DNA of 64,000 nucleotides. Origin: Pseudomonadota bacterium (GTDB lineage: Bacteria > Pseudomonadota > Alphaproteobacteria > Micavibrionales > UBA1664). Of this stretch, positions 1 to 64,000 are shown one piece after another. The position numbers were made by a program, and so were the translations under genes. The stretch spans positions 89,473 through 153,472 of the forward strand of contig RFNZ01000002.1 of the NCBI GenBank assembly GCA_009926935.1. Reading direction: 5' to 3'. Under the pieces are notes generated by a model. It was not told the origin of the DNA, did no database searches, and worked only from the letters and a program-made list of their open reading frames with translations. The first letter of the stretch is position 1. The number at the start of each line of letters is the position of its first letter.

Positions 1-349
1 TCGCATCGACCGGGCATGCTTCCTGGCACAGGCCGCAGTAAATGCACTTCGTCATATCAATATCGTAGCGCGTCGTGCGGCGCTGTCCGTCCTCGCGCGG
101 CTCGGCTTCAATGGTAATGGCCTGCGCAGGGCAAACGGCCTCGCACAGCTTGCAGGCAATGCAGCGTTCCTCGCCATTGGCGTAGCGGCGCAAAGCATGC
201 TCCCCCCTGAAGCGCGTTGAAAGCGGCGCTTTTTCAAACGGGTAGTTCAAAGTCACACGCTGCTTGAACATATACGAGAACGTCAGCGCCATCCCGCGCA
301 CGATTTCCGTCAGGAAGAATGATTTGAAGTTGTTCTGCAAAAATTTCAT
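1..349 (-). CDS. nuoI: NADH-quinone oxidoreductase subunit I, N-terminal part; the gene runs off the left edge of the window
   Basis: My own minus-strand translation from the ATG at 347-349 reads [76 protein letters not shown]...[15 protein letters not shown]. It has two 4Fe-4S ferredoxin CxxCxxCxxxCP motifs. It starts 6 nt after the nuoH stop. It is missing from the ORF track because the frame is open at the window edge. Confidence 0.9.
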
Positions 350-355
350 ATCGGC

Positions 356-1378
356 CTACTGTACCACAGGCAGGGAGTTTGTCGCCATCAGTGTTCCGGC
401 CATAACCAGAACCCAGATAAGGGTGAACGGCAGAAATATCTTCCAGCCAAGGCGCATCAACTGGTCATATCGGTAACGCGGTAGCGTGGCCCTGACCCAG
501 ATATAGACAAACAAAATGAAAGAAACCTTGAGCACAAACCAGATAACACCGGGCACAAAGTCCAAAGCCTCGATGCCAAAAGGTGGTAGCCACCCACCCA
601 AAAACAGGATGGTGGCCATGGCCGACATCAAAATCATATTCGCGTATTCAGCCAAGAAGAAGAGCATGAACGCCGCCGCCGAATACTCGACCAAAAACCC
701 GCCTGAAAGCTCGGACTCGCCCTCAGGCAAGTCAAACGGTGCGCGGTTGCACTCAGCCAGAATGGAGACAACAAACACGACAAACATGGGCAAGAGCATG
801 ACCTGCACCCACCATGGGCGCGGCGCAGTCACGATTTCCGTAAGGTTAAGGGACCCAACACAAAGCAGCACGCACACAATCACAAGCCCCATCGAGACTT
901 CATACGAAACCATCTGTGCAGCCGAGCGCATCCCGCCCAAAAACGCGTATTTGGAGTTGGACGCCCAACCGGCCATCAAGACGCCGTAAACCCCCATCGA
1001 TGAAATCGCAAATAGGTACAAAATCCCGACGTTGATATCCGCAATCACCCAGCCCTCATTTACGGGGATGACCGACCACGCAATCATCGAAAGCAGCATC
1101 GTCAAAACCGGTGCCAGAATAAACACCACGCGGTGCGCGGCACTTGGTATGATGATCTCCTTCGAGAAAAGCTTGATGGCATCGGCAAATGTCTGGAGCA
1201 AGCCAAACGCGCCAACTGTCATAGGCCCTTGCCGTAGCTGCATCGCGCCCATCACTTTACGCTCGGCATACACAAGGTAGGCGACACCAATTAGCAATGG
1301 CACCACAAACGCCAGAATTTGCAGCACAATCAGCGCGCCCGGCAAACCATAATCATTGAGAAAAATCTGAAGAGTCAT
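356..1378 (-). CDS. nuoH: NADH-quinone oxidoreductase subunit H
   Basis: 340-aa polytopic membrane ORF. It carries the NuoH/ND1 signatures [16 protein letters not shown] and [18 protein letters not shown]-like ([19 protein letters not shown]). It lies directly upstream of nuoI. Confidence 0.95.
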
Positions 1379-1399
1379 GACAGTAGAGCGTTTTACACG

Positions 1400-2641
1400 T
1401 TATTTTTTGGCTTGAACAGCCTCCAAAAACTGGCGCGCAAGCACGGGGTACGCGTGGTTGATAAGCACATGGGCCTTGGCCCCGGCCCCCGCGGCATCAC
1501 GCTCGGCCGCGCTCATGGCCAATAGTTTTTCAATTGCCGCCGCCACATCCTTAGGGTTGCCGGTGGGTACGGATATGCCGCCCTCCGCTTCTTCCACCAT
1601 GTCGTTACCGGCACCGACAGCCATAATGATAGGCCGCGCGGCCATCATGTAATCGTAAATTTTGTTAAACGATACGCCGTGCTTATACACATCGTAGTGC
1701 TTGGCGCCCATATACAGCACATCCATCTGTTTTAAAAACCGCGGTACATGGCGCTTGGGTACGGGCCCGCACAACACAAAGGTGTCAGCGACACCAATCT
1801 CCTCGGCAAAGTCGGCCAAAGGCGCACGGTATGGCCCGTCACCAATCGTCATAAAGGCCACGGGCAAATCGCGCACATAACCGGCCGCTTCCACCATCAC
1901 TTCAAGCGCATTGGTATCGCCATGCGTACCGGCATAGCCCACAATCATGCGGCCCTGCGCTTTAAAGCGGTCAATCACGGCTTGCACAAGCGTATCAACA
2001 TGCCCCTCGCCCTCATCCGCCCACTCATCAGGGTCTATGCCGTTCGGCACGTGATGAAATTTGCCGGCCTGAAGCCCATAACCCTGCAAAAAACTCTCGG
2101 CCTTCGGCAAAACCGAAACCACAACATCGGCCACTTTACAAGCCTGCCGCTGCCCCCAACGCACAAGATGCATAAAGGGGTGTTCGGCACTCATGCCCCA
2201 AATCTGTACTGGGCTATCGGGCCAAAGCTCTGTCACTTCATATACAAGCTTCGCCTTATGATACCCCGCAATCATCTGCGCCGGCCCCATATCAAAAGGG
2301 TAACCTGACGACGCAATAACAATATCCGGTTTAAAACCGGCGCATACATGGCGCACACGCACATAAAGCTGCGCCACAAAGGCAAGGATATTCAAAATAC
2401 GGCCCCAGCCATTGCCTTTGAAAGCTGGCGTTTTAAAAAAGATGTATTCGATACCGTCAAACCCTTGGCGGTCGATAATCCCCCGCATGCGCGGCTGGCG
2501 TATGCGCGTATGGGCGTGAGATGCCGATATAATCCGCACACGGTGCCCCGCCCGCACCCACTGCCGTGCCAGGTAATACGGGCGGTACTCCATCCCCAGC
2601 ACGGGTGATCCTGCATTGTGGTCGATGTAAAGGATATTCAT
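1400..2641 (-). CDS. GT-B fold glycosyltransferase, family 4-like (WcaI/WbuB-like)
   Basis: ORF 1400-2656; the likely start is MNILYIDH at 2641. It has the N-terminal GT4 pattern ILYIDHNAGSP..YRPYYLARQW and a C-terminal EX7E-like MVEEAEGGISVP. Its stop is 21 nt before the nuoH ATG on the same strand. Confidence 0.7.
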   Translation of the reverse strand: MNILYIDHNAGSPVLGMEYRPYYLARQWVRAGHRVRIISASHAHTRIRQPRMRGIIDRQGFDGIEYIFFKTPAFKGNGWGRILNILAFVAQLYVRVRHVCAGFKPDIVIASSGYPFDMGPAQMIAGYHKAKLVYEVTELWPDSPVQIWGMSAEHPFMHLVRWGQRQACKVADVVVSVLPKAESFLQGYGLQAGKFHHVPNGIDPDEWADEGEGHVDTLVQAVIDRFKAQGRMIVGYAGTHGDTNALEVMVEAAGYVRDLPVAFMTIGDGPYRAPLADFAEEIGVADTFVLCGPVPKRHVPRFLKQMDVLYMGAKHYDVYKHGVSFNKIYDYMMAARPIIMAVGAGNDMVEEAEGGISVPTGNPKDVAAAIEKLLAMSAAERDAAGAGAKAHVLINHAYPVLARQFLEAVQAKK

Positions 2642-2757
2642 ACCCAAATCATACACGGATAGCCTTCAAGGCAAAATAGATACAAAAGCGCCCCTTGATT
2701 TCCTCTTGCAGGCAATACAACTCTCTCCCATCAACAATCTTTTAAAAAGGACATTCC

Positions 2758-3498
2758 ATGAAATCCCTCCAAGGTAAAACAGCCATCGTAACCGGCGGCA
2801 GCCGCGGTATTGGCGCTTCCATCGCCCAAAAACTCGCAGCCGATGGCGCAAACATCGCCCTCACCTACGGTAAATCCGGGGCCGAGGCCGATAAACTCGT
2901 AGCCAGCCTGACCGCTCTCGGCATCAAGGCGAAGGCCTATCAGGTAAACGCAGCCGACAAAGCGGCTATGGCAGCCCTGCCCGCGACCGTCCTCAAGGAT
3001 TTCGGCGGCATCGATATCATCGTCAACAACGCGGGCGTTTTCAGCATGGGCGCAATTGGCGACGTCAACGCCGATGAATATACAAGGGTCATGGGCACGA
3101 ATGTGGATGGCCCCTTTGCCCTCATCAACGCCGCAACCCCGCACCTTAAATCCGGCGCGCGCATCATCAACATTTCAAGCGGGCTAGGTGAACGTGCGGG
3201 CATGCCCGGTGTCAGCCTTTATACGGCATCAAAATTTGCGGTAACGGGTTTAACCAGAGCTTGGGCCAAGGATTTTGGTCCAAAAGGCATCTTGGTCAAC
3301 GCCATCTTGCCCGGCCCCATCGATACCGACATGAACCCAGAAACAAGCACTTTTGCCGATTTCCAACGCTCGCTCACGGCCCTCGGCCGCTACGGAAAGC
3401 CCGATGAAATTGGCAACGTCGCAGCCTTCTTGGCAGGCCCAGGCGCCAGCTACGTCACAGGCGCTCTCATCGCTGTTGACGGCGGCTGGAACGCTTAA
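2758..3498 (+). CDS. Short-chain dehydrogenase/reductase (FabG-like SDR)
   Basis: TGGSRGIG cofactor motif, NNAG motif and catalytic YTASK (YxxxK); 246 aa. It is divergent from the GT4 gene and convergent with nuoG, with 9 nt between the two stops. Confidence 0.85.
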   Translation: MKSLQGKTAIVTGGSRGIGASIAQKLAADGANIALTYGKSGAEADKLVASLTALGIKAKAYQVNAADKAAMAALPATVLKDFGGIDIIVNNAGVFSMGAIGDVNADEYTRVMGTNVDGPFALINAATPHLKSGARIINISSGLGERAGMPGVSLYTASKFAVTGLTRAWAKDFGPKGILVNAILPGPIDTDMNPETSTFADFQRSLTALGRYGKPDEIGNVAAFLAGPGASYVTGALIAVDGGWNA

Positions 3499-3507
3499 GC
3501 GGTTTTA

Positions 3508-5499
3508 TTACTCAGCCGCCATTGCCAGAGGCTTCACAAAAGCCTCTGTGCACTGCGCCATCGTGACAGATGCGCGGGAAATCACGCAAGTTTGGTAGTA
3601 ATTGGCAACGGCCGTACCAAACGGCTTGGCGTCCAGCGTGCCCGCCTTACCAAAATCGCTCCAGGCAACAGGCGTAATGGCGTCAACAGCACCAAAGGCC
3701 GGTACGTCTTTTGCCATCGCGGCGCGTAAATCAGCAAGGGTATTGAAGCTCAAAGGCTTGCCAATCACTTCCGAGAAAGCACGGATGATTTTCCAGTCTT
3801 CCTTAGCTTGCCCAACAGGGCTTGTTGCTTGGCGTGTTTGCTGTACGCGGCCTTCGGTGTTTACATACGTCGCGTTCTTTTCGGTGTAGGTCGCGGCAGG
3901 GAATATCACATCCGCGCGTGCAGCACCTGCATCCCCGTGGTGCCCTTGGTAAATCACAAATGCATCAGCGGGGATGGATTTCACAACATCCGTATCCACA
4001 TTGTTGAGCCACACGGCCTTAATGCCTTGCCACGAAAACTGGCCTTGCGGCGGTGTAAAACCAAGCATCAAAGCGCCCATGCGCCCTGCTGCGGTGTGAA
4101 GGTAGTTGAAACCATTCCACCCCTCGTTCACAACGGCCTTCGCGCGCACAGCCGCCAAAACGGCAGAGGCATCGGCCCGCTGCAACGCAGCCGTACCCAA
4201 AATCATCGCAGGGCGCTCGGCCTTGATGCTCAATTTCTCAAGCGCATCCACCCCCGCACCCAAATACGTATACGGATAGTTCAAATCAATTTTCTGGCCA
4301 ATCACGTAAACCGGCACGCGCTTGTTGTACCAAACCTTACGGATACGCGCATTGATCAGCGGCGCTTCCGTACGTGGGTTACAACCAACCAATACAACCG
4401 CATCCGCCTGTTCAAGCCCTGCAATCGTCGTGTTAAACCGCCATGATGCAGGCGCGGATACATCTATCGCAGCCCCGTCCACACGGCATTCCAGCATATT
4501 GCTGCCAAGCCCGTTCATGAATTTTTTAAGGGCGTAAACGCTTTCAGCGCAGGCAAGGTCACCTGCAAGCGCCGCCATTTGCGCACCCTGTAGGCCCTTT
4601 AGTTTATCGGCAGCAAAGGCAAACGCATCTTCCCAGCTGGCTTCAACCAGCTTGCCGTCGCGGCGCACATAAGGGCGATCAAGGCGCTGCCGCTTGAGGC
4701 CATCCATCGCAAGGCGCGATTTATCGGCAAGCCATGTCTCGTTAATCGCCTCGTTAAGCCGCGGCAAAATCCGCATCACCTCGTTGCCGCGCACATCAAC
4801 CCTGATGTTGCAGCCAACGGCGTCCATCACATCGACGCTTTCAACCTTGCGCAACTCCCATGGCCGCGCCGTAAATTCATAAGGCGCACTCGTGAGAGCC
4901 CCCACAGGGCATACATCAACAAGATTGCCCGACATCTCGGACGCCATCGTTTTTTCGATATACGTGCCAATCTCGACATCCTCGCCACGGTTGAGCAACC
5001 CAAGGTCATCAACCCCCGCAATTTCGGATGCAAAACGCACACAGCGCGTGCACTGGATGCACCGTGTCATGACCGTTTTAACAACGGGGCCGAGTTCTTT
5101 GTCTTTAACCGCGCGCTTGGCTTCAAAATAACGCGACCGGTCATAGCCGTACGCAACCGCTTGGTCCTGCAAATCGCACTCGCCGCCCTGGTCACAAATG
5201 GGGCAATCCAGCGGGTGGTTGATCAGCAAAAATTCCATGACGCCTTTACGGGCCTTATGCACAAGCTCGGAATCCGTCAAGACTTCCATGCCGTCAGCGG
5301 CCGCAAGGCAGCACGATGCTTGCGGCTTTGGCGGCCCAGGCTTTACCTCAACCAAGCACATGCGGCAGTTGCCAGGTACCGATAATTTATCGTGATAGCA
5401 AAAGCGGGGGATTTCGATCCCCATTTGCTCAGCCGCCTGCAACAGGTTGGTGCCCGGGGCGACTTCAATTTCGACATTATTGATTTTCAATTTTGGCAT
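3508..5499 (-). CDS. nuoG: NADH-quinone oxidoreductase subunit G (75 kDa Fe-S subunit)
   Basis: N-terminal 2Fe-2S/4Fe-4S cysteine clusters (CYHDKLSVPGNCRMCLVEV, HPLDCPICDQGGECDLQD, CIQCTRCVRF) followed by a molybdopterin-like domain. The ORF track starts at a GTG at 5511. I prefer the ATG at 5497-5499 (MPKLKINN) because the same GGTGAAAACA(A)TG junction precedes nuoD. Confidence 0.93.
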   Translation of the reverse strand: MPKLKINNVEIEVAPGTNLLQAAEQMGIEIPRFCYHDKLSVPGNCRMCLVEVKPGPPKPQASCCLAAADGMEVLTDSELVHKARKGVMEFLLINHPLDCPICDQGGECDLQDQAVAYGYDRSRYFEAKRAVKDKELGPVVKTVMTRCIQCTRCVRFASEIAGVDDLGLLNRGEDVEIGTYIEKTMASEMSGNLVDVCPVGALTSAPYEFTARPWELRKVESVDVMDAVGCNIRVDVRGNEVMRILPRLNEAINETWLADKSRLAMDGLKRQRLDRPYVRRDGKLVEASWEDAFAFAADKLKGLQGAQMAALAGDLACAESVYALKKFMNGLGSNMLECRVDGAAIDVSAPASWRFNTTIAGLEQADAVVLVGCNPRTEAPLINARIRKVWYNKRVPVYVIGQKIDLNYPYTYLGAGVDALEKLSIKAERPAMILGTAALQRADASAVLAAVRAKAVVNEGWNGFNYLHTAAGRMGALMLGFTPPQGQFSWQGIKAVWLNNVDTDVVKSIPADAFVIYQGHHGDAGAARADVIFPAATYTEKNATYVNTEGRVQQTRQATSPVGQAKEDWKIIRAFSEVIGKPLSFNTLADLRAAMAKDVPAFGAVDAITPVAWSDFGKAGTLDAKPFGTAVANYYQTCVISRASVTMAQCTEAFVKPLAMAAE

Positions 5500-5505
5500 T
5501 GTTTT

Positions 5506-5774
5506 CACCACTAAGACGCTAAGAGCGCTAAGAATTTATTTCAGTTTCTCTTCTTTCAAAATCTCATCAAGCAATTTTCCGCCCCTAGCAAAATTAAATT
5601 ATGGTCAGGAATATCATGAAAAAATATTTCAACTTGCTCTGGCTTGCGCCCAACCTCTTCTACAAAAACATCTGTAATTCTTTTCACAAGGCGGCGCTTA
5701 TCATCAATCGTCAAATCATCGCGGTGATTGATATGTATGACTGGCATTCTTAGCGTCCTTAGCGTCTTAGCGGT
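5506..5774. repeat. Palindromic CTAAG-repeat element, copy 1 (about 269 bp), in the nuoF-nuoG spacer; carries a small ORF
   Basis: The left arm caccactaagacgctaagagcgctaagaa (5506-5534) and the right arm ttcttagcgtccttagcgtcttagcggt (5747-5774) are inverted copies with 2-3 mismatches. The arms are the same as in the 10806-10920 element. Confidence 0.85.
5556..5747 (-). CDS. 4-oxalocrotonate tautomerase-like small protein (63 aa)
   Basis: This is the C-terminal part of track ORF 5556-6149, starting at the ATG at 5745-5747: MPVIHINHRDDLTIDDKRRLVKRITDVFVEEVGRKPEQVEIFFHDIPDHN.... It has an N-terminal Met-Pro and a beta-alpha-beta pattern typical of the tautomerase superfamily. It lies entirely between the element arms. 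No obvious SD is present. Confidence 0.5.
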   Translation of the reverse strand: MPVIHINHRDDLTIDDKRRLVKRITDVFVEEVGRKPEQVEIFFHDIPDHNLILLGAENCLMRF

Positions 5775-5781
5775 TAAAAAA

Positions 5782-7065
5782 TCAAGCCGCCTTGGCTTGC
5801 TTGCGGTAGTCCATGATGCGCTGCTCGACAACGGGGCGGAAGTGCCTGAAGAGCCCCTGTATCGGCCACGCCGAGGCATCGCCATGCGCGCAGATCGTCT
5901 GCCCCTCAATCTGCTTCGAGATATCAAGCAGCATATCGATTTCTTCAATCGTGGCATTGCCCGTGACCATACGCTGCATGATCTTGTACATCCACGCGGT
6001 ACCCTCGCGGCACGGCGTGCACTGCCCGCAGCTTTCATGCATGTAAAAATAGGATAGCCGCGCAATCGCGTACACGACATCCGTCGATTTATCCATGACA
6101 ATAAGCCCAGCCGTCCCAAGGCCCGATTGCACGGCGCGCAGGCTATCAAAATCCATCACAACCGTATCGCAAATCTCGCGTGGTAACAGCGGTGTCGATG
6201 ACCCACCAGGGATCACGCATAAAAGGTTATCCCACCCGCCGCGCACACCGCCCGCATGCTTCTCGATAAGTTCCCGCATGGGGATGCCCATCGCCTCTTC
6301 CACATTGCACGGCGCATTCACATGGCCGGAGATGCAGTAAAGTTTGGTACCCGTATTCTTGGCATCACGCCCAATACCCGCAAACCACTCCCCACCACGG
6401 CGCAGAATGGTTGGCACTGTCGCAATCGTCTCAACGTTGTTCACGGTCGTAGGGCAGCTATAAAGCCCCGCCATGGCCGGAAACGGCGGCTTGTTACGCG
6501 GCTGGCCTTTTTTACCTTCTAGCGATTCCAGTAACGCCGATTCCTCGCCGCAAATATACGCGCCGCCACCGCGGTGCAACTCCACATCAAAATCCCAACC
6601 GGACCCCGCCGCATTTTTACCAAGCAAACCCGCCGCCCGCGCTTCATGAATGGCTTTCCAGACATTCGAGCTTTCGTCAAAAAACTCGCCGCGAATGTAA
6701 ATATAAGCCTTATGCGCGCCAATCGCATGCGCCGCAATCAAAGCGCCTTCAAGCAACTTGTGCGGCTCATGGCGTAAAATCTCGCGGTCTTTGCAGGTGC
6801 CAGGCTCGCTTTCATCGGCATTGATAACCAGATAATGCGGCTTGTCTGATGGCTTCGGCATGAACGACCATTTCATACCGGTCGGGAACCCCGCGCCCCC
6901 GCGCCCACGCAGGCCTGATTTTTTCATCTCCTCGATAATCCAATCACGGCCCTTGGCAATGATGGCGGCTGTGTTATCCCAATCCCCGCGCTTTTTAGCA
7001 TCGGCAAGTGTGAACGAATTCCAGCCATAGAGGTTTGTAAATATGCGATCCTTGTCAGCGAGCAT
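5782..7065 (-). CDS. nuoF: NADH-quinone oxidoreductase subunit F (51 kDa, FMN/NADH-binding)
   Basis: [13 protein letters not shown] (FMN/NADH site), [12 protein letters not shown] 4Fe-4S motif, 427 aa. Confidence 0.96.
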
Positions 7066-7157
7066 AAGGGGTACCGGAAGATTGTTTTTTCACGACAATG
7101 TTATATAGGGCTTCGCGCAGGCTGTCGAGGCGGTTTCAGGGCTTTTCCAGCCGCTCT

Positions 7158-7559
7158 TTAGTCCAAAAACCTGTCTTTAAGGCTTGGTTCAGGCAGGGGG
7201 CACTGGTCCAGTTTTCCAAACCATGCATACCGCCGCTTGCCTATGAAATCATACGCGCAATCCCTAAGCGCCCTTGGAAGCATCCTCAAACCGTAAAAGA
7301 GTGCCCAGGGTAACCCTAAAAACCGCAGCGTTATTAGCACGGCATCGCTCTTGGCGTACACGCGCCCGCCGTGAATAAGGTAAACGGAATCACCTGCCTT
7401 GCCGCCGTACTCCTCAAGCAGGGCAACCCCTTTCGCTGACTGCTGTGAAACAAATTTAAACTTGGCCAGTTTGTCACGCCTCAGCACAAACCGTACGGAC
7501 GCATGACAAAGGTTACACACCCCGTCAAACAGCAAAATGGGCCCATTTTTGCTCACCAT
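7158..7559 (-). CDS. DCC-family (DUF393) thiol-disulfide oxidoreductase
   Basis: Likely start MVSKNGPILLFDGVCNLCHASVRFVLRRD at 7559. The FDGxCxLC redox motif is present. Its ATG is 1 nt after the HTTM stop (7553-7555). Confidence 0.75.
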   Translation of the reverse strand: MVSKNGPILLFDGVCNLCHASVRFVLRRDKLAKFKFVSQQSAKGVALLEEYGGKAGDSVYLIHGGRVYAKSDAVLITLRFLGLPWALFYGLRMLPRALRDCAYDFIGKRRYAWFGKLDQCPLPEPSLKDRFLD

Positions 7560-8908
7560 GTGCGGGCCTTCCAGTGCACAAAAGGTTCCTTGAGCGGTAA
7601 TAACCAAGTCTCAGGGGCAATCCCCCATGTTTCTTTTGTAAGGTCGGTGTCTGGGTCAACCAACAAGGCAGGCTTCCGTCCATTAAGGCTTACATGCACC
7701 TCACACTTGACCTCGGCATCCCGAACGCCCTTTTCGCGGCGCCATTTGTCATCGATATAATACGCAAACTGTAAAAGCGACTTCGCCTCAAGCGATACGG
7801 CCGCATACTGCCGCTGCGTCAGAAAGTCTTTAGGGTCAATCACCCACTCCTGTTTTGTATCGGGGTCGCGCACAAGGCAGCGTGAGCCATAAAATCTATG
7901 GTTATCCAACATCATGCGCCATGCAAAACCTTGGCCCTCGCCCGTCCAGCTTGTGTCTCCGGGGTAATAAAAGCCGCGCAGCGGCACTAGCGCTTGCACG
8001 GCAAGCCACACAGTCATCATGAGGATCACGAGTGTGCCCGGCACCTCCTGCTCGGCAACAGGCACCGGCGATACAGGCTTAAACCGCCCTAAAACCTTGA
8101 GCGGCCAGTCAGGGTCAAAAAACAGTGTCGTTGCCAAAATCGTAAGATACGGGAAGAAGTCGATGTAAAACGTATACGAGTTCAAAAGATGAAAGAGGCA
8201 GTAAACGCAAAACACCCAAACCCGCGTCCGTTTGAAAAACAGAAGCGGCGCACCAACCAGATGGAGGGCAATCGTGCCATAAGCACCAAGCGCCACAAAC
8301 CAGTCCTCAAAAACAAGGCGCCCAAAGATATGGTCGGGCAGCGATCTCAACATGCTGCCCAAAGGCTCGAGCATCAGCCAATCCGGCTTCAGCTTCATCA
8401 ACCCGGCATACAGCAGAACAATTTCTATCTGCATCCGGAAGGTCCAAAGACTCCACCCCGGCACGAGCGGCGTCCAGTTTTTCCGCCGCGCATCAAGCGA
8501 CCACGCGCGATGCATCGGCAAAAAAATCATCAAAATGGCAAAGAGAATAATCAGGTAATAGTGGTTGAGGTAAAACGCAGCTTCCGCCAGAAACGAATAC
8601 GCAAACAAAATAGTGAACACCGTAATCGCCACGCGGTAATAAAGCCCGAGCGCGATAAAAATTCCTGAAATTCCGGCAATCACAATGTGGGCCTTGAGCA
8701 TCCAAAGCGCGGGCCACGTCGGCACCCATTCAAAGTACGTGTACTTCAGATGAAATTCAGGCGTGATGAAATTTTCCAATTGAAACTGGTCATCGATCGA
8801 AAAATCGAGGATGCCGCCGATAACCACCATCACGCCAAAGACGATCCGGAAAAACGCCAGCGAGTAGCCACTGACAGGGGTTGCGAGTACTTCCTTAAGG
8901 GAACGCAA
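7553..8908 (-). CDS. HTTM-domain membrane protein (vitamin K-dependent gamma-carboxylase-like)
   Basis: 451 aa. The N-terminus reads SLAFFRIVFGVMVV, followed by multiple TM helices. The C-terminal soluble part reads WTGEGQGFAWRMMLDNH, as in HTTM/VKGC homologs. It starts 17 nt after the nuoE stop on the same strand. Confidence 0.75.
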   Translation of the reverse strand: MRSLKEVLATPVSGYSLAFFRIVFGVMVVIGGILDFSIDDQFQLENFITPEFHLKYTYFEWVPTWPALWMLKAHIVIAGISGIFIALGLYYRVAITVFTILFAYSFLAEAAFYLNHYYLIILFAILMIFLPMHRAWSLDARRKNWTPLVPGWSLWTFRMQIEIVLLYAGLMKLKPDWLMLEPLGSMLRSLPDHIFGRLVFEDWFVALGAYGTIALHLVGAPLLFFKRTRVWVFCVYCLFHLLNSYTFYIDFFPYLTILATTLFFDPDWPLKVLGRFKPVSPVPVAEQEVPGTLVILMMTVWLAVQALVPLRGFYYPGDTSWTGEGQGFAWRMMLDNHRFYGSRCLVRDPDTKQEWVIDPKDFLTQRQYAAVSLEAKSLLQFAYYIDDKWRREKGVRDAEVKCEVHVSLNGRKPALLVDPDTDLTKETWGIAPETWLLPLKEPFVHWKARTW

Positions 8909-8925
8909 AAAGCCTCCTGCGAAAG

Positions 8926-9546
8926 TTAGGCAACTCCTGCCTTTTTGGCTTCATCTTGAAGTGTTGTAGGGCCGGTGATGGCCATGGAGCATTTACGCCC
9001 GTTCTGCGGGCCCGCAGGCACTTCACGGCCTGCCGATAAAGCATCGATGATTTCTTTCATGCGCTCTGGCGTCAGGTCTTCGTAATAGCTGTCGTTAATT
9101 TGTACCATCGGGGCATTCACGCACGCGCCAAGGCACTCAACTTCAGTCAAAGTAAACTTCCCGTCGGACGTCGTTTCCCCGATATGGATTCCAAGTTTTT
9201 CCTCGCAAGCTTTCACAATATCGGCCGAGCCGCGCAGCCAGCACGGCGTTGTCGTGCAGCACTGTATGTGGTTTTTGCCAATCGGGCGCAGGATAAACAT
9301 CGAGTAAAAAGTAGCCACTTCAAACACCTTGATGCGCGGCATTTCAAGAATCTTTGCAATCTCTTCCATCGCAACTTCAGGTATCCACTGCCCTTCGGTC
9401 TCGCGCATTACCAAATCCAAAAGCGGCATAACCGCCGATTGTTTGCGTTCTTCCGGGTAACGCGAAAGAATATCCGCGACCTTCGTCATATCTTTGAAGG
9501 CGAAGCTGGTCGGCTGTTGTTCCTTGGGGGCGACAATAGGCTTCAT
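8926..9546 (-). CDS. nuoE: NADH-quinone oxidoreductase subunit E (24 kDa, 2Fe-2S)
   Basis: Thioredoxin-like 2Fe-2S pattern [10 protein letters not shown]...CLGACVNAP. It overlaps the nuoD stop by 4 nt. Confidence 0.95.
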
Positions 9547-10799
9547 CGGTCAATTTCTCCAAAAACGATATCCATCGATCCAATGATCGAAACGGCGTCA
9601 GCCAACATGTGCCCGCGGGACATAAAGTCGAGGCCAGCCAAATGCGCAAAACCCGGCGCCCTTATGTGGCACTTATACGGGCGGTTTGTGTCGTCCGATA
9701 ACAAATACACACCAAACTCGCCCTTGGGGGCTTCCACGGCCGTATAGGTTTCACCGGCAGGTACGTGATACCCTTCGGTAAACAATTTGAAGTGGTGGAT
9801 CAGCGCTTCCATCGAGCGTTTCATTTCCTCGCGCGGCGGCGGCACAATCTTGTAATCATCCACTTTAACGGCCCCACCCGGCATTTCCTTGAGGCACTGG
9901 CGCATGATTTTGAGCGACTGGCGCATTTCTTCCATCCGCACCACATAGCGCGCATAACAATCGCCTGTCTTGCCAACGGGTATATCAAAATCCATTTTCT
10001 CGTAAACTTCATAAGGCTGCGATTTACGCAAATCCCACGCAACGCCGGATGCCCTGAGCATAGGGCCAGTAAAGCCCCAGTCAAAGGCTTGCTGCTTGCT
10101 GACAACGCCAATCCCAACCGTGCGCTGCTTGAACACGCGGTTTTCAGACAGCAAGCCTTCAAGGTCATCGATAACCTTGCCGAAATTTTCAGTCCAGTCC
10201 CACATGTCTTCGGCGAGACCCTTGGGCATATCCATCGCAACACCGCCGGGGCGTATGTAATTGGCATGCAGGCGCGCGCCGCAAACACGGTCGTAGAATT
10301 CCATGCCCTTCTCGCGTTCTTCAAAACCCCAAAGCGCAGGCGTAATTGCACCAACATCCAGCGCATAGGTCGTAATATTAAGGATGTGGTTTAAAATGCG
10401 TGTCAGTTCCAAAAACAGCACGCGCACATACTGCGCGCGCGGGGGCGGCGTAATGCCCAACAGCTTTTCAACAGCCAAGGCAAAACAATGCTCTTGGTTC
10501 ATGGGTGAAACATAATCAAGCCGGTCGAAATACGGCAGCGCCTGTAAATAGGTTTTGTGCTCAATCAGCTTTTCGGTGCCGCGGTGTAATAGCCCGATAT
10601 GCGGGTCAGCGCGCTCCACCACCTCGCCGTTCATCTCCAAAATCAGGCGCAAAACGCCGTGCGCCGCTGGGTGCTGCGGGCCAAAGTTGATTGTATACGG
10701 CTTGATTTTCTCGTCATCGCTCGTGGCAACAATCTGCCCCGTTGAATCATCAAGCGTGACCAGCTGTTTCGTAATTGTATGCGTTGCATTTGAACTCAT
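9543..10799 (-). CDS. nuoD: NADH-quinone oxidoreductase subunit D (49 kDa)
   Basis: [27 protein letters not shown], and a C-terminal DIVFGEIDR. Confidence 0.96.
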
Positions 10800-10805
10800 G
10801 TTTTC

Positions 10806-10920
10806 ACCGCTAAGACGCTAAGTACGCTAAGAAAATTTTATACCATTCATTATTAATCCACCTCGAAAATCTAACTAGCTAAAAACAAATTCTTCTTAGC
10901 GTACTTAGCGTCTTAGCGGT
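10806..10920. repeat. Palindromic CTAAG-repeat element, copy 2 (115 bp, no long ORF), in the nuoC-nuoD spacer
   Basis: accgctaagacgctaagtacgctaagaa at the left end and its exact reverse complement ttcttagcgtacttagcgtcttagcggt at the right end form a perfect 28-bp terminal inverted repeat. The arms are built from CTAAGnCG units. Confidence 0.9.
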
Positions 10921-10928
10921 AAAAAAAA

Positions 10929-11612
10929 CTAACCCCCTCCACCACGCACACGCTCGGCGGCATTGGTGCGGTAATCAACGGTGCCCACCTTCTGCTTTAC
11001 GGCTTTTTCGTCGCCCGGTAATTGCACGGTTGTCATGGCTTCCCACGGGCTGAGGTTATCGAAGGATCTAAAATCCTGCATCAGCTTCACGGGTTCATAG
11101 ACCACGCGGGCTTGCGCCTCGTCGTAGCGCAGCTCGACAAATCCAGTCAGCGGAAAATCTTTGCGCAGCGGATGCCCTTCAAAACCATAATCGGTCAGAA
11201 TGCGGCGGAGGTCTTCATTGCCCTCAAAAGCAATGCCGTACATATCCCACACTTCACGCTCAAGCCAGCCAGCGCTTGAGTAAACAGGCGTAACAGACGG
11301 CACGGGCGTATCTTCATCCGTCATAATTTTAACGCGGATGCGCAAATTGTGCCGCAGCGAAAGCAGCTGGTACACAACCTCAAACCGGTCGGCTTTGGTT
11401 GGCCAATCAACGGCTGTAATATCCATCAGCTGCACGCAAGCCGTTTCAACATGGTCGCGCAAATCGGTCAGCACGCGCACAATTTCGGCACGTTTAGCAT
11501 GCACCACCAGTTCATCCTGCGCGAAAGACGTGCCCGAAACGCCATAGGCAAATGCTTCGGCAATTTTGGCGGCCAGTGCCGCTTTTTTTTCGGACGGGGC
11601 TTTGCGGCTCAT
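10929..11612 (-). CDS. nuoC: NADH-quinone oxidoreductase subunit C (30 kDa)
   Basis: [40 protein letters not shown] signature. ATGA overlap with the nuoB stop. Confidence 0.95.
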
Positions 11613-12184
11613 CGCACAATCCTCGTATCTTCACGCTGGATTTTTTTCTGGAGCTGCAAAATACCATACACAAGCGCCTCAGCCGTGGGCGGGCAACCCG
11701 GCACGTAAATATCGACCGGCACAATACGGTCGCATCCGCGCACAACCGAATAGGAATAGTGGTAGTATCCCCCGCCATTGGCGCAGCTGCCCATGCTAAT
11801 CACCCAGCGCGGCTCTGGCATCTGGTCATACACACGGCGCAAGGCCGGCGCCATTTTGTTGGTGAGCGTGCCAGCGACTATCATCACATCGGATTGACGG
11901 GGTGAAGGGCGTGGAATAACGCCAAAACGGTCAAGGTCATAGCGCGACATATAGGAATGAATCATCTCAACCGCGCAGCATGCAAGGCCAAATGTCATCG
12001 GCCACATCGAGCCCGTGCGCGCCCAGTCAAACAGCTTGTCGACTTGCGTTAGCACAAAACCCTTGTCAGTCACTTCCTGCGCGATGCGGGCAACAAACTC
12101 ATCCTGCTTCACGGCAGGAACAGGGATGTTTGGTTGCTTTAAAGGAGCGGCAGGCGCCGCAATGATATTCTTTTCATGAGACAT
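11609..12184 (-). CDS. nuoB: NADH-quinone oxidoreductase subunit B (20 kDa, N2 cluster)
   Basis: [19 protein letters not shown] and VPGCPP cysteine motifs. Confidence 0.96.
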
Positions 12185-12187
12185 GGA

Positions 12188-12589
12188 TTATTCCCAATCA
12201 AGGGCGCCTTTCTTCCATTCATAGATAAAACCGATGGTGAGGATACCAAGGAAAACGACCATCGACCAGAAGCCGAATAAACCTATATCCGAAAGGGTAA
12301 TTGCCCAGGGGAACAGGAACGCGATTTCAAGGTCGAAGATAATGAAAAGAATGGAAACCAGATAAAACCGGACATCGAATTTGTGGCGCGCATCCTCAAA
12401 AGCATCAAAGCCGCACTCATAAGGGGCGAGCTTGTTGGCGTCAGGCCGCTGCTTGCCCGAAAAATACGACCCCACAAGCATCACAAGCGCAAGGCCCGCG
12501 GCAATCCCGATAAAAATCAGGATAGGCAGGTATTCGGCCAGAAAGTGGTTGGAGGCAAGAAACGTATCGAGTGTATTGGAGCCAGTCAC
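12188..12589 (-). CDS. nuoA: NADH-quinone oxidoreductase subunit A
   Basis: 133-aa protein with 3 TM helices, carrying PYECGF and [11 protein letters not shown] motifs. It is the first gene of the nuo cluster. Confidence 0.93.
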
Positions 12590-12616
12590 GAAGAACCCCT
12601 TGAAGTAACGCCGAAA

Positions 12617-12693
12617 TGGCGCGAGTGACGGGACTTGAACCCGCGGCCTCCTGCGTGACAGGCAGGCGCTCTAACCAACTGAGCTACACCCGC
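12617..12693 (-). tRNA. tRNA-Asp (GTC)
   Basis: The reverse complement gcgggtgtagctcagttggttagagcgcctgcctgtcacgcaggaggccgcgggttcaagtcccgtcactcgcgcca folds as a cloverleaf. The anticodon loop is ctGTCac. CCA is encoded. Confidence 0.92.
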
Positions 12694-12804
12694 ATTTGCC
12701 GAACAGTTGTGGGAGATTGTAGGCACCCAAAGCCATCCGGTCAATTCAGCGTGAGAGGTGTATAGGGTAATTCTTTTTCAGGTGCAACACTTATATGCCC
12801 TTTT

Positions 12805-13911
12805 CTAGGCCGCCCTAGGCATATAAGGCTGCCCCAAAGCCTCAGCCACTGCCGGGTGCATAATTTTACCCTCATGCACGTTGAGGCCCATGGCCAGATG
12901 CGGGTCGTCGGCCAGTGCCTGCTTCCAGCCCTTGCTGGCAAGCGCCAGTACAAAAGGCAACGTCGCATTATTGAGCGCCGCGGTCGATGACTGCGGGTAA
13001 GCCCCCGGCATGTTAGCGACGCAGTAATGGATGATGCCGTCCACTTCGTAGGTTGGTTCTTGGTGGGTCGTGATTTTGCTGGTTTCAAAGCAGCCACCTT
13101 GGTCAATCGCAATATCAACAACAACCGCGCCCTGTTTCATGGTATTAAGCTGCGCACGGCTCACCAGCCTTGGGGCATTAGCGCCGGGCACCAGCACCGC
13201 ACCAATCACCATATCGGCTTTGGCAACTTCCGCATCAATCGCAGCTTTGCTCACGGCAAGCACACGGGCGCTCGCGCCAAAAAACTCATCTAAAAAGCGT
13301 ATGCGTTCGCCGTTTTTTTCAAGGATGGTCACATCAGCCCCCATACCAACAGCAATGCGCGCCGCATTAAACCCGGATACGCCACCACCAAGCACGGTGA
13401 CATGCGCGGGCTCAACCCCCGGCACACCGGATATCAGGCGCCCAAGGCCCCCGCGGTGCTTCTGGAGGGCCGTCGCCCCCATGATGGGCGCCATACGCCC
13501 TGCAATTTCAGACATAGGCGCAAGCAATGGCAAACCGCCCTTGGCGCTGGTCACGGTTTCATAGGCAATGGCCGTGCAGCCACTATCCATCAAGCCCTTG
13601 GCTTGTTTCGGGTCCGGTGCCAGATGCAGATAGGTAAACAGCACCTGCCCGCGGCGGAGCTGCTTCCATTCCGGTTCCTGCGGCTCTTTCACTTTGACAA
13701 TCATATCGGCCTTGGCAAACACGGCATTGGCGCTGTCGACAATTTCGGCTCCTGCGGCGCGATAATCGTCATCACTGGCAAGTATCCCCTGCCCTGCCCC
13801 GCTCTGGACCAGCACCTTATGCCCTTGGTGAACACACTCAGCCACACTGGCAGGGTTCAGACCGACACGATTTTCCTGTGCTTTGATTTCCTTGGGTACG
13901 CCAATGAGCAT
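12805..13911 (-). CDS. ald: Alanine dehydrogenase
   Basis: The true start is MLIGVPKEIKAQENRVGL at 13911; the track ORF extends to 14052 through a tRNA-like repeat. NAD-binding segment VTVLGGGVSGFNAARIAVGMGADVTILE. 368 aa. Confidence 0.9.
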   Translation of the reverse strand: MLIGVPKEIKAQENRVGLNPASVAECVHQGHKVLVQSGAGQGILASDDDYRAAGAEIVDSANAVFAKADMIVKVKEPQEPEWKQLRRGQVLFTYLHLAPDPKQAKGLMDSGCTAIAYETVTSAKGGLPLLAPMSEIAGRMAPIMGATALQKHRGGLGRLISGVPGVEPAHVTVLGGGVSGFNAARIAVGMGADVTILEKNGERIRFLDEFFGASARVLAVSKAAIDAEVAKADMVIGAVLVPGANAPRLVSRAQLNTMKQGAVVVDIAIDQGGCFETSKITTHQEPTYEVDGIIHYCVANMPGAYPQSSTAALNNATLPFVLALASKGWKQALADDPHLAMGLNVHEGKIMHPAVAEALGQPYMPRAA

Positions 13912-14013
13912 GAAAATATCTCCCGAAATAGATGAAGCAGGAACTATAGAACTTTTTTGTATAGATGCACGTGGCAACGCCGCATTTTTTGGAGAATAAG
14001 ATTTAGAGTATAG

Positions 14014-14033
14014 AAATGGTGGGTGATGAGGGG
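14014..14033 (-). repeat. Duplicated 3' end of tRNA-Val (20-nt exact copy)
   Basis: aaatggtgggtgatgagggg occurs at 14014-14033 and again at 14092-14111. The second copy covers the last 17 nt of tRNA-Val including CCA, plus 3 flanking nt. Confidence 0.85.
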
Positions 14034-14094
14034 CTAGGGCCGTGCGCAGCACGGCAAATAATAATCGAACCCAATGCAGCTGCTTAAAGAAAAA

Positions 14095-14169
14095 TGGTGG
14101 GTGATGAGGGGTTCGAACCCCCGACCCTCTCGGTGTAAACGAGATGCTCTTCCGCTGAGCTAATCACCC
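14095..14169 (-). tRNA. tRNA-Val (TAC)
   Basis: Reverse complement gggtgattagctcagcggaagagcatctcgtttacaccgagagggtcgggggttcgaacccctcatcacccacca. Anticodon loop ttTACac. The acceptor stem gggtgat/atcaccc pairs. Confidence 0.9.
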
Positions 14170-14221
14170 GCCGGCGAATAAAAAGGAATTTCAGGGAAAA
14201 GGCAAACAAAAAACACAAACA

Positions 14222-14252
14222 TAAAAAAACGGCCGGATGAAAATCCGACCGT
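14222..14252 (-). terminator. Rho-independent terminator (second of two after hupB)
   Basis: Minus strand reads acggtcgga-ttttca-tccggccgt followed by TTTTTTT. Confidence 0.7.
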
Positions 14253-14257
14253 TTTCA

Positions 14258-14286
14258 AATAAAAAACCGTCGTAAAAACGACGGTC
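14258..14286 (-). terminator. Rho-independent terminator (first after hupB)
   Basis: Minus strand reads accgtcg-ttttta-cgacggt followed by TTTTTT, 8 nt after the hupB stop. Confidence 0.75.
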
Positions 14287-14293
14287 TTGGCTA

Positions 14294-14572
14294 TTAGCGC
14301 TTGTTAACGGCGTCTTTAAGAGCCTTACCAGCAGCAAATTTAGGCTGTTTGGAAGCAGCGATCTTGATAGGCGCGCCCGTGCGTGGGTTGCGGCCCGTTT
14401 GTGCTTTACGGTTCGTGACTTTGAACGTACCGAAGCCGATCAGTTTCACTTCATCGCCTTTTTTCAAAGAAGCGGTGACGAGATCCAGAATAACGTTGAG
14501 GCATTCTTCAGCCTTCGTTTTGGAAAGGTCGGTTTTCTTGGCAACTGCGGCCACGAGATCTGTTTTGTTCAT
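14294..14572 (-). CDS. hupB: DNA-binding protein HU
   Basis: MNKTDLVAAVAKKTDLSKTKAEECLNVILDLV...GFGTFKVTNRKAQTGRNPRTGAPIKIAASKQPKF is the canonical HU/IHF fold. 92 aa from the ATG at 14572. Confidence 0.93.
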   Translation of the reverse strand: MNKTDLVAAVAKKTDLSKTKAEECLNVILDLVTASLKKGDEVKLIGFGTFKVTNRKAQTGRNPRTGAPIKIAASKQPKFAAGKALKDAVNKR

Positions 14573-14733
14573 GGGTACCCCCGGTTGAATGTTGAACCCT
14601 CCAAGTTCACGTGTATGACACCACACACTGTAAATGAACCTGAAGGCCGGTGCAGAACATGGCTGGTAACACTAGGTTTTCAGCCCTGATTCTGCGCCGC
14701 GATAAAAACTAATATGCCGTTTTGTTTATGGCG

Positions 14734-17169
14734 TCAATGATGAATTACGTCGGAACCCACGGTTTCCTTGGTCTCATCGGCAGCTGGTGCAGCAATGACG
14801 TCCGTTTTGCGCTCGATGGGTACAGGCAGCGACATCAACGCATGAGCGAGAACCTGTTCAATGCTAGATACTGGCACAATCTCAAGCCCCTTCTTCACAT
14901 TGGCAGGTATGTCCGCAAGGTCTTTCTCATTTTCCTTAGGAATCAAGACCTTCACAATGCCACCCCTCAGCGCCGCAAGCAGCTTTTCCTTGAGGCCACC
15001 AATAGCGGTCACATACCCGCGCAGGTTGATTTCACCTGTCATGGCAATATCGCGCCGGACAGGGATTCCGGTAAGTGATGACACGATTGCGGTCACCATG
15101 GCAGCACCGGCAGATGGGCCGTCTTTCGGTGTCGCACCCTCTGGCACGTGTACGTGGATGGCCAGCTTCTGCAGTTTCTCGTAGTCGATTCCAAAAGTAT
15201 CAGCGCGGGATTTAATCAGCATTTCAGCAACGATGATGGATTCTTTCATCACTTCTTGAAGATTGCCGGTCATCGTTACCTTGCCGTCTTTGCCGGGCAT
15301 GGTGACAGCTTCGATCGAAAGTAAATCACCGCCCGTTTCCGTCCATGCAAGTCCGGTCACAACACCAACGCGGTCCATCTCGTCAACTTCGCCGTAACGG
15401 TATTTGCGTATGCCCGCATACTTGCCAAGGTTGGATGGCGTTACGTGCAGGTTCTTGCGCTTGCCCATCAAAATTTCTTTGATGGCCTTACGGCACAAAT
15501 TCGCAAGCTCGCGCTCAAGGTTACGTACGCCCGCTTCGCGCGTGTAATAGCGTATCAGGTCGCGCACGGCAGAATCCGTAATCGCAAATTCTGATGCCTT
15601 AAGCCCCGCGGCCTTCATCTGTTTGTCGAGAAGATGCTTGTTCACAATGCCAAGCTTCTCGTCTTCCGTATAACCGGAGAGACGAATAACTTCCATACGG
15701 TCCAGCAAAGGCTGCGGCATGCGCAGGCTATTGGCCGTGCAAATGAACATCACATCCGAGAGATTGTAATCAACCTCAAGATAGTGGTCGCCAAAGTTGT
15801 GGTTCTGCTCCGGGTCTAAAACTTCAAGTAGCGCCGATGTAGGGTCACCGCGCCAGTCAGAACCCAGCTTGTCGATCTCATCCAGCAGGAAAAGCGGATT
15901 GATCGTTTTTGCCTTCTTCATCCCTTGAAGCACTTTTCCGGGCAGTGCCCCAATATAGGTACGGCGATGCCCGCGGATTTCGCTTTCATCACGCACGCCG
16001 CCAAGCGCCATGCGCACAAAGTTGCGGCCCGTGGCTTTGGCAATGGATTGTCCAAGCGATGTTTTGCCCACACCGGGAGGGCCGACAAGGCACAAAATCG
16101 GCCCCTTCACTTGGCCCTTGCGCGCTTGTACGGCCAGGTATTCCAAAATACGTTCTTTGACTTTCTCAAGCCCGTAATGGTCCTTATCAAGGATCGTCTT
16201 GGCCTTGCGGATATCCTTGTAAACTTTCGATTTCTTGCCCCATGGCACGCCAAGCAGCCAGTCAAGGTAGTTGCGTACGACCGTCGCTTCAGCCGACATG
16301 GGCGACATCTGCTTGAGCTTTTTCAACTCCTGCTGCGCTTTCGCTTTGGCTTCGTTTGAAAGTTTGGTCTCGTTGATTTTTTTCTCAAGCTCGCCAACCT
16401 CGTCGTAACCTTCGTCGGTTTCCGAGAGCTCTTTCTGAATGGCCTTAAGCTGCTCATTCAGATAATACTCGCGCTGCGATTTTTCCATCTGGCGCTTCAC
16501 ACGGCCACGGATACGCTTTTCAACGTGCAGCACTCCGATCTCGTCCTCGATATGCGCCAAAATGCCTTCAAAGCGGCGCGCTACAGAGAGGGTTTCAAGC
16601 AACTTCTGCTTGTCCTCTATCTTGAGCGCAAGGTGCGACGAAAGCGTATCGGCAAGCTGCGATGGCTCGCTCAGTTGATTGACCGAAATAATTACTTCCG
16701 GCGGGATCTTCTTATTCAGTTTCACATACTCTTCAAACTGCTCGGCCGCTGTTTTAGACAGCGCTTTCAACTCATCCGAGTTCGGGGCCTCGGAAGCCTG
16801 TATCTCGTAATGCGCCTCCATAAAATCGGTACGGTCTGTAAACTCGGTAATTTTGGCGCGGCGCACGCCTTCAACCAGAACCTTGACTGTCCCGTCAGGC
16901 AGCTTGAGAAGCTGCAAAATGGTGCCGATCGTACCAACGGTATAAACACCGTCGCGCCCCGGGTCGTCCTCGGATGGCGTTTTTTGCGTCAAAAGCAAAA
17001 TCTGCTTGTCGCCCGTCATCACGGATTCCAGCGCCCTCACCGACCGCTCGCGGCCAACAAAAAGCGGCACGATCATATGCGGAAACACGACAATGTCGCG
17101 TAAGGGCAGGATGGCAATAGGCGGAAGGGCAGAAACGGTTTCGGTCACGATGTATCCTCTTGGGGCCAA
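14734..17169 (-). CDS. lon: ATP-dependent Lon protease
   Basis: LPLRDIVVFPHMIVPLFVGR (LON N domain), Walker A GPPGVGKTS, and protease active-site PKDGPSAG. 811 aa. Confidence 0.97.
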   Translation of the reverse strand: MAPRGYIVTETVSALPPIAILPLRDIVVFPHMIVPLFVGRERSVRALESVMTGDKQILLLTQKTPSEDDPGRDGVYTVGTIGTILQLLKLPDGTVKVLVEGVRRAKITEFTDRTDFMEAHYEIQASEAPNSDELKALSKTAAEQFEEYVKLNKKIPPEVIISVNQLSEPSQLADTLSSHLALKIEDKQKLLETLSVARRFEGILAHIEDEIGVLHVEKRIRGRVKRQMEKSQREYYLNEQLKAIQKELSETDEGYDEVGELEKKINETKLSNEAKAKAQQELKKLKQMSPMSAEATVVRNYLDWLLGVPWGKKSKVYKDIRKAKTILDKDHYGLEKVKERILEYLAVQARKGQVKGPILCLVGPPGVGKTSLGQSIAKATGRNFVRMALGGVRDESEIRGHRRTYIGALPGKVLQGMKKAKTINPLFLLDEIDKLGSDWRGDPTSALLEVLDPEQNHNFGDHYLEVDYNLSDVMFICTANSLRMPQPLLDRMEVIRLSGYTEDEKLGIVNKHLLDKQMKAAGLKASEFAITDSAVRDLIRYYTREAGVRNLERELANLCRKAIKEILMGKRKNLHVTPSNLGKYAGIRKYRYGEVDEMDRVGVVTGLAWTETGGDLLSIEAVTMPGKDGKVTMTGNLQEVMKESIIVAEMLIKSRADTFGIDYEKLQKLAIHVHVPEGATPKDGPSAGAAMVTAIVSSLTGIPVRRDIAMTGEINLRGYVTAIGGLKEKLLAALRGGIVKVLIPKENEKDLADIPANVKKGLEIVPVSSIEQVLAHALMSLPVPIERKTDVIAAPAADETKETVGSDVIHH

Positions 17170-17272
17170 AGGCCCAACTGGTGCATTCTACCAAGACAAG
17201 CACGTCAATGGTGAATAACTAGTAAATGGACCCGCAACCCCTAAAAATCAAGGGGTCGCGGTTATCCGATTT

Positions 17273-17893
17273 CTAGGAAGACTTTTTATCTTCCGGTTTT
17301 GGCATATCCGCGCGGCTGGCGATAACGTGGTCGATAAGGCCAAAGTTCTTGGCTTCCTCGGCACTCATGAACGTATCGCGGTCCATCGCTTTTTCGATGG
17401 CGCTCAGTTTCTGCCCTGTCTGAGCTACGTAGATATTGTTCAGCTTTTCGCGCAGTTTCAAAATTTCGCGCGCCTGAATTTCGATGTCCGATGCCATACC
17501 CTGCGCCCCGCCCGATGGCTGGTGGATCATGACGCGGCTATTAGGCAGGCTGTAACGCTTGCCCTTCTCACCGCACGTCAAAAGCAGCGATCCCGCAGAT
17601 GCCGCCTGCCCGATGCACATCGTGGCAACAGGGCACTTCACGTAGTTCATGGTGTCCATCATCGCAAAAGCCGATGTCACAACACCGCCGGGCGAGTTGA
17701 TATAGAACGCGATGTCTTTTGTCGGGTTCTCAGACTCCAAAAACAGCAGCTGCGCACAGATAAGGGATGAAACATGGTCCTCAACCCCGCCCGTCAAAAA
17801 GATGATCCGCTCTTTCAGGAGGCGGGAGTAGATGTCATAAGCCCGCTCACCGCGGTTTGTGACCTCGATCACCATCGGTACTAAGGAAGCCAT
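17273..17893 (-). CDS. clpP: ATP-dependent Clp protease proteolytic subunit
   Basis: [33 protein letters not shown], with catalytic regions [11 protein letters not shown] and MIHQPSGG. Alternative upstream ATGs are at 17923 and 17989. Confidence 0.95.
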
Positions 17894-18013
17894 TGTGTCT
17901 GAGTAGAATTCTGAGCGGGACATGCGGGGAGCCTTTGGGTTACGATTCACTATCCCCCGAAAGTTACCCGTCCTTGAAATTCCGCGCAAGGGCCGTAAAA
18001 GGCCGGAGCAAAA

Positions 18014-18619
18014 TCAATGCCTGAAATGGTCCAGCTTCGGGGTCGCCTTGGGCGGGATTCTCATCCCCGCCATGAGCTGGGCTAAATCAGCTGCAGCCTT
18101 TTCGGCTTCTACACCGACAGCTTCTGCGAGTTTAGCCCACTTACCTGTTACAGGCTGATTATCGTAAGAACCGTTCCACGAGTTATTTCCGTAGTGATTT
18201 CCAAATGACCAGATGACCTTAAAATCCCCGCGCTCACGGGAGCCGGAAGTAAGCCTAACCGAATAACGTCTGTCTTTGACACCGCTCACAAGCGAGAGAG
18301 TAAGGCCATTCGCCAGAGTTGCATCCGCTGTAAATTCGGTCGTATACCCTTTTTCGACAAACTGGTGCACCTTCAGATCACGGATAGTCGTATCACCTCG
18401 GATCGCGCCGCCACTGGCCTCTATGAGGGGCTTCAGAATTGCCGCCAGGCCCGCTTCAAGCCTTTGCTGTTTTAAGGCTATATCTGCGTCTTTCGGTGTC
18501 ATGTCATAAACGCGGGGTTCAACAACTGTTACCCCTGCCTTGAGGTCGCCAGCATCTGCAGCCGAGCTTCCAAACACCGTAACAAGTGCAACGAGTACAG
18601 CGGCAGCAGAGCGACGCAT
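18014..18619 (-). CDS. Secreted hypothetical protein
   Basis: 201-aa ORF with an N-terminal signal peptide (MRRSAAAVLVALVTVFGSSAADA). I recognise no domain. It lies between clpP and the DXD paralogs. Confidence 0.55.
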   Translation of the reverse strand: MRRSAAAVLVALVTVFGSSAADAGDLKAGVTVVEPRVYDMTPKDADIALKQQRLEAGLAAILKPLIEASGGAIRGDTTIRDLKVHQFVEKGYTTEFTADATLANGLTLSLVSGVKDRRYSVRLTSGSRERGDFKVIWSFGNHYGNNSWNGSYDNQPVTGKWAKLAEAVGVEAEKAAADLAQLMAGMRIPPKATPKLDHFRH

Positions 18620-18701
18620 TCAAATCCTCATAAAATATCAATTTTAAATTATGTAAACAATTAGCAGCTGGAGCGCGGCCGAGCAACAAAATAAGGTATC
18701 G

Positions 18702-19526
18702 CTAATTGATACCCAACTCCTTAAGCGCCGGATCGGGCTTAAGCGTGCGCCCGACATCAGGCAGGTAGAAATGGGCAAGGTTGGCAAACCTGTCCCTGTA
18801 CCCCGGTAAAACTTTTCTGATATACGCCTCAAGGATCGGATAGCCGCAAAGCCCATGGGTGGCATCCACGCGGGCCTGCCTCAGCCACCAATGCGCAAAA
18901 CGCCTGACGCGACCAAACGATGTATTAAGCCCTATAAGCCCGTTTGGTACGCCGGCCCGCCCAGCCTTGTGCAAGCATATACCGTAAGTATCAAGCGCTC
19001 TCTGCATGCGTGCCCATGAAAATTTCTTGATGTCCATATCGGTATAAATCAGATAACGCCGCTCGGGGTTCGTCCGCATCATGTGATACATGAAAAGCAC
19101 ACGGGCATAATCCGCCCGCACATAAACACTCCCCGGCGCTTCGCGTGTATCCGTATCGCTCGCTAGTTCCCTGAAAATCGGGTCCTGCCGAAACGCAGGC
19201 ACGCCCTCGTAACCCGGTATTTTGGATAAATCTTCAAAGAAGATGTTTTGGGGTTTGGATGGGTCTTTCATACATGCATACGCATAAGACTGAACCCAGA
19301 AAAGGCTTCTCGCATCCAGCTTCTCGTAATCAAGGCCAATATAAAAATCCGCACTTTTAAGGCCGTCGGCCACCGCAACCACATTCTTGATGTACTGTAG
19401 GGCCACACTGCACTCGGGCGTATCCTGCCTAGCGTCGGGCTCGCTTTTATTGATCCAGACATGCATAAAAAGTGGCCTTTTATTGGGCCGCCTTGCTGCA
19501 CGCACATTGAAATCCTGATTAGGCAT
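18702..19526 (-). CDS. DXD-motif glycosyltransferase-like protein (toxin/effector-like), paralog 1
   Basis: 274 aa. The motif order is FMHVWIN ... GSVYVRADYARVLFMYHM ... YLIYTDMDI (DXD). This resembles the xSDxxRxxxL...YxDxD core of Gly_transf_sug and large clostridial toxin GT-A domains. The C-terminus is ELGIN. Confidence 0.5.
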   Translation of the reverse strand: MPNQDFNVRAARRPNKRPLFMHVWINKSEPDARQDTPECSVALQYIKNVVAVADGLKSADFYIGLDYEKLDARSLFWVQSYAYACMKDPSKPQNIFFEDLSKIPGYEGVPAFRQDPIFRELASDTDTREAPGSVYVRADYARVLFMYHMMRTNPERRYLIYTDMDIKKFSWARMQRALDTYGICLHKAGRAGVPNGLIGLNTSFGRVRRFAHWWLRQARVDATHGLCGYPILEAYIRKVLPGYRDRFANLAHFYLPDVGRTLKPDPALKELGIN

Positions 19527-19529
19527 GGC

Positions 19530-27539: not shown

Positions 27540-29621
27540 ATGAGCGATTTGTTTTCAAGCCCCCAGAAAAAGAAACCCCAGACCGCGGCAGCCAGCAAAA
27601 AATCTGGCCCCAGCGCCTCGGAAGTATTGAAAAAAGGCGCAAACGAGGTTGACAGCTACTCAGCCAAACAAATCGTGGTGCTGGAGGGGTTGGAACCCGT
27701 CCGCAAACGCCCAGGCATGTATATCGGCGGCACGGATGAACGCGCCCTGCACCACCTGGTAGCCGAGATTCTCGATAACGCGATGGATGAAGCAGTGGCC
27801 GGCCACGCCAGCCGCATTGATGTGATATTGCACGATGATGGCAGCTGCGCAATCGGCGATAACGGCCGCGGTATTCCGGTTGATGAACACCCAAAATACC
27901 CCGGTAAATCCGCGCTCGAGATCATCCTCACAACCCTCCACTCCGGCGGCAAATTCAATACCGATGTGTACAAAACCTCAGGCGGTTTGCACGGCGTTGG
28001 TATCTCGGTCGTCAACGCCCTCTCCGATCTCATGTCGGTTGAAGTCGCCAAGGATAAAAAATTATACCGGCAGGAATTCTCTCGCGGTCTCCCCAAAGGC
28101 AAACTGCAAAGCTTGGGCGCCGTTAACCGCAAGGGCACGCTTGTCCGCTTCCATCCCGATGCGCAGATCTTCGGTAGCAGCCTGCATCTAAAACCCGCCA
28201 CGCTCTACCGCATGTGCCGATCGAAGGCGTATCTCTTTCGCGGCGTTGAAATCAAATGGAAGACCGAGATCAACGACGGCGCAACACCGCTCGAAGATAC
28301 GTTTAAGTTTCCTGGCGGCCTTGAGGACTTTTTAAAAACCGAGCTTGCATCCCGCCCGCTGGTCACGCCTCACATCTTTGCCGACCTCGTCGAAAACAAG
28401 GACAGCCGGATCGAATTCGCAGTCGCCTGGCCCGATGACTTTGGCGACGGCTTCATCCACTCCTACTGCAACACCATCCCAACCCCGCAAGGCGGTACGC
28501 ACGAAGCGGGGATGCGCGGCGCTCTCGCCAAATCCTTGAAGGATTACGCAACCCTCATCAACAACAAACAGGCATCCATCATCACCGCCGAAGACGTAAT
28601 GGAAGGCGCCTGCTGCCTGCTTTCCGTCTTTATTTCCGAGCCACAGTTTCAGGGCCAGACGAAGGACAAACTCGCAACCCCCATGGCCCAGCGCGTTGTC
28701 GAACAGGCAATGAAAGACCGGTTTGATATCTACCTCACCTCCGACCCCGCTTCTGCAAAACTGCTGCTGGATAGCATCGTAGCCCGGGCCGAACACCGCC
28801 TCCGCCGCAAAGAGGATAAAGACACTCTCCGCAAAACCGCGACGCGCAAACTGCGCCTGCCTGGCAAACTCGCTGACTGCTCGCGCAACGTGTCGTTCGG
28901 CACCGAGATATTTATCGTCGAGGGCGACTCGGCAGGTGGGTCTGCAAAGCAAGGCCGCAACCGTGAAACGCAGGCAATTCTGCCCCTGCGCGGCAAAATC
29001 CTGAACGTGGTATCAGCAACCCGTGATAAAATCCGCGACAATCAGGAGATACAGGATCTGATCTTGGCTCTCGGCTGCGGCGCGGGCGATAAATTCAAAC
29101 TCTCCGATTTGCGTTACGAGCGCGTGATCATCATGACTGACGCTGATGTCGACGGCGCGCACATCGCATCCCTTCTCATCAGCTTTTTCTATACCCAGAT
29201 GCCCAGCCTTCTTGAATCCGGCGCTCTGTACTTGGCGCTCCCGCCGCTCTATCGTCTATCGGCAGGTGGCACAACAGTCTACGCGAAAGACGACGCGCAC
29301 CGCGAACAACTGATGGCAACAACCTTCAAAGGCCGCACCAAAGTCGAGGTCAGCCGCTTCAAAGGCTTGGGTGAAATGCCCGCAGCCCAGCTGAAGGAAA
29401 CAACGATGAACCCCAAATCTCGCACGCTCATGCGTGTCACGCTGCCGGAGGCCGCCGCTATAACAGAGGCCACTCTTGCGGAAGGCGAGATACCGGCCCC
29501 GGCAGAAAATCCGCGCAAGGCCGTTGATGACCTCATCGATAACCTCATGGGCAAAAACGCCGATGCCCGCTTCCAGTTTATTCAAAACAACGCCCTCAGT
29601 GTTGAGGAACTGGATATCTAA
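27540..29621 (+). CDS. parE: Type IIA topoisomerase B subunit, most likely topoisomerase IV subunit B
   Basis: GHKL ATPase region (LEPVRKRPGMYIGGTDERALHHLVAEILDNAMDEA), Toprim EGDSAGG, and PLRGKILNV. At 693 aa it lacks the GyrB-specific insertion, which fits alphaproteobacterial ParE. Confidence 0.8.
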   Translation: MSDLFSSPQKKKPQTAAASKKSGPSASEVLKKGANEVDSYSAKQIVVLEGLEPVRKRPGMYIGGTDERALHHLVAEILDNAMDEAVAGHASRIDVILHDDGSCAIGDNGRGIPVDEHPKYPGKSALEIILTTLHSGGKFNTDVYKTSGGLHGVGISVVNALSDLMSVEVAKDKKLYRQEFSRGLPKGKLQSLGAVNRKGTLVRFHPDAQIFGSSLHLKPATLYRMCRSKAYLFRGVEIKWKTEINDGATPLEDTFKFPGGLEDFLKTELASRPLVTPHIFADLVENKDSRIEFAVAWPDDFGDGFIHSYCNTIPTPQGGTHEAGMRGALAKSLKDYATLINNKQASIITAEDVMEGACCLLSVFISEPQFQGQTKDKLATPMAQRVVEQAMKDRFDIYLTSDPASAKLLLDSIVARAEHRLRRKEDKDTLRKTATRKLRLPGKLADCSRNVSFGTEIFIVEGDSAGGSAKQGRNRETQAILPLRGKILNVVSATRDKIRDNQEIQDLILALGCGAGDKFKLSDLRYERVIIMTDADVDGAHIASLLISFFYTQMPSLLESGALYLALPPLYRLSAGGTTVYAKDDAHREQLMATTFKGRTKVEVSRFKGLGEMPAAQLKETTMNPKSRTLMRVTLPEAAAITEATLAEGEIPAPAENPRKAVDDLIDNLMGKNADARFQFIQNNALSVEELDI

Positions 29622-30037
29622 TGCACACCGGAAAAGCCGCCCGTATCGCAGCTCTCTGGCTTAGTTTGGCAGCGCCACTTCTGCCTTTTTTAGCAGGCTG
29701 CTCAAACGGCGCCTACACAAGAGGTGCTGGGCAAAGCGTGGCAGCGGAACCCTACAGACAGCCAGCCCGGCCATATTGGTATACGCGGCCAACACCTCTT
29801 TACAGTGCTTCGGAACAGGAGCGCATTTGCACCCCCTCGCCTGAACTCGCGGTCATCATCACTGATCAGGAAGTTCCGGGCGTAATAGGCACAGCACAAG
29901 GCAAATGCGCGGTCTTCAAACCCGGCGCGCGCGAAGTTGACTACATTATATCCTTAGGCCCCAAGGATACCTGCGACGAAGCGGGGTTAACGGCACTTCG
30001 CGTAAACCTGCCCCGCAAAGCGCCCGTTTGTAGCTGA
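29621..30037 (+). CDS. Putative lipoprotein
   Basis: The ATG overlaps the parE TAA (TAATG). Lipobox LPFLAGC. 138 aa, with no recognised domain. Confidence 0.55.
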   Translation: MHTGKAARIAALWLSLAAPLLPFLAGCSNGAYTRGAGQSVAAEPYRQPARPYWYTRPTPLYSASEQERICTPSPELAVIITDQEVPGVIGTAQGKCAVFKPGAREVDYIISLGPKDTCDEAGLTALRVNLPRKAPVCS

Positions 30038-30074
30038 ATTCGCCCTTTCTCTATATTTGACATAAGTATTAAAA

Positions 30075-30686
30075 ATGGGTAATATACTGGCCATGCAACA
30101 ACCAACAGAATCAAGATTAAGACGCCGCGCTAAAAAAGCCCTCGCGGCAGCAGCCCTTGGCGGAACGGCGCTTATCAATGCTGCCTGTTCATCAGGCACG
30201 GTTGTCCGTACCGCTGAATTCGATACGGGTGTTTCAGCCCGCCCGGCACACACGCAGCAAGTAACGGGCGAGCGTTTCGGCGGCCCCGGTTACCCTATCG
30301 GCGTTTTGCAGCGTATTGATTATTCTGTCCAGCCTCAAATCCGCTGGGGCTTCAATAACTATGGCTATTTTTCGGATGGCGCCTACAATGTCATCGGCAG
30401 TCGCGAAGGTTGCTGGATGACACGCCCGGCATATTTTCTGGACCTCGATACCGGTGTTGAGTTTAAAGCACGCGTCGCAAGACCCCACCTTATGGATGAG
30501 TGGAACTGCAAACGCATCAGCGGTTCATGGGGCGTCTTGCGCGACGGCGTACAAGGTATTCGCGACGGCATTCGCAGCATCACGCCCGGCGCTGGCGATG
30601 GCCCGTATTACGGTGGCTACTACGGCAACCGCGGCACGCCAGAGCCCTATTCCGGCGGCTCTTACCCAAGACGATACAGCTGGTAA
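30075..30686 (+). CDS. Putative lipoprotein with Gly/Tyr-rich C-terminal tail
   Basis: Signal/lipobox-like ALAAAALGGTALINAACS. The C-terminus reads GDGPYYGGYYGNRGTPEPYSGGSYPRRYSW. An alternative start is at 30093. Confidence 0.5.
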   Translation: MGNILAMQQPTESRLRRRAKKALAAAALGGTALINAACSSGTVVRTAEFDTGVSARPAHTQQVTGERFGGPGYPIGVLQRIDYSVQPQIRWGFNNYGYFSDGAYNVIGSREGCWMTRPAYFLDLDTGVEFKARVARPHLMDEWNCKRISGSWGVLRDGVQGIRDGIRSITPGAGDGPYYGGYYGNRGTPEPYSGGSYPRRYSW

Positions 30687-30690
30687 CATC

Positions 30691-31086
30691 ATGTCGGCAA
30701 AATCATCAGCTGCTTGGTCATTGCCTACACCCATCAAATGGGTGTTCAAAGGCGCGGGCGCGGGTGCGGTCATATCTGGCCTTGTTGCGTGCTCAACCGT
30801 TCCAAATGATGGCGCACTCTTTCAACCAACCGGTCGTGTTATAAAACAGGCCACGGTCCTGAGGGTCGAGTTCACAACAGGCCTGCGCGAGCTCGGCCGC
30901 AGCCACATGGAAACAGTTCCCGTTGTCTGGAACGCAAACTCCGAGCCGCCAATCTTTGGCCGCTGCTTCTATCAAGTCGCTGGAATAGATTACGCAACCA
31001 ACAGGCTGGTTGACTATTTCGTAGAGCGCCGCTGCCATAATTTCGTAACCGGCTTCACGCCAACTGGGCCTTACAACCGCTACTAA
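30691..31086 (+). CDS. Putative lipoprotein
   Basis: ATG at 30691, inside track ORF 30454-31086. MSAKSS...GAGAVISGLVACS lipobox. 131 aa. It is convergent with lptD, overlapping it by 4 nt. Confidence 0.5.
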   Translation: MSAKSSAAWSLPTPIKWVFKGAGAGAVISGLVACSTVPNDGALFQPTGRVIKQATVLRVEFTTGLRELGRSHMETVPVVWNANSEPPIFGRCFYQVAGIDYATNRLVDYFVERRCHNFVTGFTPTGPYNRY

Positions 31087-33581
31087 TTATTGGTTTCGCT
31101 GTTTTTTTCGTTCTTATCTTTAAACTTGAACGCCTTGGTCGAGTATTCACCAAGGTTTTTAAGGCCAATCCTGAACATAATCGTCGTGTCCTGCACGCCC
31201 GATGAGTCGTTGGCAAGGTTACGATCTGCCGTGACCGCCACATCGTAACAATCATGCGTGTATGTGAGTGTTCCAACGGCACGGCGCAGACCGCGGTCAT
31301 CTGCCACGCTCGAGAGGTCATAAATGCCATCTCCGCGCAATGTCCACATGTCCGAAAGTTCGATGGTCGAGCCAAGCGATACCTGCTCACGGCTAGCGGC
31401 ATACGTTGTGCCAGCCACGCCTTTGGCATACATGTAACTGCCGTCAACGGTAACGGGGCCCCAAACGGTCTGGCCATAAAGCTCATGCCGCTGCGATGTC
31501 AGCGTATCGGCATTCACCTGAAACCTATACGAAAGCGCGTGCTTGCCTTCGTCAAACGAGGCGTTGATTGCTCCCACATAATCCGATGATTGCGATTCAA
31601 GCCCCGATCCGATGGGGAAATCGCTCTGGTCGTCAAAGTTGTAGCTCTGGCCGATAAACGTATCGAGATAACCGCCTTCATAGGTATAAAGGCCGGTTTT
31701 TACACCGTAGGCCACGTGCGATTTGTCTTCAATGCGGTCAAGGCCTGGGTAACGGTTGCCTTCAAGTATGTTTCCGGCATCCAGCTGCACATCCGTTGAA
31801 TCCTCATTCGGGATATCATCGCTGTTATCGATATCAGGCGAAACATAAACGCTTGTAACGGGCTCCACTCGCAGCTGGAAGGATTTAAAATTACTTTTCA
31901 AAGGATACGAAGCTGTAAACTGCGCATTGGGGAAAAGCCTTACTTCTTCCTCGTTATCATCCTCGGTCGGGTTGGTCGATGCCTCTACCCTGTCAGCCGT
32001 TGCGAAAAAATCGGCTCTTGCGCCAAGCTCGGTATTGAACACAAGCCCGACAGGCAGAATATCCTGCCGGAGCCACGATGCGCGGGATGACCCGCGCCAT
32101 GAATCCTGTCCGTTGCCATCCCGCGCAAGCGAGAGAAGCGAGTTATCCCACTGCCAGCGCCCGCCAAGCAAATCATTGGGATCCCCGAAAAGCGAAAGCT
32201 CCGCATAAGGCAAAATATTAGGCTGGTCCGTTTTGGATGAGCCTGCGCGGATATCCTGAAAAGCCAGGGCCTCGATGATCGCGTAATCGCGCTCGTCAAA
32301 GCGTTCTGCATACACACGGTTTTCAAGAATACTTTCGTCCGAAAAACCGTACTGGCGCAGATACTGCTCGTCGGAGGTTAGTTTCAAATCTGCACCTGCC
32401 CGCCAGTGCTGGTTGATATCCCAGGCGCCGCGGCCAAAAAAGTGCCCGCGCAATTCATCGTCCTTGGCAACATCCGTATTATTGATGCTATCCGTACGAC
32501 CCGAGTGCGTGGCACTGAAATCCGTCTCCATATACGCCTGCTCAAATCGCTTCCTGAACTGTACGCGGCCAAGCGGCCCCTCTTTCGTGGTGGGCATGAC
32601 AGTAAACGTGGCATCGGTCGATGGCGAGATCGCCCAATAATAAGGCTGCGAGTAAAAAGCGCCCAGCTCGCTGTTCCAGCCGAAGCTCGGTGTCAAAAGT
32701 CCGCTTTTTTGTTCAACCGTGCCATCCGGGTGCGAGAAATACGGCGTATAAAAAACAGGCAGGCCCCAAACATCAAGCCAGGCATGGCGGTACTCAATCC
32801 GCTGTTCGTCACGCAGAACATTGACTTCCTTCGCGTGCAACTGCCATGGCGGGCGCTTGTCGGGGTCTTCCGCACAAGCCTTGCAAGCCGTATAGGATGC
32901 GTCTTTAAGGCGATAGCGCTGTTCGCTTTCTTTGACACCTTGGTTAGCCCAAGCGCGCGAGCCGTCAGCCATCGTCGTGAATATTTTCTGCACAAGGCCT
33001 TGGCGCATCCGGTCCGACAACTCGATCGACTCCGCGTGGTGCACATCGCCGTTAGCATCGGTAATGACAACATTGCCCTCGGCAGTCGCAAGGTCATCCT
33101 TGAGGTTGTAAACAACCTTGTCGGCCTCCAGCTTGCGGCCATCCTGTGTAAGCTCGACATGGCCGCTCAGCGTAACAATCCGGTTTTCCTGATCGTAATC
33201 GACAGCCTCCGCCGCATAATCAACAGGGCTTTGTTTTGGCTTGTCGGGCGTCGCCGCACTCTCAGGCAGCACAGGTTCAACAATGCTGTAATCCGTGGTT
33301 TCGGCATAAGGCCTGTCTGGGGATGCGGTCGCAGGTACGGTTTCGGTCTGCGCAATCAAAACAGGTTCGGCAAAAGCGGCCTCGCCATTAACCGTCGTGC
33401 TCACGGCATCGCCGGCAAGTGGCGGCGAGAGCAGCACATCATCAGCATCATATTGGGCATGAGCAGGCACACAAATCGCCGTCATGGCGGAAGTCGCCAG
33501 AAGGATCGAGAGCAATAGCCGTGACACGCGCATTTTGAGCATGCGTTCCATAGATCTGTTTAACACCCATGATTTTCGCAA
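31083..33581 (-). CDS. lptD: LPS-assembly outer-membrane protein LptD
   Basis: 832 aa with a signal peptide. N-terminal OstA-like region (VVYNLKDDLATAEGNVVITDANGD), then a long beta-barrel-type region rich in alternating aromatic residues. Alternative start at 33533. Confidence 0.85.
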   Translation of the reverse strand: MRKSWVLNRSMERMLKMRVSRLLLSILLATSAMTAICVPAHAQYDADDVLLSPPLAGDAVSTTVNGEAAFAEPVLIAQTETVPATASPDRPYAETTDYSIVEPVLPESAATPDKPKQSPVDYAAEAVDYDQENRIVTLSGHVELTQDGRKLEADKVVYNLKDDLATAEGNVVITDANGDVHHAESIELSDRMRQGLVQKIFTTMADGSRAWANQGVKESEQRYRLKDASYTACKACAEDPDKRPPWQLHAKEVNVLRDEQRIEYRHAWLDVWGLPVFYTPYFSHPDGTVEQKSGLLTPSFGWNSELGAFYSQPYYWAISPSTDATFTVMPTTKEGPLGRVQFRKRFEQAYMETDFSATHSGRTDSINNTDVAKDDELRGHFFGRGAWDINQHWRAGADLKLTSDEQYLRQYGFSDESILENRVYAERFDERDYAIIEALAFQDIRAGSSKTDQPNILPYAELSLFGDPNDLLGGRWQWDNSLLSLARDGNGQDSWRGSSRASWLRQDILPVGLVFNTELGARADFFATADRVEASTNPTEDDNEEEVRLFPNAQFTASYPLKSNFKSFQLRVEPVTSVYVSPDIDNSDDIPNEDSTDVQLDAGNILEGNRYPGLDRIEDKSHVAYGVKTGLYTYEGGYLDTFIGQSYNFDDQSDFPIGSGLESQSSDYVGAINASFDEGKHALSYRFQVNADTLTSQRHELYGQTVWGPVTVDGSYMYAKGVAGTTYAASREQVSLGSTIELSDMWTLRGDGIYDLSSVADDRGLRRAVGTLTYTHDCYDVAVTADRNLANDSSGVQDTTIMFRIGLKNLGEYSTKAFKFKDKNEKNSETNN

Positions 33582-33660
33582 GCCCGTTGGGGTACGTCAA
33601 TCCCGTAGGACAAGAAAAAATGAAGCAAAATGAAGATAGTTAGCAGAAAAGATTAAACTT

Positions 33661-34995
33661 CTACCTGCCCCGCATAAACGCAGGGACATCATCACCGAAT
33701 CCGGCTGATGGGCTGGCAACCTCACCCTCATCGTGGCGGGGTCGCTCCACACGGGGCGGGCGCTGGTCTTCACGCTTCGGTTTTTCAGAACGTTGCGCAC
33801 GAGGCTCGCGGGGCTCTCGCGCTGGCTTAGCCTCTCTCGGTGCCCGTTCGCGGCTTTCAACTGCAGGCGCGCCCACGCGGGGTATGGCTTTTGCGATCAG
33901 CTTTTCAATCGCGGTGATCAGTTTGTCGTCATCCGGCACGCCAAACGTAAAGGCAACGCCCGATTTACCGGCACGGCCCGTCCGGCCGATGCGGTGGACA
34001 TAATCCTCCGCATTGAAAGGCACATCGTAGTTGAAAACATGTGAAACGCCCGAAATATCAAGCCCGCGGGCCGCAACATCCGAGCAAATCATGATCGAAA
34101 TTTTACCGTCCTTGAAATCCTGCAAAGTCTGGGTGCGCTGGGCCTGCGGCATGTCGCCGTGCAGCGGTGCGGCCGAAACCCCCTGCCCCGATAAAAAGCG
34201 CGAGAGCGTGCTCACATCTTTTTTACGGTTGCAGAACACAAACGCGTTCACAACGCCAAGGCTGGTGTCACGGATGAGGTTTAAAAGCGTGCGGTCTTTA
34301 TCCTTGCCCGATTTAAGCATCATCAGGTTTTGCGCAACCGTTTCGGCTGGGCTTGCCTGCGCGGCTACGGCAACCGTTCGCGGGTTGGTCATGAACGCTT
34401 CCGATAGTTTCTGGATAGGCGCCGGCATCGTGGCCGAGAAAAGCAAAGTCTGGCGGATAGGCGGCACCATTTTAACAATGCGCTCGATATCGGGGATGAA
34501 ACCCATATCCAGCATCCGGTCCGCTTCATCAATCACAAGCATTTTAATATCGTTCAAAAGCACGTTCCCGCGCTCGAACAAATCCAAAAGGCGGCCGGGC
34601 GTTGCAATCAGCACGTCAACGCCGCGCGCAAGCAGGTTGGTCTGGTCACCCATGCCAACACCGCCCACAATCAGGCATTTGGTTAAGGTGCCGTACTTCC
34701 CGTATTTATCGAAGTTTTCGGCAATCTGCGCAGCAAGCTCGCGGGTGGGGGAAAGCACAAGCGCACGCGGCATGCGAGCCTTAGAAACACCGTCAGCCAG
34801 TATTTCAATCATAGGCAGGGTAAACGATGCTGTTTTGCCGGTGCCCGTGCGGGCAATGCCCACAACGTCACGGCCCTGCAACACCCAGGGTATGGCTTTG
34901 GCCTGTATCTCTGTCGGGGTCGTATATCCGCTCTCGGTAACGGCGCGCAAAACAGGCTCTGAAAGCCCCAAATCATGGAAGGTAGTATCGGTCAT
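33661..34995 (-). CDS. DEAD-box ATP-dependent RNA helicase (RhlE-like)
   Basis: Q motif, ARTGTGKT (Walker A), VIDEADRMLDMGF (DEAD), SAT and HRIGRTGRAG. It has a basic Arg/Glu/Pro-rich C-terminal tail. Confidence 0.92.
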   Translation of the reverse strand: MTDTTFHDLGLSEPVLRAVTESGYTTPTEIQAKAIPWVLQGRDVVGIARTGTGKTASFTLPMIEILADGVSKARMPRALVLSPTRELAAQIAENFDKYGKYGTLTKCLIVGGVGMGDQTNLLARGVDVLIATPGRLLDLFERGNVLLNDIKMLVIDEADRMLDMGFIPDIERIVKMVPPIRQTLLFSATMPAPIQKLSEAFMTNPRTVAVAAQASPAETVAQNLMMLKSGKDKDRTLLNLIRDTSLGVVNAFVFCNRKKDVSTLSRFLSGQGVSAAPLHGDMPQAQRTQTLQDFKDGKISIMICSDVAARGLDISGVSHVFNYDVPFNAEDYVHRIGRTGRAGKSGVAFTFGVPDDDKLITAIEKLIAKAIPRVGAPAVESRERAPREAKPAREPREPRAQRSEKPKREDQRPPRVERPRHDEGEVASPSAGFGDDVPAFMRGR

Positions 34996-35054
34996 TTCGG
35001 CGCGACTATAGCGATATTGCGCAAAAGGGCAAGTTTTGCGGCAATCGCCGGAAT

Positions 35055-35888
35055 TTGGTAGAACAATCCCCGATGATTCTAAACTTTCCGCAGTGGCAGG
35101 GCGAAGGCTTTCCTAGCACGGTCGATGAAGGCGCAAAACGCCTCGGCGCCCTCATTCAAAATCAAGCAGCTGTGCACCACGTGCCTGTTGCCGCAAAACA
35201 CAGCCTCACAATCGAGGACGGTATTTTCGGCCGCACCGAAATCGAAGCGCAGCTAAAAAGCGCGCTCGATATTCTCAACATACATGAACCAAAACGCGTT
35301 TTGACAATTGGTGGCGATTGCGGCATCGAGGTCGCCCCAAGTGCATATTTGAATAACCTCTACGGCGGTGACGTACAGATTTTCTGGATCGACGCGCATT
35401 CCGATATCAATACACCTGATACATCTTTCTCCGGCCACTTCCACGGTATGCCACTTGCCTATTTGCTGGGCGAGGCTGTGGGCGATGCCATCACAAACCT
35501 CATCCCGAAGTTTATAACGCCGGATCAAATCGCCTATCTGGGCCTTCGCAGCATCGATCCGCCGGAAGAAGAGTATATCGCAAACCACAACATCAAAAAC
35601 CTCGGCTGGGATAGCGTGCGCGATATGCCAAAAAAATACAGCCGCGCAATCTTGCATGTCGATACCGATGTGCTCGATGAAAGCATCTACCGCGAATGCT
35701 CAACCCCCACCTCCGGTGGCACAACACTTGAAACACTGCTCGCAACACTGGATTACCTTTGGTCCACTTACGATGTCGTAGGCGCAACCATCACCGAATA
35801 CGCACCGAAAGGGGCCGACGCCGCCCGCACCCTCGTCAGCCAAATCCTCAAAACCGGCCTCAGAGCCAACGATGCGATGTGGGCATAA
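35055..35888 (+). CDS. Arginase/agmatinase/formimidoylglutamase-family metallohydrolase
   Basis: Ureohydrolase metal-binding blocks GGDCGI, DAHSDINTP and HVDTDVLD. It has a GTG start; an alternative ATG (MILNFPQW) is at 35073. Specificity is not inferable. Confidence 0.7.
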   Translation: MVEQSPMILNFPQWQGEGFPSTVDEGAKRLGALIQNQAAVHHVPVAAKHSLTIEDGIFGRTEIEAQLKSALDILNIHEPKRVLTIGGDCGIEVAPSAYLNNLYGGDVQIFWIDAHSDINTPDTSFSGHFHGMPLAYLLGEAVGDAITNLIPKFITPDQIAYLGLRSIDPPEEEYIANHNIKNLGWDSVRDMPKKYSRAILHVDTDVLDESIYRECSTPTSGGTTLETLLATLDYLWSTYDVVGATITEYAPKGADAARTLVSQILKTGLRANDAMWA

Positions 35889-35942
35889 TCCTCTCGCGAT
35901 AATCGACAAATTCGCCGAACTACGCTAAATTAAAACCATTCC

Positions 35943-35966
35943 ACGGGCGCATAACGCCCGTTTTTT
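35943..35966 (+). terminator. Rho-independent terminator
   Basis: acgggcg-cataa-cgcccgt followed by TTTTTT, 55 nt after the preceding stop. Confidence 0.75.
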
Positions 35967-36053
35967 AATGGCCGGAATTAAAAAAGTTCAAATCAAACTG
36001 AACAAGTCAAATTTAACAAACAAATCAAACAAGTAACCCCTATTTTGCCTTCA

Positions 36054-36174
36054 GAAATTCGCTCGTATGAGGCAGATGGAGTTGTTTTTCGGGAACCGTA
36101 GCGGAGCGTAGTTAAACCTACGCGAGCACCGGAAGCGCGAAAAACGGCTCCAGATGTCCATACGAGTAGAATTT
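36054..36174. repeat. tRNA-flank palindromic element, copy B (about 120 bp)
   Basis: The arms gaaattcgctcgtatgaggcagatggagttgtttttcg and cgaaaaacggctccagatgtccatacgagtagaattt are inverted copies. The central hairpin is gcgtag-ttaaac-ctacgc (36106-36123). It lies 13 nt from the tRNA-Glu 3' end. Confidence 0.8.
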
Positions 36175-36186
36175 ATGCAGGTAAAA

Positions 36187-36262
36187 TGGCGTTCCCTACG
36201 GGATTCGAACCCGTGTTACATCCGTGAAAGGGACGTGTCCTAGGCCTCTAGACGAAGGGAAC
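36187..36262 (-). tRNA. tRNA-Glu (TTC)
   Basis: Reverse complement gttcccttcgtctagaggcctaggacacgtccctttcacggatgtaacacgggttcgaatcccgtagggaacgcca. Anticodon loop ctTTCac. Confidence 0.92.
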
Positions 36263-36379
36263 GCAGTACTAAAGACGGGCAGTGTTTAGCGGCCCCGCAC
36301 GTAAAATGCAAGTCTTTTTGGAAATGCAAAATGGTTTTTCCTTGGCGTGCCTCGCTCTCATGGCTATAAATACACCTTC

Positions 36380-38299
36380 ATGAGCAAAACTGCCCCTCTC
36401 CAAAAGGCTGAAGCGCCTTCCAAAACGCCCCTGCTTGATCAGGTGGGCGTACCTTCCGACATGCGCGGGCTATCGGATACCGAGCTCAAACAGTTGGCCG
36501 ATGAACTCCGTGCCGAAACGATCGACGCCGTAGCGCAAACGGGCGGGCATCTGGGCGCGGGGCTTGGCGTGGTTGAGCTGACGGTTGCCATCCATGCGGT
36601 GTTCAACACGCCCGATGATAAACTCATCTGGGATGTAGGGCATCAGGCATACCCGCACAAAATCATCACGGGTCGCCGCGATAAAATCCGCACGCTGCGT
36701 CAGGGTGGCGGGCTATCAGGTTTCACAAAACGCAGCGAGTCCGAGTACGACCCGTTTGGCGCCGCGCACTCCTCCACGTCCATTTCATCAGCGCTCGGCA
36801 TGGCCGTCGCACGGGATTTGAAGGGTGAGGATAACACCGTGATCGCCGTTATAGGTGACGGCGCAATTTCCGCCGGCATGGCTTACGAGGCCATGAATAA
36901 TGCAGGCTCCCTCAAATCTAACCTGCTGGTGATATTGAACGACAACGATATGTCGATCGCTCCGCCCGTCGGCGCCATGAGCCGTTATCTCACCAAACTG
37001 GTGTCCTCAAACCCCTACATGGGCGCCCGTGACATTGCCAAAAAAGTAGCGAGCATTCTGCCCCAGCCCCTGCAAATGGCAGCAAAACGCGCTGAGGAAA
37101 CCGCAAGGGCAGCCTTGGGCCACGGCACCTTGTTCGAGGAGATGGGTTTTTATTACATCGGCCCCGTCGATGGCCATGACTTGGATGCGCTGTTGCCCAT
37201 CCTGCGCAACATCCGCGATACGCGCCACGATGGTCCTATTTTAATCCATGCCATCACCAAAAAAGGCAAAGGCTACGCCCCTGCTGAAAACGCGCCCGAC
37301 AAAATGCACGGCGTCGCAAAATTCGATGTCGTAACAGGTACTCAAGAAAAATCACGCGCAGGCGCACCCAGCTACACAAGCGTTTTTGCCCGCGAGCTGA
37401 TCAAACACGCGCAAAAAGATAAAACCATTGTCGGCATCACCGCCGCAATGCCGGGCGGTACGGGCATGGATGCATTTGGCGATGCCTTTCCAAACCGTAT
37501 GTTCGATGTGGGCATTGCCGAGCAACACGCCGTTACCTTTGCGGCAGGCTTGGCTACCGAGGGCATGAAACCCTTTTGCGCCATCTACTCAACATTTCTG
37601 CAACGCGCCTATGACCAGGTGGTGCATGACGTGGCACTACAAAACCTGCCCGTCCGTTTCGCAATTGACAGGGCCGGGCTTGTGGGCGCGGATGGCGCAA
37701 CGCATGCAGGCGCATTTGATATCGCTTACCTTGGATGCCTCCCCAACATGATGCTGATGGCCGCATCCGATGAAGTTGAACTAGCGCGCATGGTTGCAAC
37801 GGCCGTAGCCTATAACGATGGCCCTTGCGCTTTCCGTTACCCGCGCGGCAACGGCTTCGGCCTTGAGATACCCGAAAAGGCTGAGCCGCTTGAAATCGGC
37901 CGCGGACGTATCGTGCGTGAAGGGTCGGATGTCGCGATACTGTCCTACGGCGCAAGGTTGCAGGAATGTGTGCAAGCCGCAGACATGCTAGCCACAAAAA
38001 ACATCAGCACCACAGTGGCTGATGCACGCTTTGCAAAACCGCTCGATACAAAACTTATCGAACGCCTGATAAAAAATCATAAGGCCGTGGTTACAATCGA
38101 GGAGGGCTCGACAGGCGGATTCGGCGCACTCGTGATGCACTTCGCGGCTAACGCAGGACTTCTCGATACCGGCACATGCAAGCTACGCACCATGCACCTG
38201 CCCGATATGTTTCAGGATCACGACAAACCTGAAAAACAATACGACGAGGCAGGCCTCAACGCCGCACAAATCGTCCGTATGGTTTTATCCATCAGTTAA
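36380..38299 (+). CDS. dxs: 1-deoxy-D-xylulose-5-phosphate synthase
   Basis: [32 protein letters not shown], and the TPP-binding [18 protein letters not shown]. Likely start MSKTAPLQ at 36380; the track ORF starts at 36347. Confidence 0.95.
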
Positions 38300-39057
38300 G
38301 GTAGTAAGCTTGTGTATATAGGCGCGCGCTTGACCGCATCGCCTAGGGCATCGGCCAGTGATTGCGAAAGGCACCTATAGCTCCAGTCATTCATATGGAT
38401 GTTATCGGGGTGCGAAAAAACCGAAAATGGCAAAATATCTTTAAAGCGCCAGCGCTCCATAAGCTCATTACGCCGGAAAATGCCGATTTTGTACCTGAGG
38501 CCGATTTTTTCAAGCGTCTCGCGCATCACCGCCGCATGCGGTTTTGTGATGACTCCCTGCACAAACTGGTCATTCATCAGAATAACCTCGATGCCGCGGG
38601 CCTGCATTCTTTGTATAGCCTCGACAATCTTGGCCTCGGCGGCTTCAACCGATTGACTGCGCAAAACCGTGTTGGTGCTTGGCTGAAAAATAATAAGATC
38701 CGGCTTTTCCGCAAACACATCATCAAGTCGTGCCATCATATCCTGTACGGTCTCGCCGCCCACGCCTTTGTTGACGACAGTGATACTCAATCGCGGATAA
38801 AGCGCCTTTAACTCAACCTCCAGCCGGCTTGGGTAGTTAGATGCAGTATCGGTAGCACCAGCCCCCGCTGTCGATGACGATCCGAGCGCTACAATTTTAA
38901 TAGGCAGGCCATAAACGGTTTTTTCGGCAAGTCTTGGTAAAGTGTAATCAAGTTTTGTCACATCAGGATGCGTATGGCATTCCTGCCCGCGGACCTGTGT
39001 TGCGGATGCCGCAAGCAAAGCAAACGAAGCAGCGAGGGTCACGGCAAGCCTGTTCAT
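38296..39057 (-). CDS. Secreted SGNH/GDSL-family hydrolase
   Basis: The true start is [24 protein letters not shown] (signal peptide) at 39057, with an ATGA overlap with the proA stop. Blocks [13 protein letters not shown] and DNIHMN are present. The Cys/Arg-rich N-terminal extension in the track ORF is proA antisense-frame noise. Confidence 0.7.
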
Positions 39058-40313
39058 GCCCTTACCTGCCCCGCACCATAAACGCGGTATTGCGTTGTCG
39101 TCAGTTGCTCGGCGCCCACAGGTCCGCGCGCATGCATGCGGCCTGTAGCAATCCCGATTTCGGCACCAAAACCGAATTCGCCGCCATCCGCAAACTGTGT
39201 CGATGCATTGTGCAGCACGATGGCTGAATCCACTTCCCGCTGAAATTTTTCGGCAACCGCCTTGTCGTTCGTAACAATACTGTCTGTGTGGTGCGAGCCA
39301 TACATATTTATATGTGCAATCGCAGCATCTACGCCGTCTACAACACGCACGGCAATAACGGCATCGAGATATTCTGTTTTCCAGTCGTCTTCGGTAGCTG
39401 CGGTTACACGCGCATCGATCTTCAGGCTGTCCGCATCGCCGTGCACGGCACAACCTGCATCCAGAAGCATTTTTACCAAAGATGCCAAATGCGTTGAAGC
39501 ACAGGCGCGGTCAACCAGCAGTGTTTCGGCAGCCCCACAAATTCCCGTGCGCCGCATTTTGGAATTCAAAACAATTGCACGCGCCATTTCAAGGTTGGCT
39601 GCACCGTCCACATACACATGGCAAATACCCTCTAGGTGGGCAAATACAGGCACGCGTGCCTCCGTCTGCACACGGGCAACAAGTGATTTTCCGCCGCGCG
39701 GCACAATCACATCGATGTTACCCTCTAGGCCAGCAAGCATCATCCCGACAGCCTCACGGTCTGTTGTCGGCACAAGCGATATTGCCGCTTCAGGCAACTG
39801 GCTTTTGCGTAAGCCCGCCTGCAACGCCTTATGGATGGCAACCGACGTACCGTATGAATCTGATCCCGGGCGCAGTATCACGGCATTTCCTGATTTAAGG
39901 CATAACGCCGCGGCATCTGCCGTCACATTAGGGCGGCTTTCAAAAATAACACCCACAACGCCAAGCGGCACACGCACTTGGGCAATACGCAACCCGTTCG
40001 GGCGCATCCATTCCTTGACAACACTGCCAACAGGGTCAGGGATGTCGGTAATAGCAACGATGCTTTCAGCAATCGCCTGCAAGCGTTTGGCATCAAGCGA
40101 GAGGCGATCAAGATACGCGGCTTTGACACCTGCTTTTTCAGCCGCTTCCCAATCTTTTTTATTGGCGGCTAAAATTTCGGAAGTGCTATTTGAAATTGCT
40201 TCCGCCATCGCCCATAGGGCACCGTTCTTGCGGTCGGGCGACACAAGCGCCATGGCACGCGCGGCAGCACGTGCCCCCTGCCCCAGTGCATTCATGTCGT
40301 CTGCCAAACTCAC
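39054..40313 (-). CDS. proA: Gamma-glutamyl phosphate reductase
   Basis: 419 aa, aldehyde-dehydrogenase fold. It has [10 protein letters not shown] and the catalytic [10 protein letters not shown] segment. It overlaps the proB stop by 4 nt. Confidence 0.93.
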
Positions 40314-41419
40314 AGCATCACCATGTCATCGCGGTGGACAAGCTCCTCGCGGAAAGGCTCGCCCAGAATACTTTCAATCTCAGCGCTTTTCTTGCCAACA
40401 ATTTTCTGGGCTTCTTCGGCATCATAGGCCACAAGACCGCGTGCGATATCACACCCATCCGTACCTCTGATGGCCAGTACGTCTCCCTTCTGGAATACGC
40501 CCTCAATGCCAACAACACCGGCAGGCAAAAGGCTCTTGCCGTTTTGCAGCGCCCTAACGGCACCTGCATCAATCGTCACAACACCAGCAGGCGACATCGC
40601 ACCCACAATCCAGGTTTTACGGGCCTGAAGCGGTGTCTCATGGGCCTTGAACACGGTGCACTTCCCGCCCTCTTCAATCGCGCGGATAGGGTGCTTGATC
40701 TTGCCGCTGGCAATCAACATGGTACAGCCGGAGGCCGTTGCGATTTTGGCGGCATCGACTTTTGTCTTCATACCCCCGCGCGATAACTCAGACGCAGCCC
40801 CGCCGGCCATCGCCTCGATCTCGGGCGTGATTTTTTCGATGACCGACAAAAATTCGGCAGATGAATCCGTTTGGGGGTTTGCAGTATACATACCCTCAAT
40901 ATCGGAAAGCAGAATAAGCCCGTCCGCCTCAGCCATACCTGCAACGCGGGCCGCCAGCCTGTCATTATCACCGTAGCGGATTTCGGTCGTGGCAACCGTA
41001 TCGTTTTCATTGATAACAGGCACACACCCCATAGAGAGTAATGTGGACATTGTCGCCCGCGCGTTCAAGTAACGGCGGCGCTCTTCCGTATCGCCAAACG
41101 TAAGCAGTATCTGTGCAGCTCGCAGCCCATGGTTCATGAGAGCCGTCGTCCACGAAGCTGAAAGCGCTATTTGACCGACAGCCGCCGCAGCCTGTGATTG
41201 GTCAAGCGTAAGGGCACCCTTGGGCAGCTTCAGTAAATGCCTGCCAAGCGCAATAGCGCCAGATGATACAACAATGACCTGCGCGCCCTTGCCCGCCAGT
41301 TCTGCAATGTCATCACACAATGCATTAAGCCACGGTGTTTTTGGTATGCCGTTTTGCTGATCAACAAGCAAAGCCGATCCAACCTTGATAACAACACGTT
41401 TAAAGGATGCAGGATTCAT
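40310..41419 (-). CDS. proB: Glutamate 5-kinase (with PUA domain)
   Basis: VIKVGSALL, the amino-acid kinase core (GDNDRLAA), and a C-terminal PUA-like [15 protein letters not shown]. Confidence 0.93.
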
Positions 41420-42006
41420 TATATCCCCAGCGTCTCCGACCAGCGTTCGGTGCGGTCAAGCGCACGATCAAGCGCTGCCATCGTCTTGGCCATGTCGGCG
41501 CTAGCGTCATCTTTCCAGATACGTAGTACGTATAAATAGATGGCCGATAGGCCAGCGACGCGTAACGCGCCCTTCCAACCTATTGTTTCAATGTTGCAGG
41601 CTTCCAGCATCCACGTCATGGAGCGGCCGAGATGCGGCAGCGCAATCACCATCTGTTTCGGGTCCGCGCACAAACTGCCAATGATCGATACAACCGCATC
41701 GCGGTCACGGTTCAGGCGGTCAAACCGCTCCATCAAAATATCAAACAGCTTGTCGCGGTGACTGCCGTCAATCGCGGTATCATGGCTTTCCAGTACATCG
41801 GCATCAATGCGGCGGCCATAGGCGGATAATATGTCCTCCCGCCCGTCAAACATCCGCGCAAGGTCGGATAGGCTGATACCGGCCCCATCCGCAATATCGG
41901 CTAGGGTTACGTTTGCCCAGTCGCGGGCGGCCGCCAGATGCAGGGCCGCGTTGATAACTGCCCCCCTCGGGTCGGAATGCGCTTGTTTTTGTCTTTTCGA
42001 TGCCAT
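41419..42006 (-). CDS. TetR/AcrR-family transcriptional regulator
   Basis: Start MASKRQKQ at 42006. HTH segment [21 protein letters not shown]. Its stop overlaps the proB ATG (TAATG). Confidence 0.7.
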
Positions 42007-42050
42007 AGACGCTCTATAGCATAAGCAAAAACAGACAGGAAACACCGATA

Positions 42051-43046
42051 ATGCCAAAAACATACGAACTAACAGGTCTCGGCAATGCCATCGTTGACGT
42101 CATCGCCAACGGAACGGACGATTTTCTGGCCAAACACGGCATCATCAAAGGCGCCATGAACCTGGTCGACGCCGAGCGATCCAAGTATCTCTACGATGCC
42201 ATTGGCACCGCAAGGCAGGTATCAGGCGGCTCCGCGGCCAATACCATGGCGGGTTTTGCCTCTCTTGGCGGCAAGGGCGCGTATTTGGGCAAAGTGGCCG
42301 ATGATCAGCTGGGTGAGTTTTTCGCCCACGACATGCGTGCAGGCGGCATCCATTTTGACTGCACACCACTCAAAAACGGCCCCGCCACCGCCCGCTGCAT
42401 GATTATCGTAACCCCTGATGCGCAGCGCTCCATGAACACATACCTGGGCGCCTGCGTCGAATTCTCGGAAGAAGACGTAGATGAATCTCTGATAGCTGAT
42501 TCAAAAATCATCTACCTTGAAGGCTATCTCTTCGATAAACCGACCGCAAAAATGGCCTACCTCAAAGCCACCAAAAAGGCCCGTGCGGCTGGCACAAAAG
42601 TTTCGCTTACGCTTTCTGATAGCTTTTGTGTTGAGCGCCACCGTGCCGATTTCCAAAAACTGATCGCCGATGAAACCGATATATTATTCGCAAACGAAGC
42701 CGAAATTTTGGCGATGTACCAAACAACATCCTTTGAAGATGCAGTAAAAGCCGTGCGCGGCAAATGCGATGTTGTGGCCATCACCCGCAGCGAAAAAGGC
42801 TCGGTCATCGTAACGGCGACTGAAACAATCGAGGTACCGGTCCAGCCCGTTGCCCACGTGGCCGATACAACGGGCGCGGGCGACCAATACGCGGCAGGCT
42901 TTCTGTTCGGTTACGCCCGTAACATGCCGCTTGCTACCTGCGGCGCTTTAGGTTCACTCGCCGCCGCCGAAGTTATTTCTCATGTGGGCCCCCGCCCCGA
43001 AACCTCGCTGGCACAACTCGCCCAACAACAAAAACTCGCCGCATGA
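42051..43046 (+). CDS. PfkB-family kinase (adenosine kinase-like)
   Basis: GGSAANT and DTTGAGDQYAAGFLFG PfkB signatures. 331 aa. The length and pattern are as in alphaproteobacterial adenosine-kinase-like proteins. Confidence 0.75.
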   Translation: MPKTYELTGLGNAIVDVIANGTDDFLAKHGIIKGAMNLVDAERSKYLYDAIGTARQVSGGSAANTMAGFASLGGKGAYLGKVADDQLGEFFAHDMRAGGIHFDCTPLKNGPATARCMIIVTPDAQRSMNTYLGACVEFSEEDVDESLIADSKIIYLEGYLFDKPTAKMAYLKATKKARAAGTKVSLTLSDSFCVERHRADFQKLIADETDILFANEAEILAMYQTTSFEDAVKAVRGKCDVVAITRSEKGSVIVTATETIEVPVQPVAHVADTTGAGDQYAAGFLFGYARNMPLATCGALGSLAAAEVISHVGPRPETSLAQLAQQQKLAA

Positions 43047-44788
43047 TTTTTTTAAAACACAGAGCACACAGAGATCACAGCGACATTTACTCAAGCTTCG
43101 CTGTGCGCGCTGTGGTCGCTGTGTTTAATATTCTTTTTATCTTTATTTATATTTTTAGCGCCCATGCTGCCGACAAAACCGTGCACGCGCTCGCCATGCA
43201 CGGCGCACCAAAGTATGACGTAAAAGCAACGCAGCTTGATTACATTGATACAGCCGCAAAAAAAGGCGGCACCCTCACCCAAAGCGTCGCGGGTACATTC
43301 GATACCCTCAACCCCTTCACCCTCAAAGGCAAACCCGCGCAAGGGCTGGACTACGTGTACGATAGGCTGGCCGCAAGGGTGTGGGATGAGCCGTTTACAC
43401 TTTACGGCCTCATCGCCAAAGAAATGGTGGTGCCTGAAGACAGGTCATCCATCACTTTCATTCTGGACCCCAAAGCAAAGTTCCACGACAAAACATCCAT
43501 CACTGCCGATGATGTAAAGTTTAGTTACGAAACACTGAAGCAATACGGCCGTCCAAACATGCGCCGCGTCTACGGCCTTGTTAAAAAAGTGACCATAGAA
43601 AACCCGCGCCGCATCAAATTCGATTTAGGGCCGGGTTACGACCGCGAGACAGTGATGATCCTCGCGATGATGCCCGTGCTGCCAAAGCACGATTGGGCTG
43701 GGCGTGATTTCAATTCAACCACACTGCAAATCCCCGTGGGCTCAGGCCCCTATCGCATCAAAAACGTGGGCATTGGCCGTAAAATTGAATACGAACGCGT
43801 AAAAGACGACTGGGCGGCAGACCACATCACCCGCAAAGGCCACTTTAATTTCGACACACTGGTATTCGATTATTACCGCGATGATGCCGTAGCGCTCGAG
43901 GCCTTCAAAGCGCATGAAGTCGATGTTCGCCGCGAATTCGATACCGCAAAATGGCAAACCGCCTATAAGGGCCTGCCCCAAAGCGTAAAGCTAGAGCCCC
44001 TGCCCCATGGCCGCCCTGAGTGGGTGAAGGGTTTTATCTTCAACCTTCGCCGCCCGCCGTTTGATGACATACGGGTGCGCAAGGCCCTCAACCTCGCCTT
44101 CGATGCCGACTTCGTCAATCAAACGCTCTATCGCGGCCAAGCCAAGCGCATCACAAGCACCTTCCCGAATACCGAACTCGCGGCAAACATGCTCCCGCCC
44201 GCTCCCGAAAGGCGAGAGGCGATGAAACAGGCAGACGCCCTGCTGGATGAAGCAGGCTACGTTGTACAGGCAGGCAAGCGTGTTAAAAAGGCTGATGGGA
44301 GACCGCTGACATTCCAAATCCTGCTGGCCTCGGCTCAAGATGAAAAAACGGCACTGGCCTTAACTGGCGGCCTCAAAAAACTGGGTATCGATGCCACCAT
44401 ACGCACCGTCGATGCCGCGCAATTTGCAGGCGCCCTTGCGACGTATGATTACGACATGGTGCTCCATTACTGGATAAACAGCCTCTCCCCCGGTACTGAA
44501 CAGGTACTCTATTGGGGCTGTGACCAATCGGGCCTCGGCGGCGGCAAAAACTACAGTGGCGTCTGTGACCCAGTCATAGACGAGGCCGCAAAGGCCATAG
44601 CCGCTGCTGTAAGCCGCCGTGATCTCTTACAAGCCGCCCGTAACCTCGATAAACTGGTAATGGATCAGACCCTCTTTATCCCGCTTTTTACGATCGGGCT
44701 CGATTACTGGGCCTCGTGGTCCAACGTTGTCCACCCCAAACAGACCCCGCTCTACGGCCAAGTCCTTGAAACATGGTGGGCACGTTGA
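43043..44788 (+). CDS. ABC-transporter family-5 periplasmic substrate-binding protein (YejA/OppA-like), with no adjacent permease genes
   Basis: 581 aa. The mature region begins ADKTVHALAMHGAPKY, as in YejA-like proteins. The signal peptide VRAVVAVFNILFIFIYIFSAHA suggests the real start may be the GTG at 43103. Confidence 0.75.
   Translation: MIFLKHRAHRDHSDIYSSFAVRAVVAVFNILFIFIYIFSAHAADKTVHALAMHGAPKYDVKATQLDYIDTAAKKGGTLTQSVAGTFDTLNPFTLKGKPAQGLDYVYDRLAARVWDEPFTLYGLIAKEMVVPEDRSSITFILDPKAKFHDKTSITADDVKFSYETLKQYGRPNMRRVYGLVKKVTIENPRRIKFDLGPGYDRETVMILAMMPVLPKHDWAGRDFNSTTLQIPVGSGPYRIKNVGIGRKIEYERVKDDWAADHITRKGHFNFDTLVFDYYRDDAVALEAFKAHEVDVRREFDTAKWQTAYKGLPQSVKLEPLPHGRPEWVKGFIFNLRRPPFDDIRVRKALNLAFDADFVNQTLYRGQAKRITSTFPNTELAANMLPPAPERREAMKQADALLDEAGYVVQAGKRVKKADGRPLTFQILLASAQDEKTALALTGGLKKLGIDATIRTVDAAQFAGALATYDYDMVLHYWINSLSPGTEQVLYWGCDQSGLGGGKNYSGVCDPVIDEAAKAIAAAVSRRDLLQAARNLDKLVMDQTLFIPLFTIGLDYWASWSNVVHPKQTPLYGQVLETWWAR
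43052..43128. repeat. CACAG-repeat palindrome spanning the annotated 5' end of the binding-protein gene
   Basis: ttaaaacacagagcacacagagatcacagcg (43052-43082) and cgctgtgcgcgctgtggtcgctgtgtttaa (43099-43128) are imperfect inverted copies built from CACAG(N)G units. Confidence 0.7.
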
Positions 44789-44821
44789 TATGGTCATAAA
44801 AATTCATTTAAAGGCGGATTC

Positions 44822-45403
44822 GTGATGAAAAAACTGTTGCTGTTGGGTGTAACGACAATTTTGATGGCCGGATGCTCATGGGCACCTGATTGGGCACCGA
44901 GGGTCTCGGGCTCAAACAGTGGCGTATCCCCATCACAGGCAGCCGCAATTGAAAAACAGGTCCGCGAGCGCGCCGATTACTGGCAGCGCGCCGACCGCGT
45001 ATCGGCTGAACACATGGTAGGCCCTCAGGCCCAGCATACCCTGCACAGCGATATTTCAAGATGCGTGGCTGAAGTCCGTGAAATGGTTCGCCTTGGCTCG
45101 ATCCGTCAGGCCCAACCGCCAAAAGGCGTCCCGATGGATCCTGAACTCAAGTCAGGCTGGGGCCCCGTTACCCGCAACGGCCCCTTGTATATGGAGTATA
45201 CGCCCTATCAGGATTTTGACTCCTGCATGATGACCAAAGGCTGGGCCCGCGTTGACTTCGTAAGGCCTGTCGTAGCCGACCAGGCCGCGCACAACTACAA
45301 CGGCACCATTCTGGGCATGACAGCAGGCATGGCACCACGTACAACCGCTCGTTACGGAACATACGGCAACGATCAACGTGAGCGCAGCCGTTTTAACAAG
45401 TAA
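44822..45403 (+). CDS. Putative lipoprotein
   Basis: GTG start. MMKKLLLLGVTTILMAGCS lipobox. 193 aa, with no recognised domain. Confidence 0.55.
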   Translation: MMKKLLLLGVTTILMAGCSWAPDWAPRVSGSNSGVSPSQAAAIEKQVRERADYWQRADRVSAEHMVGPQAQHTLHSDISRCVAEVREMVRLGSIRQAQPPKGVPMDPELKSGWGPVTRNGPLYMEYTPYQDFDSCMMTKGWARVDFVRPVVADQAAHNYNGTILGMTAGMAPRTTARYGTYGNDQRERSRFNK

Positions 45404-45422
45404 AAAAACCGGAAAGTGAAAA

Positions 45423-46079
45423 ATGAAATTTTTTGTCGATACAGGTGAAATCAACGAGATCCGCGAGCTAGCATCAACCGGCATGCTGGATGGCGTAACC
45501 ACCAACCCGTCTCTCATCGCGAAATCCGGCAAGCAGTTTCTTCCGTTGATCGAGGAGATTTGCTCCGTTGTCAAAGGCCCCGTATCGGCCGAGGTTGCAT
45601 CAACCGACTTCGAGACCATGCAAAAAGAAGCTGACAAGCTTGCTAAAATCGCAAAGAACATCGCGGTCAAAGTGCCTCTTACCGAGGCCGGTCTTAAAGT
45701 CTGCCGCAACTTGGCCGACAAGGGCATCATGGTCAACGTCACACTGTGCTTTTCAGCCGTACAGGCCATTCTGGCCGCAAAGGCAGGCGCGGCTTTTGTA
45801 TCCCCCTTCATTGGCCGTTTGGATGATATAGGCCAGGACGGCATGCAGCTGATCGCCGACATCCGCCAGATCTACGATAACTACCCCCACTTCAAAACCG
45901 AGATTCTCGCGGCATCCATCCGCCATCCGCAGCACGTTTTAATGGCCGCGAAAATGGGCGCCGATGTTGCAACCATTCCGGCATCCACCATCAAGGCGCT
46001 TTACAAACACCCGCTGACCGACAAGGGCATTGCAACTTTTGTCGATGACTGGAAAAAAACCGGCCAAAGCATCCTGTGA
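45423..46079 (+). CDS. tal: Transaldolase (short, fructose-6-phosphate aldolase-type)
   Basis: [31 protein letters not shown], the Schiff-base Lys context IAVKVP, and [10 protein letters not shown]. 218 aa. Confidence 0.93.
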
Positions 46080-46360
46080 AATTTTTAGCGGCACTCGGTC
46101 TCGTAACCTTGCTGGGATTGAGTGCACCGGCAGGTGCGCAAATCCTTATGTACGGCGGCGTGCCCTGTACCAAAGATTGTTCAGGCCACGAGGCAGGCTA
46201 CAACTGGGCAAAAGCCAAAAACATTACGGACCCCAAACAATGCGGCGGCAACTCAAACTCCTTCAACGAGGGATGCCGCGTCTGGGCCGAACTGCAAATG
46301 CTTTCAAAAGATCTCGAAGAATCAAAAAAAGAAAATCAGGAGCCAAGCGCCCCCCAGTGA
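46076..46360 (+). CDS. Small secreted Cys-containing hypothetical protein
   Basis: The GTG start overlaps the tal stop (GTGA). Signal peptide [20 protein letters not shown]. Mature region [34 protein letters not shown]. Confidence 0.5.
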
Positions 46361-46809
46361 GCGCTTAAAAAAGTCGCTATCCCAAGCCCCGGCTTGTAAG
46401 GGTATCGATCCTCAAAAGCCTTACGCGCAACCTCATAGCTTTCGTCGGGTATCAACCGCAATCTTTTGGCCGCATACAAAAGCGCAAGCGAAGGCGCGCG
46501 CGATTCCCCCTTGTTGCAATGGATAAGCACGGGCCGCAAAGCAATCTCGCGGTCAACGAATGCAAAAAAAAGCGCAAAGCTCTCGGGCTTAAACAACGGC
46601 ACAGGCGGATCAACAAGGTTCAGATACAAATGCCGCTCACGTTCAAACGCAAGATACGACGGATGTGTATTGGGCAAATTTTTCTCGTATCCAACAACGC
46701 TGCGATGGCACGGGTCTTTGCATGCATGCACATACGAAAGCGCAGGGTCGTCACCGCACCCGGCTAGATCGTCAAAAAAAAGTCGGTCGTGGATCTGGGT
46801 GCGCGGCAT
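46336..46809 (-). CDS. Cys-based (CX5R) dual-specificity/tyrosine phosphatase-like protein
   Basis: P-loop VLIHCNKGESRAPS (HCx5R[S/A]). 157 aa. No signal peptide seen. Confidence 0.65.
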   Translation of the reverse strand: MPRTQIHDRLFFDDLAGCGDDPALSYVHACKDPCHRSVVGYEKNLPNTHPSYLAFERERHLYLNLVDPPVPLFKPESFALFFAFVDREIALRPVLIHCNKGESRAPSLALLYAAKRLRLIPDESYEVARKAFEDRYPYKPGLGIATFLSAHWGALGS

Positions 46810-46893
46810 CCGCCAAACATAATCAATAGCGAGAACATTGTAAAGGTATTTATTCCTATTTTAAGTATCCGGCTAACCGTTATGGTATGTGCT

Positions 46894-47529
46894 ATGAAAT
46901 TTCGCCTAGCCCTATTGCTGTTTTCGGCACTCCTTGTAGCAGGGTGTTCAACCACCACGACACCCGACCGCTACTACAGCAAGCGCAACATAACCCCGCC
47001 CACCATGCAGGATTTTCCAAGCTGCCGCGGTTACGGCTGCACGTATGTTGATAGGGTCAGTTTTGCCAAGCGTGATTGGCGCGACATCAAAAAACTCTTT
47101 CCTGCCAAAACCGCTGAAAAAGAGCGCGCGCGGATAGCCAAAGCCATCGGCGTATTTGAGAAAAAGGTCGGGGCCAAAACCGGCACTCATGAAGACGTAC
47201 GAGATACATATATAAAAGGCGGCCCCTTCCAACAGGACTGCGTGGATGAAAGTACAAACACGACAACCTATTTGACCCTTCTCGAAAAAAAGGGCCTTCT
47301 CAAATTCCACACGGTTTCAGCGCCTAACTCACGGCTATTCTTCACATCGGGCAATCTGGGGCCGCACTCCACAGCAGTCATTGTTGATAAAAAGTCCGGC
47401 ACAAAGTACGCCGTCGATAGCTGGTTTCACGATAACGGTCATGATGCTGAAATCGTGACGCTCCCTGAATGGAAATCAGGCTGGGCCCCAAAAGAAAAAC
47501 CACAGAAAGCAAAGAAGACTAAAAAATGA
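46894..47529 (+). CDS. Putative lipoprotein (conserved-hypothetical type)
   Basis: Start MKFRLALLLFSALLVAGCSTT at 46894 (lipobox). Its stop overlaps the ATG of the next gene (ATGA). Confidence 0.6.
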   Translation: MKFRLALLLFSALLVAGCSTTTTPDRYYSKRNITPPTMQDFPSCRGYGCTYVDRVSFAKRDWRDIKKLFPAKTAEKERARIAKAIGVFEKKVGAKTGTHEDVRDTYIKGGPFQQDCVDESTNTTTYLTLLEKKGLLKFHTVSAPNSRLFFTSGNLGPHSTAVIVDKKSGTKYAVDSWFHDNGHDAEIVTLPEWKSGWAPKEKPQKAKKTKK

Positions 47530-48200
47530 GACGCATGTCGAATATAGCTAAATTTCTCGCAGCCTCTGTCATGATAGGCATTTCGAGTATTTCATCTGCA
47601 GATGACTGTCTCGCGCAGGATTATCTTGGGCATAAAGTTACGCTCATGGACCAAGATACCGAGGCAGCTTTGCTTGCAAAGCGCAACGGCCTCCCCCTCC
47701 CGCATAACGTCTATTACAACGGCAGTGCCAAGGCTGGCGATATCATCGTCAACATACAAACCCGCAGACTCTACCTGATAAATGGAGATGGTACCGCTCG
47801 TGAGTACCCAATTTCAGTTGGCAAACGCGGCTATGAAAGCCCGATAGGTGTCATAGCGGTGAGCCGTAAGGCCGAGGACCCGATTTGGATCCCGACGGAG
47901 CGCATGCGCCGTGAAAACCGTCGCTTGCCGAAGTTTGTAAAAGGTGGACACCCCAGTAATCCTTTAGGCCCGCGCGCGCTCTATTTGGGCGGGTCATTTT
48001 ACCGTATCCACGGAACCATAGACCGAAGCAGCATCGGCGAGGCTGCTTCAAAAGGTTGCTTCAGGATGTTTAATGAGGATGTCATTGATCTCTACCCCCG
48101 TGTGGCAATGGGCGCAAAAGTAACCATGATCCGCGCAGCAGTAACACCTGGCATCACCATACTCACAACCCAGGTGAAACTAAAAGGCCCTTACAACTAG
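47526..48200 (+). CDS. L,D-transpeptidase (YkuD domain)
   Basis: Signal peptide. The catalytic region is YRIHGTIDRSSIGEAASKGCFRM (H...G...SxGC[IF]RM). Confidence 0.85.
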   Translation: MRRMSNIAKFLAASVMIGISSISSADDCLAQDYLGHKVTLMDQDTEAALLAKRNGLPLPHNVYYNGSAKAGDIIVNIQTRRLYLINGDGTAREYPISVGKRGYESPIGVIAVSRKAEDPIWIPTERMRRENRRLPKFVKGGHPSNPLGPRALYLGGSFYRIHGTIDRSSIGEAASKGCFRMFNEDVIDLYPRVAMGAKVTMIRAAVTPGITILTTQVKLKGPYN

Positions 48201-50671
48201 GCTACGCCCGGCACGCGCTTTGGATAACGCTTTTCAAGCATTGCGGTAATGCCTCTGCTGCGCAAATACGCATCCCGCGTCGGTTCTTTGAATAAATCTT
48301 TAAAGGTGCCCCGCCACGCATCGTAAGCGTCATTACATGCTTTTGTATCGCTATAATCGAACCCGATCCTGATCAGCATCTCATCCTTACGGTAAGGCGC
48401 GCGCCCTTCATCAATTTTTTTCCAATCAACCTTACTCTTGTTGATGAATGCGGTTATATAGGCCGCAGCATCTTGCTGATGGGCAGGTAGCTTTTCGCCT
48501 CGCACCTGATTGGCTCCCTCATGCTGAACTATGCGTACAGTCCGTTTGTGGGCATTCTTGTCACTTTCTTGCACCTCAAGCGTGGTATCCCACGACCCAT
48601 CAGCCGCACGTATCGAAATGATGTGGCTGTTTTTGATAACGCAGCTATGCGTATATCCTCGCACGCAGTGTCCCAGTTTATCCGCCTCTTGAACAAGAGC
48701 AGCCGTTGATGTCAGGCATTCATAAATAATGCCGTTCCGTTCAAACGTTTCAAACAAGGGCTCCCATTGTGCTGATTTATCGTACTTGCCGCTACGGGTA
48801 TGGAGCCGCGCTTCATGGCCGTGCCAGCGGTGCGACAGGCTGGCCATTTTAATGGCCGTCATGCCGTTAAAAACGGTGCGCGCTAAATCCCCTCCAAAGC
48901 CGTATGCATTAGGCAGCACATCCGTAAGCTCTTTGTCGGACAGTATTTCGGCAACGCTGTAACCGGCCGCCGTCGCATGCCTGAAAACTTCGGTCAAAAT
49001 GATCTGGTTGCAAAGATGCTTGTGAAAATCTGTATCGCGCCCACCCAGAGAGATACTGGACTGTTCCGCAACATCATGAAGCACAAGATACATAATTTCA
49101 GTCTTGTCGGCTTTTTTGCCCTTTACTAGCGGCGAGACTAAATCAAATTTCCGCGCATATCGCTCAAGGAGGTCGCCAAGTTTTTTGTAGACTGGTTTTT
49201 CTTCGCGACTAACTCCGTTATTCTCGTCATCAGCAATCGTGTTGCAGATCGTCGCCAGTTTTCTCGCCTCTTCAGCGCTCTTCGGCAGCCATTGGGTGGG
49301 AAGTTTATTAAGAATGCGTAGCGTTACAGGCGTACGCGCATCTCTTCTTTTTCTCTCATTTATGGCGGAAACCAGATACCGGATACGGAGCTGGTCAAGA
49401 TCCACAACCGATTTCGGTATCCCTGCCGGGTTTCGGCAGGCCGATAAAAATTCAAGCATGACCTCATCGGTTTTGCGGCCTGTGGCAAAGGCAACGCCCG
49501 ATATCTGATTTCTAATTCTAAATATAAGGAGCTGTTGGTCTCTCGTCATCGGGCGCCACTCGCGGGGCAGAACCTGTAGCTTCGGTAACTGCGCACCAAA
49601 ATGATAGAAGTCAGGATTTACCTCCATCCGCGGTCCATCAATGTACCGCACATCAAACTGCCCAAACCACGACAGAAACTCTTGCGTAATGGTAGGTGGC
49701 GGGCCATCGTGACGAAAATCCTGAGTTTCGGCTAGCCCCGCGTTCACGGCCTCTAGCAGCGTACCGTCATTATCCAGTGTATCGGTAATGGCACGCTGCA
49801 CGCGGTCATACCCGGCAAACCACCACACAAGGGCTGGCGCGGCTTCCATCGCCTGCCGTCTGCGCCTCAGTGCATCGGGGTTTGCACATAGTGCCTGCCA
49901 CTTCTGCTTTTCCTCGCCATATCGCTCCGGCATACGGCCAGTCAGCCACGTATAGGCCGTTTGATCAAAGTAGCGGGCCTTGCGCATGGTCTTGAGTGCA
50001 TCCTGATCAAGCGAGCGGATAAACTGCTTAATCGCGGTTCGCACTTTCTCCTGCGCAACACGCTCAAGATGCTTGGAAAGCCGCTGGTAATCTTCGTAAC
50101 GCCGATCAGGCAAAGAATAGATTCCGTCATCCACTTCAATTTCGCCTAAATAAACAGCGACGCTTTTCAAAAATCGTTCGGGAGCAGAATGCACAATTTT
50201 CTGTGTCGCCTGTCGTTGCATCTGTCCCAAAAAGTCAGGCACGTTAGAAGTGGATGCATGAAAATATGTTCCCATCTGTTTTTCAGGGGAGTACTCAAAT
50301 TCTTTGGAGAGGATAAAATCCCCAAGCTCCATCGCATCCATACCGCGCAACTTGTCATTGGCGATATACTGGTTTCTAAACACCATGCCGGGATTGGTAT
50401 GCGAAACAGCAACAACAAGCTTGTACGGGTCATCACGGTCACCATCGCTCTGGTCCAAAACCAGCACGACATCCGCCTCGCGGTTACCGCCCTTGGCTGA
50501 CTTCACAACTTCATGGCACTGGCTGGCATCCCACGCCTTATACATCTCCAGAATTTTGGCGATTTTTGCCTCGTCAGTGACGCCCAAATCCTCTCGCGCC
50601 CAAGCCTCGACAACCTTTGGCTCATACGCCTTGGCTGGCTGGTCAGTCACAAGATGGATAGGTCCATGCAT
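48197..50671 (-). CDS. Large hypothetical protein with a C-terminal PcfJ-like domain
   Basis: 824 aa. The C-terminal segment WEPLFETFERNGIIYECLTSTAALVQEADKLGHCVRGYTHSCVIKNSHIISIR matches my recollection of the PcfJ-like core (L..EG..M.HCV..Y...). The N-terminal roughly 650 aa is unrecognised. Confidence 0.45.
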   Translation of the reverse strand: MHGPIHLVTDQPAKAYEPKVVEAWAREDLGVTDEAKIAKILEMYKAWDASQCHEVVKSAKGGNREADVVLVLDQSDGDRDDPYKLVVAVSHTNPGMVFRNQYIANDKLRGMDAMELGDFILSKEFEYSPEKQMGTYFHASTSNVPDFLGQMQRQATQKIVHSAPERFLKSVAVYLGEIEVDDGIYSLPDRRYEDYQRLSKHLERVAQEKVRTAIKQFIRSLDQDALKTMRKARYFDQTAYTWLTGRMPERYGEEKQKWQALCANPDALRRRRQAMEAAPALVWWFAGYDRVQRAITDTLDNDGTLLEAVNAGLAETQDFRHDGPPPTITQEFLSWFGQFDVRYIDGPRMEVNPDFYHFGAQLPKLQVLPREWRPMTRDQQLLIFRIRNQISGVAFATGRKTDEVMLEFLSACRNPAGIPKSVVDLDQLRIRYLVSAINERKRRDARTPVTLRILNKLPTQWLPKSAEEARKLATICNTIADDENNGVSREEKPVYKKLGDLLERYARKFDLVSPLVKGKKADKTEIMYLVLHDVAEQSSISLGGRDTDFHKHLCNQIILTEVFRHATAAGYSVAEILSDKELTDVLPNAYGFGGDLARTVFNGMTAIKMASLSHRWHGHEARLHTRSGKYDKSAQWEPLFETFERNGIIYECLTSTAALVQEADKLGHCVRGYTHSCVIKNSHIISIRAADGSWDTTLEVQESDKNAHKRTVRIVQHEGANQVRGEKLPAHQQDAAAYITAFINKSKVDWKKIDEGRAPYRKDEMLIRIGFDYSDTKACNDAYDAWRGTFKDLFKEPTRDAYLRSRGITAMLEKRYPKRVPGVA

Positions 50672-50732
50672 ACGGGCACTCCTGAAAAATATCAGAAGAC
50701 CATAGCAACAAATCTTTGATTATGTCAAATAA

Positions 50733-51257
50733 TTAAGGGATACGTCCCATGAGCGATCCGGGGTTCAGGTAATCAAAAAACGTGCTGCTGGAGCGCTCAT
50801 GCACAACCCCGCCTGAAAGATCAGGTTTTTCAAGCAACAGCCCGTTTTTAAAGATTAAATTGACGGTGTAGTCAAACCCGTCCTCTTCGGTGCGGATACG
50901 CAAGGGGTTAACAAATCCGTGCTCCCGCTCAACGTCCCTGTATTTCAGCTGGTAGCCGTAAAGTTGGCGCATGAAGGCAGTCGTTTCCTCCCGTTCGGAG
51001 ATACTGTCCATAACCTGCATGGTATTGGCCCCATAAAGGGCAGATAGGATTTCATTGCGGTTCAACTGCCTGAGCTCTTCCGGTCTGCGCCCGAGCAGCA
51101 TCAAAACATGCCCCTCGCCCATTCCGGGCTGTAACTGGCCAACCTTGGCTTTGAAATCATCGGGTGACGGATAATACGAGGCATTCACGGAATCCGACCC
51201 ACCCGGAACCGGCGCTACACCGGCGCAACCAGCCAAAGCCAACACCAGAAACAGCAT
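50733..51257 (-). CDS. Putative lipoprotein
   Basis: Likely start MLFLVLALAGCAG (lipobox) at 51257; the track ORF extends to 51308. Confidence 0.55.
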   Translation of the reverse strand: MLFLVLALAGCAGVAPVPGGSDSVNASYYPSPDDFKAKVGQLQPGMGEGHVLMLLGRRPEELRQLNRNEILSALYGANTMQVMDSISEREETTAFMRQLYGYQLKYRDVEREHGFVNPLRIRTEEDGFDYTVNLIFKNGLLLEKPDLSGGVVHERSSSTFFDYLNPGSLMGRIP

Positions 51258-51344
51258 ACGGAAATAGTGATATCTCACACCTTCACTATACACCAAAACA
51301 GGGCGCAATTCACAGGAAAGAGCGATGTCTCTCCACAGGCCCGC

Positions 51345-52406
51345 TTAGTAAGGCACTGGGTATCGGCTGTAAACCTTGGCAATGTCAGCCCGCGTAGCAT
51401 CATCCAGCGTAAGGTCAAAGGCATCGATATTCGATTTCAGCTGAGCCATCGTCGTAGCTCCTATGATCGTCGCCGTAACAAAACTCTGTGTATCGACAAA
51501 TTTCAAAGCCATCTGGCAAGGGTCCAAGCCATACCTTTTGGCAACCATGTGATACTCGGCCACCGCCGCATGTGTCACCGGCACATTGCGGAAACTGTCA
51601 AAGTCATCGCGGACAAGTTTCTCATGATGCCAGCGCGTTCCTTCAGGAATTTTTCCATCGGCGTATTTGCCACTAATCAAACCGCAAGCGAGTGGCGACC
51701 ACGGCAAATAGGATACATCTTCCCGCACGCACACTTCGGCCACATACGGGTCATCACTGCGGTTAAGCAGGCTGAACTCGTTCTGGATGGAATGCATCCG
51801 CGGCAGGTTGTGGCGTTCGGATAGCGACAGGTATTTCATGATGCCCCACGCCGTATCATCGGAAAGGCCACAAAAGCGAACCTTGCCCGCTTTTACAACA
51901 TCATCAAGCCCGCGCAGAATATCCAAGAGGTTGTCTTCAACTTCCGCAGTCGTAACACTTGTAAAATCGACTTTACCGCCAAGGTTCCGCCCAAAATGTG
52001 GAAAAGGCCGGTTAGGCCAGTGCAACTGGTACAAGTCGATATAGTCTGTCTGTAGGCGTTTAAGCGACCCTTCAACCGCCTCGCGCACACTGTTTCCGGT
52101 GAGCGGGCTGCCGCCTCTGACCCACGGCACACCGGGGCCGGCGACTTTTGTCGCAAGAACTATATCGCGGCGCTTGCCTGTCTTTTTAAACCAGGTGCCG
52201 ATTATCTCCTCGGTCCGGCCGCATGTCGCCTCGGATGTAGGCACGGCGTAAAGCTCTGCCGTATCAAAAAAATTGACCCCGCGCGAAACGGCATAATCCA
52301 TCTGCTCATGACCTTGAGCCTCGCTGTTTTGCTGCCCCCATGTCATGGTGCCAAGACAAACGCGGGAGACGGTAAGGCCCGTACGGCCCAGCTTGGCCAT
52401 TTTCAT
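51345..52406 (-). CDS. NADP-dependent aldo/keto reductase (Tas-like)
   Basis: LGRTGLTVSRVCLGTMTWG, FFDTAELY, and the LQTDYIDLYQLHWP AKR signatures. 353 aa. Confidence 0.88.
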   Translation of the reverse strand: MKMAKLGRTGLTVSRVCLGTMTWGQQNSEAQGHEQMDYAVSRGVNFFDTAELYAVPTSEATCGRTEEIIGTWFKKTGKRRDIVLATKVAGPGVPWVRGGSPLTGNSVREAVEGSLKRLQTDYIDLYQLHWPNRPFPHFGRNLGGKVDFTSVTTAEVEDNLLDILRGLDDVVKAGKVRFCGLSDDTAWGIMKYLSLSERHNLPRMHSIQNEFSLLNRSDDPYVAEVCVREDVSYLPWSPLACGLISGKYADGKIPEGTRWHHEKLVRDDFDSFRNVPVTHAAVAEYHMVAKRYGLDPCQMALKFVDTQSFVTATIIGATTMAQLKSNIDAFDLTLDDATRADIAKVYSRYPVPY

Positions 52407-52433
52407 GCGACAAATCCTTTTTGGTTATGTGGA

Positions 52434-52508
52434 TGGTGCTGCCGGGGAGGATTGAACTCCCGACCTCGTCATTACCAATGACGCGCTCTACCACTGAGCT
52501 ACGGCAGC
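52434..52508 (-). tRNA. tRNA-Thr (GGT)
   Basis: Reverse complement gctgccgtagctcagtggtagagcgcgtcattggtaatgacgaggtcgggagttcaatcctccccggcagcacca. Anticodon loop ttGGTaa. Confidence 0.92.
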
Positions 52509-52588
52509 ATTGTTGTGGTTAAAACCTTGAAAATCGCACGGAAGCTAACTAAAAAATACCCTCCTGTCACCATAAAAAAGTCACTCCC

Positions 52589-52714
52589 ATGAGCGAAGCT
52601 ATTATCAAAGATGAAAACAAGAAAAAGCAGCAGGAAGCCCGTGATAAAAAGCGTGCTGAAGCCCTCAAGGCCAACCTCCTGCGCCGGAAAGTAGTTAAAA
52701 AATCCGTGGATTGA
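52589..52714 (+). CDS. Possible small basic protein (41 aa)
   Basis: My own reading: ATG at 52589 gives MSEAIIKDENKKKQQEARDKKRAEALKANLLRRKVVKKSVD, then a stop. It is below the ORF-track length cutoff. It lies in an otherwise empty 290-nt spacer upstream of dcd. Confidence 0.3.
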   Translation: MSEAIIKDENKKKQQEARDKKRAEALKANLLRRKVVKKSVD

Positions 52715-52801
52715 TGTGAATGAGCATCCATTTTTCTTGAAGTTTCGGGCTAGGATGGGTATCCATCAACGCTTGCCATAATTTTAAGGGTACTGACAGC
52801 C

Positions 52802-53383
52802 ATGGGCATACTGCCTGACCACTGGATCCGCCAACAGGCGACCGAACAGAAGATGATTGACCCGTTCGTCGAAAAACAGAACGGCAACGGCATTATTTCC
52901 TACGGCCTTTCATCCTACGGGTACGATGCCCGCCTCGATAACGAATTCATGATTTTCACGAACGTCTATAACAGCATCGTGGACCCCAAAAATTTCGATT
53001 CCAAAGCCTTCGTCAAATTCGAGGGCGATGTGTGCGTGATACCACCCAACAGCTTCGTGCTCGCGCAAACGAAGGAGTATTTCAAAATCCCGAACGACGT
53101 GCTTGTGGTCTGCCTCGGCAAATCCACCTATGCGCGTTGCGGCCTGATTGTAAACGTGACCCCGCTTGAACCGGGTTGGGAAGGCCAGGTCACACTCGAA
53201 ATTTCAAACACAACACCACTGCCTGCAAAAGTTTACGCAGGCGAAGGCATTGCACAATTTTTATTCTTAAAGGGCGATAGCGCCTGTGAGGTTACCTATG
53301 CAGCAAGAGCAGGAAAATACATGGGCCAGCGAGGCGTCACCCTCCCCAAGCTCAAAACAGCCGACACAAGCGAAGCAGCTTAA
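52802..53383 (+). CDS. dcd: dCTP deaminase
   Basis: [34 protein letters not shown] and [15 protein letters not shown]. 193 aa. Confidence 0.95.
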
Positions 53384-54701
53384 GGTCGTCAACGACAACG
53401 CGGGCGATGGCGAGGCAGCCGCACAAGACGGCCTTGAAAAAATCCGTATTGTTGGCGGTAACGCCCTCAATGGCACCATCACGATTTCGGGCGCAAAAAA
53501 CGCGGCCCTTCCGCTGATGTGCGTCAGCCTGCTCTCGGAAGAACCGATAACCTTCAACAACATGCCCTTGGCCTTGCGTGACATTCAAACAATGTCCGAT
53601 TTGCTGGAACATTTGGGCGTACAAATCAAAGTCGAAAACGGCAAAGCCATTCTGCATTTGCAAGGCGACCAGATCGATAATTCAACGGCGCCATACGACC
53701 TCGTACGCAAAATGCGCGCATCCATTCTGGTGCTTGGCCCCTTGCTGGCCCGCACAGGCCACGCCAAGGTATCGCTGCCCGGCGGCTGTGCCATCGGCAC
53801 ACGCCCCGTTGATATGCACATCATGGGCCTTGAAGCCATGGGCGCAAAAATCCGCCTTGAAGATGGTTATATCATCGCCGAAGCACCAAATGGCCTCCAC
53901 GGCGCCAAAATCGCCTTCCCGAAAGTGACCGTGACTGGCACCGAAAACATCATGATGGCAGCCGCCTTGGTTGATGGCGAAACCGTTATTAACAACGCAG
54001 CGATGGAACCAGAGGTGACCGACCTCGGCGAATGCCTCGTGAAAATGGGCGCTGAAATCGAAGGCTTGGGCACATCCCGCCTTGTCATCCGCGGTAAAAA
54101 GAAATTGCATGCCGCAACCCACGATGTGATTGCCGACCGCATTGAAACCGGCACCTTCATGATTGCGGTCGCCTTGTGCGGCGGCACACTGCGCCTCAAA
54201 AAAGCGCGCCCCGATACGCTGCGCGCCCTCATCGGCATTCTTGAAGCCGCCGGCGTGAGCATTACCGAAGACGGCGAGGATGTCATCGTCAGCAAACCTG
54301 AAGGCGTGCGCATCAAGGGTATCGATATCATGACCGAGCCCTATCCCGCTTTCCCGACCGATTTGCAGGCCCAGTTCATGACAATGCTCACGCTCTGCGA
54401 GGGTGCAGGCATGGTGACCGAAACCATATTTGAAAACCGCTTCATGCACGTGCCTGAACTCGTACGCATGGGCGCCAACATCTCCACGCAAGGTAACTCC
54501 GCCATTATCCGCGGCGTTCAAAAACTCAAAGGCGCACCCGTGATGGCAACAGACCTTCGCGCAAGCGTGGCTCTCGTGCTCGCAGGATTAGTGGCGGAAG
54601 GCGAAACCTTCGTCCACCGTATCTATCACCTTGATAGGGGCTACGAAAACGTTGTGGAAAAACTGGCCGCCTGCGGCGCCGATATCTCCCGCATCCGCTA
54701 A
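53298..54701 (+). CDS. murA: UDP-N-acetylglucosamine 1-carboxyvinyltransferase, with an N-terminal low-complexity extension
   Basis: The core begins at [29 protein letters not shown] (about 53433). The active-site loop is [13 protein letters not shown]. The only canonical in-frame starts are the ATG at 53298 and the GTG at 53286, both inside dcd. Confidence 0.9.
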
Positions 54702-54763
54702 TAGCTGCTTGACATATAAACGCCTTCAGTATTTCCTGATCTCAAAGAAAAAAGAGTTCAGGG

Positions 54764-55447
54764 ATGATCACAGCACTTAGCGTAATACCAAAGGCAAAAT
54801 ACGTAGTTCACACCATAGGCCTCGACCCCGAAAGTAACCCGGGGCTGGTGGAAGTGATAAACGGCCTCAGCCTTCGCTACTTCCAAAGTCAGCGCGGAGG
54901 CATGTCGCGCGAGCATTTTCTGGAAGGTCTGCAATGCTCCATCGAATACTGGAAATTTGTTATCGATGTCGTAAACGACTTTGCAGGCGAACATATATCT
55001 CCGCTCGCCATGGGTTTTGATCCTGTATACGCAGCCGCCATAGGCGGCGTCGATATCGTGACACTGTCCAAGCAAAACCCGGATATTTACTGGAAGTCAG
55101 AGTCTGCCCGCGCAGCCACAATGCTGATGCTGCGCACGGCATCTCTCAAAACAGCCGACGCATTTGCAGCGGCAGGGTATGATGCCAGATATCTCTCCAT
55201 GGTCCTTACCTACGCCGATTTATGCAGTCAGAACGCGCTGCTCGATGCAAAGCCCGAAGCCTTTAGGCACGAACCGCTGGAGGATGTAGACGGCGTCGGC
55301 GTTGCAAAACTCCTGGGCTACCCCGCCTACCCAAGCAAACTAACCGATGCCATTCTTGCAACGGAAGCTGTCGTCTTTCAGAAATGGCGCAATCTATATG
55401 TGCCGCCAAAATCGGCCTCGCAACCCCACCGCTTTAGGATTGTATAA
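54764..55447 (+). CDS. Hypothetical protein
   Basis: 227-aa ORF with no recognisable domain or signal peptide. Confidence 0.45.
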   Translation: MITALSVIPKAKYVVHTIGLDPESNPGLVEVINGLSLRYFQSQRGGMSREHFLEGLQCSIEYWKFVIDVVNDFAGEHISPLAMGFDPVYAAAIGGVDIVTLSKQNPDIYWKSESARAATMLMLRTASLKTADAFAAAGYDARYLSMVLTYADLCSQNALLDAKPEAFRHEPLEDVDGVGVAKLLGYPAYPSKLTDAILATEAVVFQKWRNLYVPPKSASQPHRFRIV

Positions 55448-55558
55448 AAACCGAAGTTAATTGTGACATTCTAAGGGCAACCCACGGAATTACATAAACT
55501 TTTCGGCATTGTAAGGCATTTCTTAAAACTGCCCCGCTATCCTGAATAGAAGATATCA

Positions 55559-56197
55559 ATGGTGGGGCCCATGCAAAAAAACGATACGTATGAATTCCGT
55601 ACATATACAGCAACAATCATCGAAAGCAGAAACTGGAGTGAAACGCACTTTTCAGGCGGCGGCGGCGGTAGTGTACCGTTTGGCGGTGTACATGTATCAG
55701 ACATCAGCTCTCATTCTGTCTCGCGTCAGGTCGTATGGCTTCGTGACGACAAGGATGGTACGGAATTCGAATCCGAGCTCTCGACCACCAAGCTGGCATG
55801 CAGGGTCGGGCACAAGCTGCTTTTTGTGCATGGTAACTCTCTGCGTAAGAGCAACGCCAAATACGAAAAGCTACTTGCCATACGCAATCTGAATACCGGA
55901 CAAACCTACATGAATATCGAAGGTCATACCAGTATCATCAGCGATGCCGTGCCTTTCAGTTTCGCAACACTCATTGTATGGATTCTTCTATGCTACGCAT
56001 CCATTCTCGTTGTGCTTGAAGATTATCAAGGTCTCCTGCTGGCACTGGCCTTCGCGGTACCCATCGTTAGCTCATATTGTAGGCACCGTAAGCCAAGGAA
56101 ACTTTTAGACCGCCTTCTCGATGAAATTTTGCAGGAATCCACAAACAGCCAAGCAGGGCTGGAAACGCTTACAATTTCCGGCTTAGCAAGAGGATAG
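55559..56197 (+). CDS. Hypothetical membrane protein (soluble N-domain plus 2 TM helices)
   Basis: 212 aa. The N-terminal roughly 125 aa contains a GGGGGS stretch. Two hydrophobic helices follow (FSFATLIVWILLCYASILVVL; LLLALAFAVPIVSSY). Confidence 0.45.
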   Translation: MVGPMQKNDTYEFRTYTATIIESRNWSETHFSGGGGGSVPFGGVHVSDISSHSVSRQVVWLRDDKDGTEFESELSTTKLACRVGHKLLFVHGNSLRKSNAKYEKLLAIRNLNTGQTYMNIEGHTSIISDAVPFSFATLIVWILLCYASILVVLEDYQGLLLALAFAVPIVSSYCRHRKPRKLLDRLLDEILQESTNSQAGLETLTISGLARG

Positions 56198-56227
56198 CCT
56201 AATCACTGGACAAAAGTCCTTACCGCA

Positions 56228-56740
56228 TTGCACAATAAATATGTGACAGGCGTACTCAACATCAAGCACTACATGCACAAGGTCGAACTCGACGAGCGCG
56301 TGTTCGTCCGCAGAAATCCGGTTGTTGAGGCCGAGCGCGCCGCCGCCATCCGTGACCTCGTAAACGGAAATACCTTCAAGCTGCGGCAGGATGACCGCGG
56401 CCCGTACTATGTGCGTATCGGCCTTGAAAACCATTGCCTTATCCTGCGTGTGCGCGACTGCATGCGCAACGAGCTGCCCGATATTTCCATCTCTCTCAGC
56501 CCATTTCGAAAACTCATCAAAGACTATTTTTTGATTTGCGAGAGCTACCAGATGGCCTACTCAAGCGGCGATAAAGGCCGCCTTGAAACCGTTGATATGG
56601 CGCGCCGCGGCCTCCACGATGAGGGCGCACGCATTTTGCAGGAACGCCTGACAAGCGTAGCCGAACTCGATCACACAACAGCGCGCTGCATCTTTACCCT
56701 GCTCTGCGTTCTGCATATTGGCGCCGTTCAACCTTGGTAA
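56228..56740 (+). CDS. UPF0262-family protein
   Basis: ERAAAIRDLVNGNTF...GPYYVRIGLENHCLILRV...LSPFRKLIKDYFLICESY matches the alphaproteobacterial UPF0262 pattern. The start may be MHKVELDE at 56273. Confidence 0.75.
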   Translation: MHNKYVTGVLNIKHYMHKVELDERVFVRRNPVVEAERAAAIRDLVNGNTFKLRQDDRGPYYVRIGLENHCLILRVRDCMRNELPDISISLSPFRKLIKDYFLICESYQMAYSSGDKGRLETVDMARRGLHDEGARILQERLTSVAELDHTTARCIFTLLCVLHIGAVQPW

Positions 56741-56764
56741 AAATATGGTAGAATCGCCGCTGGC

Positions 56765-57181
56765 ATGACCCAGCGCATTCTCTTCCTGTGCGATCGCAAT
56801 TCCGTACGCTCTCCCATGGCAGCAGCCTTGCTGTCAGCGCGCGTGCCTGCGGCCAGTGTGGCCTCGGCAGGCCTGATGCCTGATGATGCCGTCAATCCCT
56901 TTGCCATCGGCGCTATGCTGGAAAACGGCGTGGATATTTCAGGCCACACGCCGGTACAGATAAGCCCGGAAAATATTAGCCCCGATATACTGGTCATCAC
57001 TCTCACCCGCGGAACCTTTGATCACGCTCGGCAGTGGCGCAAAAACACAGGCTTTGAGCTGGAATTCTGGGATCTGCCGGATGTCCCCGAGCCGGAAGGC
57101 CCAAGAGATCTGATCGTCGACGGCTTCCGTGCCATCCGTGAAGCGCTTAAAGCCCATATCCGCAACCGCTTCGGATCATAA
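56765..57181 (+). CDS. Low-molecular-weight phosphotyrosine phosphatase / ArsC-like protein
   Basis: N-terminal P-loop ILFLCDRNSVRSPMAAAL (CX5R-S). 138 aa. Confidence 0.8.
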   Translation: MTQRILFLCDRNSVRSPMAAALLSARVPAASVASAGLMPDDAVNPFAIGAMLENGVDISGHTPVQISPENISPDILVITLTRGTFDHARQWRKNTGFELEFWDLPDVPEPEGPRDLIVDGFRAIREALKAHIRNRFGS

Positions 57182-57251
57182 AAAATCTTGAAATCTGAAT
57201 AGGTTGGGCTATAACAGGCGCTATTAAACAGCCTTTCAAGGATATACCCCT

Positions 57252-57470
57252 GTGGCAAAAGAAGATCTGATCGAATTCAAAGGCGTCGTAAACGAAGTCC
57301 TTCCCAACGCTATGTTCCGCGTAAAGCTTGAAAACGGGCATGAAGTGCTTGCCCACTCCGCTGGCAAAATGCGCAAAAACCGTATCCGCGTGCTTGCGGG
57401 CGATAACGTGGTCGTTGAAATGACCCCGTATGACCTTACCAAAGGCCGCATCATCTTCCGTGAAAAGTAA
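57252..57470 (+). CDS. infA: Translation initiation factor IF-1
   Basis: GTG start. [69 protein letters not shown]. Confidence 0.97.
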
Positions 57471-58038
57471 GCTGATCCTGGCATCGGCATCGCCGCGCCG
57501 CCTTGAGTTACTGGCAGCCCAGGGCATCGTACCTGATGCCGTTATTGCCGCCGACATCGACGAAACCCCGCTTAAAAACGAAAAAGCAAAAGCCATGGTG
57601 CTGCGCCTTGCTCAAGCCAAGGCCAAAGCCATTGCCGAAAAGCACCCAGATAGTTTTGTACTGGCAGCCGACACAACCGTAGCCGTAGGCCGCCGCATTC
57701 TGGGCAAGCCCGAAAACGAATCCGAGGCGCGCGCGTTTTTAAAACTTCTTTCTGGCCGCAATCACCGTGTCTGGGGTGGTATCGCCCTTGCAACGCCACA
57801 GCGAAAAACCGTAACTCGCGCTGTCTGCACCACGGTCAAATTTAAACATCTCTCCCAGCGTGAAATCGATTCTTACATTGCTTCCGGCGAGTGGCAGGGC
57901 AAGGCGGGAGGCTACGGCATACAAGGCCGCGCCGGCGCCTTCGTCGCATCCAACAACGGCTCATATACCAATATCGTCGGCCTAAGTATTTATGATACAA
58001 TGAATATATTGAACGGTAACGGTTATGGCTTCTCATGA
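57460..58038 (+). CDS. maf: Maf-like nucleoside triphosphate pyrophosphatase
   Basis: The probable GTG start at 57460 gives [18 protein letters not shown]. It overlaps the infA end by 11 nt. GGYGIQG motif near the C-terminus. Confidence 0.88.
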
Positions 58039-59282
58039 GCGTCGTAAAATCCCAAGGCTTGGATATTCTGGTTGAAGACTTGGCAGGCAGCCTCTGGGTT
58101 GCAGCCATCCAGAAGGGCAACCGCCTCGCAGCCCTCGAAATCGACCCGTATGCCGAACTTGTACGCTGGGGCTCGATCTACTGGGCCAAAGTGATGCGCG
58201 TTGACGCATCGATCAACGCGGCCTTCGTCGATATGGGCTATGACGTTGTGGGCATGCTTCCGGCCTCCGAAATTCCAGGGCTCAAAAAAGGCGCTAAAAT
58301 CGGCAAGCATTTGCGTAACGGCCAGTTTGTGATGGTGCAGGTTAAGACAGCCCGCCAGCCGGAAGAAAACGAAGAAGGCGCAGACCCCCGCCCCGATGCC
58401 ATGAAAGCATCGAAAGTGAGTATGGATATTGCGCTTCAGGGCCGGTATCTCATTTATACACCGCACACACCGGGCAACCGCATCTCGCGGCGTATCAAAG
58501 ACCCAACGGTCAGAAAACAGCTCATGGCCATGGGCAAAAACATCAAGGATGTCGAGGGGTGTATTTTGCGTGCCTCAGCATCCTACACCCAAACCGATAT
58601 GCTCGTCCGCGAAGCGCGTATCCAGAAAGCGATCTGGGATTCCTTGCAGGAATTCACAAAGGACCGCGAGCCGGCCCTCCTCATGCTGGGGCCGGATGCC
58701 TTGCAGCGCGTTCTTGCCGATTTTGCGACAAGCCATGTTGCCTCTGTCCAGATTTCTGATCCCGAGCGCCGTACGGAAGCCGATAACTGGTGCGATTTAT
58801 ACGCGCCCGAACTCATGGCCAAATTGCAGGACCGCAAGGTAACCGGCACTCGTACCGGAATGGGCCTGATGGAGGCGCATGACCTGCTCGGCCAGATCGA
58901 GGGGTTTGTCCGCCCCTACGTTATTTTGGATAGCGGTGGAAGTATCGTCATTCAGGATACCGCAATCGGCACAATGATCGATGTCAACACCGGTGCGGGC
59001 GCAAACGCAGCCGCGGTCAACCACGATGCCGCCATTGAAATCGCGCGTCAGATCCGGCTGCGGAACATCGGCGGCACCATCCTCATCGACTTTGCAGGGC
59101 TCAATAACAAGGCGGATCAAAAACGCCTTGCAACCACCTTACTCAAAGCCTTTGATCTCGACCCATGCACGGTCGAGCTGCACGGGGTCACACGCCTTGG
59201 CCTGTTTGAAATCAGCCGCCACCGCCGCACGCCGTCTCTCATGGATCGCGTGGAGCTCATGCAGGGGCAGACAGACGCATGA
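58035..59282 (+). CDS. Ribonuclease E/G family protein (short, RNase G-like)
   Basis: S1 domain GSIYWAKVMRVDASINAAFVDMG. Catalytic region DVNTGA...AAIEIARQIRLRNIGGTILIDF. ATGA overlap with the maf stop. Confidence 0.8.
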   Translation: MSVVKSQGLDILVEDLAGSLWVAAIQKGNRLAALEIDPYAELVRWGSIYWAKVMRVDASINAAFVDMGYDVVGMLPASEIPGLKKGAKIGKHLRNGQFVMVQVKTARQPEENEEGADPRPDAMKASKVSMDIALQGRYLIYTPHTPGNRISRRIKDPTVRKQLMAMGKNIKDVEGCILRASASYTQTDMLVREARIQKAIWDSLQEFTKDREPALLMLGPDALQRVLADFATSHVASVQISDPERRTEADNWCDLYAPELMAKLQDRKVTGTRTGMGLMEAHDLLGQIEGFVRPYVILDSGGSIVIQDTAIGTMIDVNTGAGANAAAVNHDAAIEIARQIRLRNIGGTILIDFAGLNNKADQKRLATTLLKAFDLDPCTVELHGVTRLGLFEISRHRRTPSLMDRVELMQGQTDA

Positions 59283-59372
59283 TTTATTGCGCCGCAATAA
59301 AATTTTGCTTTACAGCGCAATAAAATCAGGCTTAGCCTTCTCCCATAACAATAAAAATACAGGGAGATAGAA

Positions 59373-59930
59373 ATGCACAACCGATATATTTCGGGCCCAG
59401 CCGCCGTTTTACTTCTTACTTTCTCGTTTGCAACAGGTAGTGCATTTGCCGGCCCTATGGATAAAGGCGCAAGCGCATCGGCTATCACACGCGATGATTT
59501 GCAAAGATGCATGAACCGTAATGATGGCATGGTTAACTTCATCGCCACACGGGCCTTAATACCGCGGGATAGCATGGATACGCCTCGCCTTTATCAATCT
59601 TCAAGCGATACTCTCTCAGATGCGGTTGTATCGGCAGATGGCGGCGCTCACCCTATCGTCATTGAGTCCAACGGTGTCTACATGGAATTTCGTGCCGACG
59701 GTCAGCACAGATCGGCAAAAACACAGCTCTTGGCACTCTGCTCGGCCAATCCTGCTTTGGACTTACCTGATGAGTTTAGAGCACAGGTTACAGCACAACT
59801 CTACCCGGCAAAAAGTCTCATCGATATAGAGCAAGAAGAAGCCTGGAAAAGGCGCCTTCTGCGCCAGAAGTTAAGGGATGGAGGCGCATCTGGCATCCCT
59901 AGCCTCATCGACGAACCGAAAGGGCCTTAA
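59373..59930 (+). CDS. Secreted hypothetical protein
   Basis: Signal peptide AAVLLLTFSFATGSAFA. 185 aa, with no recognised domain. Confidence 0.5.
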   Translation: MHNRYISGPAAVLLLTFSFATGSAFAGPMDKGASASAITRDDLQRCMNRNDGMVNFIATRALIPRDSMDTPRLYQSSSDTLSDAVVSADGGAHPIVIESNGVYMEFRADGQHRSAKTQLLALCSANPALDLPDEFRAQVTAQLYPAKSLIDIEQEEAWKRRLLRQKLRDGGASGIPSLIDEPKGP

Positions 59931-60007
59931 GCCCTGGCATCGTTATCATAATTTTGGCTGGACACAGGGCGGGGAAGCCCCTATAACCGCCCTGCCCTTA
60001 GCGGCAT

Positions 60008-60083
60008 GCCCAGGTAGCTCAGTCGGTAGAGCAAGGGATTGAAAATCCCTGTGTCGGCGGTTCGATTCCGTCCCTGGGCACCA
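60008..60083 (+). tRNA. tRNA-Phe (GAA)
   Basis: gcccaggtagctcagtcggtagagcaagggattgaaaatccctgtgtcggcggttcgattccgtccctgggcacca. Anticodon loop ttGAAaa. Confidence 0.93.
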
Positions 60084-60140
60084 TTCTTTCCAATAAGCCG
60101 ACACAAAACCAGATATGTCCTGCGTGCAACGCACGCGGGG

Positions 60141-60180
60141 GTCGGCGGTAGGGTTCCGTCCCTGGGCACCATTCTTTCCA
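60141..60180 (+). repeat. Duplicated 3' portion of tRNA-Phe plus flank (att-like direct repeat)
   Basis: gtcggcggt....ttccgtccctgggcaccattctttcca at 60141-60180 matches 60053-60092, which is the T-arm, acceptor and CCA of tRNA-Phe plus 9 nt of flank. The two differ only in about 5 central nt, and the longest exact run is 27 nt. Confidence 0.85.
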
Positions 60181-60252
60181 CATACACGCCATATTCCCCT
60201 GGTAGAATTGTTGTGAATCTAGGGTAGAATCTCGTCCTCACGGGGGGCTCTC

Positions 60253-61077
60253 ATGCGCGGTATTCTTCAGGCATTTTCAATTTTGTCTCTGGCGCTGGCT
60301 TTATCAGGCCCCGCAAGGGCCGATACCATCACGATCGTGGCCGACGAGTGGTGCCCGTATAACTGCGCACCGGATAGCGGTAAACCCGGCATCTTCATTG
60401 AAATCGCCCGCTACGCCTTTGAAAAAGAGGGGCATACAGTAGACTACAGGATAATCCCATGGACCCGCGCCATAGAGGATACGCGCGAAGGCAGATTCAC
60501 GGCCATCACGGGTGCATCCCATGGCGACGCCTCGGATTTTATTTTCCCCGATCTGCCTCAGTCGGCTTCGCTCATGTCTTTTTACGTCAAAGCCGGCAAC
60601 GCGTGGCAATACACGGGCATGGATAGCCTCGCTGCTGTTTCGCTGGGCAGCATTGATTCTTATGCCTACGGCGAAGAAATAGACAAATATATAAAAGCAA
60701 ATTCTGAAGATATGGGGAAAGTTCAGGCAATCGGCGGTGAAACCGCTCTTGCCGATAACGTCAGCAAGCTGCTCAAAGGCCGGATTGATGCCGTGATCGA
60801 AAGCGAAGATGTCATGGACTACTACCTCGCTCAAAACGGGTTAACAGGCAAACTAGTAAAAGCAGGACACCTCCCGTTGACCGAAGACCAAAGTTTGTTC
60901 ATCGCCTTCTCGCCCAAAAACCCGAATGCAAAAAAATATGCGGCGCTACTTACCGATGCCATGAAAACCCTTCAGGAAAATGGTCACTTGAATGCCATTC
61001 TGAAAAGCTACGGCCTAAGCCACTCGACCCTTCAAGAAAATAATGAAGCTGTTACCCAGCCCACTGCAGGACAGTAA
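60253..61077 (+). CDS. Periplasmic substrate-binding protein, family 3 (amino-acid-binding-like), probable sensor partner
   Basis: Signal peptide ILSLALALSGPARA. SBP_bac_3-like layout (WCPYNC..., IPWTRA...). Its stop is 2 nt before the kinase gene. Confidence 0.7.
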   Translation: MRGILQAFSILSLALALSGPARADTITIVADEWCPYNCAPDSGKPGIFIEIARYAFEKEGHTVDYRIIPWTRAIEDTREGRFTAITGASHGDASDFIFPDLPQSASLMSFYVKAGNAWQYTGMDSLAAVSLGSIDSYAYGEEIDKYIKANSEDMGKVQAIGGETALADNVSKLLKGRIDAVIESEDVMDYYLAQNGLTGKLVKAGHLPLTEDQSLFIAFSPKNPNAKKYAALLTDAMKTLQENGHLNAILKSYGLSHSTLQENNEAVTQPTAGQ

Positions 61078-61079
61078 AT

Positions 61080-63377
61080 ATGCTCAAATCCACGCTACGC
61101 AGCTTTAAATCTCTCTCGTTCCTGTCCTCAGCCATGCAATTCGCGCTGACTTTGGCCATCATGGCTGTGGGCAGCTATTTCATTGTCGTCAAAATTCAGG
61201 AGATTTCTCTCGAAAACATCAGCCGCGAGTCTCACAGCTCAGCGCAATTCGTCTCCCAAACCATCGCAAGGCCCCTCTGGAACCTCAACAGACTTGCCGT
61301 CCGCGATGATCTCAAAGCCCTTTCTGAAAGCGATATTTTTTGCGGCGCCCGCGTTCTCGATGATGAAGGTAAAGTTTTTGCAAGTCTGGATTTCCCCCAG
61401 TCAATCAACACGGAACAGCTACTTATAACGGAATCGATCCTTTTTGATGACCCGACCGACGATGCCAGCAACCTCATTTCAATCGGCACTCTCGAAATGT
61501 GCGCAACCATGGCACCTTTCAAGGCGCAATTGGCAGATGTTCTACAACGCCTGATTACGGCCTTCGGCATACTTTCGGTAGCCATCCTTCTGGCAACGCA
61601 CCTCTCATTGCAGATCGTGTTCAGCCCCCTGCGCCGCTTTAAGGAGGCTATGAGCGAATATCTCGTCTCCATGCGCCCGATTTCCGATAAAAAGCTATTG
61701 CAGGAAAACGAAGTCGGCGACCTCGTTCAAAGCTTCAACATTCTGGCTATATCCCTCTCGGAGTCATATCGCGCCCTCAAAAGGGCCAAAGACGAGGCTG
61801 AAACGGCTTACAAGGTCAAAACCGACTTCTTCGCAAACATGTCTCACGAACTGCGGACGCCGCTCAATAGCGTCATCGGCATGACGCAGCTCCTGCAAAA
61901 CATGAAAATGGATGACGAACAGCGCGAGATGTTTGACAGCGTTCGCCGCTCGGCAGATGCCCTGCTGAAAATCGTAAACGACATTCTGGATATTTCAAAA
62001 ATTGAGGCCAAGCAAATCCAGCTCGAATACGTAGCCTTTGACGCCTACAAGGAAGTCCGCCATACGGTCCAATCACTCAAACCACTCGCAAGCCAAAAAA
62101 ATATAACACTCAGTTTCGAGGCCGCTCAAAGCAAAAGCCTCGTATTCGGCGATCCGATGCGTTTTTCCCGCATCGTGACAAACTTGATCAGCAATGCCGT
62201 GAGATACACCGAAAAAGGCCGCGTAACCGTCTATGCCCGCGCCTTGAAGGTACGCGAAAACCGTATCAACATGACCATCGAGGTCGAGGATACGGGCATC
62301 GGGATCCCGGCTGATAAAATCGACAAAATCTTTGAAAAATTCTCGCAGGCCGATACCTCAACCACCCGTAAATACGGCGGCACCGGCCTTGGCCTTACCA
62401 TCACAAAAGAACTGGTCGAGCTTATGGGCGGGCATATCTATGTAACGAGTGAGGTTGGCAAAGGTTCGGTATTCAGCATCACCATTCCGTTCGAGATGGC
62501 ACAGCAGGAAGACCTAAAGCAAAAACATAAAACCGATGAATTCTCGGATAGCGCACCTCAAAATCTGACCGGTATACCCATTTCAACCGCCCGCATCCTG
62601 ATCGCTGAAGACCACGTCATGAACCAGCTGTTCATGAAAAAGCTTTTCAAAAATCTGGGCATGATAAAATTTACACTTGTCGAAAACGGCCGCGAGGCGG
62701 TGAACGAGCTAAAGATCAACGCCTACGACCTCGTCCTCATGGATTGCCACATGCCTGAGATGAACGGCTACGATGCGACAGTCGCCATCCGCAACCTTGA
62801 TGATCCCATACGCCGCGCAATCCCGATTGTCGCGATGACGGCCAACGCCATGCCGGAGGATGAGCAGCGCTGCCTCTCCGTCGGTATGAGCGGGTATATC
62901 AGCAAACCGGTTGATATCGGCGTGTTCAAACGTGTTCTGGGCCAGTGGCTCAATTTTTCTGTTCAAGAAGCACTCGTATCAGTTCAATCACAACCCCCGG
63001 TCACCGCGCCCGCTGACGAACCGGAGGATGCGGGCCTACCCGTTAATCTCGATAACCTCAAGGCAAACAGCATGGGTGATCTCGATTTTGAAAAGGAAAT
63101 GATAAGCATGTTTGTATCACAGGGCCGCCGCCAGTTGGATGAGCTCAAAACACATTGCGTGCACGGACCAAGCCATGACTGGGTCGAGGTTGCGCACGCC
63201 CTCAAAGGCACAGCCGGCAGTGTAGGCGCCGAAAAAATGCGTGAAAAATGCGCAGCGGCTCAGCTCATGGAAGATGTCTCGGCTGATGACCGCACAAAAA
63301 AGCTGGCACGTATCGAGGCCGATTATAGCCGCGTCGTAGCCTACCTCACAAAGGAAGGGCTTTATAAGCCGGAGTAG
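61080..63377 (+). CDS. Hybrid sensor histidine kinase (TM sensor, HAMP, HisKA, HATPase, REC, Hpt)
   Basis: H-box FFANMSHELRTPLNSV, G-boxes DTGIGI and GGTGLGLTI, receiver ILIAEDHVMN...LVLMDCHMPEMNG...KP, and a C-terminal Hpt HALKGTAGSVGA. Confidence 0.92.
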   Translation: MLKSTLRSFKSLSFLSSAMQFALTLAIMAVGSYFIVVKIQEISLENISRESHSSAQFVSQTIARPLWNLNRLAVRDDLKALSESDIFCGARVLDDEGKVFASLDFPQSINTEQLLITESILFDDPTDDASNLISIGTLEMCATMAPFKAQLADVLQRLITAFGILSVAILLATHLSLQIVFSPLRRFKEAMSEYLVSMRPISDKKLLQENEVGDLVQSFNILAISLSESYRALKRAKDEAETAYKVKTDFFANMSHELRTPLNSVIGMTQLLQNMKMDDEQREMFDSVRRSADALLKIVNDILDISKIEAKQIQLEYVAFDAYKEVRHTVQSLKPLASQKNITLSFEAAQSKSLVFGDPMRFSRIVTNLISNAVRYTEKGRVTVYARALKVRENRINMTIEVEDTGIGIPADKIDKIFEKFSQADTSTTRKYGGTGLGLTITKELVELMGGHIYVTSEVGKGSVFSITIPFEMAQQEDLKQKHKTDEFSDSAPQNLTGIPISTARILIAEDHVMNQLFMKKLFKNLGMIKFTLVENGREAVNELKINAYDLVLMDCHMPEMNGYDATVAIRNLDDPIRRAIPIVAMTANAMPEDEQRCLSVGMSGYISKPVDIGVFKRVLGQWLNFSVQEALVSVQSQPPVTAPADEPEDAGLPVNLDNLKANSMGDLDFEKEMISMFVSQGRRQLDELKTHCVHGPSHDWVEVAHALKGTAGSVGAEKMREKCAAAQLMEDVSADDRTKKLARIEADYSRVVAYLTKEGLYKPE

Positions 63378-63380
63378 TGA

Positions 63381-63995
63381 TTAAGCAGTGGCGGCCTTAG
63401 AAACAAAAGTCGGCGCTTTCATGATCTGTACATAAATCGCATCGCGGCTGACGGGTTTTACAATATAACCTTTGGCACCGCATTCGCGCACGCTCATGAC
63501 CGTGTCTTTTGTGGCATCAGCACTAATCATCACGGCATACGCCTGCGGGTCAAACTGCCTGCGTATGGCGTTCACAATATTGGTACCCTTAAACCCTTTG
63601 AGGTGGATATCAACAAACACAATGTTGGGCGCATACTCTTTATACATCGCCAGAAATTCATTGGGCACGGCGGTCGTACCTACGTAACCAAAACCTTTAA
63701 GAGCAAACTCCATGGTCTTTAAAACCATGGGATCATCATCAAGGATAAGAATACAGTTCGATGGCCGGCTCATGCGTGCCAAAGAAACCCGTACGGCCGA
63801 ATCTCCTTCCGGGACCAAGCGGCCAAGTATTTTTGAAACCTGCTCCATACCCTTTTCGGTCAGGTCATTGGCCACCAGCTTCAGGGCACCGCCGCCCACA
63901 CGGTCAAAAATAGCCCTGTTAAAAACGGACATGGCCTGCCGCGACCGATTATCGGCAATCATCATAATTTCACGTTGTTCGGCAAAATTAAACAC
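63381..63995 (-). CDS. Response regulator with a C-terminal receiver domain; the N-terminus is near the window edge
   Basis: REC domain ILILDDDPMVL...VFVDIHLKG...VMISADA...GYIVKP. The ATG is at 63995, only 5 nt from the window end, so the true start could lie outside the window. Confidence 0.75.
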   Translation of the reverse strand: MFNFAEQREIMMIADNRSRQAMSVFNRAIFDRVGGGALKLVANDLTEKGMEQVSKILGRLVPEGDSAVRVSLARMSRPSNCILILDDDPMVLKTMEFALKGFGYVGTTAVPNEFLAMYKEYAPNIVFVDIHLKGFKGTNIVNAIRRQFDPQAYAVMISADATKDTVMSVRECGAKGYIVKPVSRDAIYVQIMKAPTFVSKAATA

Positions 63996-64000
63996 TTCCA

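Follow-up and report, generated by a model that had tools for sequence, protein, structure and literature searches.

Two elements with inverted arms lie in the nuo operon of the window, that is, the whole 64-kb stretch of DNA from a Micavibrio-like bacterium that we analyzed. Both are read on the minus strand; one separates nuoC from nuoD and the other separates nuoF from nuoG. The short hairpin element at nuoC-nuoD (10801-10928, 128 bp) is composed, in the mRNA sense, of a T-run, ACC, three GCTAAG units, an AT-rich interior of 47-59 nt, three CTTAGC units and GGTGAAAA. Its 5′ arm (10887-10925) comes directly after the nuoC stop codon and its 3′ arm (10801-10839) contains the SD-like sequence GGTGA; the two arms are 39 nt long, 92% complementary and spaced by 47 nt. 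The long cassette at nuoF-nuoG (5502-5781, 280 bp) consists of a 5′ arm (5746-5779), a tautomerase-family ORF and a 3′ arm (5502-5535), which also contains GGTGA. In this copy, the arms are 34 nt long, 88% complementary and spaced by 210 nt. All four arms possess three CGCTAAG units. The earlier note on this DNA had described two elements with terminal inverted repeats built from CTAAG units, and we located the arms where it placed them, although they are slightly longer. A 28-nt core, ACCGCTAAGACGCTAAGTACGCTAAGAA, is perfectly matched (28/28) in the short copy, as the earlier note had it; in the same 28 nt of the long copy, for which two or three mismatches had been given, we counted three. 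The 269-bp long copy, however, had been taken for one palindromic element, and it is actually two arms placed around a tautomerase gene.

The arm sequences are concentrated at these sites. In the window, CTAAGNNCGCTAAG matches four times against 0.19 matches expected, with all four matches inside the arms, and GCTAAGNCGCTAAG matches four times against 0.05 expected. No site for the CGCTAAG arm motif was found in the 64-kb window beyond the four arms. Between the two nuo copies, the arms are approximately 90-96% alike, and the flanking genes are unrelated. The GC content is 0.33 for the short element and 0.38 for the long element, as compared with 0.53 for the window. With the third element described below, the values span 0.33-0.40, and the composition of the three elements is foreign, being AT-rich relative to the window. 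When the mRNA-sense strand was folded, the predicted energies were −64.6 kcal/mol (z = −9.7) for the short copy and −93.2 kcal/mol (z = −5.1) for the long copy. Thus, the proposal that the element forms a long stem in the mRNA agrees with the prediction, in which both copies are very stable. We also considered whether the short copy is a deletion derivative of the long one and rejected this idea: the interiors score 17 as compared with a shuffle mean of 16.9. A BLAST search of the short element against plasmids gave no match. With Rfam, only tRNAs were detected in the whole window at the gathering threshold, only sub-threshold miRNA-precursor hairpins were found in positions 5400-11100 at E values up to 10, and nothing relevant was found in sixteen related loci.

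The two junctions have the same order (stop codon, T-run, element and start codon), as had been claimed. The nuoC stop codon TAG (10929-10931, minus strand) stands at the element boundary and is directly followed by T8-ACC. Similarly, the nuoF stop codon TGA (5782-5784) leads directly into a T-run (TGA-TTTTTT-AACC), and the predicted stem of the long copy begins 2 nt past this stop codon. At their other ends, both elements terminate with GGTGAAAACA(A)TG, which runs into the nuoD ATG (10797-10799) and the nuoG ATG (5497-5499). The GGTGA sequence (TCACC on the plus strand) is located 4 nt upstream of the nuoD ATG (10804-10808) and 5 nt upstream of the nuoG ATG (5505-5509), and it is the only SD-like sequence upstream of these start codons. 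The suggestion that the element supplies the translation-initiation region of both genes therefore holds: it adjoins both start codons and carries their sole SD-like sequence. In both elements, the stem has a T-run before it and an A-run after it, read on either strand. The U-run 3′ of the stem, by which an intrinsic terminator is recognized, was found on neither strand.

The ORF in the long cassette (5556-5747, minus strand) encodes 63 amino acids. It matches the Pfam Tautomerase family (PF01361) with an E value of 9e-10 and 38.7 bits, above the cut-off of 22, and starts with MP, so that the N-terminal proline (Pro1) after the methionine is present. The ORF can therefore be assigned to the 4-oxalocrotonate tautomerase family. 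The sequence AAGGA, assigned to the 5′ arm, is 8 nt before its ATG. The C-terminus is frameshifted as compared with homologues: a 5-nt tandem duplication (AATTT-AATTT; 5587-5603, minus strand) puts the last 12 residues out of frame. When one AATTT copy is removed, a 68-residue ORF with the family C-terminus (NFARGGKLLDEILKEEKLK) is obtained, with a TAA codon 3 nt before the 3′ arm. Because it is frameshifted, this passenger gene is decaying. The tautomerase cassette is patchily distributed: both the window and a distant relative (L124; NuoF 74% identical) have it, whereas five closer relatives (83-96%) lack it. A metagenome scan with the tautomerase alignment yielded two more homologues (L127 and L128), which are in other gene contexts and do not possess the arms. 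Therefore, the tautomerase can occur away from the arms, and the linkage between the two is not obligate. In L124, the homologous cassette is also at nuoF|nuoG and every unit is of the CACAGAG type. In other words, GCTAAG is replaced by ACAGAG throughout, with matching changes in the opposite arm, and the stem, the 8+9 spacing and the AACC/GGTT base are retained. Purifying selection for a functional structure is also compatible with this architecture and its compensating unit changes.

An element built in the same way but with CACAGAG/CACAGCG units is located at 43047-43172 on the plus strand, with a hairpin at 43047-43130, arms at 43055-43083 and 43098-43126, and an AT-rich tail. It starts just past the pfkB stop codon (ATGA at 43043-43046) and lies in frame within the 5′ end of a solute-binding-protein (SBP) gene, in which the ancestral signal peptide is replaced. 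In L164 and L165, the SBP gene overlaps pfkB by ATGA. The element substitutes approximately 51 nt of the ancestral sequence, and the insertion is not clean. This third hairpin had been missed by the earlier note.

The nuo junctions were compared with those of relatives in which NuoF is 88-96% identical. In five of them (L122, L123, L129, L131 and L132), nuoC and nuoD overlap by 4 nt (ATGA) without an element; the C-terminus of NuoC in the window is unlike that of these relatives, where the TGA overlaps the nuoD ATG. Six relatives (from L121-L123 and L129-L132) have no arms at nuoF|nuoG, where other ORFs or a 31-nt spacer are found instead. Therefore, the nuo elements are lineage-specific AT-rich insertions (33-38% GC vs 53%). 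These five nuoC/nuoD and six nuoF|nuoG junctions also bear out the view that the elements are a repeated palindrome family and not an ordinary leader. In total, the window contains two CGCTAAG copies and one CACAGAG copy, and all are absent from the orthologous sites of relatives. Each copy starts just past the stop codon of the upstream gene, at a junction that is an ATGA overlap in relatives, and this arrangement (three of three copies) fits the proposed MITE-like element with a site preference. As in MITEs, the elements are small, have terminal inverted repeats, and have an interior that is non-coding or contains the tautomerase ORF. No direct repeat that might represent a target-site duplication flanks any of the three window copies, and the window and L121-L132 yielded neither a transposase gene nor a GxxExxY gene. 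From the pattern of presence and absence, we infer that the elements are, or were, mobile.

A metagenome assembler can in principle create a palindrome by fold-back or chimera formation. The source of the window is a metagenome-assembled scaffold, and an independent Logan assembly (L126) breaks in an arm of the short copy. Nevertheless, L126 covers positions 1-10830 of the window without a mismatch and spans the whole long copy, and both the long cassette and the junction between the 3′ arm and nuoD are identical in it. In addition, both nuo elements are internal to a 795-kb scaffold and have intact genes on either side, and this architecture is seen again in many unrelated assemblies, among them those of isolates. 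An assembly artefact is therefore extremely unlikely.

The same type of element is found in other phyla. A scan of a genome collection with the permissive pattern CTAAGN{1,2}CGCTAAGN{1,2}CGCTAAG gave at least 120 loci, among which the genome of the window itself is not included. Elements from Bacteroidota, Chloroflexota, Ignavibacteriota and Verrucomicrobiota share the termini of the window elements, namely a T-run, CAC(C), three GCTAAGNC units, three units in the opposite arm, (G)GTG and an A-run. Among the matches listed, approximately 109 of the 120 motif loci are intergenic with diverse housekeeping neighbors, at least hundreds of unrelated intergenic sites bear this element type, several copies occur per genome, and tandem arrays are present. 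The members occur as singlets, inverted doublets and clusters, which are mostly intergenic and just past stop codons. Viral contigs gave 17 matches to the arm pattern, most of which are coding repeats of the AKA type, and one phage protein bears the arm sequences in frame. No description of the element was found in the literature when the unit sequence and the family names were used as queries. Resemblances of the units to the 23S rRNA 5′ end, to boxA or the met-box, to sites for CsrA or Hfq, and to d(GCGAAGC) mini-hairpins were considered and set aside as lacking support or a test.

In the family, the units are conserved and the spacers between the units vary; in many members, the spacers are non-complementary between the two arms. 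Together with the 8-9-bp periodicity, which is like that of met-box arrays, this feature would be expected if the tandem 8-bp units were DNA operators bound by a repressor of the MetJ or omega ribbon-helix-helix style that controls nuo transcription. However, the sites lie between cistrons within an operon instead of at a promoter, the same units stand beside unrelated genes in many phyla, and no candidate regulator is adjacent. Thus, we consider operator arrays to be very improbable.

Small genes are enclosed by some elements of the family. Of 94 small ORFs neighboring the elements, most are diverse housekeeping genes and only GxxExxY (two ORFs) and PF05635 (one ORF) stood out. GxxExxY genes encode proteins of the PD-(D/E)XK nuclease fold, and the PDDEXK_3 entry is annotated as "function unknown". 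Among the 120 motif-selected matches listed, all five GxxExxY genes lie between arms; this link rests partly on loci that were picked because they carry the arm motif. For example, in L059 (Prevotellaceae) the arms around a GxxExxY ORF read TTTTTCAC-GCTAAGGC-GCTAAGGC-GCAAAG ... CTTAGC-GC-CTTAGC-GC-CTTAGC-GTGAGAAAAA. When GxxExxY genes were picked by protein similarity alone, inverted repeats of tandem units were found to flank five of six distinct closer homologues, and the PF05635 genes in L109 are likewise flanked. Elements with other unit sequences enclose genes of the GxxExxY family or of the 23S-rRNA-intervening-sequence-protein family. Because elements with the same termini enclose GxxExxY genes elsewhere, the window copies can be regarded as probable relatives of this cassette class that have no ORF or carry the tautomerase gene.

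We propose that the two nuo elements and the element at 43 kb are probably inserted copies, non-autonomous or with a passenger gene, of a hairpin element that is or once was mobile. One arm of such an element is built of a T-run, (C)ACC and three tandem 8-9-nt units (CGCTAAG in the nuo copies), and the opposite arm is its inverted copy. The interior is either a short AT-rich sequence or a small passenger gene, which occupies the whole loop between its start codon and its stop codon.

Alternatively, the stem, whatever its origin, may now be a domesticated intercistronic RNA element that is selected for the regulation of Complex I expression. It could mask the ribosome-binding sites of nuoD and nuoG for translational coupling, be processed by RNase III, or act as a barrier to 3′-exonucleases and thereby give segmental mRNA stability to nuoA-C, nuoD-F and nuoG-N. 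In its favor, the SD and the region adjacent to the AUG are part of the base of a stem that is very stable. Furthermore, the mismatches in the window stems favor G-U pairs on the sense strand, and the sense folds of all three window elements are better than the antisense folds by 1.3-5.9 kcal/mol. Over 35 hairpins from other genomes, however, G-U and A-C mismatches number 32 vs 20, and no clear strand bias is seen. The stem of L124, which is kept at the same junction despite the change of all units, and the loop of the short copy, which contains a strong SD (GAGGTGGA) and a seven-codon mini-ORF that stops in the 3′ arm, are also consistent with a domesticated RNA. Against it, five relatives use a simple ATGA overlap without the element, and elements of this type occupy hundreds of unrelated intergenic sites with varied neighbors in other phyla (among the matches listed). 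Moreover, the third copy is within the coding region of a signal peptide, and the passenger gene is frameshifted. On balance, domestication seems rather unlikely.

Such insertions in an essential and tightly coupled operon would need to be tolerated. We propose that they are tolerated because the ends of the element place a stop codon by the upstream gene and an SD by the downstream start codon. Four features may contribute to their survival. First, the order of T-run, stem and A-run is the reverse of that of an intrinsic terminator on either strand, and transcription would therefore read through. Second, the arms hold stop codons, and each element starts at the stop codon of the upstream gene. 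Third, the outer end of the 3′ arm, GGTGA-AAAC(A)-ATG, would give the downstream gene an SD. Fourth, the stem would set the upstream stop codon beside the downstream start codon and mask the SD. Ribosomes that finish nuoC or nuoF would melt the stem at its base, so that the nuoD or nuoG site becomes exposed, and this melting would restore the translational coupling that was once given by the ancestral ATGA overlap. By analogy with rRNA intervening sequences, a stem that is perfect over at least 28 bp could plausibly serve as an RNase III substrate as well.

More tentatively, all of these parts may belong together in a cross-phylum superfamily of tandem-unit hairpin cassettes, for which the window would give the first example from an mRNA operon; this wider proposal is possible but rather doubtful. 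In the superfamily, an arm would be approximately three copies of a lineage-specific unit of 7-12 nt, and autonomous forms would enclose a GxxExxY PD-(D/E)XK nuclease or a PF05635 four-helix-bundle protein. The enclosed protein would recognize the units or their cruciform and drive homing or transposition, a role that for GxxExxY is purely conjectural. A specificity code, co-evolving with the protein, would then reside in the unit sequence and would account for the concerted GCTAAG-to-ACAGAG swap of the orthologous cassettes. The superfamily would include rRNA intervening sequences as a special case, and the stop codons, the non-terminating polarity, the outward SD and the stop-to-start stem would be an adaptation that makes insertion into an operon phenotypically silent. 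If the class is real and mobile, it would open a way into a decades-old problem, the nature and the movement of rRNA intervening sequences, and would suggest a testable role for the large orphan families GxxExxY/PDDEXK_3 and PF05635. A selfish insertion that splits coupled, essential respiratory genes and rebuilds the stop codon, the SD and possibly the coupling from its own ends would bear on how operons evolve and on how insulated intercistronic junctions may be designed. For annotation, such hairpins break assemblies, yield false long ORFs and conceal small genes.

Several known systems can be compared with these elements. Similar to MITEs, Correia elements of Neisseria and Rickettsia palindromic elements (RPEs), the window elements are small, have no transposase, possess terminal inverted repeats, occur in several copies (three in the window) and can be co-transcribed with their neighbors. 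The third copy, in frame in a coding region, is especially like RPEs. However, there is no sequence similarity. The resemblance to RPEs mentioned in the earlier note is only an analogy; the window elements also differ in the absence of a target-site duplication, in their internally repetitive arms and in the distribution of the family over several phyla. We know of no IS with ends that match the elements.

The comparison with REPs, BIMEs and REPINs is based on location and arrangement. These sequences are extragenic and sit immediately 3′ of stop codons; they are found singly, in clusters, and as inverted doublets forming long hairpins, and an inverted pair of them can flank the associated gene. 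REPs stabilize upstream mRNA. If the window elements were inverted REP doublets mobilized by a RAYT (an IS200/IS605-like Y1 transposase), the singlets, doublets and intergenic clusters right after stop codons would be explained, as would the inverted pairs around genes, since REPs can flank RAYT genes. In contrast to a REP, which is a short palindrome with a conserved GTAG head, a single arm of the window elements is three direct repeats, is not self-palindromic and has no head of the GTAG type. Furthermore, the genes enclosed by the arms are GxxExxY, PF05635 and tautomerase genes, and no Y1 transposase was present in the loci examined. Therefore, the REP membership suggested by the earlier resemblance fails, and we regard mobilization by a RAYT as highly unlikely.

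With regard to function, long-range masking of a ribosome-binding site that is opened by upstream translation is known for the MS2 coat-replicase junction, and intercistronic hairpins set segmental mRNA stability in the Rhodobacter puf operon and at the malE-malF REP. The nuo stems are similar in that sequence after a stop codon is paired with the SD of the next cistron, here in an alphaproteobacterial polycistronic mRNA. These cases are functional analogies only, for putative translational coupling, processing or stabilization at the nuo stems.

The intervening sequences (IVSs) of bacterial 23S and 16S rRNA genes differ from the window elements in three respects. IVSs are set in rRNA helices 9, 25 and 45, whereas the window elements lie between or inside protein-coding genes, and Rfam detected no rRNA in the window. 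No description of arms made of three tandem 8-9-nt units was found for IVSs. The cargo of the window elements is a tautomerase gene or nothing. IVSs are regarded as parasitic elements, the mobility of which is unknown, and their stem in rRNA is cut by RNase III (PMC4990558). Like the Coxiella burnetii and Leptospira helix-45 IVS, however, the window elements are sporadic AT-rich insertions in an essential and highly transcribed unit. In both cases, complementary ends form a long stem, and the loop is short or is filled by one small ORF. Together with the tandem-unit inverted repeats around genes of the IVS-protein family (PF05635) in L109, these analogies suggest that the cassette class resembles rRNA intervening sequences.

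All genes at the nuoF/nuoG and nuoC/nuoD junctions lie on the minus strand. A repeat search of the window recovered an inverted repeat at each junction: 34 nt, 88% complementary and 210 nt apart in the long copy before nuoG (5502-5535 / 5746-5779), and 39 nt, 92% complementary and 47 nt apart in the short copy before nuoD (10801-10839 / 10887-10925). The motifs CTAAGNNCGCTAAG and GCTAAGNCGCTAAG each match the window four times (0.19 and 0.05 expected, respectively), the former always in the four nuo arms and the latter never outside them. These results confirm the paired elements described in the earlier note, including the perfect 28-nt arm core of the short copy; the core of the long copy has three mismatches, where two or three had been noted. 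The two junctions are also alike, as claimed. The nuoC stop codon TAG (10929-10931, minus strand) is followed directly by T8-ACC and the arm, and the nuoF stop codon TGA (5782-5784, minus strand) directly by a T-run, the predicted stem beginning 2 nt past the stop. At the 3′ end, both elements read GGTGAAAACA(A)TG, leading into the ATG of nuoD (10797-10799) and nuoG (5497-5499).

The elements are not confined to these two junctions. A third, similarly built hairpin (43047-43130, plus strand; unit pattern 4 matches versus 0.05 expected), missing from the two-element family of the earlier note, has CACAGAG/CACAGCG units and lies directly after the pfkB stop codon, in the 5′ end of a solute-binding-protein (SBP) gene. 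Its 5′ side reads ATGA-T7-AAAA-CACAGAG-CA-CACAGAG-AT-CACAGCG and, after a 14-nt loop, its 3′ side reads CGCTGTG-CG-CGCTGTG-GT-CGCTGTG. In two relatives (L164, 90% identity; L165, 81%), pfkB and the SBP gene overlap by ATGA, and the SBP opens with an ordinary signal peptide, MMLRIAALALLLLATPALA. The hairpin and an AT-rich tract (43043-43172, plus strand) lie in frame with the SBP gene of the window and encode ...AVRAVVAVFNILFIFIYIFSAHA in place of the ancestral signal peptide, part of it from the 3′ arm. Translation may truly begin at either the ATG at 43043 or a GTG within the arm.

NuoF places the host among Micavibrio-like Alphaproteobacteria. The window sequence itself is reproduced by ENA ERZ28575969 scaffold_2 (a 795-kb scaffold), with no difference across the 15,747 nt compared, and by an independent Logan assembly without mismatch to window 1-10830. 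Position 1 of the Logan assembly (window 10830) falls inside the short-copy arm. Because this assembly of the same population ends there, palindromes of this kind seem to break short-read assemblies. In five relatives (L122, L123, L129, L131 and L132; NuoF 88-91% identical), nuoC and nuoD overlap by ATGA without a spacer. At nuoF/nuoG, no arms were found in these five or in L121 (NuoF 96% identical), and the content varies: an 82-aa membrane ORF in L121, ORFs of 218 and 143 aa in L122, a 91-aa ORF in L123, a 132-aa ORF in L129, and a 31-nt spacer in L131 and L132. The armless orthologous spacers support the earlier view that the elements are not an ordinary leader; the finding is real and more than a simple leader. 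All three elements start directly after the upstream stop codon, and their GC contents (short, 0.33; long, 0.38; third, 0.40) are below that of the window (0.53). At nuoC/nuoD and pfkB/SBP, relatives have a 4-nt stop/start overlap where the window has an element. Because the elements are AT-rich and the junctions of relatives are element-free, the three are lineage-specific insertions. The nuo junctions probably act as insertion hot spots, since their accessory content differs among relatives. Variable accessory genes interrupt the operon of this clade (window 3508-12589 and L121-L132): HTTM/VKGC-like and DCC1-like genes separate nuoE from nuoF, and UbiA, acyltransferase, SBP_bac_3, glycosyltransferase, DnaJ, PagL and orphan ORFs are found at other positions.

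The arms of the long copy had been correctly described, but its interior is an ORF, and the element is a gene cassette. The 63-aa ORF (MPVIHINHRDD...; 5556-5747, minus strand) matches Pfam Tautomerase PF01361 (38.7 bits versus a cut-off of 22). Its ATG abuts the 5′ arm, which provides AAGGA 8 nt upstream. Relative to homologues, the reading frame is shifted over the final 12 residues; a 5-nt tandem duplication, AATTT-AATTT (5587-5603, minus strand), frameshifts the ORF. When one copy was removed, a 68-aa tautomerase with the family C-terminus ...NFARGGKLLDEILKEEKLK was restored, and its TAA lies 3 nt from the 3′ arm. Originally the cargo occupied the loop exactly; the present copy is damaged.

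A homologous cassette is present on a 1-kb JGI contig (L124) carrying nuoF, a tautomerase gene (product 67% identical to that of the window by BLASTP) and nuoG. Its 5′ flank is ...GAACC-ACAGAGGC-ACAGAGTAC-ACACGGAG...ATG, its 3′ flank is TAA-ACTCTGTGCCTTCTCTGCGAC-CTCTGTGT-CTCTGTGG-TTTTTTT, and the arms pair into a stem that encloses the ORF. Alignment with the window showed that the AACC/GGTT base, the 8+9-nt spacing and the GT spacer are retained, and that each GCTAAG is changed to ACAGAG with the complementary change in the partner arm. The CACAGAG unit is common to this cassette and the third element. NuoF of L124 is just 74% identical to that of the window, and five relatives at 83-96% are without the cassette. 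Because the distant contig has the cassette and the closer relatives do not, its distribution is patchy, through loss on several occasions or else through separate arrivals at this one junction. At another tautomerase homologue, in a fabD-fabG context (L127), two GC-rich, REP-like palindromes in inverted orientation (TTCCCCCGCGAAAGCGGGGGA; 1486-1580) lie 3′ of the gene; these are unrelated to the CTAAG family.

As expected in the earlier note, the nuo spacers are predicted to form long stems. Coding-strand RNA folds gave -64.6 kcal/mol (z = -9.7) for the short copy and -93.2 kcal/mol (z = -5.1) for the long copy, the arms forming the closing stem of both with GGUGA inside it; the predicted stems of the window elements are very stable. 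This GGTGA, from the outer 3′ end of the elements, sits 4-5 nt upstream of the ATG; about one third of genes in the window have an SD of the AGGA/GGAG type. We rejected a terminator, because the order of T-run, stem and A-run is the inverse of a terminator on either strand. All three reading frames are closed within the element. At the 8+8 spacing commonest in our genome-collection scan (L001-L120), three CGCTAAG units close every frame with TAA, and the complementary arm does so with TAG. The window arms have 8+9 spacing, yet every frame is still closed within each element. Inverse-terminator polarity on both strands and closed frames would allow insertion to be tolerated, and the outer 3′ end would supply the downstream gene with GGTGA before its ATG. 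The stem would join the upstream stop to the downstream start and hide the SD, and a ribosome that terminates there could melt it, re-creating the coupling formerly provided by ATGA. We infer that this design explains tolerance in a coupled operon. The short-copy loop (10841-10865, minus strand) contains a strong SD-like GAGGTGGA, 6 nt before a 7-codon mini-ORF (MNGIKFS) that takes its TAG stop from the first CTTAGCG unit in the 3′ arm; its translation would melt part of the stem masking the nuoD SD. Sense folds were better than antisense folds in all three elements (-58.6 versus -52.7, -46.8 versus -44.0 and -33.6 versus -32.3 kcal/mol), and this hints at selection at the RNA level.

The genome-collection scan gave at least 120 stretches, a partial, non-random sample chosen by arm motif; about 17 matches are expected by chance in the whole collection, as estimated from base composition alone. 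The matches listed come from Prevotellaceae and other Bacteroidales, Flavobacteriia, Saprospirales, Anaerolineae and other Chloroflexota, Gemmatimonadota, Ignavibacteria, Verrucomicrobiota, Cloacimonadota and Cyanobacteria. Among them, 11-13 (two counts) are coding 9-nt repeats and the remainder are intergenic; 35 partner arms, spread over 34 loci, lie no more than 160 nt from the seed arm; several of the genomes supply two or more loci each, and some loci contain clusters or tandem arrays. Many listed loci share an AT-rich run, (A)ACC or CAC, three units and a short loop, with three CTTNGCG units and then GGT(T) or GTG on the distal side. Mismatches between their arms fall mostly at variable N positions and in spacers. 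Listed elements adjoin 122 gene ends versus 69 gene starts, typically within about 30 nt, and their neighbours are ordinary, diverse genes. In five loci (L025, L027, L085, L088 and L106), ATG lies 4-8 nt past the stem base, as in the window. On a viral contig (L155, 3787-4425), two near-identical copies of the window arm (TTTCACCGCTAAGACGCTAAGATCGCTAAGA) lie within a phage ORF and encode a repeated ...ENLS(V/D)LS(A/V)LAVKPS... module.

Two unusual families alone stood out as recurrent among the 94 small ORFs flanking the listed loci: GxxExxY (TIGR04256/PF13366; two) and the 23S-rRNA-IVS protein family PF05635 (one). An HMM made with the GxxExxY sequences found five genes in all loci collected (L002, L047, L059, L069 and L091), every one between arms of this type. 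For example, L059 has TTTTTCAC-GCTAAGGC-GCTAAGGC-GCAAAG 24 nt before the GxxExxY ATG and, after TAA and 6 nt, CTTAGC-GC-CTTAGC-GC-CTTAGC-GTGAGAAAAA; its termini are those of the window elements. In L047 (6440-7443), the gene lies between tandem arrays of complete hairpins with a 79-nt period (CTCGCTAAGGCGCTAAGACGCCAAGG, loop, CTTTGCGACTTCGCGGCTTTGCGAG), a layout resembling a BIME cluster. In a set of 14 viral-contig loci picked on protein similarity alone, GxxExxY is flanked by inverted repeats of about three tandem units with other sequences in L133, L134, L135 (L136 identical), L137 and L139; the flanks in L138 are ambiguous, and those of six distant homologues (33% identity) have no tandem-unit inverted repeats. 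In Psychroflexus (L109; 3480-3990 and 6060-6560), each of two PF05635-like genes with the NIAEG motif lies between inverted arms whose tandem units are 12 nt long (TTTAGTTGGTAG and TTGAAACAAGAC types). Neither family is encoded in the window or in L121-L132. Because the units, not the spacers, are conserved and were swapped in concert, we speculate that GxxExxY or PF05635 proteins mobilise the cassettes with the units as their recognition sites.

The window elements are foreign, lineage-specific and repeated, and share their construction with elements found around small orphan genes in many phyla; presumably they are mobile now or were formerly. No Rfam family was matched by them, and no paper describing them was found within our incomplete literature coverage. 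That they mark a distinct, undescribed superfamily of mobile cassettes is a tentative idea that we consider rather unlikely. The REP-like option of the earlier note was rejected, as the defining REP features fail. Its MITE-like option holds for behaviour; unlike MITEs, however, the window elements have no known transposase, and no target-site duplications were found at them. Among known elements, the rRNA intervening sequence (IVS) comes closest, although the window elements lie outside rRNA and we found no description in the literature of tandem-unit arms as an IVS feature. The Coxiella IVS has a 28-bp stem that is cleaved in its middle and an ORF in its loop (PMC4990558). By analogy, a perfect stem of 28-39 bp would be a plausible RNase III substrate. 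We class the window elements with the palindromic insertions, as a variant that is IVS-like or MITE-like.

Follow-up and report, generated by a model that had tools for sequence, protein, structure and literature searches.

A tautomerase-fold gene, probably in decay, inside a palindromic element between nuoF and nuoG

The nuoF-nuoG spacer and its palindrome

The stretch of DNA analysed here (the window, 64 kb) contains genes for Complex I, and one of the spacers between them is occupied in an unusual way. The spacer between nuoF (427 aa; 5782-7065, minus strand, with its TGA at 5784-5782) and nuoG (663 aa; 3508-5499, minus strand, with its ATG at 5499-5497) is wholly taken up by a 278-nt palindrome, and a small open reading frame (5747-5556, minus strand) lies in the loop. 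The upstream (5') arm of 34 nt (5746-5779, minus strand), which consists of TTTTAACC and three CGCTAAG units, begins 2 nt past the nuoF stop codon and overlaps the ATG of the enclosed gene (5747-5745). The downstream (3') arm, also of 34 nt, occupies 5502-5535 on the same strand. Both arms were located by an inverted-repeat search, by inspection of the sequence and by pairing in predicted RNA minimum-free-energy (MFE) and centroid folds.

The two arms are 88% complementary, are separated by 210 nt and each carry three CGCTAAGA units. This unit occurs eight times in the window, always within the long element or within a second element in the nuoC-nuoD spacer (see below); shuffled sequences gave a mean of 1.4 occurrences, and none of 100 shuffles reached eight. 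The closing stem of the long element is present in both the MFE and the centroid fold of the RNA (-92 kcal/mol, z = -5.7). The first-pass annotation had described a small ORF inside a palindromic element between nuoF and nuoG, with the ATG at 5745-5747 lying at the edge of an arm. The coordinates of arms and gene agree with this description, the arm at 5779-5746 overlapping the ATG. The same annotation had dismissed a longer ORF-track entry (5556-6149) as artefactual, and indeed that TTG-initiated frame is an out-of-frame extension over nuoF.

A search of the window against Rfam at gathering thresholds returned seven tRNAs and nothing else, and assignment of the element to a known RNA family was therefore rejected. 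The long stem is followed by no U-run on either strand, which also led us to reject its reading as an intrinsic terminator. A terminator scan did pick out a weak 6-bp hairpin with a T-run at the very end of nuoF; the count from that scan does not exceed the chance level.

Potential translation signals are found on both sides of the palindrome. Inside the arm, 8 nt before the ATG of the enclosed gene, stands a weak AAGGA; the clear GGAG that precedes the orthologues in lineages L003, L005, L006, L007, L020 and L023 is missing from the window copy. The earlier statement that no Shine-Dalgarno sequence is visible was accordingly right about the GGAG and overlooked the weaker motif. At the outer end of the downstream arm, GGTGA (5509-5505) stands 5 nt upstream of the nuoG ATG and can, given its complementarity to the 3' end of 16S rRNA, be taken as a putative Shine-Dalgarno sequence for nuoG.

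A tautomerase-fold product

The 63-aa ORF (5556-5747, minus strand, with its stop codon at 5558-5556), whose translation is exactly the one quoted in the first-pass annotation, was analysed with Pfam, AlphaFold2 (AF2) and Foldseek. Residues 1-50 form the beta-alpha-beta core of the tautomerase superfamily, and residues 51-63 are a frameshift tail (see below). The ORF as it stands scores 38.7 bits against the Pfam Tautomerase family (PF01361) and 45.5 bits after repair, relative to a cut-off of 22. Profile matches to solved 4-oxalocrotonate tautomerase (4-OT) structures were obtained at E of about 1e-9, with 64 tautomerase-family sequences of the PDB matched. In the AF2 model, strands at residues 3-9 and 40-46 and a helix at 14-32 are predicted at pLDDT 91-97; pLDDT is likewise 91-97 over residues 1-40, and falls to 51 and then 38 in the last 13 residues. 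The top Foldseek matches all belong to the 4-OT family (4faz, 4fdx, 8t9o and 2op8), superimposing over 46-49 residues with an rmsd of 0.7-1.4 A. The earlier assignment of the product to the tautomerase family is thus borne out by both the profile search and the structure prediction, the latter as a monomer model.

How close is this product to the well-known 4-OT enzymes? A proline directly follows the initiator methionine (MPVIH...), and this Pro2 is nearly invariant among 44 aligned sequences; removal of the methionine would expose it as an N-terminal proline. However, alignment with the Pseudomonas putida 4-OT (hhalign) places Leu12 and Glu40 (numbered from the methionine) at the positions of the canonical Arg11 and Arg39, and these replacements are conserved across the subfamily to which the window gene belongs. 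Since the carboxylate-binding arginines are lost, the substrate is presumably not 2-hydroxymuconate. The NCBIfam model NF001966 gives 41.2 bits for the actual and 55.2 bits for the repaired product, both below its cut-off of 80, and the window ORF also falls short of all other NCBIfam 4-OT/DmpI equivalog cut-offs. By sequence criteria, then, the product is a member of the tautomerase superfamily but not a canonical 4-OT of the DmpI/XylH type.

The subfamily is tight and separate, with scores dropping from 128 to 92 bits at its border in an exhaustive search. Its members are proteins of 62-72 aa that begin with MPVIHINH and end with NFAKGGxLL, and their near-invariant residues include a His/Asp-rich set atypical of 4-OT. 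The subfamily, narrow and strongly conserved, has the 4-OT fold and occurs in Micavibrio-like Alphaproteobacteria. Searches of PHROGs, PADLOC and plasmids (the last by tblastn) gave no matches, and an origin of the gene from phage, defence systems or plasmids was rejected on this basis.

A frameshift near the 3' end of the gene

The first-pass annotation had taken the 63-aa ORF as intact, a view that the alignments, the tblastn matches and the homologues all contradict. A 5-nt tandem duplication, AATTT|AATTT (5591-5600, minus strand), shifts the frame after codon 50, as seen in the sequence itself, in tblastn and in the repaired alignment; removal of one AATTT copy yields a 68-aa ORF that aligns with the orthologues over its full length. 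The tblastn match to the window is split between two frames, and the second HSP (5604-5539, corresponding to residues 47-68) marks an out-of-frame remnant of the conserved C-terminus (PDHNFARGGKLLDEILKEEKLK; 5536-5604, minus strand). The ancestral TAA stop codon (5538-5536) abuts the downstream arm. The annotation had also placed the end of the ORF 22 nt before the left arm; a gap is real, but it measures 20 nt and exists only because of the frameshift.

The shift removes the most conserved C-terminal motif of the family. The pattern NF(A/S)(K/R)G(G/R)xL(L/A) is found at the C-terminus of 47 of 47 homologues, while the window product diverges from residue 51 onwards (LILLGAENCLMRF). In the model of an intact orthologue, P0002, a C-terminal beta-hairpin is predicted with confidence (pLDDT 94 over residues 51-60); the window product, with pLDDT of 51 and then 38 in this region, is without the 4-OT hairpin. 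In 4-OT, the C-terminal beta-hairpin with Phe50 and the GG motif is required for hexamer packing.

The AATTT duplication is identical in the ENA and Logan assemblies, both of them metagenomic and apparently from one sample, and this agreement leads us to disfavour an assembly artefact. Programmed frameshifting at AATTTAATTTT was rejected in favour of a recent mutation, because there is no slippery heptamer of the form X XXY YYZ and no other homologue needs a shift. Taken together, the comparisons suggest that the window gene is probably a genuine member of the subfamily that was recently inactivated, that is, a frameshifted pseudogene.

Related elements in the window

A short copy without cargo fills the nuoC-nuoD spacer (10801-10925, minus strand). 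It has the same arms as the long element, here 39 nt in length, 92% complementary and 47 nt apart, and its RNA folds at -62 kcal/mol (z = -11). Comparison of its loop with the interior of the long element found no similarity, so that the short element is no simple deletion derivative of the long one, a possibility that we rejected. The earlier proposal that the long element is a cargo-carrying version of the short one holds for the arms, which are the same and have relatives around orthologues of the gene (see below), but not for the loop and the interior, which are unrelated.

A third, empty element (43051-43130, plus strand) has the same architecture with other units: a T-run, AAAC and three CACAG(A/C)G units at a 9-nt period, with a loop of 12-16 nt. 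A PfkB kinase gene lies directly before it, and it extends into the 5' end annotated for an SBP_bac_5 gene. Within these 64 kb of a 795-kb scaffold, one subfamily is thus represented twice and another once. In the layout common to elements of this family, a T-run and A(A/C)C are followed by three 8-9-nt units, each built on a 7-nt core peculiar to the genome, and the other arm mirrors the units; the loop, if empty, measures 12-62 nt and otherwise contains a single small gene without a promoter. The elements are placed between co-directional genes of housekeeping operons and come without a terminator. Target-site duplications were found neither at the three window copies nor at the copies of L003, L005, L007 and L020; the A/T-rich outer flanks themselves belong to the inverted repeat. 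No transposase or other mobilising enzyme was identified, the interior being the tautomerase ORF or 47 nt, and no GxxExxY gene (see below) was found in the window.

The gene and its arms in other lineages

A search for the same ORF in relatives, proposed earlier, found it both with and without arms. In four other lineages (L003, L005, L007 and L020), the orthologue lies between arms that are homologous to those of the window but have diverged in sequence. In these and the window the flanking inverted repeats score 14.5-24, compared to shuffle maxima of 9.5-12.5, and every cassette retains its terminal stem when folded to minimum free energy. Enclosure by arms thus applies to 5 of 13 tautomerase lineages, compared to about 1 in 180 other genes in 186 kb (p of about 3e-6 in a rough Fisher test). 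The arms co-vary, with 19 of 32 pairs changed on both sides, and 85.7% of the cells in the arm alignment pair, as opposed to 36-47% when the partner is slid; such values were reached in none of 500 shuffles. Co-variation of an inverted repeat is expected equally from constraints at the DNA level and from RNA pairing. The three units of an arm resemble one another, and mismatches are concentrated in the 1-2 nt that separate the cores.

The association of gene and arms is not exclusive in either direction. At least seven lineages, more than half, have the gene without arms, so the arms are not obligatory. In the Micavibrio MAG L007, a second cassette carries the same arms around a gene of the GxxExxY/PDDEXK_3 nuclease family (142 bits), and the tautomerase cassette of that genome contains a remnant of a GxxExxY tail. 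L023 has one empty element, and its tautomerase gene is without arms. The alignment of L020 with L007 (about 85% identity in the ORF) is too diverged to fix the boundaries of the element. Gene and arms nevertheless recur together across lineages, and the arms are able to hold another gene.

An earlier idea tied the enzyme functionally to Complex I, and the genomic contexts of the gene argue against it. The gene occupies at least nine different operon contexts. It lies inside the nuo operon in 4 of about 13 lineages, at the nuoF-nuoG junction in the window, L003 and L020 and at nuoM-nuoN in L007; elsewhere it is found with sucB, murA, fabD-fabG, aldH-GNAT, 2-hydroxyacid dehydrogenase-Ldh_2, frr-uppS and SSF/LysE. 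The closest relatives have other ORFs at the nuoF-nuoG junction or none: one ORF of 82 aa in L025 (NuoF 96% identical), two of 218 and 143 aa in L026 (91%), one of 91 aa in L027 (91%) and an empty junction in L028 (85%), the ORFs being unrelated to the window gene. In all four, the arms at nuoF-nuoG and the element at nuoC-nuoD are absent. The cassette is thus missing at the same junction of the closest relatives.

Possible explanations

The observations are best accounted for, with a probability that we put at about 0.6, by a cargo gene in decay within a palindromic cassette that is non-autonomous and resembles MITEs or MICs and the intervening sequences (IVS) of 23S rRNA; it would be co-transcribed with the nuo genes and would not encode a Complex I accessory protein. 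The arms might instead be a dedicated cis-regulatory hairpin of the tautomerase gene, acting by translational occlusion or as an RNase III signal and having co-evolved with the gene outside any mobile frame. The homology of the arms across lineages with their compensatory changes, the position of the ATG and the weak AAGGA in or beside the stem, and the retention of the stem in every MFE fold are all consistent with such a role. It is nonetheless unlikely, because the same arms also occur without the gene and around the unrelated GxxExxY gene, the gene is armless and tightly overlaps its neighbours in over half of the lineages, and neither the likeness of units within an arm nor the clustering of mismatches in the spacers is required by pairing alone. 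The suggestion that the product is an accessory enzyme of Complex I, for example in quinone-related chemistry, with the palindrome incidental, draws on the nuo location in 4 of about 13 lineages; the many contexts outside nuo (such as sucB, murA and frr-uppS), the unrelated ORFs or empty junction of the nearest relatives and the frameshift in the window copy make it very improbable. A chance juxtaposition of two independent repeat half-sites around a small gene in repeat-rich spacers is barely credible: empty elements do make clear that the repeats also occur apart from the gene, but their density is low (about five non-tautomerase elements in 186 kb), enclosure is found in five lineages with a different arm sequence in each, and the arms reach exactly to the ATG on one side and to the ancestral TAA on the other.

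A further proposal makes the tautomerase-fold protein a trans-acting factor that belongs to the element and binds, processes or mobilises it much as a RAYT would. We know of no precedent for a tautomerase-fold protein in such a role; a Schiff base at Pro1, as in the Fpg/Nei AP-lyases, is a possible chemistry by analogy. The very strong conservation of the protein, including the His/Asp-rich near-invariant residues, the loss of the carboxylate-binding arginines and the alternative cargo from a nuclease superfamily would fit, as would the arms that flank the gene, which belong to one sequence class with the genome's empty copy; RAYTs were recognised by such a pattern (PMC3733652). We consider the proposal decidedly improbable, however. 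The protein has just 62-72 aa and no matches in collections of phage, defence and plasmid sequences; in L023 an empty element coexists with an armless tautomerase gene; the gene lacks arms in many genomes; and in the window a broken gene stands between arms better preserved than any others. If the proposal is true, the protein would be the first of the tautomerase superfamily to act on nucleic-acid hairpins, and the elements would make up a new class of small selfish cassettes that reside in spacers of housekeeping operons.

Under the decaying-cargo model that we prefer, insertion or recombination would have brought the element into a permissive hot spot, and it would be transcribed within the nuo mRNA. 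Its arms would then pair into a 28-34-bp stem that loops out the cargo and buries its start codon, and, to judge from the intervening sequences of 23S rRNA, RNase III would probably act on this stem. The outer GGTGA would work as the nuoG ribosome-binding site. The cargo would be decaying in this genome, through the frameshift and the loss of GGAG, while the hairpin frame persists.

Small palindromic repeats such as REPs, MITEs, Rickettsia palindromic elements (RPEs) and IVS are usually regarded as non-coding. The elements described here would be a family of hairpins serving as a frame for a single promoterless small gene, fitted exactly from stop to start codon inside essential operons, which stay unbroken. 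If general, this arrangement would let very small genes spread and be expressed by riding on housekeeping transcripts, and would help to explain the variable extra ORFs in alphaproteobacterial nuo operons. The analysis also singles out a tightly conserved subfamily with the 4-OT fold and without the canonical substrate-binding arginines. As to annotation, the window gene is to be labelled a frameshifted pseudogene and not an intact enzyme of 63 aa.

Comparison with known systems

A literature search on tautomerase genes with nuoF/nuoG, GxxExxY cassettes and Micavibrio palindromes found no description of such elements. The product shares with the 4-OT family (PF01361) its length of 60-70 aa, the Met-Pro start, the beta-alpha-beta core and, in intact orthologues, the GG hairpin; it differs in the change of Arg11/Arg39 to Leu/Glu, in missing the equivalog cut-offs and, for the window copy, in the lost C-terminal hairpin. 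Integron attC hairpins lie 3' of an ORF, in an array next to intI. An integron cassette was rejected on this geometry, the ORF here lying inside the hairpin loop with no array or integrase nearby, and a Xer/dif module was likewise rejected on geometry. RPEs and the Correia elements of Neisseria are small palindromic insertions that are tolerated in expressed regions and co-transcribed with their neighbours, and we know of none that carries ORF cargo. The third window copy resembles them in overlapping the 5' coding end of a gene, but there is no apparent sequence relationship.

In the REP/REPIN-RAYT system, REPs are imperfect palindromes of 20-40 nt with stems of 8-9 bp, loops of 4-5 nt and a GTAG or CGTC tag. 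CGTC-tagged REPs occur in Alphaproteobacteria including Micavibrio, and RAYTs were recognised as single-copy genes flanked by the dispersed repeat of their genome (PMC3733652). The likeness lies in genome-specific extragenic palindromes between co-directional genes, with one gene flanked by inverted copies; the stems here, however, are 26-39 bp of tandem units, and the flanked gene is no Y1/HUH transposase. Identity with REP or CGTC repeats was rejected, the architecture being unlike and the flanked genes being tautomerase or GxxExxY.

GxxExxY and four-helix-bundle genes are small genes linked with IVS-type insertions, and the 23S rRNA IVS offer one of the closer parallels to the palindrome. 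The IVS of Coxiella burnetii contains a decaying ORF and is closed by a 28-bp terminal stem, which RNase III cleaves midway (PMC4990558). Shared features are terminal inverted repeats that pair into a stem of about 28-34 bp around an optional small ORF, decay of the ORF and its upstream region, and transcription within a host RNA, which for our element is a predicted feature; the host here, however, is an mRNA operon spacer instead of an rRNA helix, and the cargo has a tautomerase fold.

MITEs and MICs are bounded by inverted repeats and lack a transposase, and MICs carry passenger genes (PMC3129680, PMC5444012). With these the present elements share terminal inverted repeats (34-39 nt, 88-92% complementary) with no transposase inside, a division into short forms, which are empty, and longer ones that carry a passenger gene, and differences in presence or absence at an orthologous site (nuoF-nuoG and nuoC-nuoD relative to L025-L028). 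They differ in having neither a target-site duplication nor a cognate IS or transposase found here, in arms made of three tandem 8-9-nt units, and in copies that are co-oriented in operon spacers, where they exactly fill the distance from stop codon to start codon.

Arms, loop and reading frame of the element

The junction of nuoF and nuoG is occupied by a palindromic cassette, an inverted-repeat frame with an optional single-gene cargo; it recurs elsewhere with co-varying arms, shows insertion polymorphism, and carries a broken cargo in the window genome. The nuo operon lies on the minus strand, to which all coordinates in this section refer. Two bases past the nuoF stop (TGA, 5784-5782) begins a 34-nt upstream arm (5779-5746), made up of TTTTAACC and then three CGCTAAG units at a spacing of 8-9 nt. 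Its last bases overlap the cargo ATG (5747-5745), whose 63-residue frame stops at 5558-5556; the mirror arm (5535-5502) precedes the nuoG ATG (5499-5497). The arms are 88% complementary, and their closing stem is kept in both the minimum-energy and the centroid RNA structure (-92 kcal/mol, z = -5.7). All eight copies of CGCTAAGA in the 64 kb fall in this element and a second one (shuffle mean 1.4, none reaching 8). The 63-aa ORF that the first-pass annotation placed inside the palindrome is indeed there, with exactly the residues quoted and an ATG overlapping the arm end. The annotation was also right to call the ORF entry 5556-6149 artefactual, as this TTG ORF runs out of frame across nuoF.

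A 6-bp hairpin in the last codons of nuoF (5783-5799) runs into the element's T-run (CAAGCCAAGGCGGCTTG ATTTTTT) and has a terminator-like score. Such sites are not more numerous than shuffling predicts, and no terminator was found at the element. The start of the cargo (5745-5724, MPVIHINH) resembles that of nuoG (5499-5476, MPKLKINN), with ATGCCA...ATCAAT common to both DNAs; this is probably coincidence.

The cargo and its frameshift

The cargo ORF scores 38.7 bits against Pfam Tautomerase (cut-off 22), and its subfamily profile matches 64 solved tautomerase-family sequences (best E about 2e-9). In an AlphaFold2 model the beta-alpha-beta core is predicted confidently (residues 1-40, pLDDT 91-97), and the best Foldseek matches of this model all belong to the 4-OT family (rmsd 0.7-1.4 A across 46-49 residues). 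Together these results establish membership of the tautomerase superfamily, with a Met-Pro start, as had been proposed from likeness. Canonical 4-oxalocrotonate tautomerase was considered and rejected: in the alignment, the places of the two carboxylate-binding arginines are taken by Leu12 and Glu40, which the cargo subfamily conserves. The protein reaches no NCBIfam equivalog cut-off. In an exhaustive HMMER search, which also returned 1840 more distant superfamily matches, the subfamily is set apart, two 50%-identity representatives scoring at least 128 bits and the next 92 bits.

All 47 homologues retrieved share the C-terminus ...D(H/E)NF(A/S)(K/R)G(G/R)xL(L/A).., where the window product ends ...DHNLILLGAENCLMRF. 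The DNA at 5600-5591 reads cat AATTT AATTT tgct. Deleting one AATTT in silico gives a 68-aa ORF (...DHNFARGGKLLDEILKEEKLK) that aligns end to end with orthologues, is 71% identical to the intact orthologue P0002, and scores 45.5 bits against Pfam Tautomerase (actual ORF 38.7); tblastn likewise splits the gene between two frames, 5747-5595 and 5604-5539. In the repaired frame the stop (TAA, 5538-5536) adjoins the arm directly, which means that the ancestral ORF took up precisely the whole loop. Confidence is low for the modelled tail of the actual product (pLDDT 51, then 38), while the P0002 model has the expected C-terminal beta-hairpin (pLDDT 94). Because the out-of-frame remainder is still intact, the lesion is judged recent. 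The frameshifted sequence is identical in two assemblies, both apparently derived from one sample. Upstream of the ATG, orthologues at six loci (L003, L005, L006, L007, L020, L023) have GGAG at 5-11 nt. The earlier statement that no Shine-Dalgarno sequence (SD) is visible holds for a clear GGAG of this type, but a weak AAGGA is present inside the arm. The window ORF is thus a genuine, recently frameshifted tautomerase-superfamily gene.

Related elements and exchange of cargo

A second, short element (10801-10925) fills the nuoC-nuoD spacer, with nearly identical arms around a 47-nt interior; its stem is 92% complementary and the RNA fold reaches -62 kcal/mol (z = -11). Within its loop (10840-10886, minus strand), a strong SD-like GAGGTGG stands 7 nt ahead of an ATG that opens a 7-codon mini-ORF, MNGIKFS, ending in the 3' arm. 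This mini-ORF may have arisen by chance, may encode a leader peptide or may be left over from a cargo. A third element (43051-43130, plus strand) has the same layout with CACAG(A/C)G units. In this region (43043-43130, plus strand), it follows a PfkB kinase stop (ATGA overlap) and is in frame in the longest ORF of the downstream SBP_bac_5 gene; either it encodes the signal-peptide start, which would be a case of in-frame tolerance like that of RPEs, or translation really begins at a GTG in the 3' arm.

In genome and metagenome collections, arms enclose tautomerase orthologues in four further lineages: at nuoF-nuoG in L003 (units CACAGAG) and L020 (CACTAAT), at nuoM-nuoN in L007, a Micavibrio MAG (CACTAAG), and downstream of another gene in L005 (ACCAYAGAGGCAC). 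For the window copy and these four, inverted-repeat scores lie at 14.5-24, compared with 9.5-12.5 for the highest shuffles, and the terminal stem appears in the MFE folds of all cassettes. The left arms are homologous, since they can be aligned with one another (T-run, A(A/C)C, three units), and the right arms show changes matching theirs. In a six-element alignment, both sides have changed in 19 of 32 pairs, and 85.7% of cells pair, compared with 36-47% when the partner is slid; none of 500 shuffles reached the observed values. Unpaired cells concentrate in the 1-2-nt spacers separating 7-nt cores, and each arm keeps its three units alike. This pattern suggests that core sequence is constrained in addition to pairing, which would be compatible with a DNA-level or an RNA-level cause. 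The proposal that the long element is a cargo-carrying version of the short one is borne out by the near-identical arms of the short copy and the recurrence of gene plus arms in other lineages. In L005, a second, different palindrome (1493-1597; 43-nt arms, 72% complementarity, 9-nt periodic CACGCAAAG-like units) lies directly downstream of the tautomerase cassette.

The cargo can also differ. Between nuoM and nuoN, L007 has two same-arm cassettes in a tandem arrangement, with a duplicated 5' fragment of nuoN (78 nt) lying between them. The first carries the tautomerase and the second a 127-aa GxxExxY / PD-(D/E)XK protein (TIGR04256, 141.8 bits; PF13366, 142.7 bits). The end of the GxxExxY cassette, with the final 16 codons of its gene, reappears at 98% identity as the inner 3' part of the tautomerase cassette; cargo was therefore exchanged inside an existing frame. 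The whole unit of element plus first 78 nt of nuoN is tandemly duplicated (L007 956-1940), with a junction at a 10-nt match (GCGGCGATTG) common to the nuoM 3' end, leaving a truncated nuoN' mini-ORF between the cassettes. In L023, an empty element with ACGAAG units lies between pyrH and frr, and one gene beyond, between frr and uppS, is a tautomerase gene without arms. In L008 (1488-1579), a GC-rich relative, the gene lies between fabD and fabG without flanking arms; an unrelated 26-nt GC-rich palindrome pair (GTTCCCCCGCGAAAGCGGGGGAC...) separates it from fabG.

Is the cargo linked to Complex I?

The suggestion that a small enzyme is expressed with Complex I does not survive comparison of contexts. 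The gene is co-oriented with its neighbours everywhere, and many of those neighbours are not nuo genes: it lies downstream of sucB (L004), upstream of murA (L006, L009, L010), between aldH and a GNAT gene (L012-L017), between an SSF transporter and LysE (L018), and between a 2-hydroxyacid dehydrogenase and Ldh_2 (L021). Moreover, the nuoF-nuoG junctions of the closest relatives by NuoF identity differ or are empty, with an 82-aa membrane-like ORF in L025 (NuoF 96%), 218-aa and 143-aa ORFs in L026 (91%), a 91-aa ORF in L027 (91%) and nothing in L028 (85%). These four loci have neither arms nor a nuoC-nuoD element. Window NuoF and its Micavibrio aeruginosavorus counterpart share 81% identity. 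From these sequences, the junction appears to be hypervariable and permissive, and the cassette to be a lineage-specific acquisition; the tautomerase gene is the cargo of the cassette.

The window operon is interrupted elsewhere. Genes for an HTTM (vitamin-K-dependent gamma-carboxylase-like) protein and a DCC1-like thiol-disulfide oxidoreductase lie between nuoE and nuoF (7158-8908, minus strand), and an opposite-strand SDR gene (2758-3498, plus) and a glycosyltransferase gene (1400-2656, minus) between nuoG and nuoH. Inserts of relatives at those junctions differ (UbiA, SBP_bac_3, DnaJ, dCMP deaminase).

Proposed working and comparison with known systems

The element would be transcribed as part of the nuo mRNA, where a 28-34-bp stem would loop out the cargo and occlude its start. 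That stem is a plausible RNase III substrate, on the model of the Coxiella 23S intervening sequence (IVS), in which a 28-bp terminal stem around a decaying ORF is cleaved mid-stem (PMC4990558). At its outer side, the 3' arm has a GGTGA placed 5 nt from the start codon of nuoG and, in the short copy, 4 nt from that of nuoD; this GGTGA may act as the SD of the downstream gene, and insertion would then be harmless. By analogy with RAYT and REPs, the cargo protein might be the elements' own partner, which we consider very improbable.

No target duplication or transposase was seen for the element, and no description of these cassettes was found in the searchable literature. Among known systems they come closest to MITEs and mobile insertion cassettes (PMC3129680, PMC5444012), rRNA IVS and REP/RAYT (PMC3733652). 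The cassette lacks the target-site duplication that defines the first of these, lies outside the rRNA location that defines IVS, and has neither the REP tag nor the Y1 transposase. Unlike all of these, it combines tandem-unit arms with an exact, stop-to-start filling of operon spacers.

What the first reader, a model, noticed from the sequence alone, without database searches (positions are those of the whole stretch)
7158..8908. HTTM (vitamin-K-carboxylase-like) membrane protein plus DCC thiol oxidoreductase embedded between nuoE and nuoF
**Seen in the sequence.**
- A 451-aa HTTM-type polytopic protein (SLAFFRIVFG..., ...GFAWRMMLDNH) starts 17 nt after the nuoE stop.
- Its stop (7553-7555) is 1 nt from the ATG (7557-7559) of a DUF393/DCC protein carrying FDGVCNLC.
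- That gene ends 92 nt before nuoF.
- All of these genes are on the same strand, and I see no convincing terminator hairpin between them.

**Established knowledge.**
- The canonical nuoA-N operon has nothing between E and F.
- HTTM is the membrane core of the eukaryotic gamma-glutamyl carboxylase, which consumes a reduced naphthoquinone and O2 and makes a quinone epoxide.
- DCC proteins are predicted thiol-disulfide oxidoreductases.
- The bacterial HTTM function is unknown.

**Inference.** This may be a two-gene, quinol-dependent oxygenase or carboxylase-like module with its own thiol reductase, playing a VKOR-like recycling role. It would be co-expressed with, and fed by, the quinone-reducing Complex I. 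I consider this the best candidate in the window for an undescribed system.
Basis: partly seen in the sequence, partly recalled or inferred. Interest (0 to 1): 0.8.

Follow-up and report, generated by a model that had tools for sequence, protein, structure and literature searches.

The report
GGCX-like enzyme and DCC partner inside nuo
An uncultured alphaproteobacterium carries, between two Complex I genes, a bacterial cousin of the human vitamin-K carboxylase with its catalytic site intact plus a small thioredoxin-like partner; the two proteins form a recurrent, uncharacterised pair in many bacteria, but their position inside the Complex I operon looks like a lineage-specific insertion rather than a functional link.

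Summary
On the minus strand, nuoE is followed after 17 nt by a 451-aa HTTM + VKGC-lumenal-domain protein. A 133-aa DCC/DUF393 gene overlaps that protein's stop by 7 nt (ATGGTGA), and nuoF follows 92 nt later. No terminator or promoter signal lies between these genes.

The large protein is a full-length structural homologue of human GGCX (TM-score about 0.8). Its quinol-site and CO2-pocket residues are invariant, but it lacks the Glu-anchoring Tyr and the distal lumenal and C-terminal parts.

HTTM–DCC is a genuine module:
- A DCC gene sits directly adjacent in 15 of 80 species-representative loci, almost all Pseudomonadota.
- Two different DCC subfamilies have been recruited.
- Natural fusions exist, and they place DCC on the cytoplasmic side.

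The nuo location is confined to one small uncultured clade (six instances, monophyletic). It is absent from relatives with about 90% identical NuoF and from 0 of 80 other loci. In this clade, nuo junctions collect varied unrelated cargo, including a MITE-like element in this window.

Verdict: the pair is an uncharacterised quinol-dependent oxygenase or carboxylase with a cytoplasmic thiol-redox partner. It is co-transcribed with Complex I in this lineage, probably by hitch-hiking. The claimed dedicated coupling to Complex I is not supported.

The parts
8926..9546 (-). nuoE (206 aa), the upstream neighbour
   Evidence: Pfam 2Fe-2S_thioredx 8.8e-59. Identical to NBX65731.1.
8913..8918 (-). Shine-Dalgarno AGGAGG, 4 nt upstream of the TTG start of the HTTM gene
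   Evidence: Read directly from the sequence.
7553..8908 (-). GGCX-like membrane enzyme of 451 aa. The HTTM domain covers residues 11-268, followed by a ninth TM helix and a VKGC lumenal-type periplasmic domain (293-441). The catalytic Lys is K172.
   Evidence: Pfam. PDB phmmer 9e-28. AF2 model with pLDDT 94.1. Foldseek TM-score 0.76-0.84 to human GGCX. Active-site columns. Identical to NBX65730.1, annotated 'hypothetical protein'.
7553..7559 (-). ATGGTGA overlap of the DCC start codon with the HTTM stop codon (translational coupling)
   Evidence: The same overlap occurs in L001, L004, L106 and L107.
7158..7559 (-). DCC1-like/DUF393 (YuxK-type) thioredoxin-fold protein of 133 aa, with motif D12-G-V-C15-N-L-C18 and a third conserved Cys at C120
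   Evidence: Pfam DCC1-like 8e-27. Invariant columns in 54 homologues. AF2 model with pLDDT 83.5, thioredoxin-like topology and CxxC at the N-terminus of helix 1. Only weak thioredoxin, glutaredoxin and GST fold hits.
7066..7157 (-). 92-nt DCC-nuoF spacer with no terminator, promoter or stable structure
   Evidence: (z = +1.13).
5782..7065 (-). nuoF (427 aa), the downstream neighbour
   Evidence: Pfam Complex1_51K, SLBB and NADH_4Fe-4S.
9543..12589 (-). nuoA-nuoD upstream part of the cluster, preceded by tRNA-Asp at 12617-12693
   Evidence: Synteny with L001.
356..5779 (-). Downstream part of the interrupted cluster: a TIR element carrying a tautomerase-like ORF (5502-5779), nuoG (3508-5511), orf137 (2731-3144), a GT4 glycosyltransferase (1400-2656) and nuoH (356-1378)

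Best explanation
The locus encodes a self-contained two-protein membrane redox module that was inserted once into the nuoE/nuoF junction of an ancestor of a small uncultured Rhodospirillales-like clade. It has since been inherited with, and co-transcribed with, the Complex I genes.

Component 1 is a minimal bacterial GGCX with nine TM helices and a small periplasmic domain.
- By homology, K172 (human K218) deprotonates a membrane quinol. The quinol reacts with O2 to give a strongly basic oxygenated intermediate and ends as a quinone epoxide or quinone.
- That base activates a second substrate next to a retained CO2 pocket (F252, H116, N115). Carboxylation, or another base-driven modification, is therefore likely.
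- The substrate is probably not a propeptide-bearing Gla protein. The Glu-anchoring Tyr395 is replaced, and nothing corresponds to the distal lumenal and C-terminal parts of the human enzyme.

Component 2 is a cytoplasmic thioredoxin-fold CxxC protein that docks on the cytoplasmic face of the enzyme. It most likely passes reducing equivalents from the cytoplasmic thiol pool to the oxidised quinone or epoxide, or otherwise to the enzyme's redox cycle. This would make it a functional analogue of VKOR, though not a homologue.

The nuo position gives co-expression with the quinol-producing Complex I. It is best explained as operon hitch-hiking in a lineage whose nuo junctions readily accept cargo.

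Shown here: family membership, fold, residue conservation, pair linkage, and phyletic distribution.
Inferred: chemistry, substrate, role of DCC, and co-transcription.
For: Family and fold:
- Pfam hits and PDB sequence match to GGCX.
- High-confidence model with a full-length fold match to 16 GGCX structures at E about 1e-21.
- The equivalents of N159, H160, K218, W223, F286, N290, F299, W390, W399 and M401 are invariant in 50 of 50 homologues. Their roles are taken from PMC12647623.

Pair linkage:
- A DCC gene is directly adjacent in 15 of 80 species-representative loci.
- Two DCC subfamilies are involved: FDGVCNLC, co-directional downstream, and YDGECPFC, divergent upstream. They are only 22-33% identical to each other.
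- An N-terminal DCC-HTTM fusion exists, P0097. A C-terminal fusion is reported in Melghirimyces (bioRxiv 10.64898/2026.08.19.745780).
- The 7-nt start/stop overlap is conserved.

Cytoplasmic placement of DCC:
- DCC has no signal peptide or TM helix and joins directly to the N-terminus of TM1 in P0097.
- The nine-TM topology is shared with GGCX.

Single old insertion:
- The nuo-embedded proteins form one clade with 100/100 bootstrap.
- GC and GC3 equal those of the nuo genes.

Hitch-hiking:
- None of 80 other loci is near nuo.
- The pair is absent in relatives with about 90% identical NuoF.
- Other junctions carry variable cargo, and a TIR element sits in two nuo junctions here.

Co-transcription: no promoter, terminator or structure at the junctions.
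Against: - No activity, substrate or physical complex has been shown for any HTTM-DCC pair.
- D263, which hydrogen-bonds vitamin K in the human enzyme, is His in 45 of 50 homologues. Y395 is His or Gln. The chemistry may therefore differ.
- The family has no conserved Cys, and DCC would sit across the membrane from the active site. Direct electron delivery would need quinone flip-flop or a cytoplasmic access path that I could not examine.
- The window's DCC is a generic YuxK-type protein. It is as similar (about 50%) to standalone DCCs, such as one in a planctomycete with no HTTM neighbour, as it is to HTTM-adjacent ones.
- 65 of 80 HTTM loci lack an adjacent DCC, and some have imelysin instead.
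- The arrangement persists from 79% to 96% NuoF identity. This could reflect selection for co-expression with Complex I rather than neutrality.
Confidence: 0.5

Rival explanations
1. One reading: the pair is a dedicated Complex I satellite. A quinol-consuming oxygenase or carboxylase is selected to sit in nuo because it is fed by Complex I-derived quinol, and DCC acts as its VKOR-like recycler.
For: - The genes share a strand with tight junctions and no terminator or promoter.
- The nuoE-HTTM-DCC-nuoF order is conserved in six instances, spanning NuoF identities of 79-96%.
- Composition is fully ameliorated.
- The catalytic quinol site is intact.
Against: - None of 80 loci from other species has nuo within 6 kb, while the HTTM-DCC pairing persists there.
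- The closest complete genome (CP060260.1, NuoF 89.9%) and L093 have nuoE abutting nuoF.
- nuo junctions in this clade hold unrelated cargo, including reverse-strand genes and a MITE-like element.
- Quinol diffuses in the membrane, so gene adjacency is not needed for supply.
Confidence: 0.15
2. The module acts on Complex I itself. DCC would be a thiol reductase for a Complex I subunit or assembly intermediate, as plant mitochondrial DCC1 reduces the CA2 subunit. The HTTM protein would serve as its membrane anchor or co-factor.
For: - Plant DCC1 is mitochondrial, binds and reduces the Complex I subunit CA2, and its loss lowers Complex I activity (Zhang et al. 2018, as summarised in PMC7598583).
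- The gene lies inside nuo in an alphaproteobacterium.
Against: - The DCC-HTTM linkage is mostly found far from nuo.
- The HTTM active site is under strict conservation, which is not expected of a mere anchor.
- No gamma-carbonic-anhydrase subunit gene is seen in the cluster.
- Close relatives build Complex I without the pair.
Confidence: 0.07
3. The HTTM enzyme modifies a lipid or small molecule, or matures or exports a peptide, without carboxylation. This would resemble the epoxidase-only giant-virus VKE-desaturase modules or B. subtilis SdpB. DCC would be a regulator or chaperone rather than an electron donor.
For: - Giant-virus GGCX-like proteins keep K218 but are proposed to act only as epoxidases coupled to lipid desaturation (PMC13486548).
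- The Glu-anchoring Tyr395 is not conserved here.
- No substrate gene is conserved next to the pair.
- From my own knowledge: the Leptospira orthologue was reported to epoxidise vitamin K without carboxylating, and SdpB is an HTTM protein needed for SDP toxin production.
Against: - Unlike the viral proteins, this one keeps the region equivalent to human 374-418 and the CO2-pocket residues F299 and H160.
- The CxxC, plus a third Cys, is invariant in DCC, which argues for redox chemistry.
Confidence: 0.2
4. The pair is neutral or decaying cargo with no current function in this genome.
For: - HTTM and DCC diverge much faster than the Nuo subunits: 62% against 96% identity to the nearest relative.
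- The pair has been lost in some close relatives.
Against: - Both ORFs are intact, with a strong Shine-Dalgarno sequence.
- All catalytic columns are invariant.
- The structural model is of high confidence.
- The arrangement has been kept since a common ancestor at 79% NuoF identity.
Confidence: 0.03

Closest known systems
[quoted passage not shown]
   Same: - It has the same fold over about 460 residues (TM-score 0.76-0.84, 24-26% identity) and nine TM helices.
- The equivalents of the catalytic K218, of N159, H160, W223, F286, N290, F299 and M401, and of the 374-418 region are present.
   Different: - It is 451 aa against 758 aa and ends at about human residue 515. Nothing corresponds to the distal lumenal (jelly-roll clamp) and C-terminal domains that form the propeptide cleft.
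- D263 is replaced by His, and Y395 by Gln (His in most of the family).
- No Gla-type substrate is known.
- Its partner is DCC rather than VKOR.
MloH, the Streptomyces vitamin K-dependent carboxylase orthologue (malonomycin biosynthesis; Law et al. 2018, cited in PMC12647623 and in bioRxiv 10.64898/2026.08.19.745780)
   Same: It is a bacterial GGCX-family enzyme with a non-Gla substrate, which shows that bacterial members can be true carboxylases.
   Different: MloH lies in a secondary-metabolite gene cluster and acts on a PKS-NRPS intermediate. Here there is no biosynthetic cluster, only a DCC partner. Sequence relatedness to MloH was not tested.
HTTM + DCC1-like fusion protein with a DUF5819 partner in Melghirimyces thermohalophilus (bioRxiv 10.64898/2026.08.19.745780)
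   Same: The same two domains are physically linked, and together with the partner the complex recapitulates the GGCX architecture.
   Different: There the DCC is fused C-terminally and the periplasmic domain is a separate DUF5819 protein. Here the periplasmic domain is fused and DCC is a separate gene. No function was assigned there either.
Giant-virus VKOR / gamma-carboxylase-like epoxidase / desaturase module (PMC13486548)
   Same: It is a GGCX-like enzyme retaining K218, genetically linked to a thiol-based quinone-recycling partner. It sets a precedent for non-carboxylating use.
   Different: The viral enzymes are truncated (they lack residues 374-418), the partner is a true VKOR, and a desaturase is fused. 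None of these applies here.
Plant DCC1 (Arabidopsis mitochondrial DxxCxxC thioredoxin acting on Complex I subunit CA2; Zhang et al. 2018 via PMC7598583)
   Same: It belongs to the same Pfam family and has the same DxxCxxC motif. It is the only DCC protein with a described target, and that target is Complex I.
   Different: It is eukaryotic and has no HTTM partner. Orthology to the window protein was not tested.
Interrupted nuo/nqo clusters of Alphaproteobacteria (Rhodobacter capsulatus URFs such as urf7, PMC9036352; Paracoccus denitrificans URFs, from my own knowledge)
   Same: Non-nuo ORFs are interspersed between nuo genes on the same strand.
   Different: To my knowledge none of those URFs is an HTTM or DCC protein. 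The cargo differs between lineages.

Membership tests
GGCX / HTTM-VKGC family | HTTM domain and VKGC lumenal domain score above the Pfam gathering thresholds | tested here: met
   HTTM 203.7 bits (cut-off 27.7) and VKGC_lumenal_dom 118.3 bits (cut-off 27.7).
GGCX / HTTM-VKGC family | Overall fold matches solved GGCX structures | tested here: met
   AF2 pLDDT 94.1. Foldseek E 1.5e-21 and TMq 0.81-0.84.
GGCX / HTTM-VKGC family | Catalytic base Lys218 and the quinol-pocket residues W223, F286 and M401 | tested here: met
   K172, W177, F239 and M332 are invariant in 50 of 50 homologues.
GGCX / HTTM-VKGC family | Asp263, which hydrogen-bonds vitamin K and forms a relay with Lys218 | tested here: not met
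   His216 occupies this position. It is His in 45 of 50 homologues and Asp in 5.
Protein gamma-glutamyl carboxylase (function) | CO2 pocket (F299, H160) and the carboxylate-binding N159/H160 | tested here: met
   F252, H116 and N115 are invariant.
Protein gamma-glutamyl carboxylase (function) | Glu-anchoring Tyr395 | tested here: not met
   Gln326 occupies this position. It is His in 43 of 50 homologues and Tyr in only 4.
Protein gamma-glutamyl carboxylase (function) | Propeptide-binding cleft formed by two lumenal clamps plus the C-terminal domain | tested here: not met
   The protein ends at the equivalent of about human residue 515. The model shows only a three-stranded sheet plus helices after TM9. 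About 200 GGCX residues remain unaligned. Assigning the retained part to 'clamp A' is my inference from the description in PMC12647623.
Protein gamma-glutamyl carboxylase (function) | Quinol- and O2-dependent epoxidase or carboxylase activity | not testable with these tools
   This needs biochemistry.
DCC1-like / DUF393 thiol-disulfide oxidoreductase family | Pfam PF04134 scores above threshold and the DxxCxxC motif is present | tested here: met
   95.2 bits (cut-off 27.8). D12, C15 and C18 are invariant in 54 sequences.
DCC1-like / DUF393 thiol-disulfide oxidoreductase family | Thioredoxin-like fold with the CxxC at the N-terminus of helix 1 | tested here: met
   The AF2 model (pLDDT 83.5) has beta-alpha-beta-alpha-beta-beta-alpha topology with C15 and C18 at the start of helix 16-28. 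All fold hits are thioredoxin-fold proteins, but they are weak (E 0.05-0.2). No solved homologue exists.
DCC1-like / DUF393 thiol-disulfide oxidoreductase family | Thiol-disulfide exchange activity | not testable with these tools
   From the sources I read, activity is documented only for plant DCC1 (PMC7598583).
VKOR-type quinone/epoxide reductase (the role proposed for DCC) | Homology to the VKOR/DsbB four-helix membrane family | tested here: not met
   The only Pfam hit is DCC1-like. The protein is a soluble thioredoxin-type fold with no clear TM helix. Any VKOR-like role would be analogy, not membership.
VKOR-type quinone/epoxide reductase (the role proposed for DCC) | Redox cysteines lie on the same membrane face as the carboxylase active site | tested here: inconclusive
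   The fusion topology (P0097 N-terminal fusion; Melghirimyces fusion after TM8) implies a cytoplasmic DCC and a periplasmic active site. No complex model could be examined.
Complex I operon-encoded accessory component | Consistently encoded within nuo across related genomes | tested here: not met
   There are six instances in one clade. The pair is absent from relatives with about 90% identical NuoF, and none of 80 other species has it near nuo.

The most novel reading that the evidence does not exclude
Bacteria may run a non-VKOR quinone-epoxide cycle. A minimal GGCX would use respiratory quinol and O2 at the periplasmic face to drive carboxylation, or another base-requiring modification, of an unknown envelope or small-molecule substrate. 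The structurally uncharacterised DCC family would be a new class of cytoplasmic quinone or quinone-epoxide reductase that closes the cycle. In this clade the module would be wired transcriptionally to Complex I, so that quinol supply and consumption are co-regulated.
Probability: 0.2. Interest if true: 0.8.

Novelty: new variant of a known kind. Interest (0 to 1): 0.5.

Why it matters
Bacterial GGCX homologues are numerous: about 2,600 clusters at 50% identity score E<=1e-30. They keep the complete catalytic apparatus of the human enzyme, yet apart from MloH their substrates are unknown.

The DCC family is equally widespread. It has no solved structure and only one described target, in plants. 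Recognising HTTM-DCC as a recurrent module gives both families a concrete, testable partner hypothesis:
- The pair occurs as adjacent or overlapping genes, and occasionally as a fusion.
- Cultured hosts carry it, including Ferrimonas balearica, Paracoccus caeni, Paracoccus onubensis and Aquamicrobium terrae.

If DCC recycles the oxidised quinone, this would be a second, VKOR-independent solution to the vitamin K cycle.

The nuo-embedded version adds a natural co-expression setting. It also illustrates how alphaproteobacterial nuo junctions accumulate cargo, which is a caution against reading function from operon position alone.

Tried and rejected
- NCBIfam gave no hit for either protein, and PADLOC gave none, so there is no defence-system assignment.
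- The first literature search on HTTM/DUF393 was swamped by unrelated uses of 'HTTM'.
- Searches for a description of nuo-embedded HTTM or DCC genes, or of nuo URFs, found only the R. capsulatus urf7 paper.
- Context look-up of a standalone Firmicute DCC (P0202) failed.
- The metagenome scan added only one further close relative, on the same contig family as P0003.
- The type-B DCC search showed that fusions are rare and most members are standalone proteins of about 135 aa. Fusion frequency therefore cannot be used as strong statistical support.
- I looked for terminal repeats flanking HTTM-DCC as a sign of mobility and found none. The inverted-repeat element in the window flanks other junctions and has no exact match in the relatives' loci.
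- Recent horizontal transfer of the pair is rejected on composition.
- I considered that DCC services a disulfide in the HTTM protein. This is rejected because no Cys is conserved in the family.
Full report
**What is there**

All genes of the finding lie on the minus strand.
- nuoE (8926-9546) ends with TAA.
- Seventeen nucleotides later a 451-aa ORF (7553-8908) starts with TTG. An AGGAGG Shine-Dalgarno sequence at 8913-8918 precedes it.
- The ATG of a 133-aa ORF (7158-7559) lies upstream of that ORF's stop codon.
- nuoF (5782-7065) starts 92 nt after the small gene.
- Both proteins exist verbatim in GenBank, from a 795-kb contig of an uncultured 'Proteobacteria bacterium' MAG. They are annotated 'hypothetical protein' (NBX65730.1) and 'DUF393 domain-containing protein' (NBX65729.1).

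Profile searches confirm the families:
- HTTM 5e-60, VKGC lumenal domain 3.8e-34 and DCC1-like 8e-27.
- NCBIfam and PADLOC have no model for either protein.

The junctions carry no isolating signal:
- No sigma70-like promoter was found in 5300-9800, and no terminator-like site lies in either junction.
- The 92-nt spacer is no more structured than shuffled sequence (z = +1.13).
- No Rfam family matches there.

Co-transcription with nuo is therefore plausible, but it remains an inference.

**The large protein is a minimal GGCX**

phmmer finds human gamma-glutamyl carboxylase at 9e-28, over human residues 50-321 and 368-515. An AlphaFold2 model built on 50 homologues is very confident (pLDDT 94.1, pTM 0.91). 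It has nine TM helices and a small periplasmic domain of three strands plus helices. Foldseek returns 16 GGCX cryo-EM structures and nothing else (E down to 1.5e-21, TM-score 0.76-0.84, about 460 aligned columns).

I mapped the residues that the structural literature defines (PMC12647623; PMC13486548).
- The equivalents of N159, H160, K218 (the catalytic base), W223, F286, N290, F299, W390, W399 and M401 are invariant in 50 of 50 bacterial homologues.
- D263 is His in 45 of 50.
- The Glu-anchoring Y395 is His in 43 of 50, and Gln in the window protein.
- The family has no conserved cysteine.
- The protein stops at the equivalent of about human residue 515. Nothing corresponds to the distal lumenal and C-terminal parts that, in the human enzyme, complete the propeptide-binding cleft. 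Assigning the retained part to 'clamp A' is my inference.

The quinol-deprotonation site and CO2 pocket are therefore intact. The apparatus for recognising propeptide-bearing Gla substrates is not.

The family is large. A profile search finds 10,118 cluster representatives at E<=1e-3 and 2,627 at E<=1e-30.

**The small protein is a thioredoxin-fold DCC**

- D12, C15 and C18 (the DxxCxxC motif) are invariant and C120 is nearly invariant in 54 homologues.
- The AF2 model (pLDDT 83.5) shows beta-alpha-beta-alpha-beta-beta-alpha with the CxxC at the N-terminus of helix 1, followed by extra C-terminal helices.
- Fold hits are exclusively thioredoxin, glutaredoxin, PDI and GST-N proteins, but they are weak (E 0.05-0.2).
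- No DCC-family member has a solved structure.
- The window protein is a generic YuxK-type DCC. It is about 50% identical both to HTTM-adjacent DCCs of Gammaproteobacteria and to standalone DCCs of unrelated phyla. One of these, in a planctomycete, has no HTTM neighbour.

**HTTM and DCC form a module**

Among 80 species-representative loci, taken from at least 594 genomic hits, 15 have a DCC gene immediately next to the HTTM gene. All are Pseudomonadota except one unclassified MAG.

Two DCC subfamilies are involved, and they are only 22-33% identical to each other:
- the FDGVCNLC type, co-directional and downstream, as in this window and in Ferrimonas balearica;
- the YDGECPFC type, usually divergent and upstream, as in Paracoccus caeni.

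One protein (P0097) is a natural DCC-HTTM-lumenal fusion. A 2026 preprint reports an HTTM-DCC C-terminal fusion in a Firmicute, whose periplasmic domain is a separate DUF5819 protein. Fusions are nevertheless rare.

Both fusion geometries place DCC on the cytoplasmic side. One joins DCC to the cytoplasmic N-terminus before TM1, and the other joins it after TM8. This is the side opposite the periplasmic active site.

Outside Pseudomonadota the commonest co-directional neighbour is an imelysin (8 of 44 neighbours scanned), not DCC.

**The nuo position is lineage-specific**

nuoE-HTTM-DCC-nuoF recurs in five other metagenomic relatives: P0001 to P0005, with HTTM identity of 47-64% in the homology search, or 49-64% by pairwise global alignment. 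These proteins, together with P0006 whose context is unknown, form one clade with 100/100 NJ bootstrap. GC and GC3 of the pair equal those of the nuo genes. This indicates one old insertion that was inherited vertically.

Three results argue against a dedicated link to Complex I:
- None of the 80 other loci has nuoD, nuoE, nuoF or nuoG within 6 kb.
- Relatives whose NuoF is 89.5-89.9% identical have nuoE abutting nuoF. These include the complete genome CP060260.1. They are as close as L001 (88.1%) and closer than L003 (78.7%), both of which carry the pair. The pair was therefore lost there without replacement.
- nuo junctions in this clade hold many unrelated genes:
  - acyltransferase_3, UbiA and reverse-strand ORFs at the D/E junction;
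  - PDDEXK_3 or small ORFs at the F/G junction;
  - a conserved GT4 glycosyltransferase plus variable genes at the G/H junction.

Interrupted nuo clusters are already known in Alphaproteobacteria (R. capsulatus urf7, PMC9036352; Paracoccus URFs, from my own knowledge).

In this window two further junctions hold copies of a MITE-like element with 34-39-nt terminal inverted repeats. One copy carries an AT-rich tautomerase-like ORF.

**Interpretation**

The best-supported reading is a two-protein redox module. One component is a GGCX-family quinol- and O2-dependent enzyme acting at the periplasmic face on an unknown substrate that is not a Gla protein. The other is a cytoplasmic CxxC partner. In this clade the module has hitch-hiked in the Complex I operon.

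DCC may recycle the oxidised quinone or epoxide, as a functional analogue of VKOR. This is attractive but unproven, and it has to accommodate the opposite-face topology.

The plant DCC1-Complex I connection is an intriguing coincidence. I rank it low, because most HTTM-DCC pairs are unrelated to nuo.

Its central inference, coupling to Complex I, is not supported by comparative genomics.

Noticed in passing
window 10801-10925 (nuoC/nuoD spacer) and 5502-5779 (nuoF/nuoG spacer): There are two copies of a MITE-like element with 34-39-nt terminal inverted repeats (TTTTCACCGCTAAGACGCTAAGnnCGCTAAGAA). The short copy folds into a hairpin of -62 kcal/mol (z = -10.5). The 64-kb window has only four TIR matches (0.32 expected), and all four lie in nuo junctions. 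Each element ends in ...GGTGAAAAC immediately before the ATG of the downstream nuo gene. No exact match occurs in the relatives' loci.
   Followed up: partly
window 5556-5747 (-): A 63-aa 4-oxalocrotonate-tautomerase-like ORF (Pfam Tautomerase 9e-10) sits inside the longer TIR element. Its GC of 0.385 and GC3 of 0.36 contrast with about 0.53 and 0.6 for its neighbours, so it looks like recently acquired cargo of the element.
   Followed up: partly
window 5497-5511: The listed GTG start of nuoG (5511) lies inside the TIR arm. The real start is probably the ATG at 5499 (MPKLKINN...).
   Followed up: no
window 5783-5799 (-): A terminator-like hairpin (CAAGCCAAGGCGGCTTG followed by a T-run) overlaps the nuoF stop codon, just before the TIR element. 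It could be an attenuator inside the cluster.
   Followed up: no
window 1400-2656 (-); L001, L004, L090-L093: A GT4-family glycosyltransferase between nuoG and nuoH is conserved in every relative examined, including those that lack HTTM-DCC. It is the most stable non-nuo cargo of this clade's cluster. The 137-aa ORF at 2731-3144 has no Pfam hit.
   Followed up: partly
L093 2990-3835 (-); L107 257-1072 (-): A UbiA-family prenyltransferase is encoded on the opposite strand between nuoD and nuoE in some relatives. In L107 it sits next to the nuoE-HTTM-DCC unit. A quinone-biosynthesis-type enzyme at this spot may be worth a look.
   Followed up: no
L003 6147-10241: In the most distant nuo-embedded relative (GCA_964624435.1) the cluster is broken after nuoF. 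A 121-aa ORF follows, and then purQ/purL-like genes on the opposite strand.
   Followed up: no
L026, L028, L042, L054 and other non-proteobacterial loci (alignment A2): Outside Pseudomonadota, bacterial GGCX-like genes are often preceded by a co-directional imelysin (Peptidase_M75) gene (8 of 44 neighbours). In Granulosicoccaceae they are followed by a Mem_trans (PF03547) permease (4 of 44). These are alternative partners to DCC.
   Followed up: partly
window 7158-8908 compared with L004: HTTM and DCC evolve much faster than their nuo neighbours. Against the nearest relative they are 62% identical, while NuoF is 95.8% and NuoG is 89.7% identical.
   Followed up: partly
window 12617-12693 and 12805-14169: tRNA-Asp lies 27 nt upstream of nuoA. 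An alanine-dehydrogenase/PNT-family gene sits between tRNA-Val and tRNA-Asp, and it is conserved upstream of nuoA in L001.
   Followed up: no
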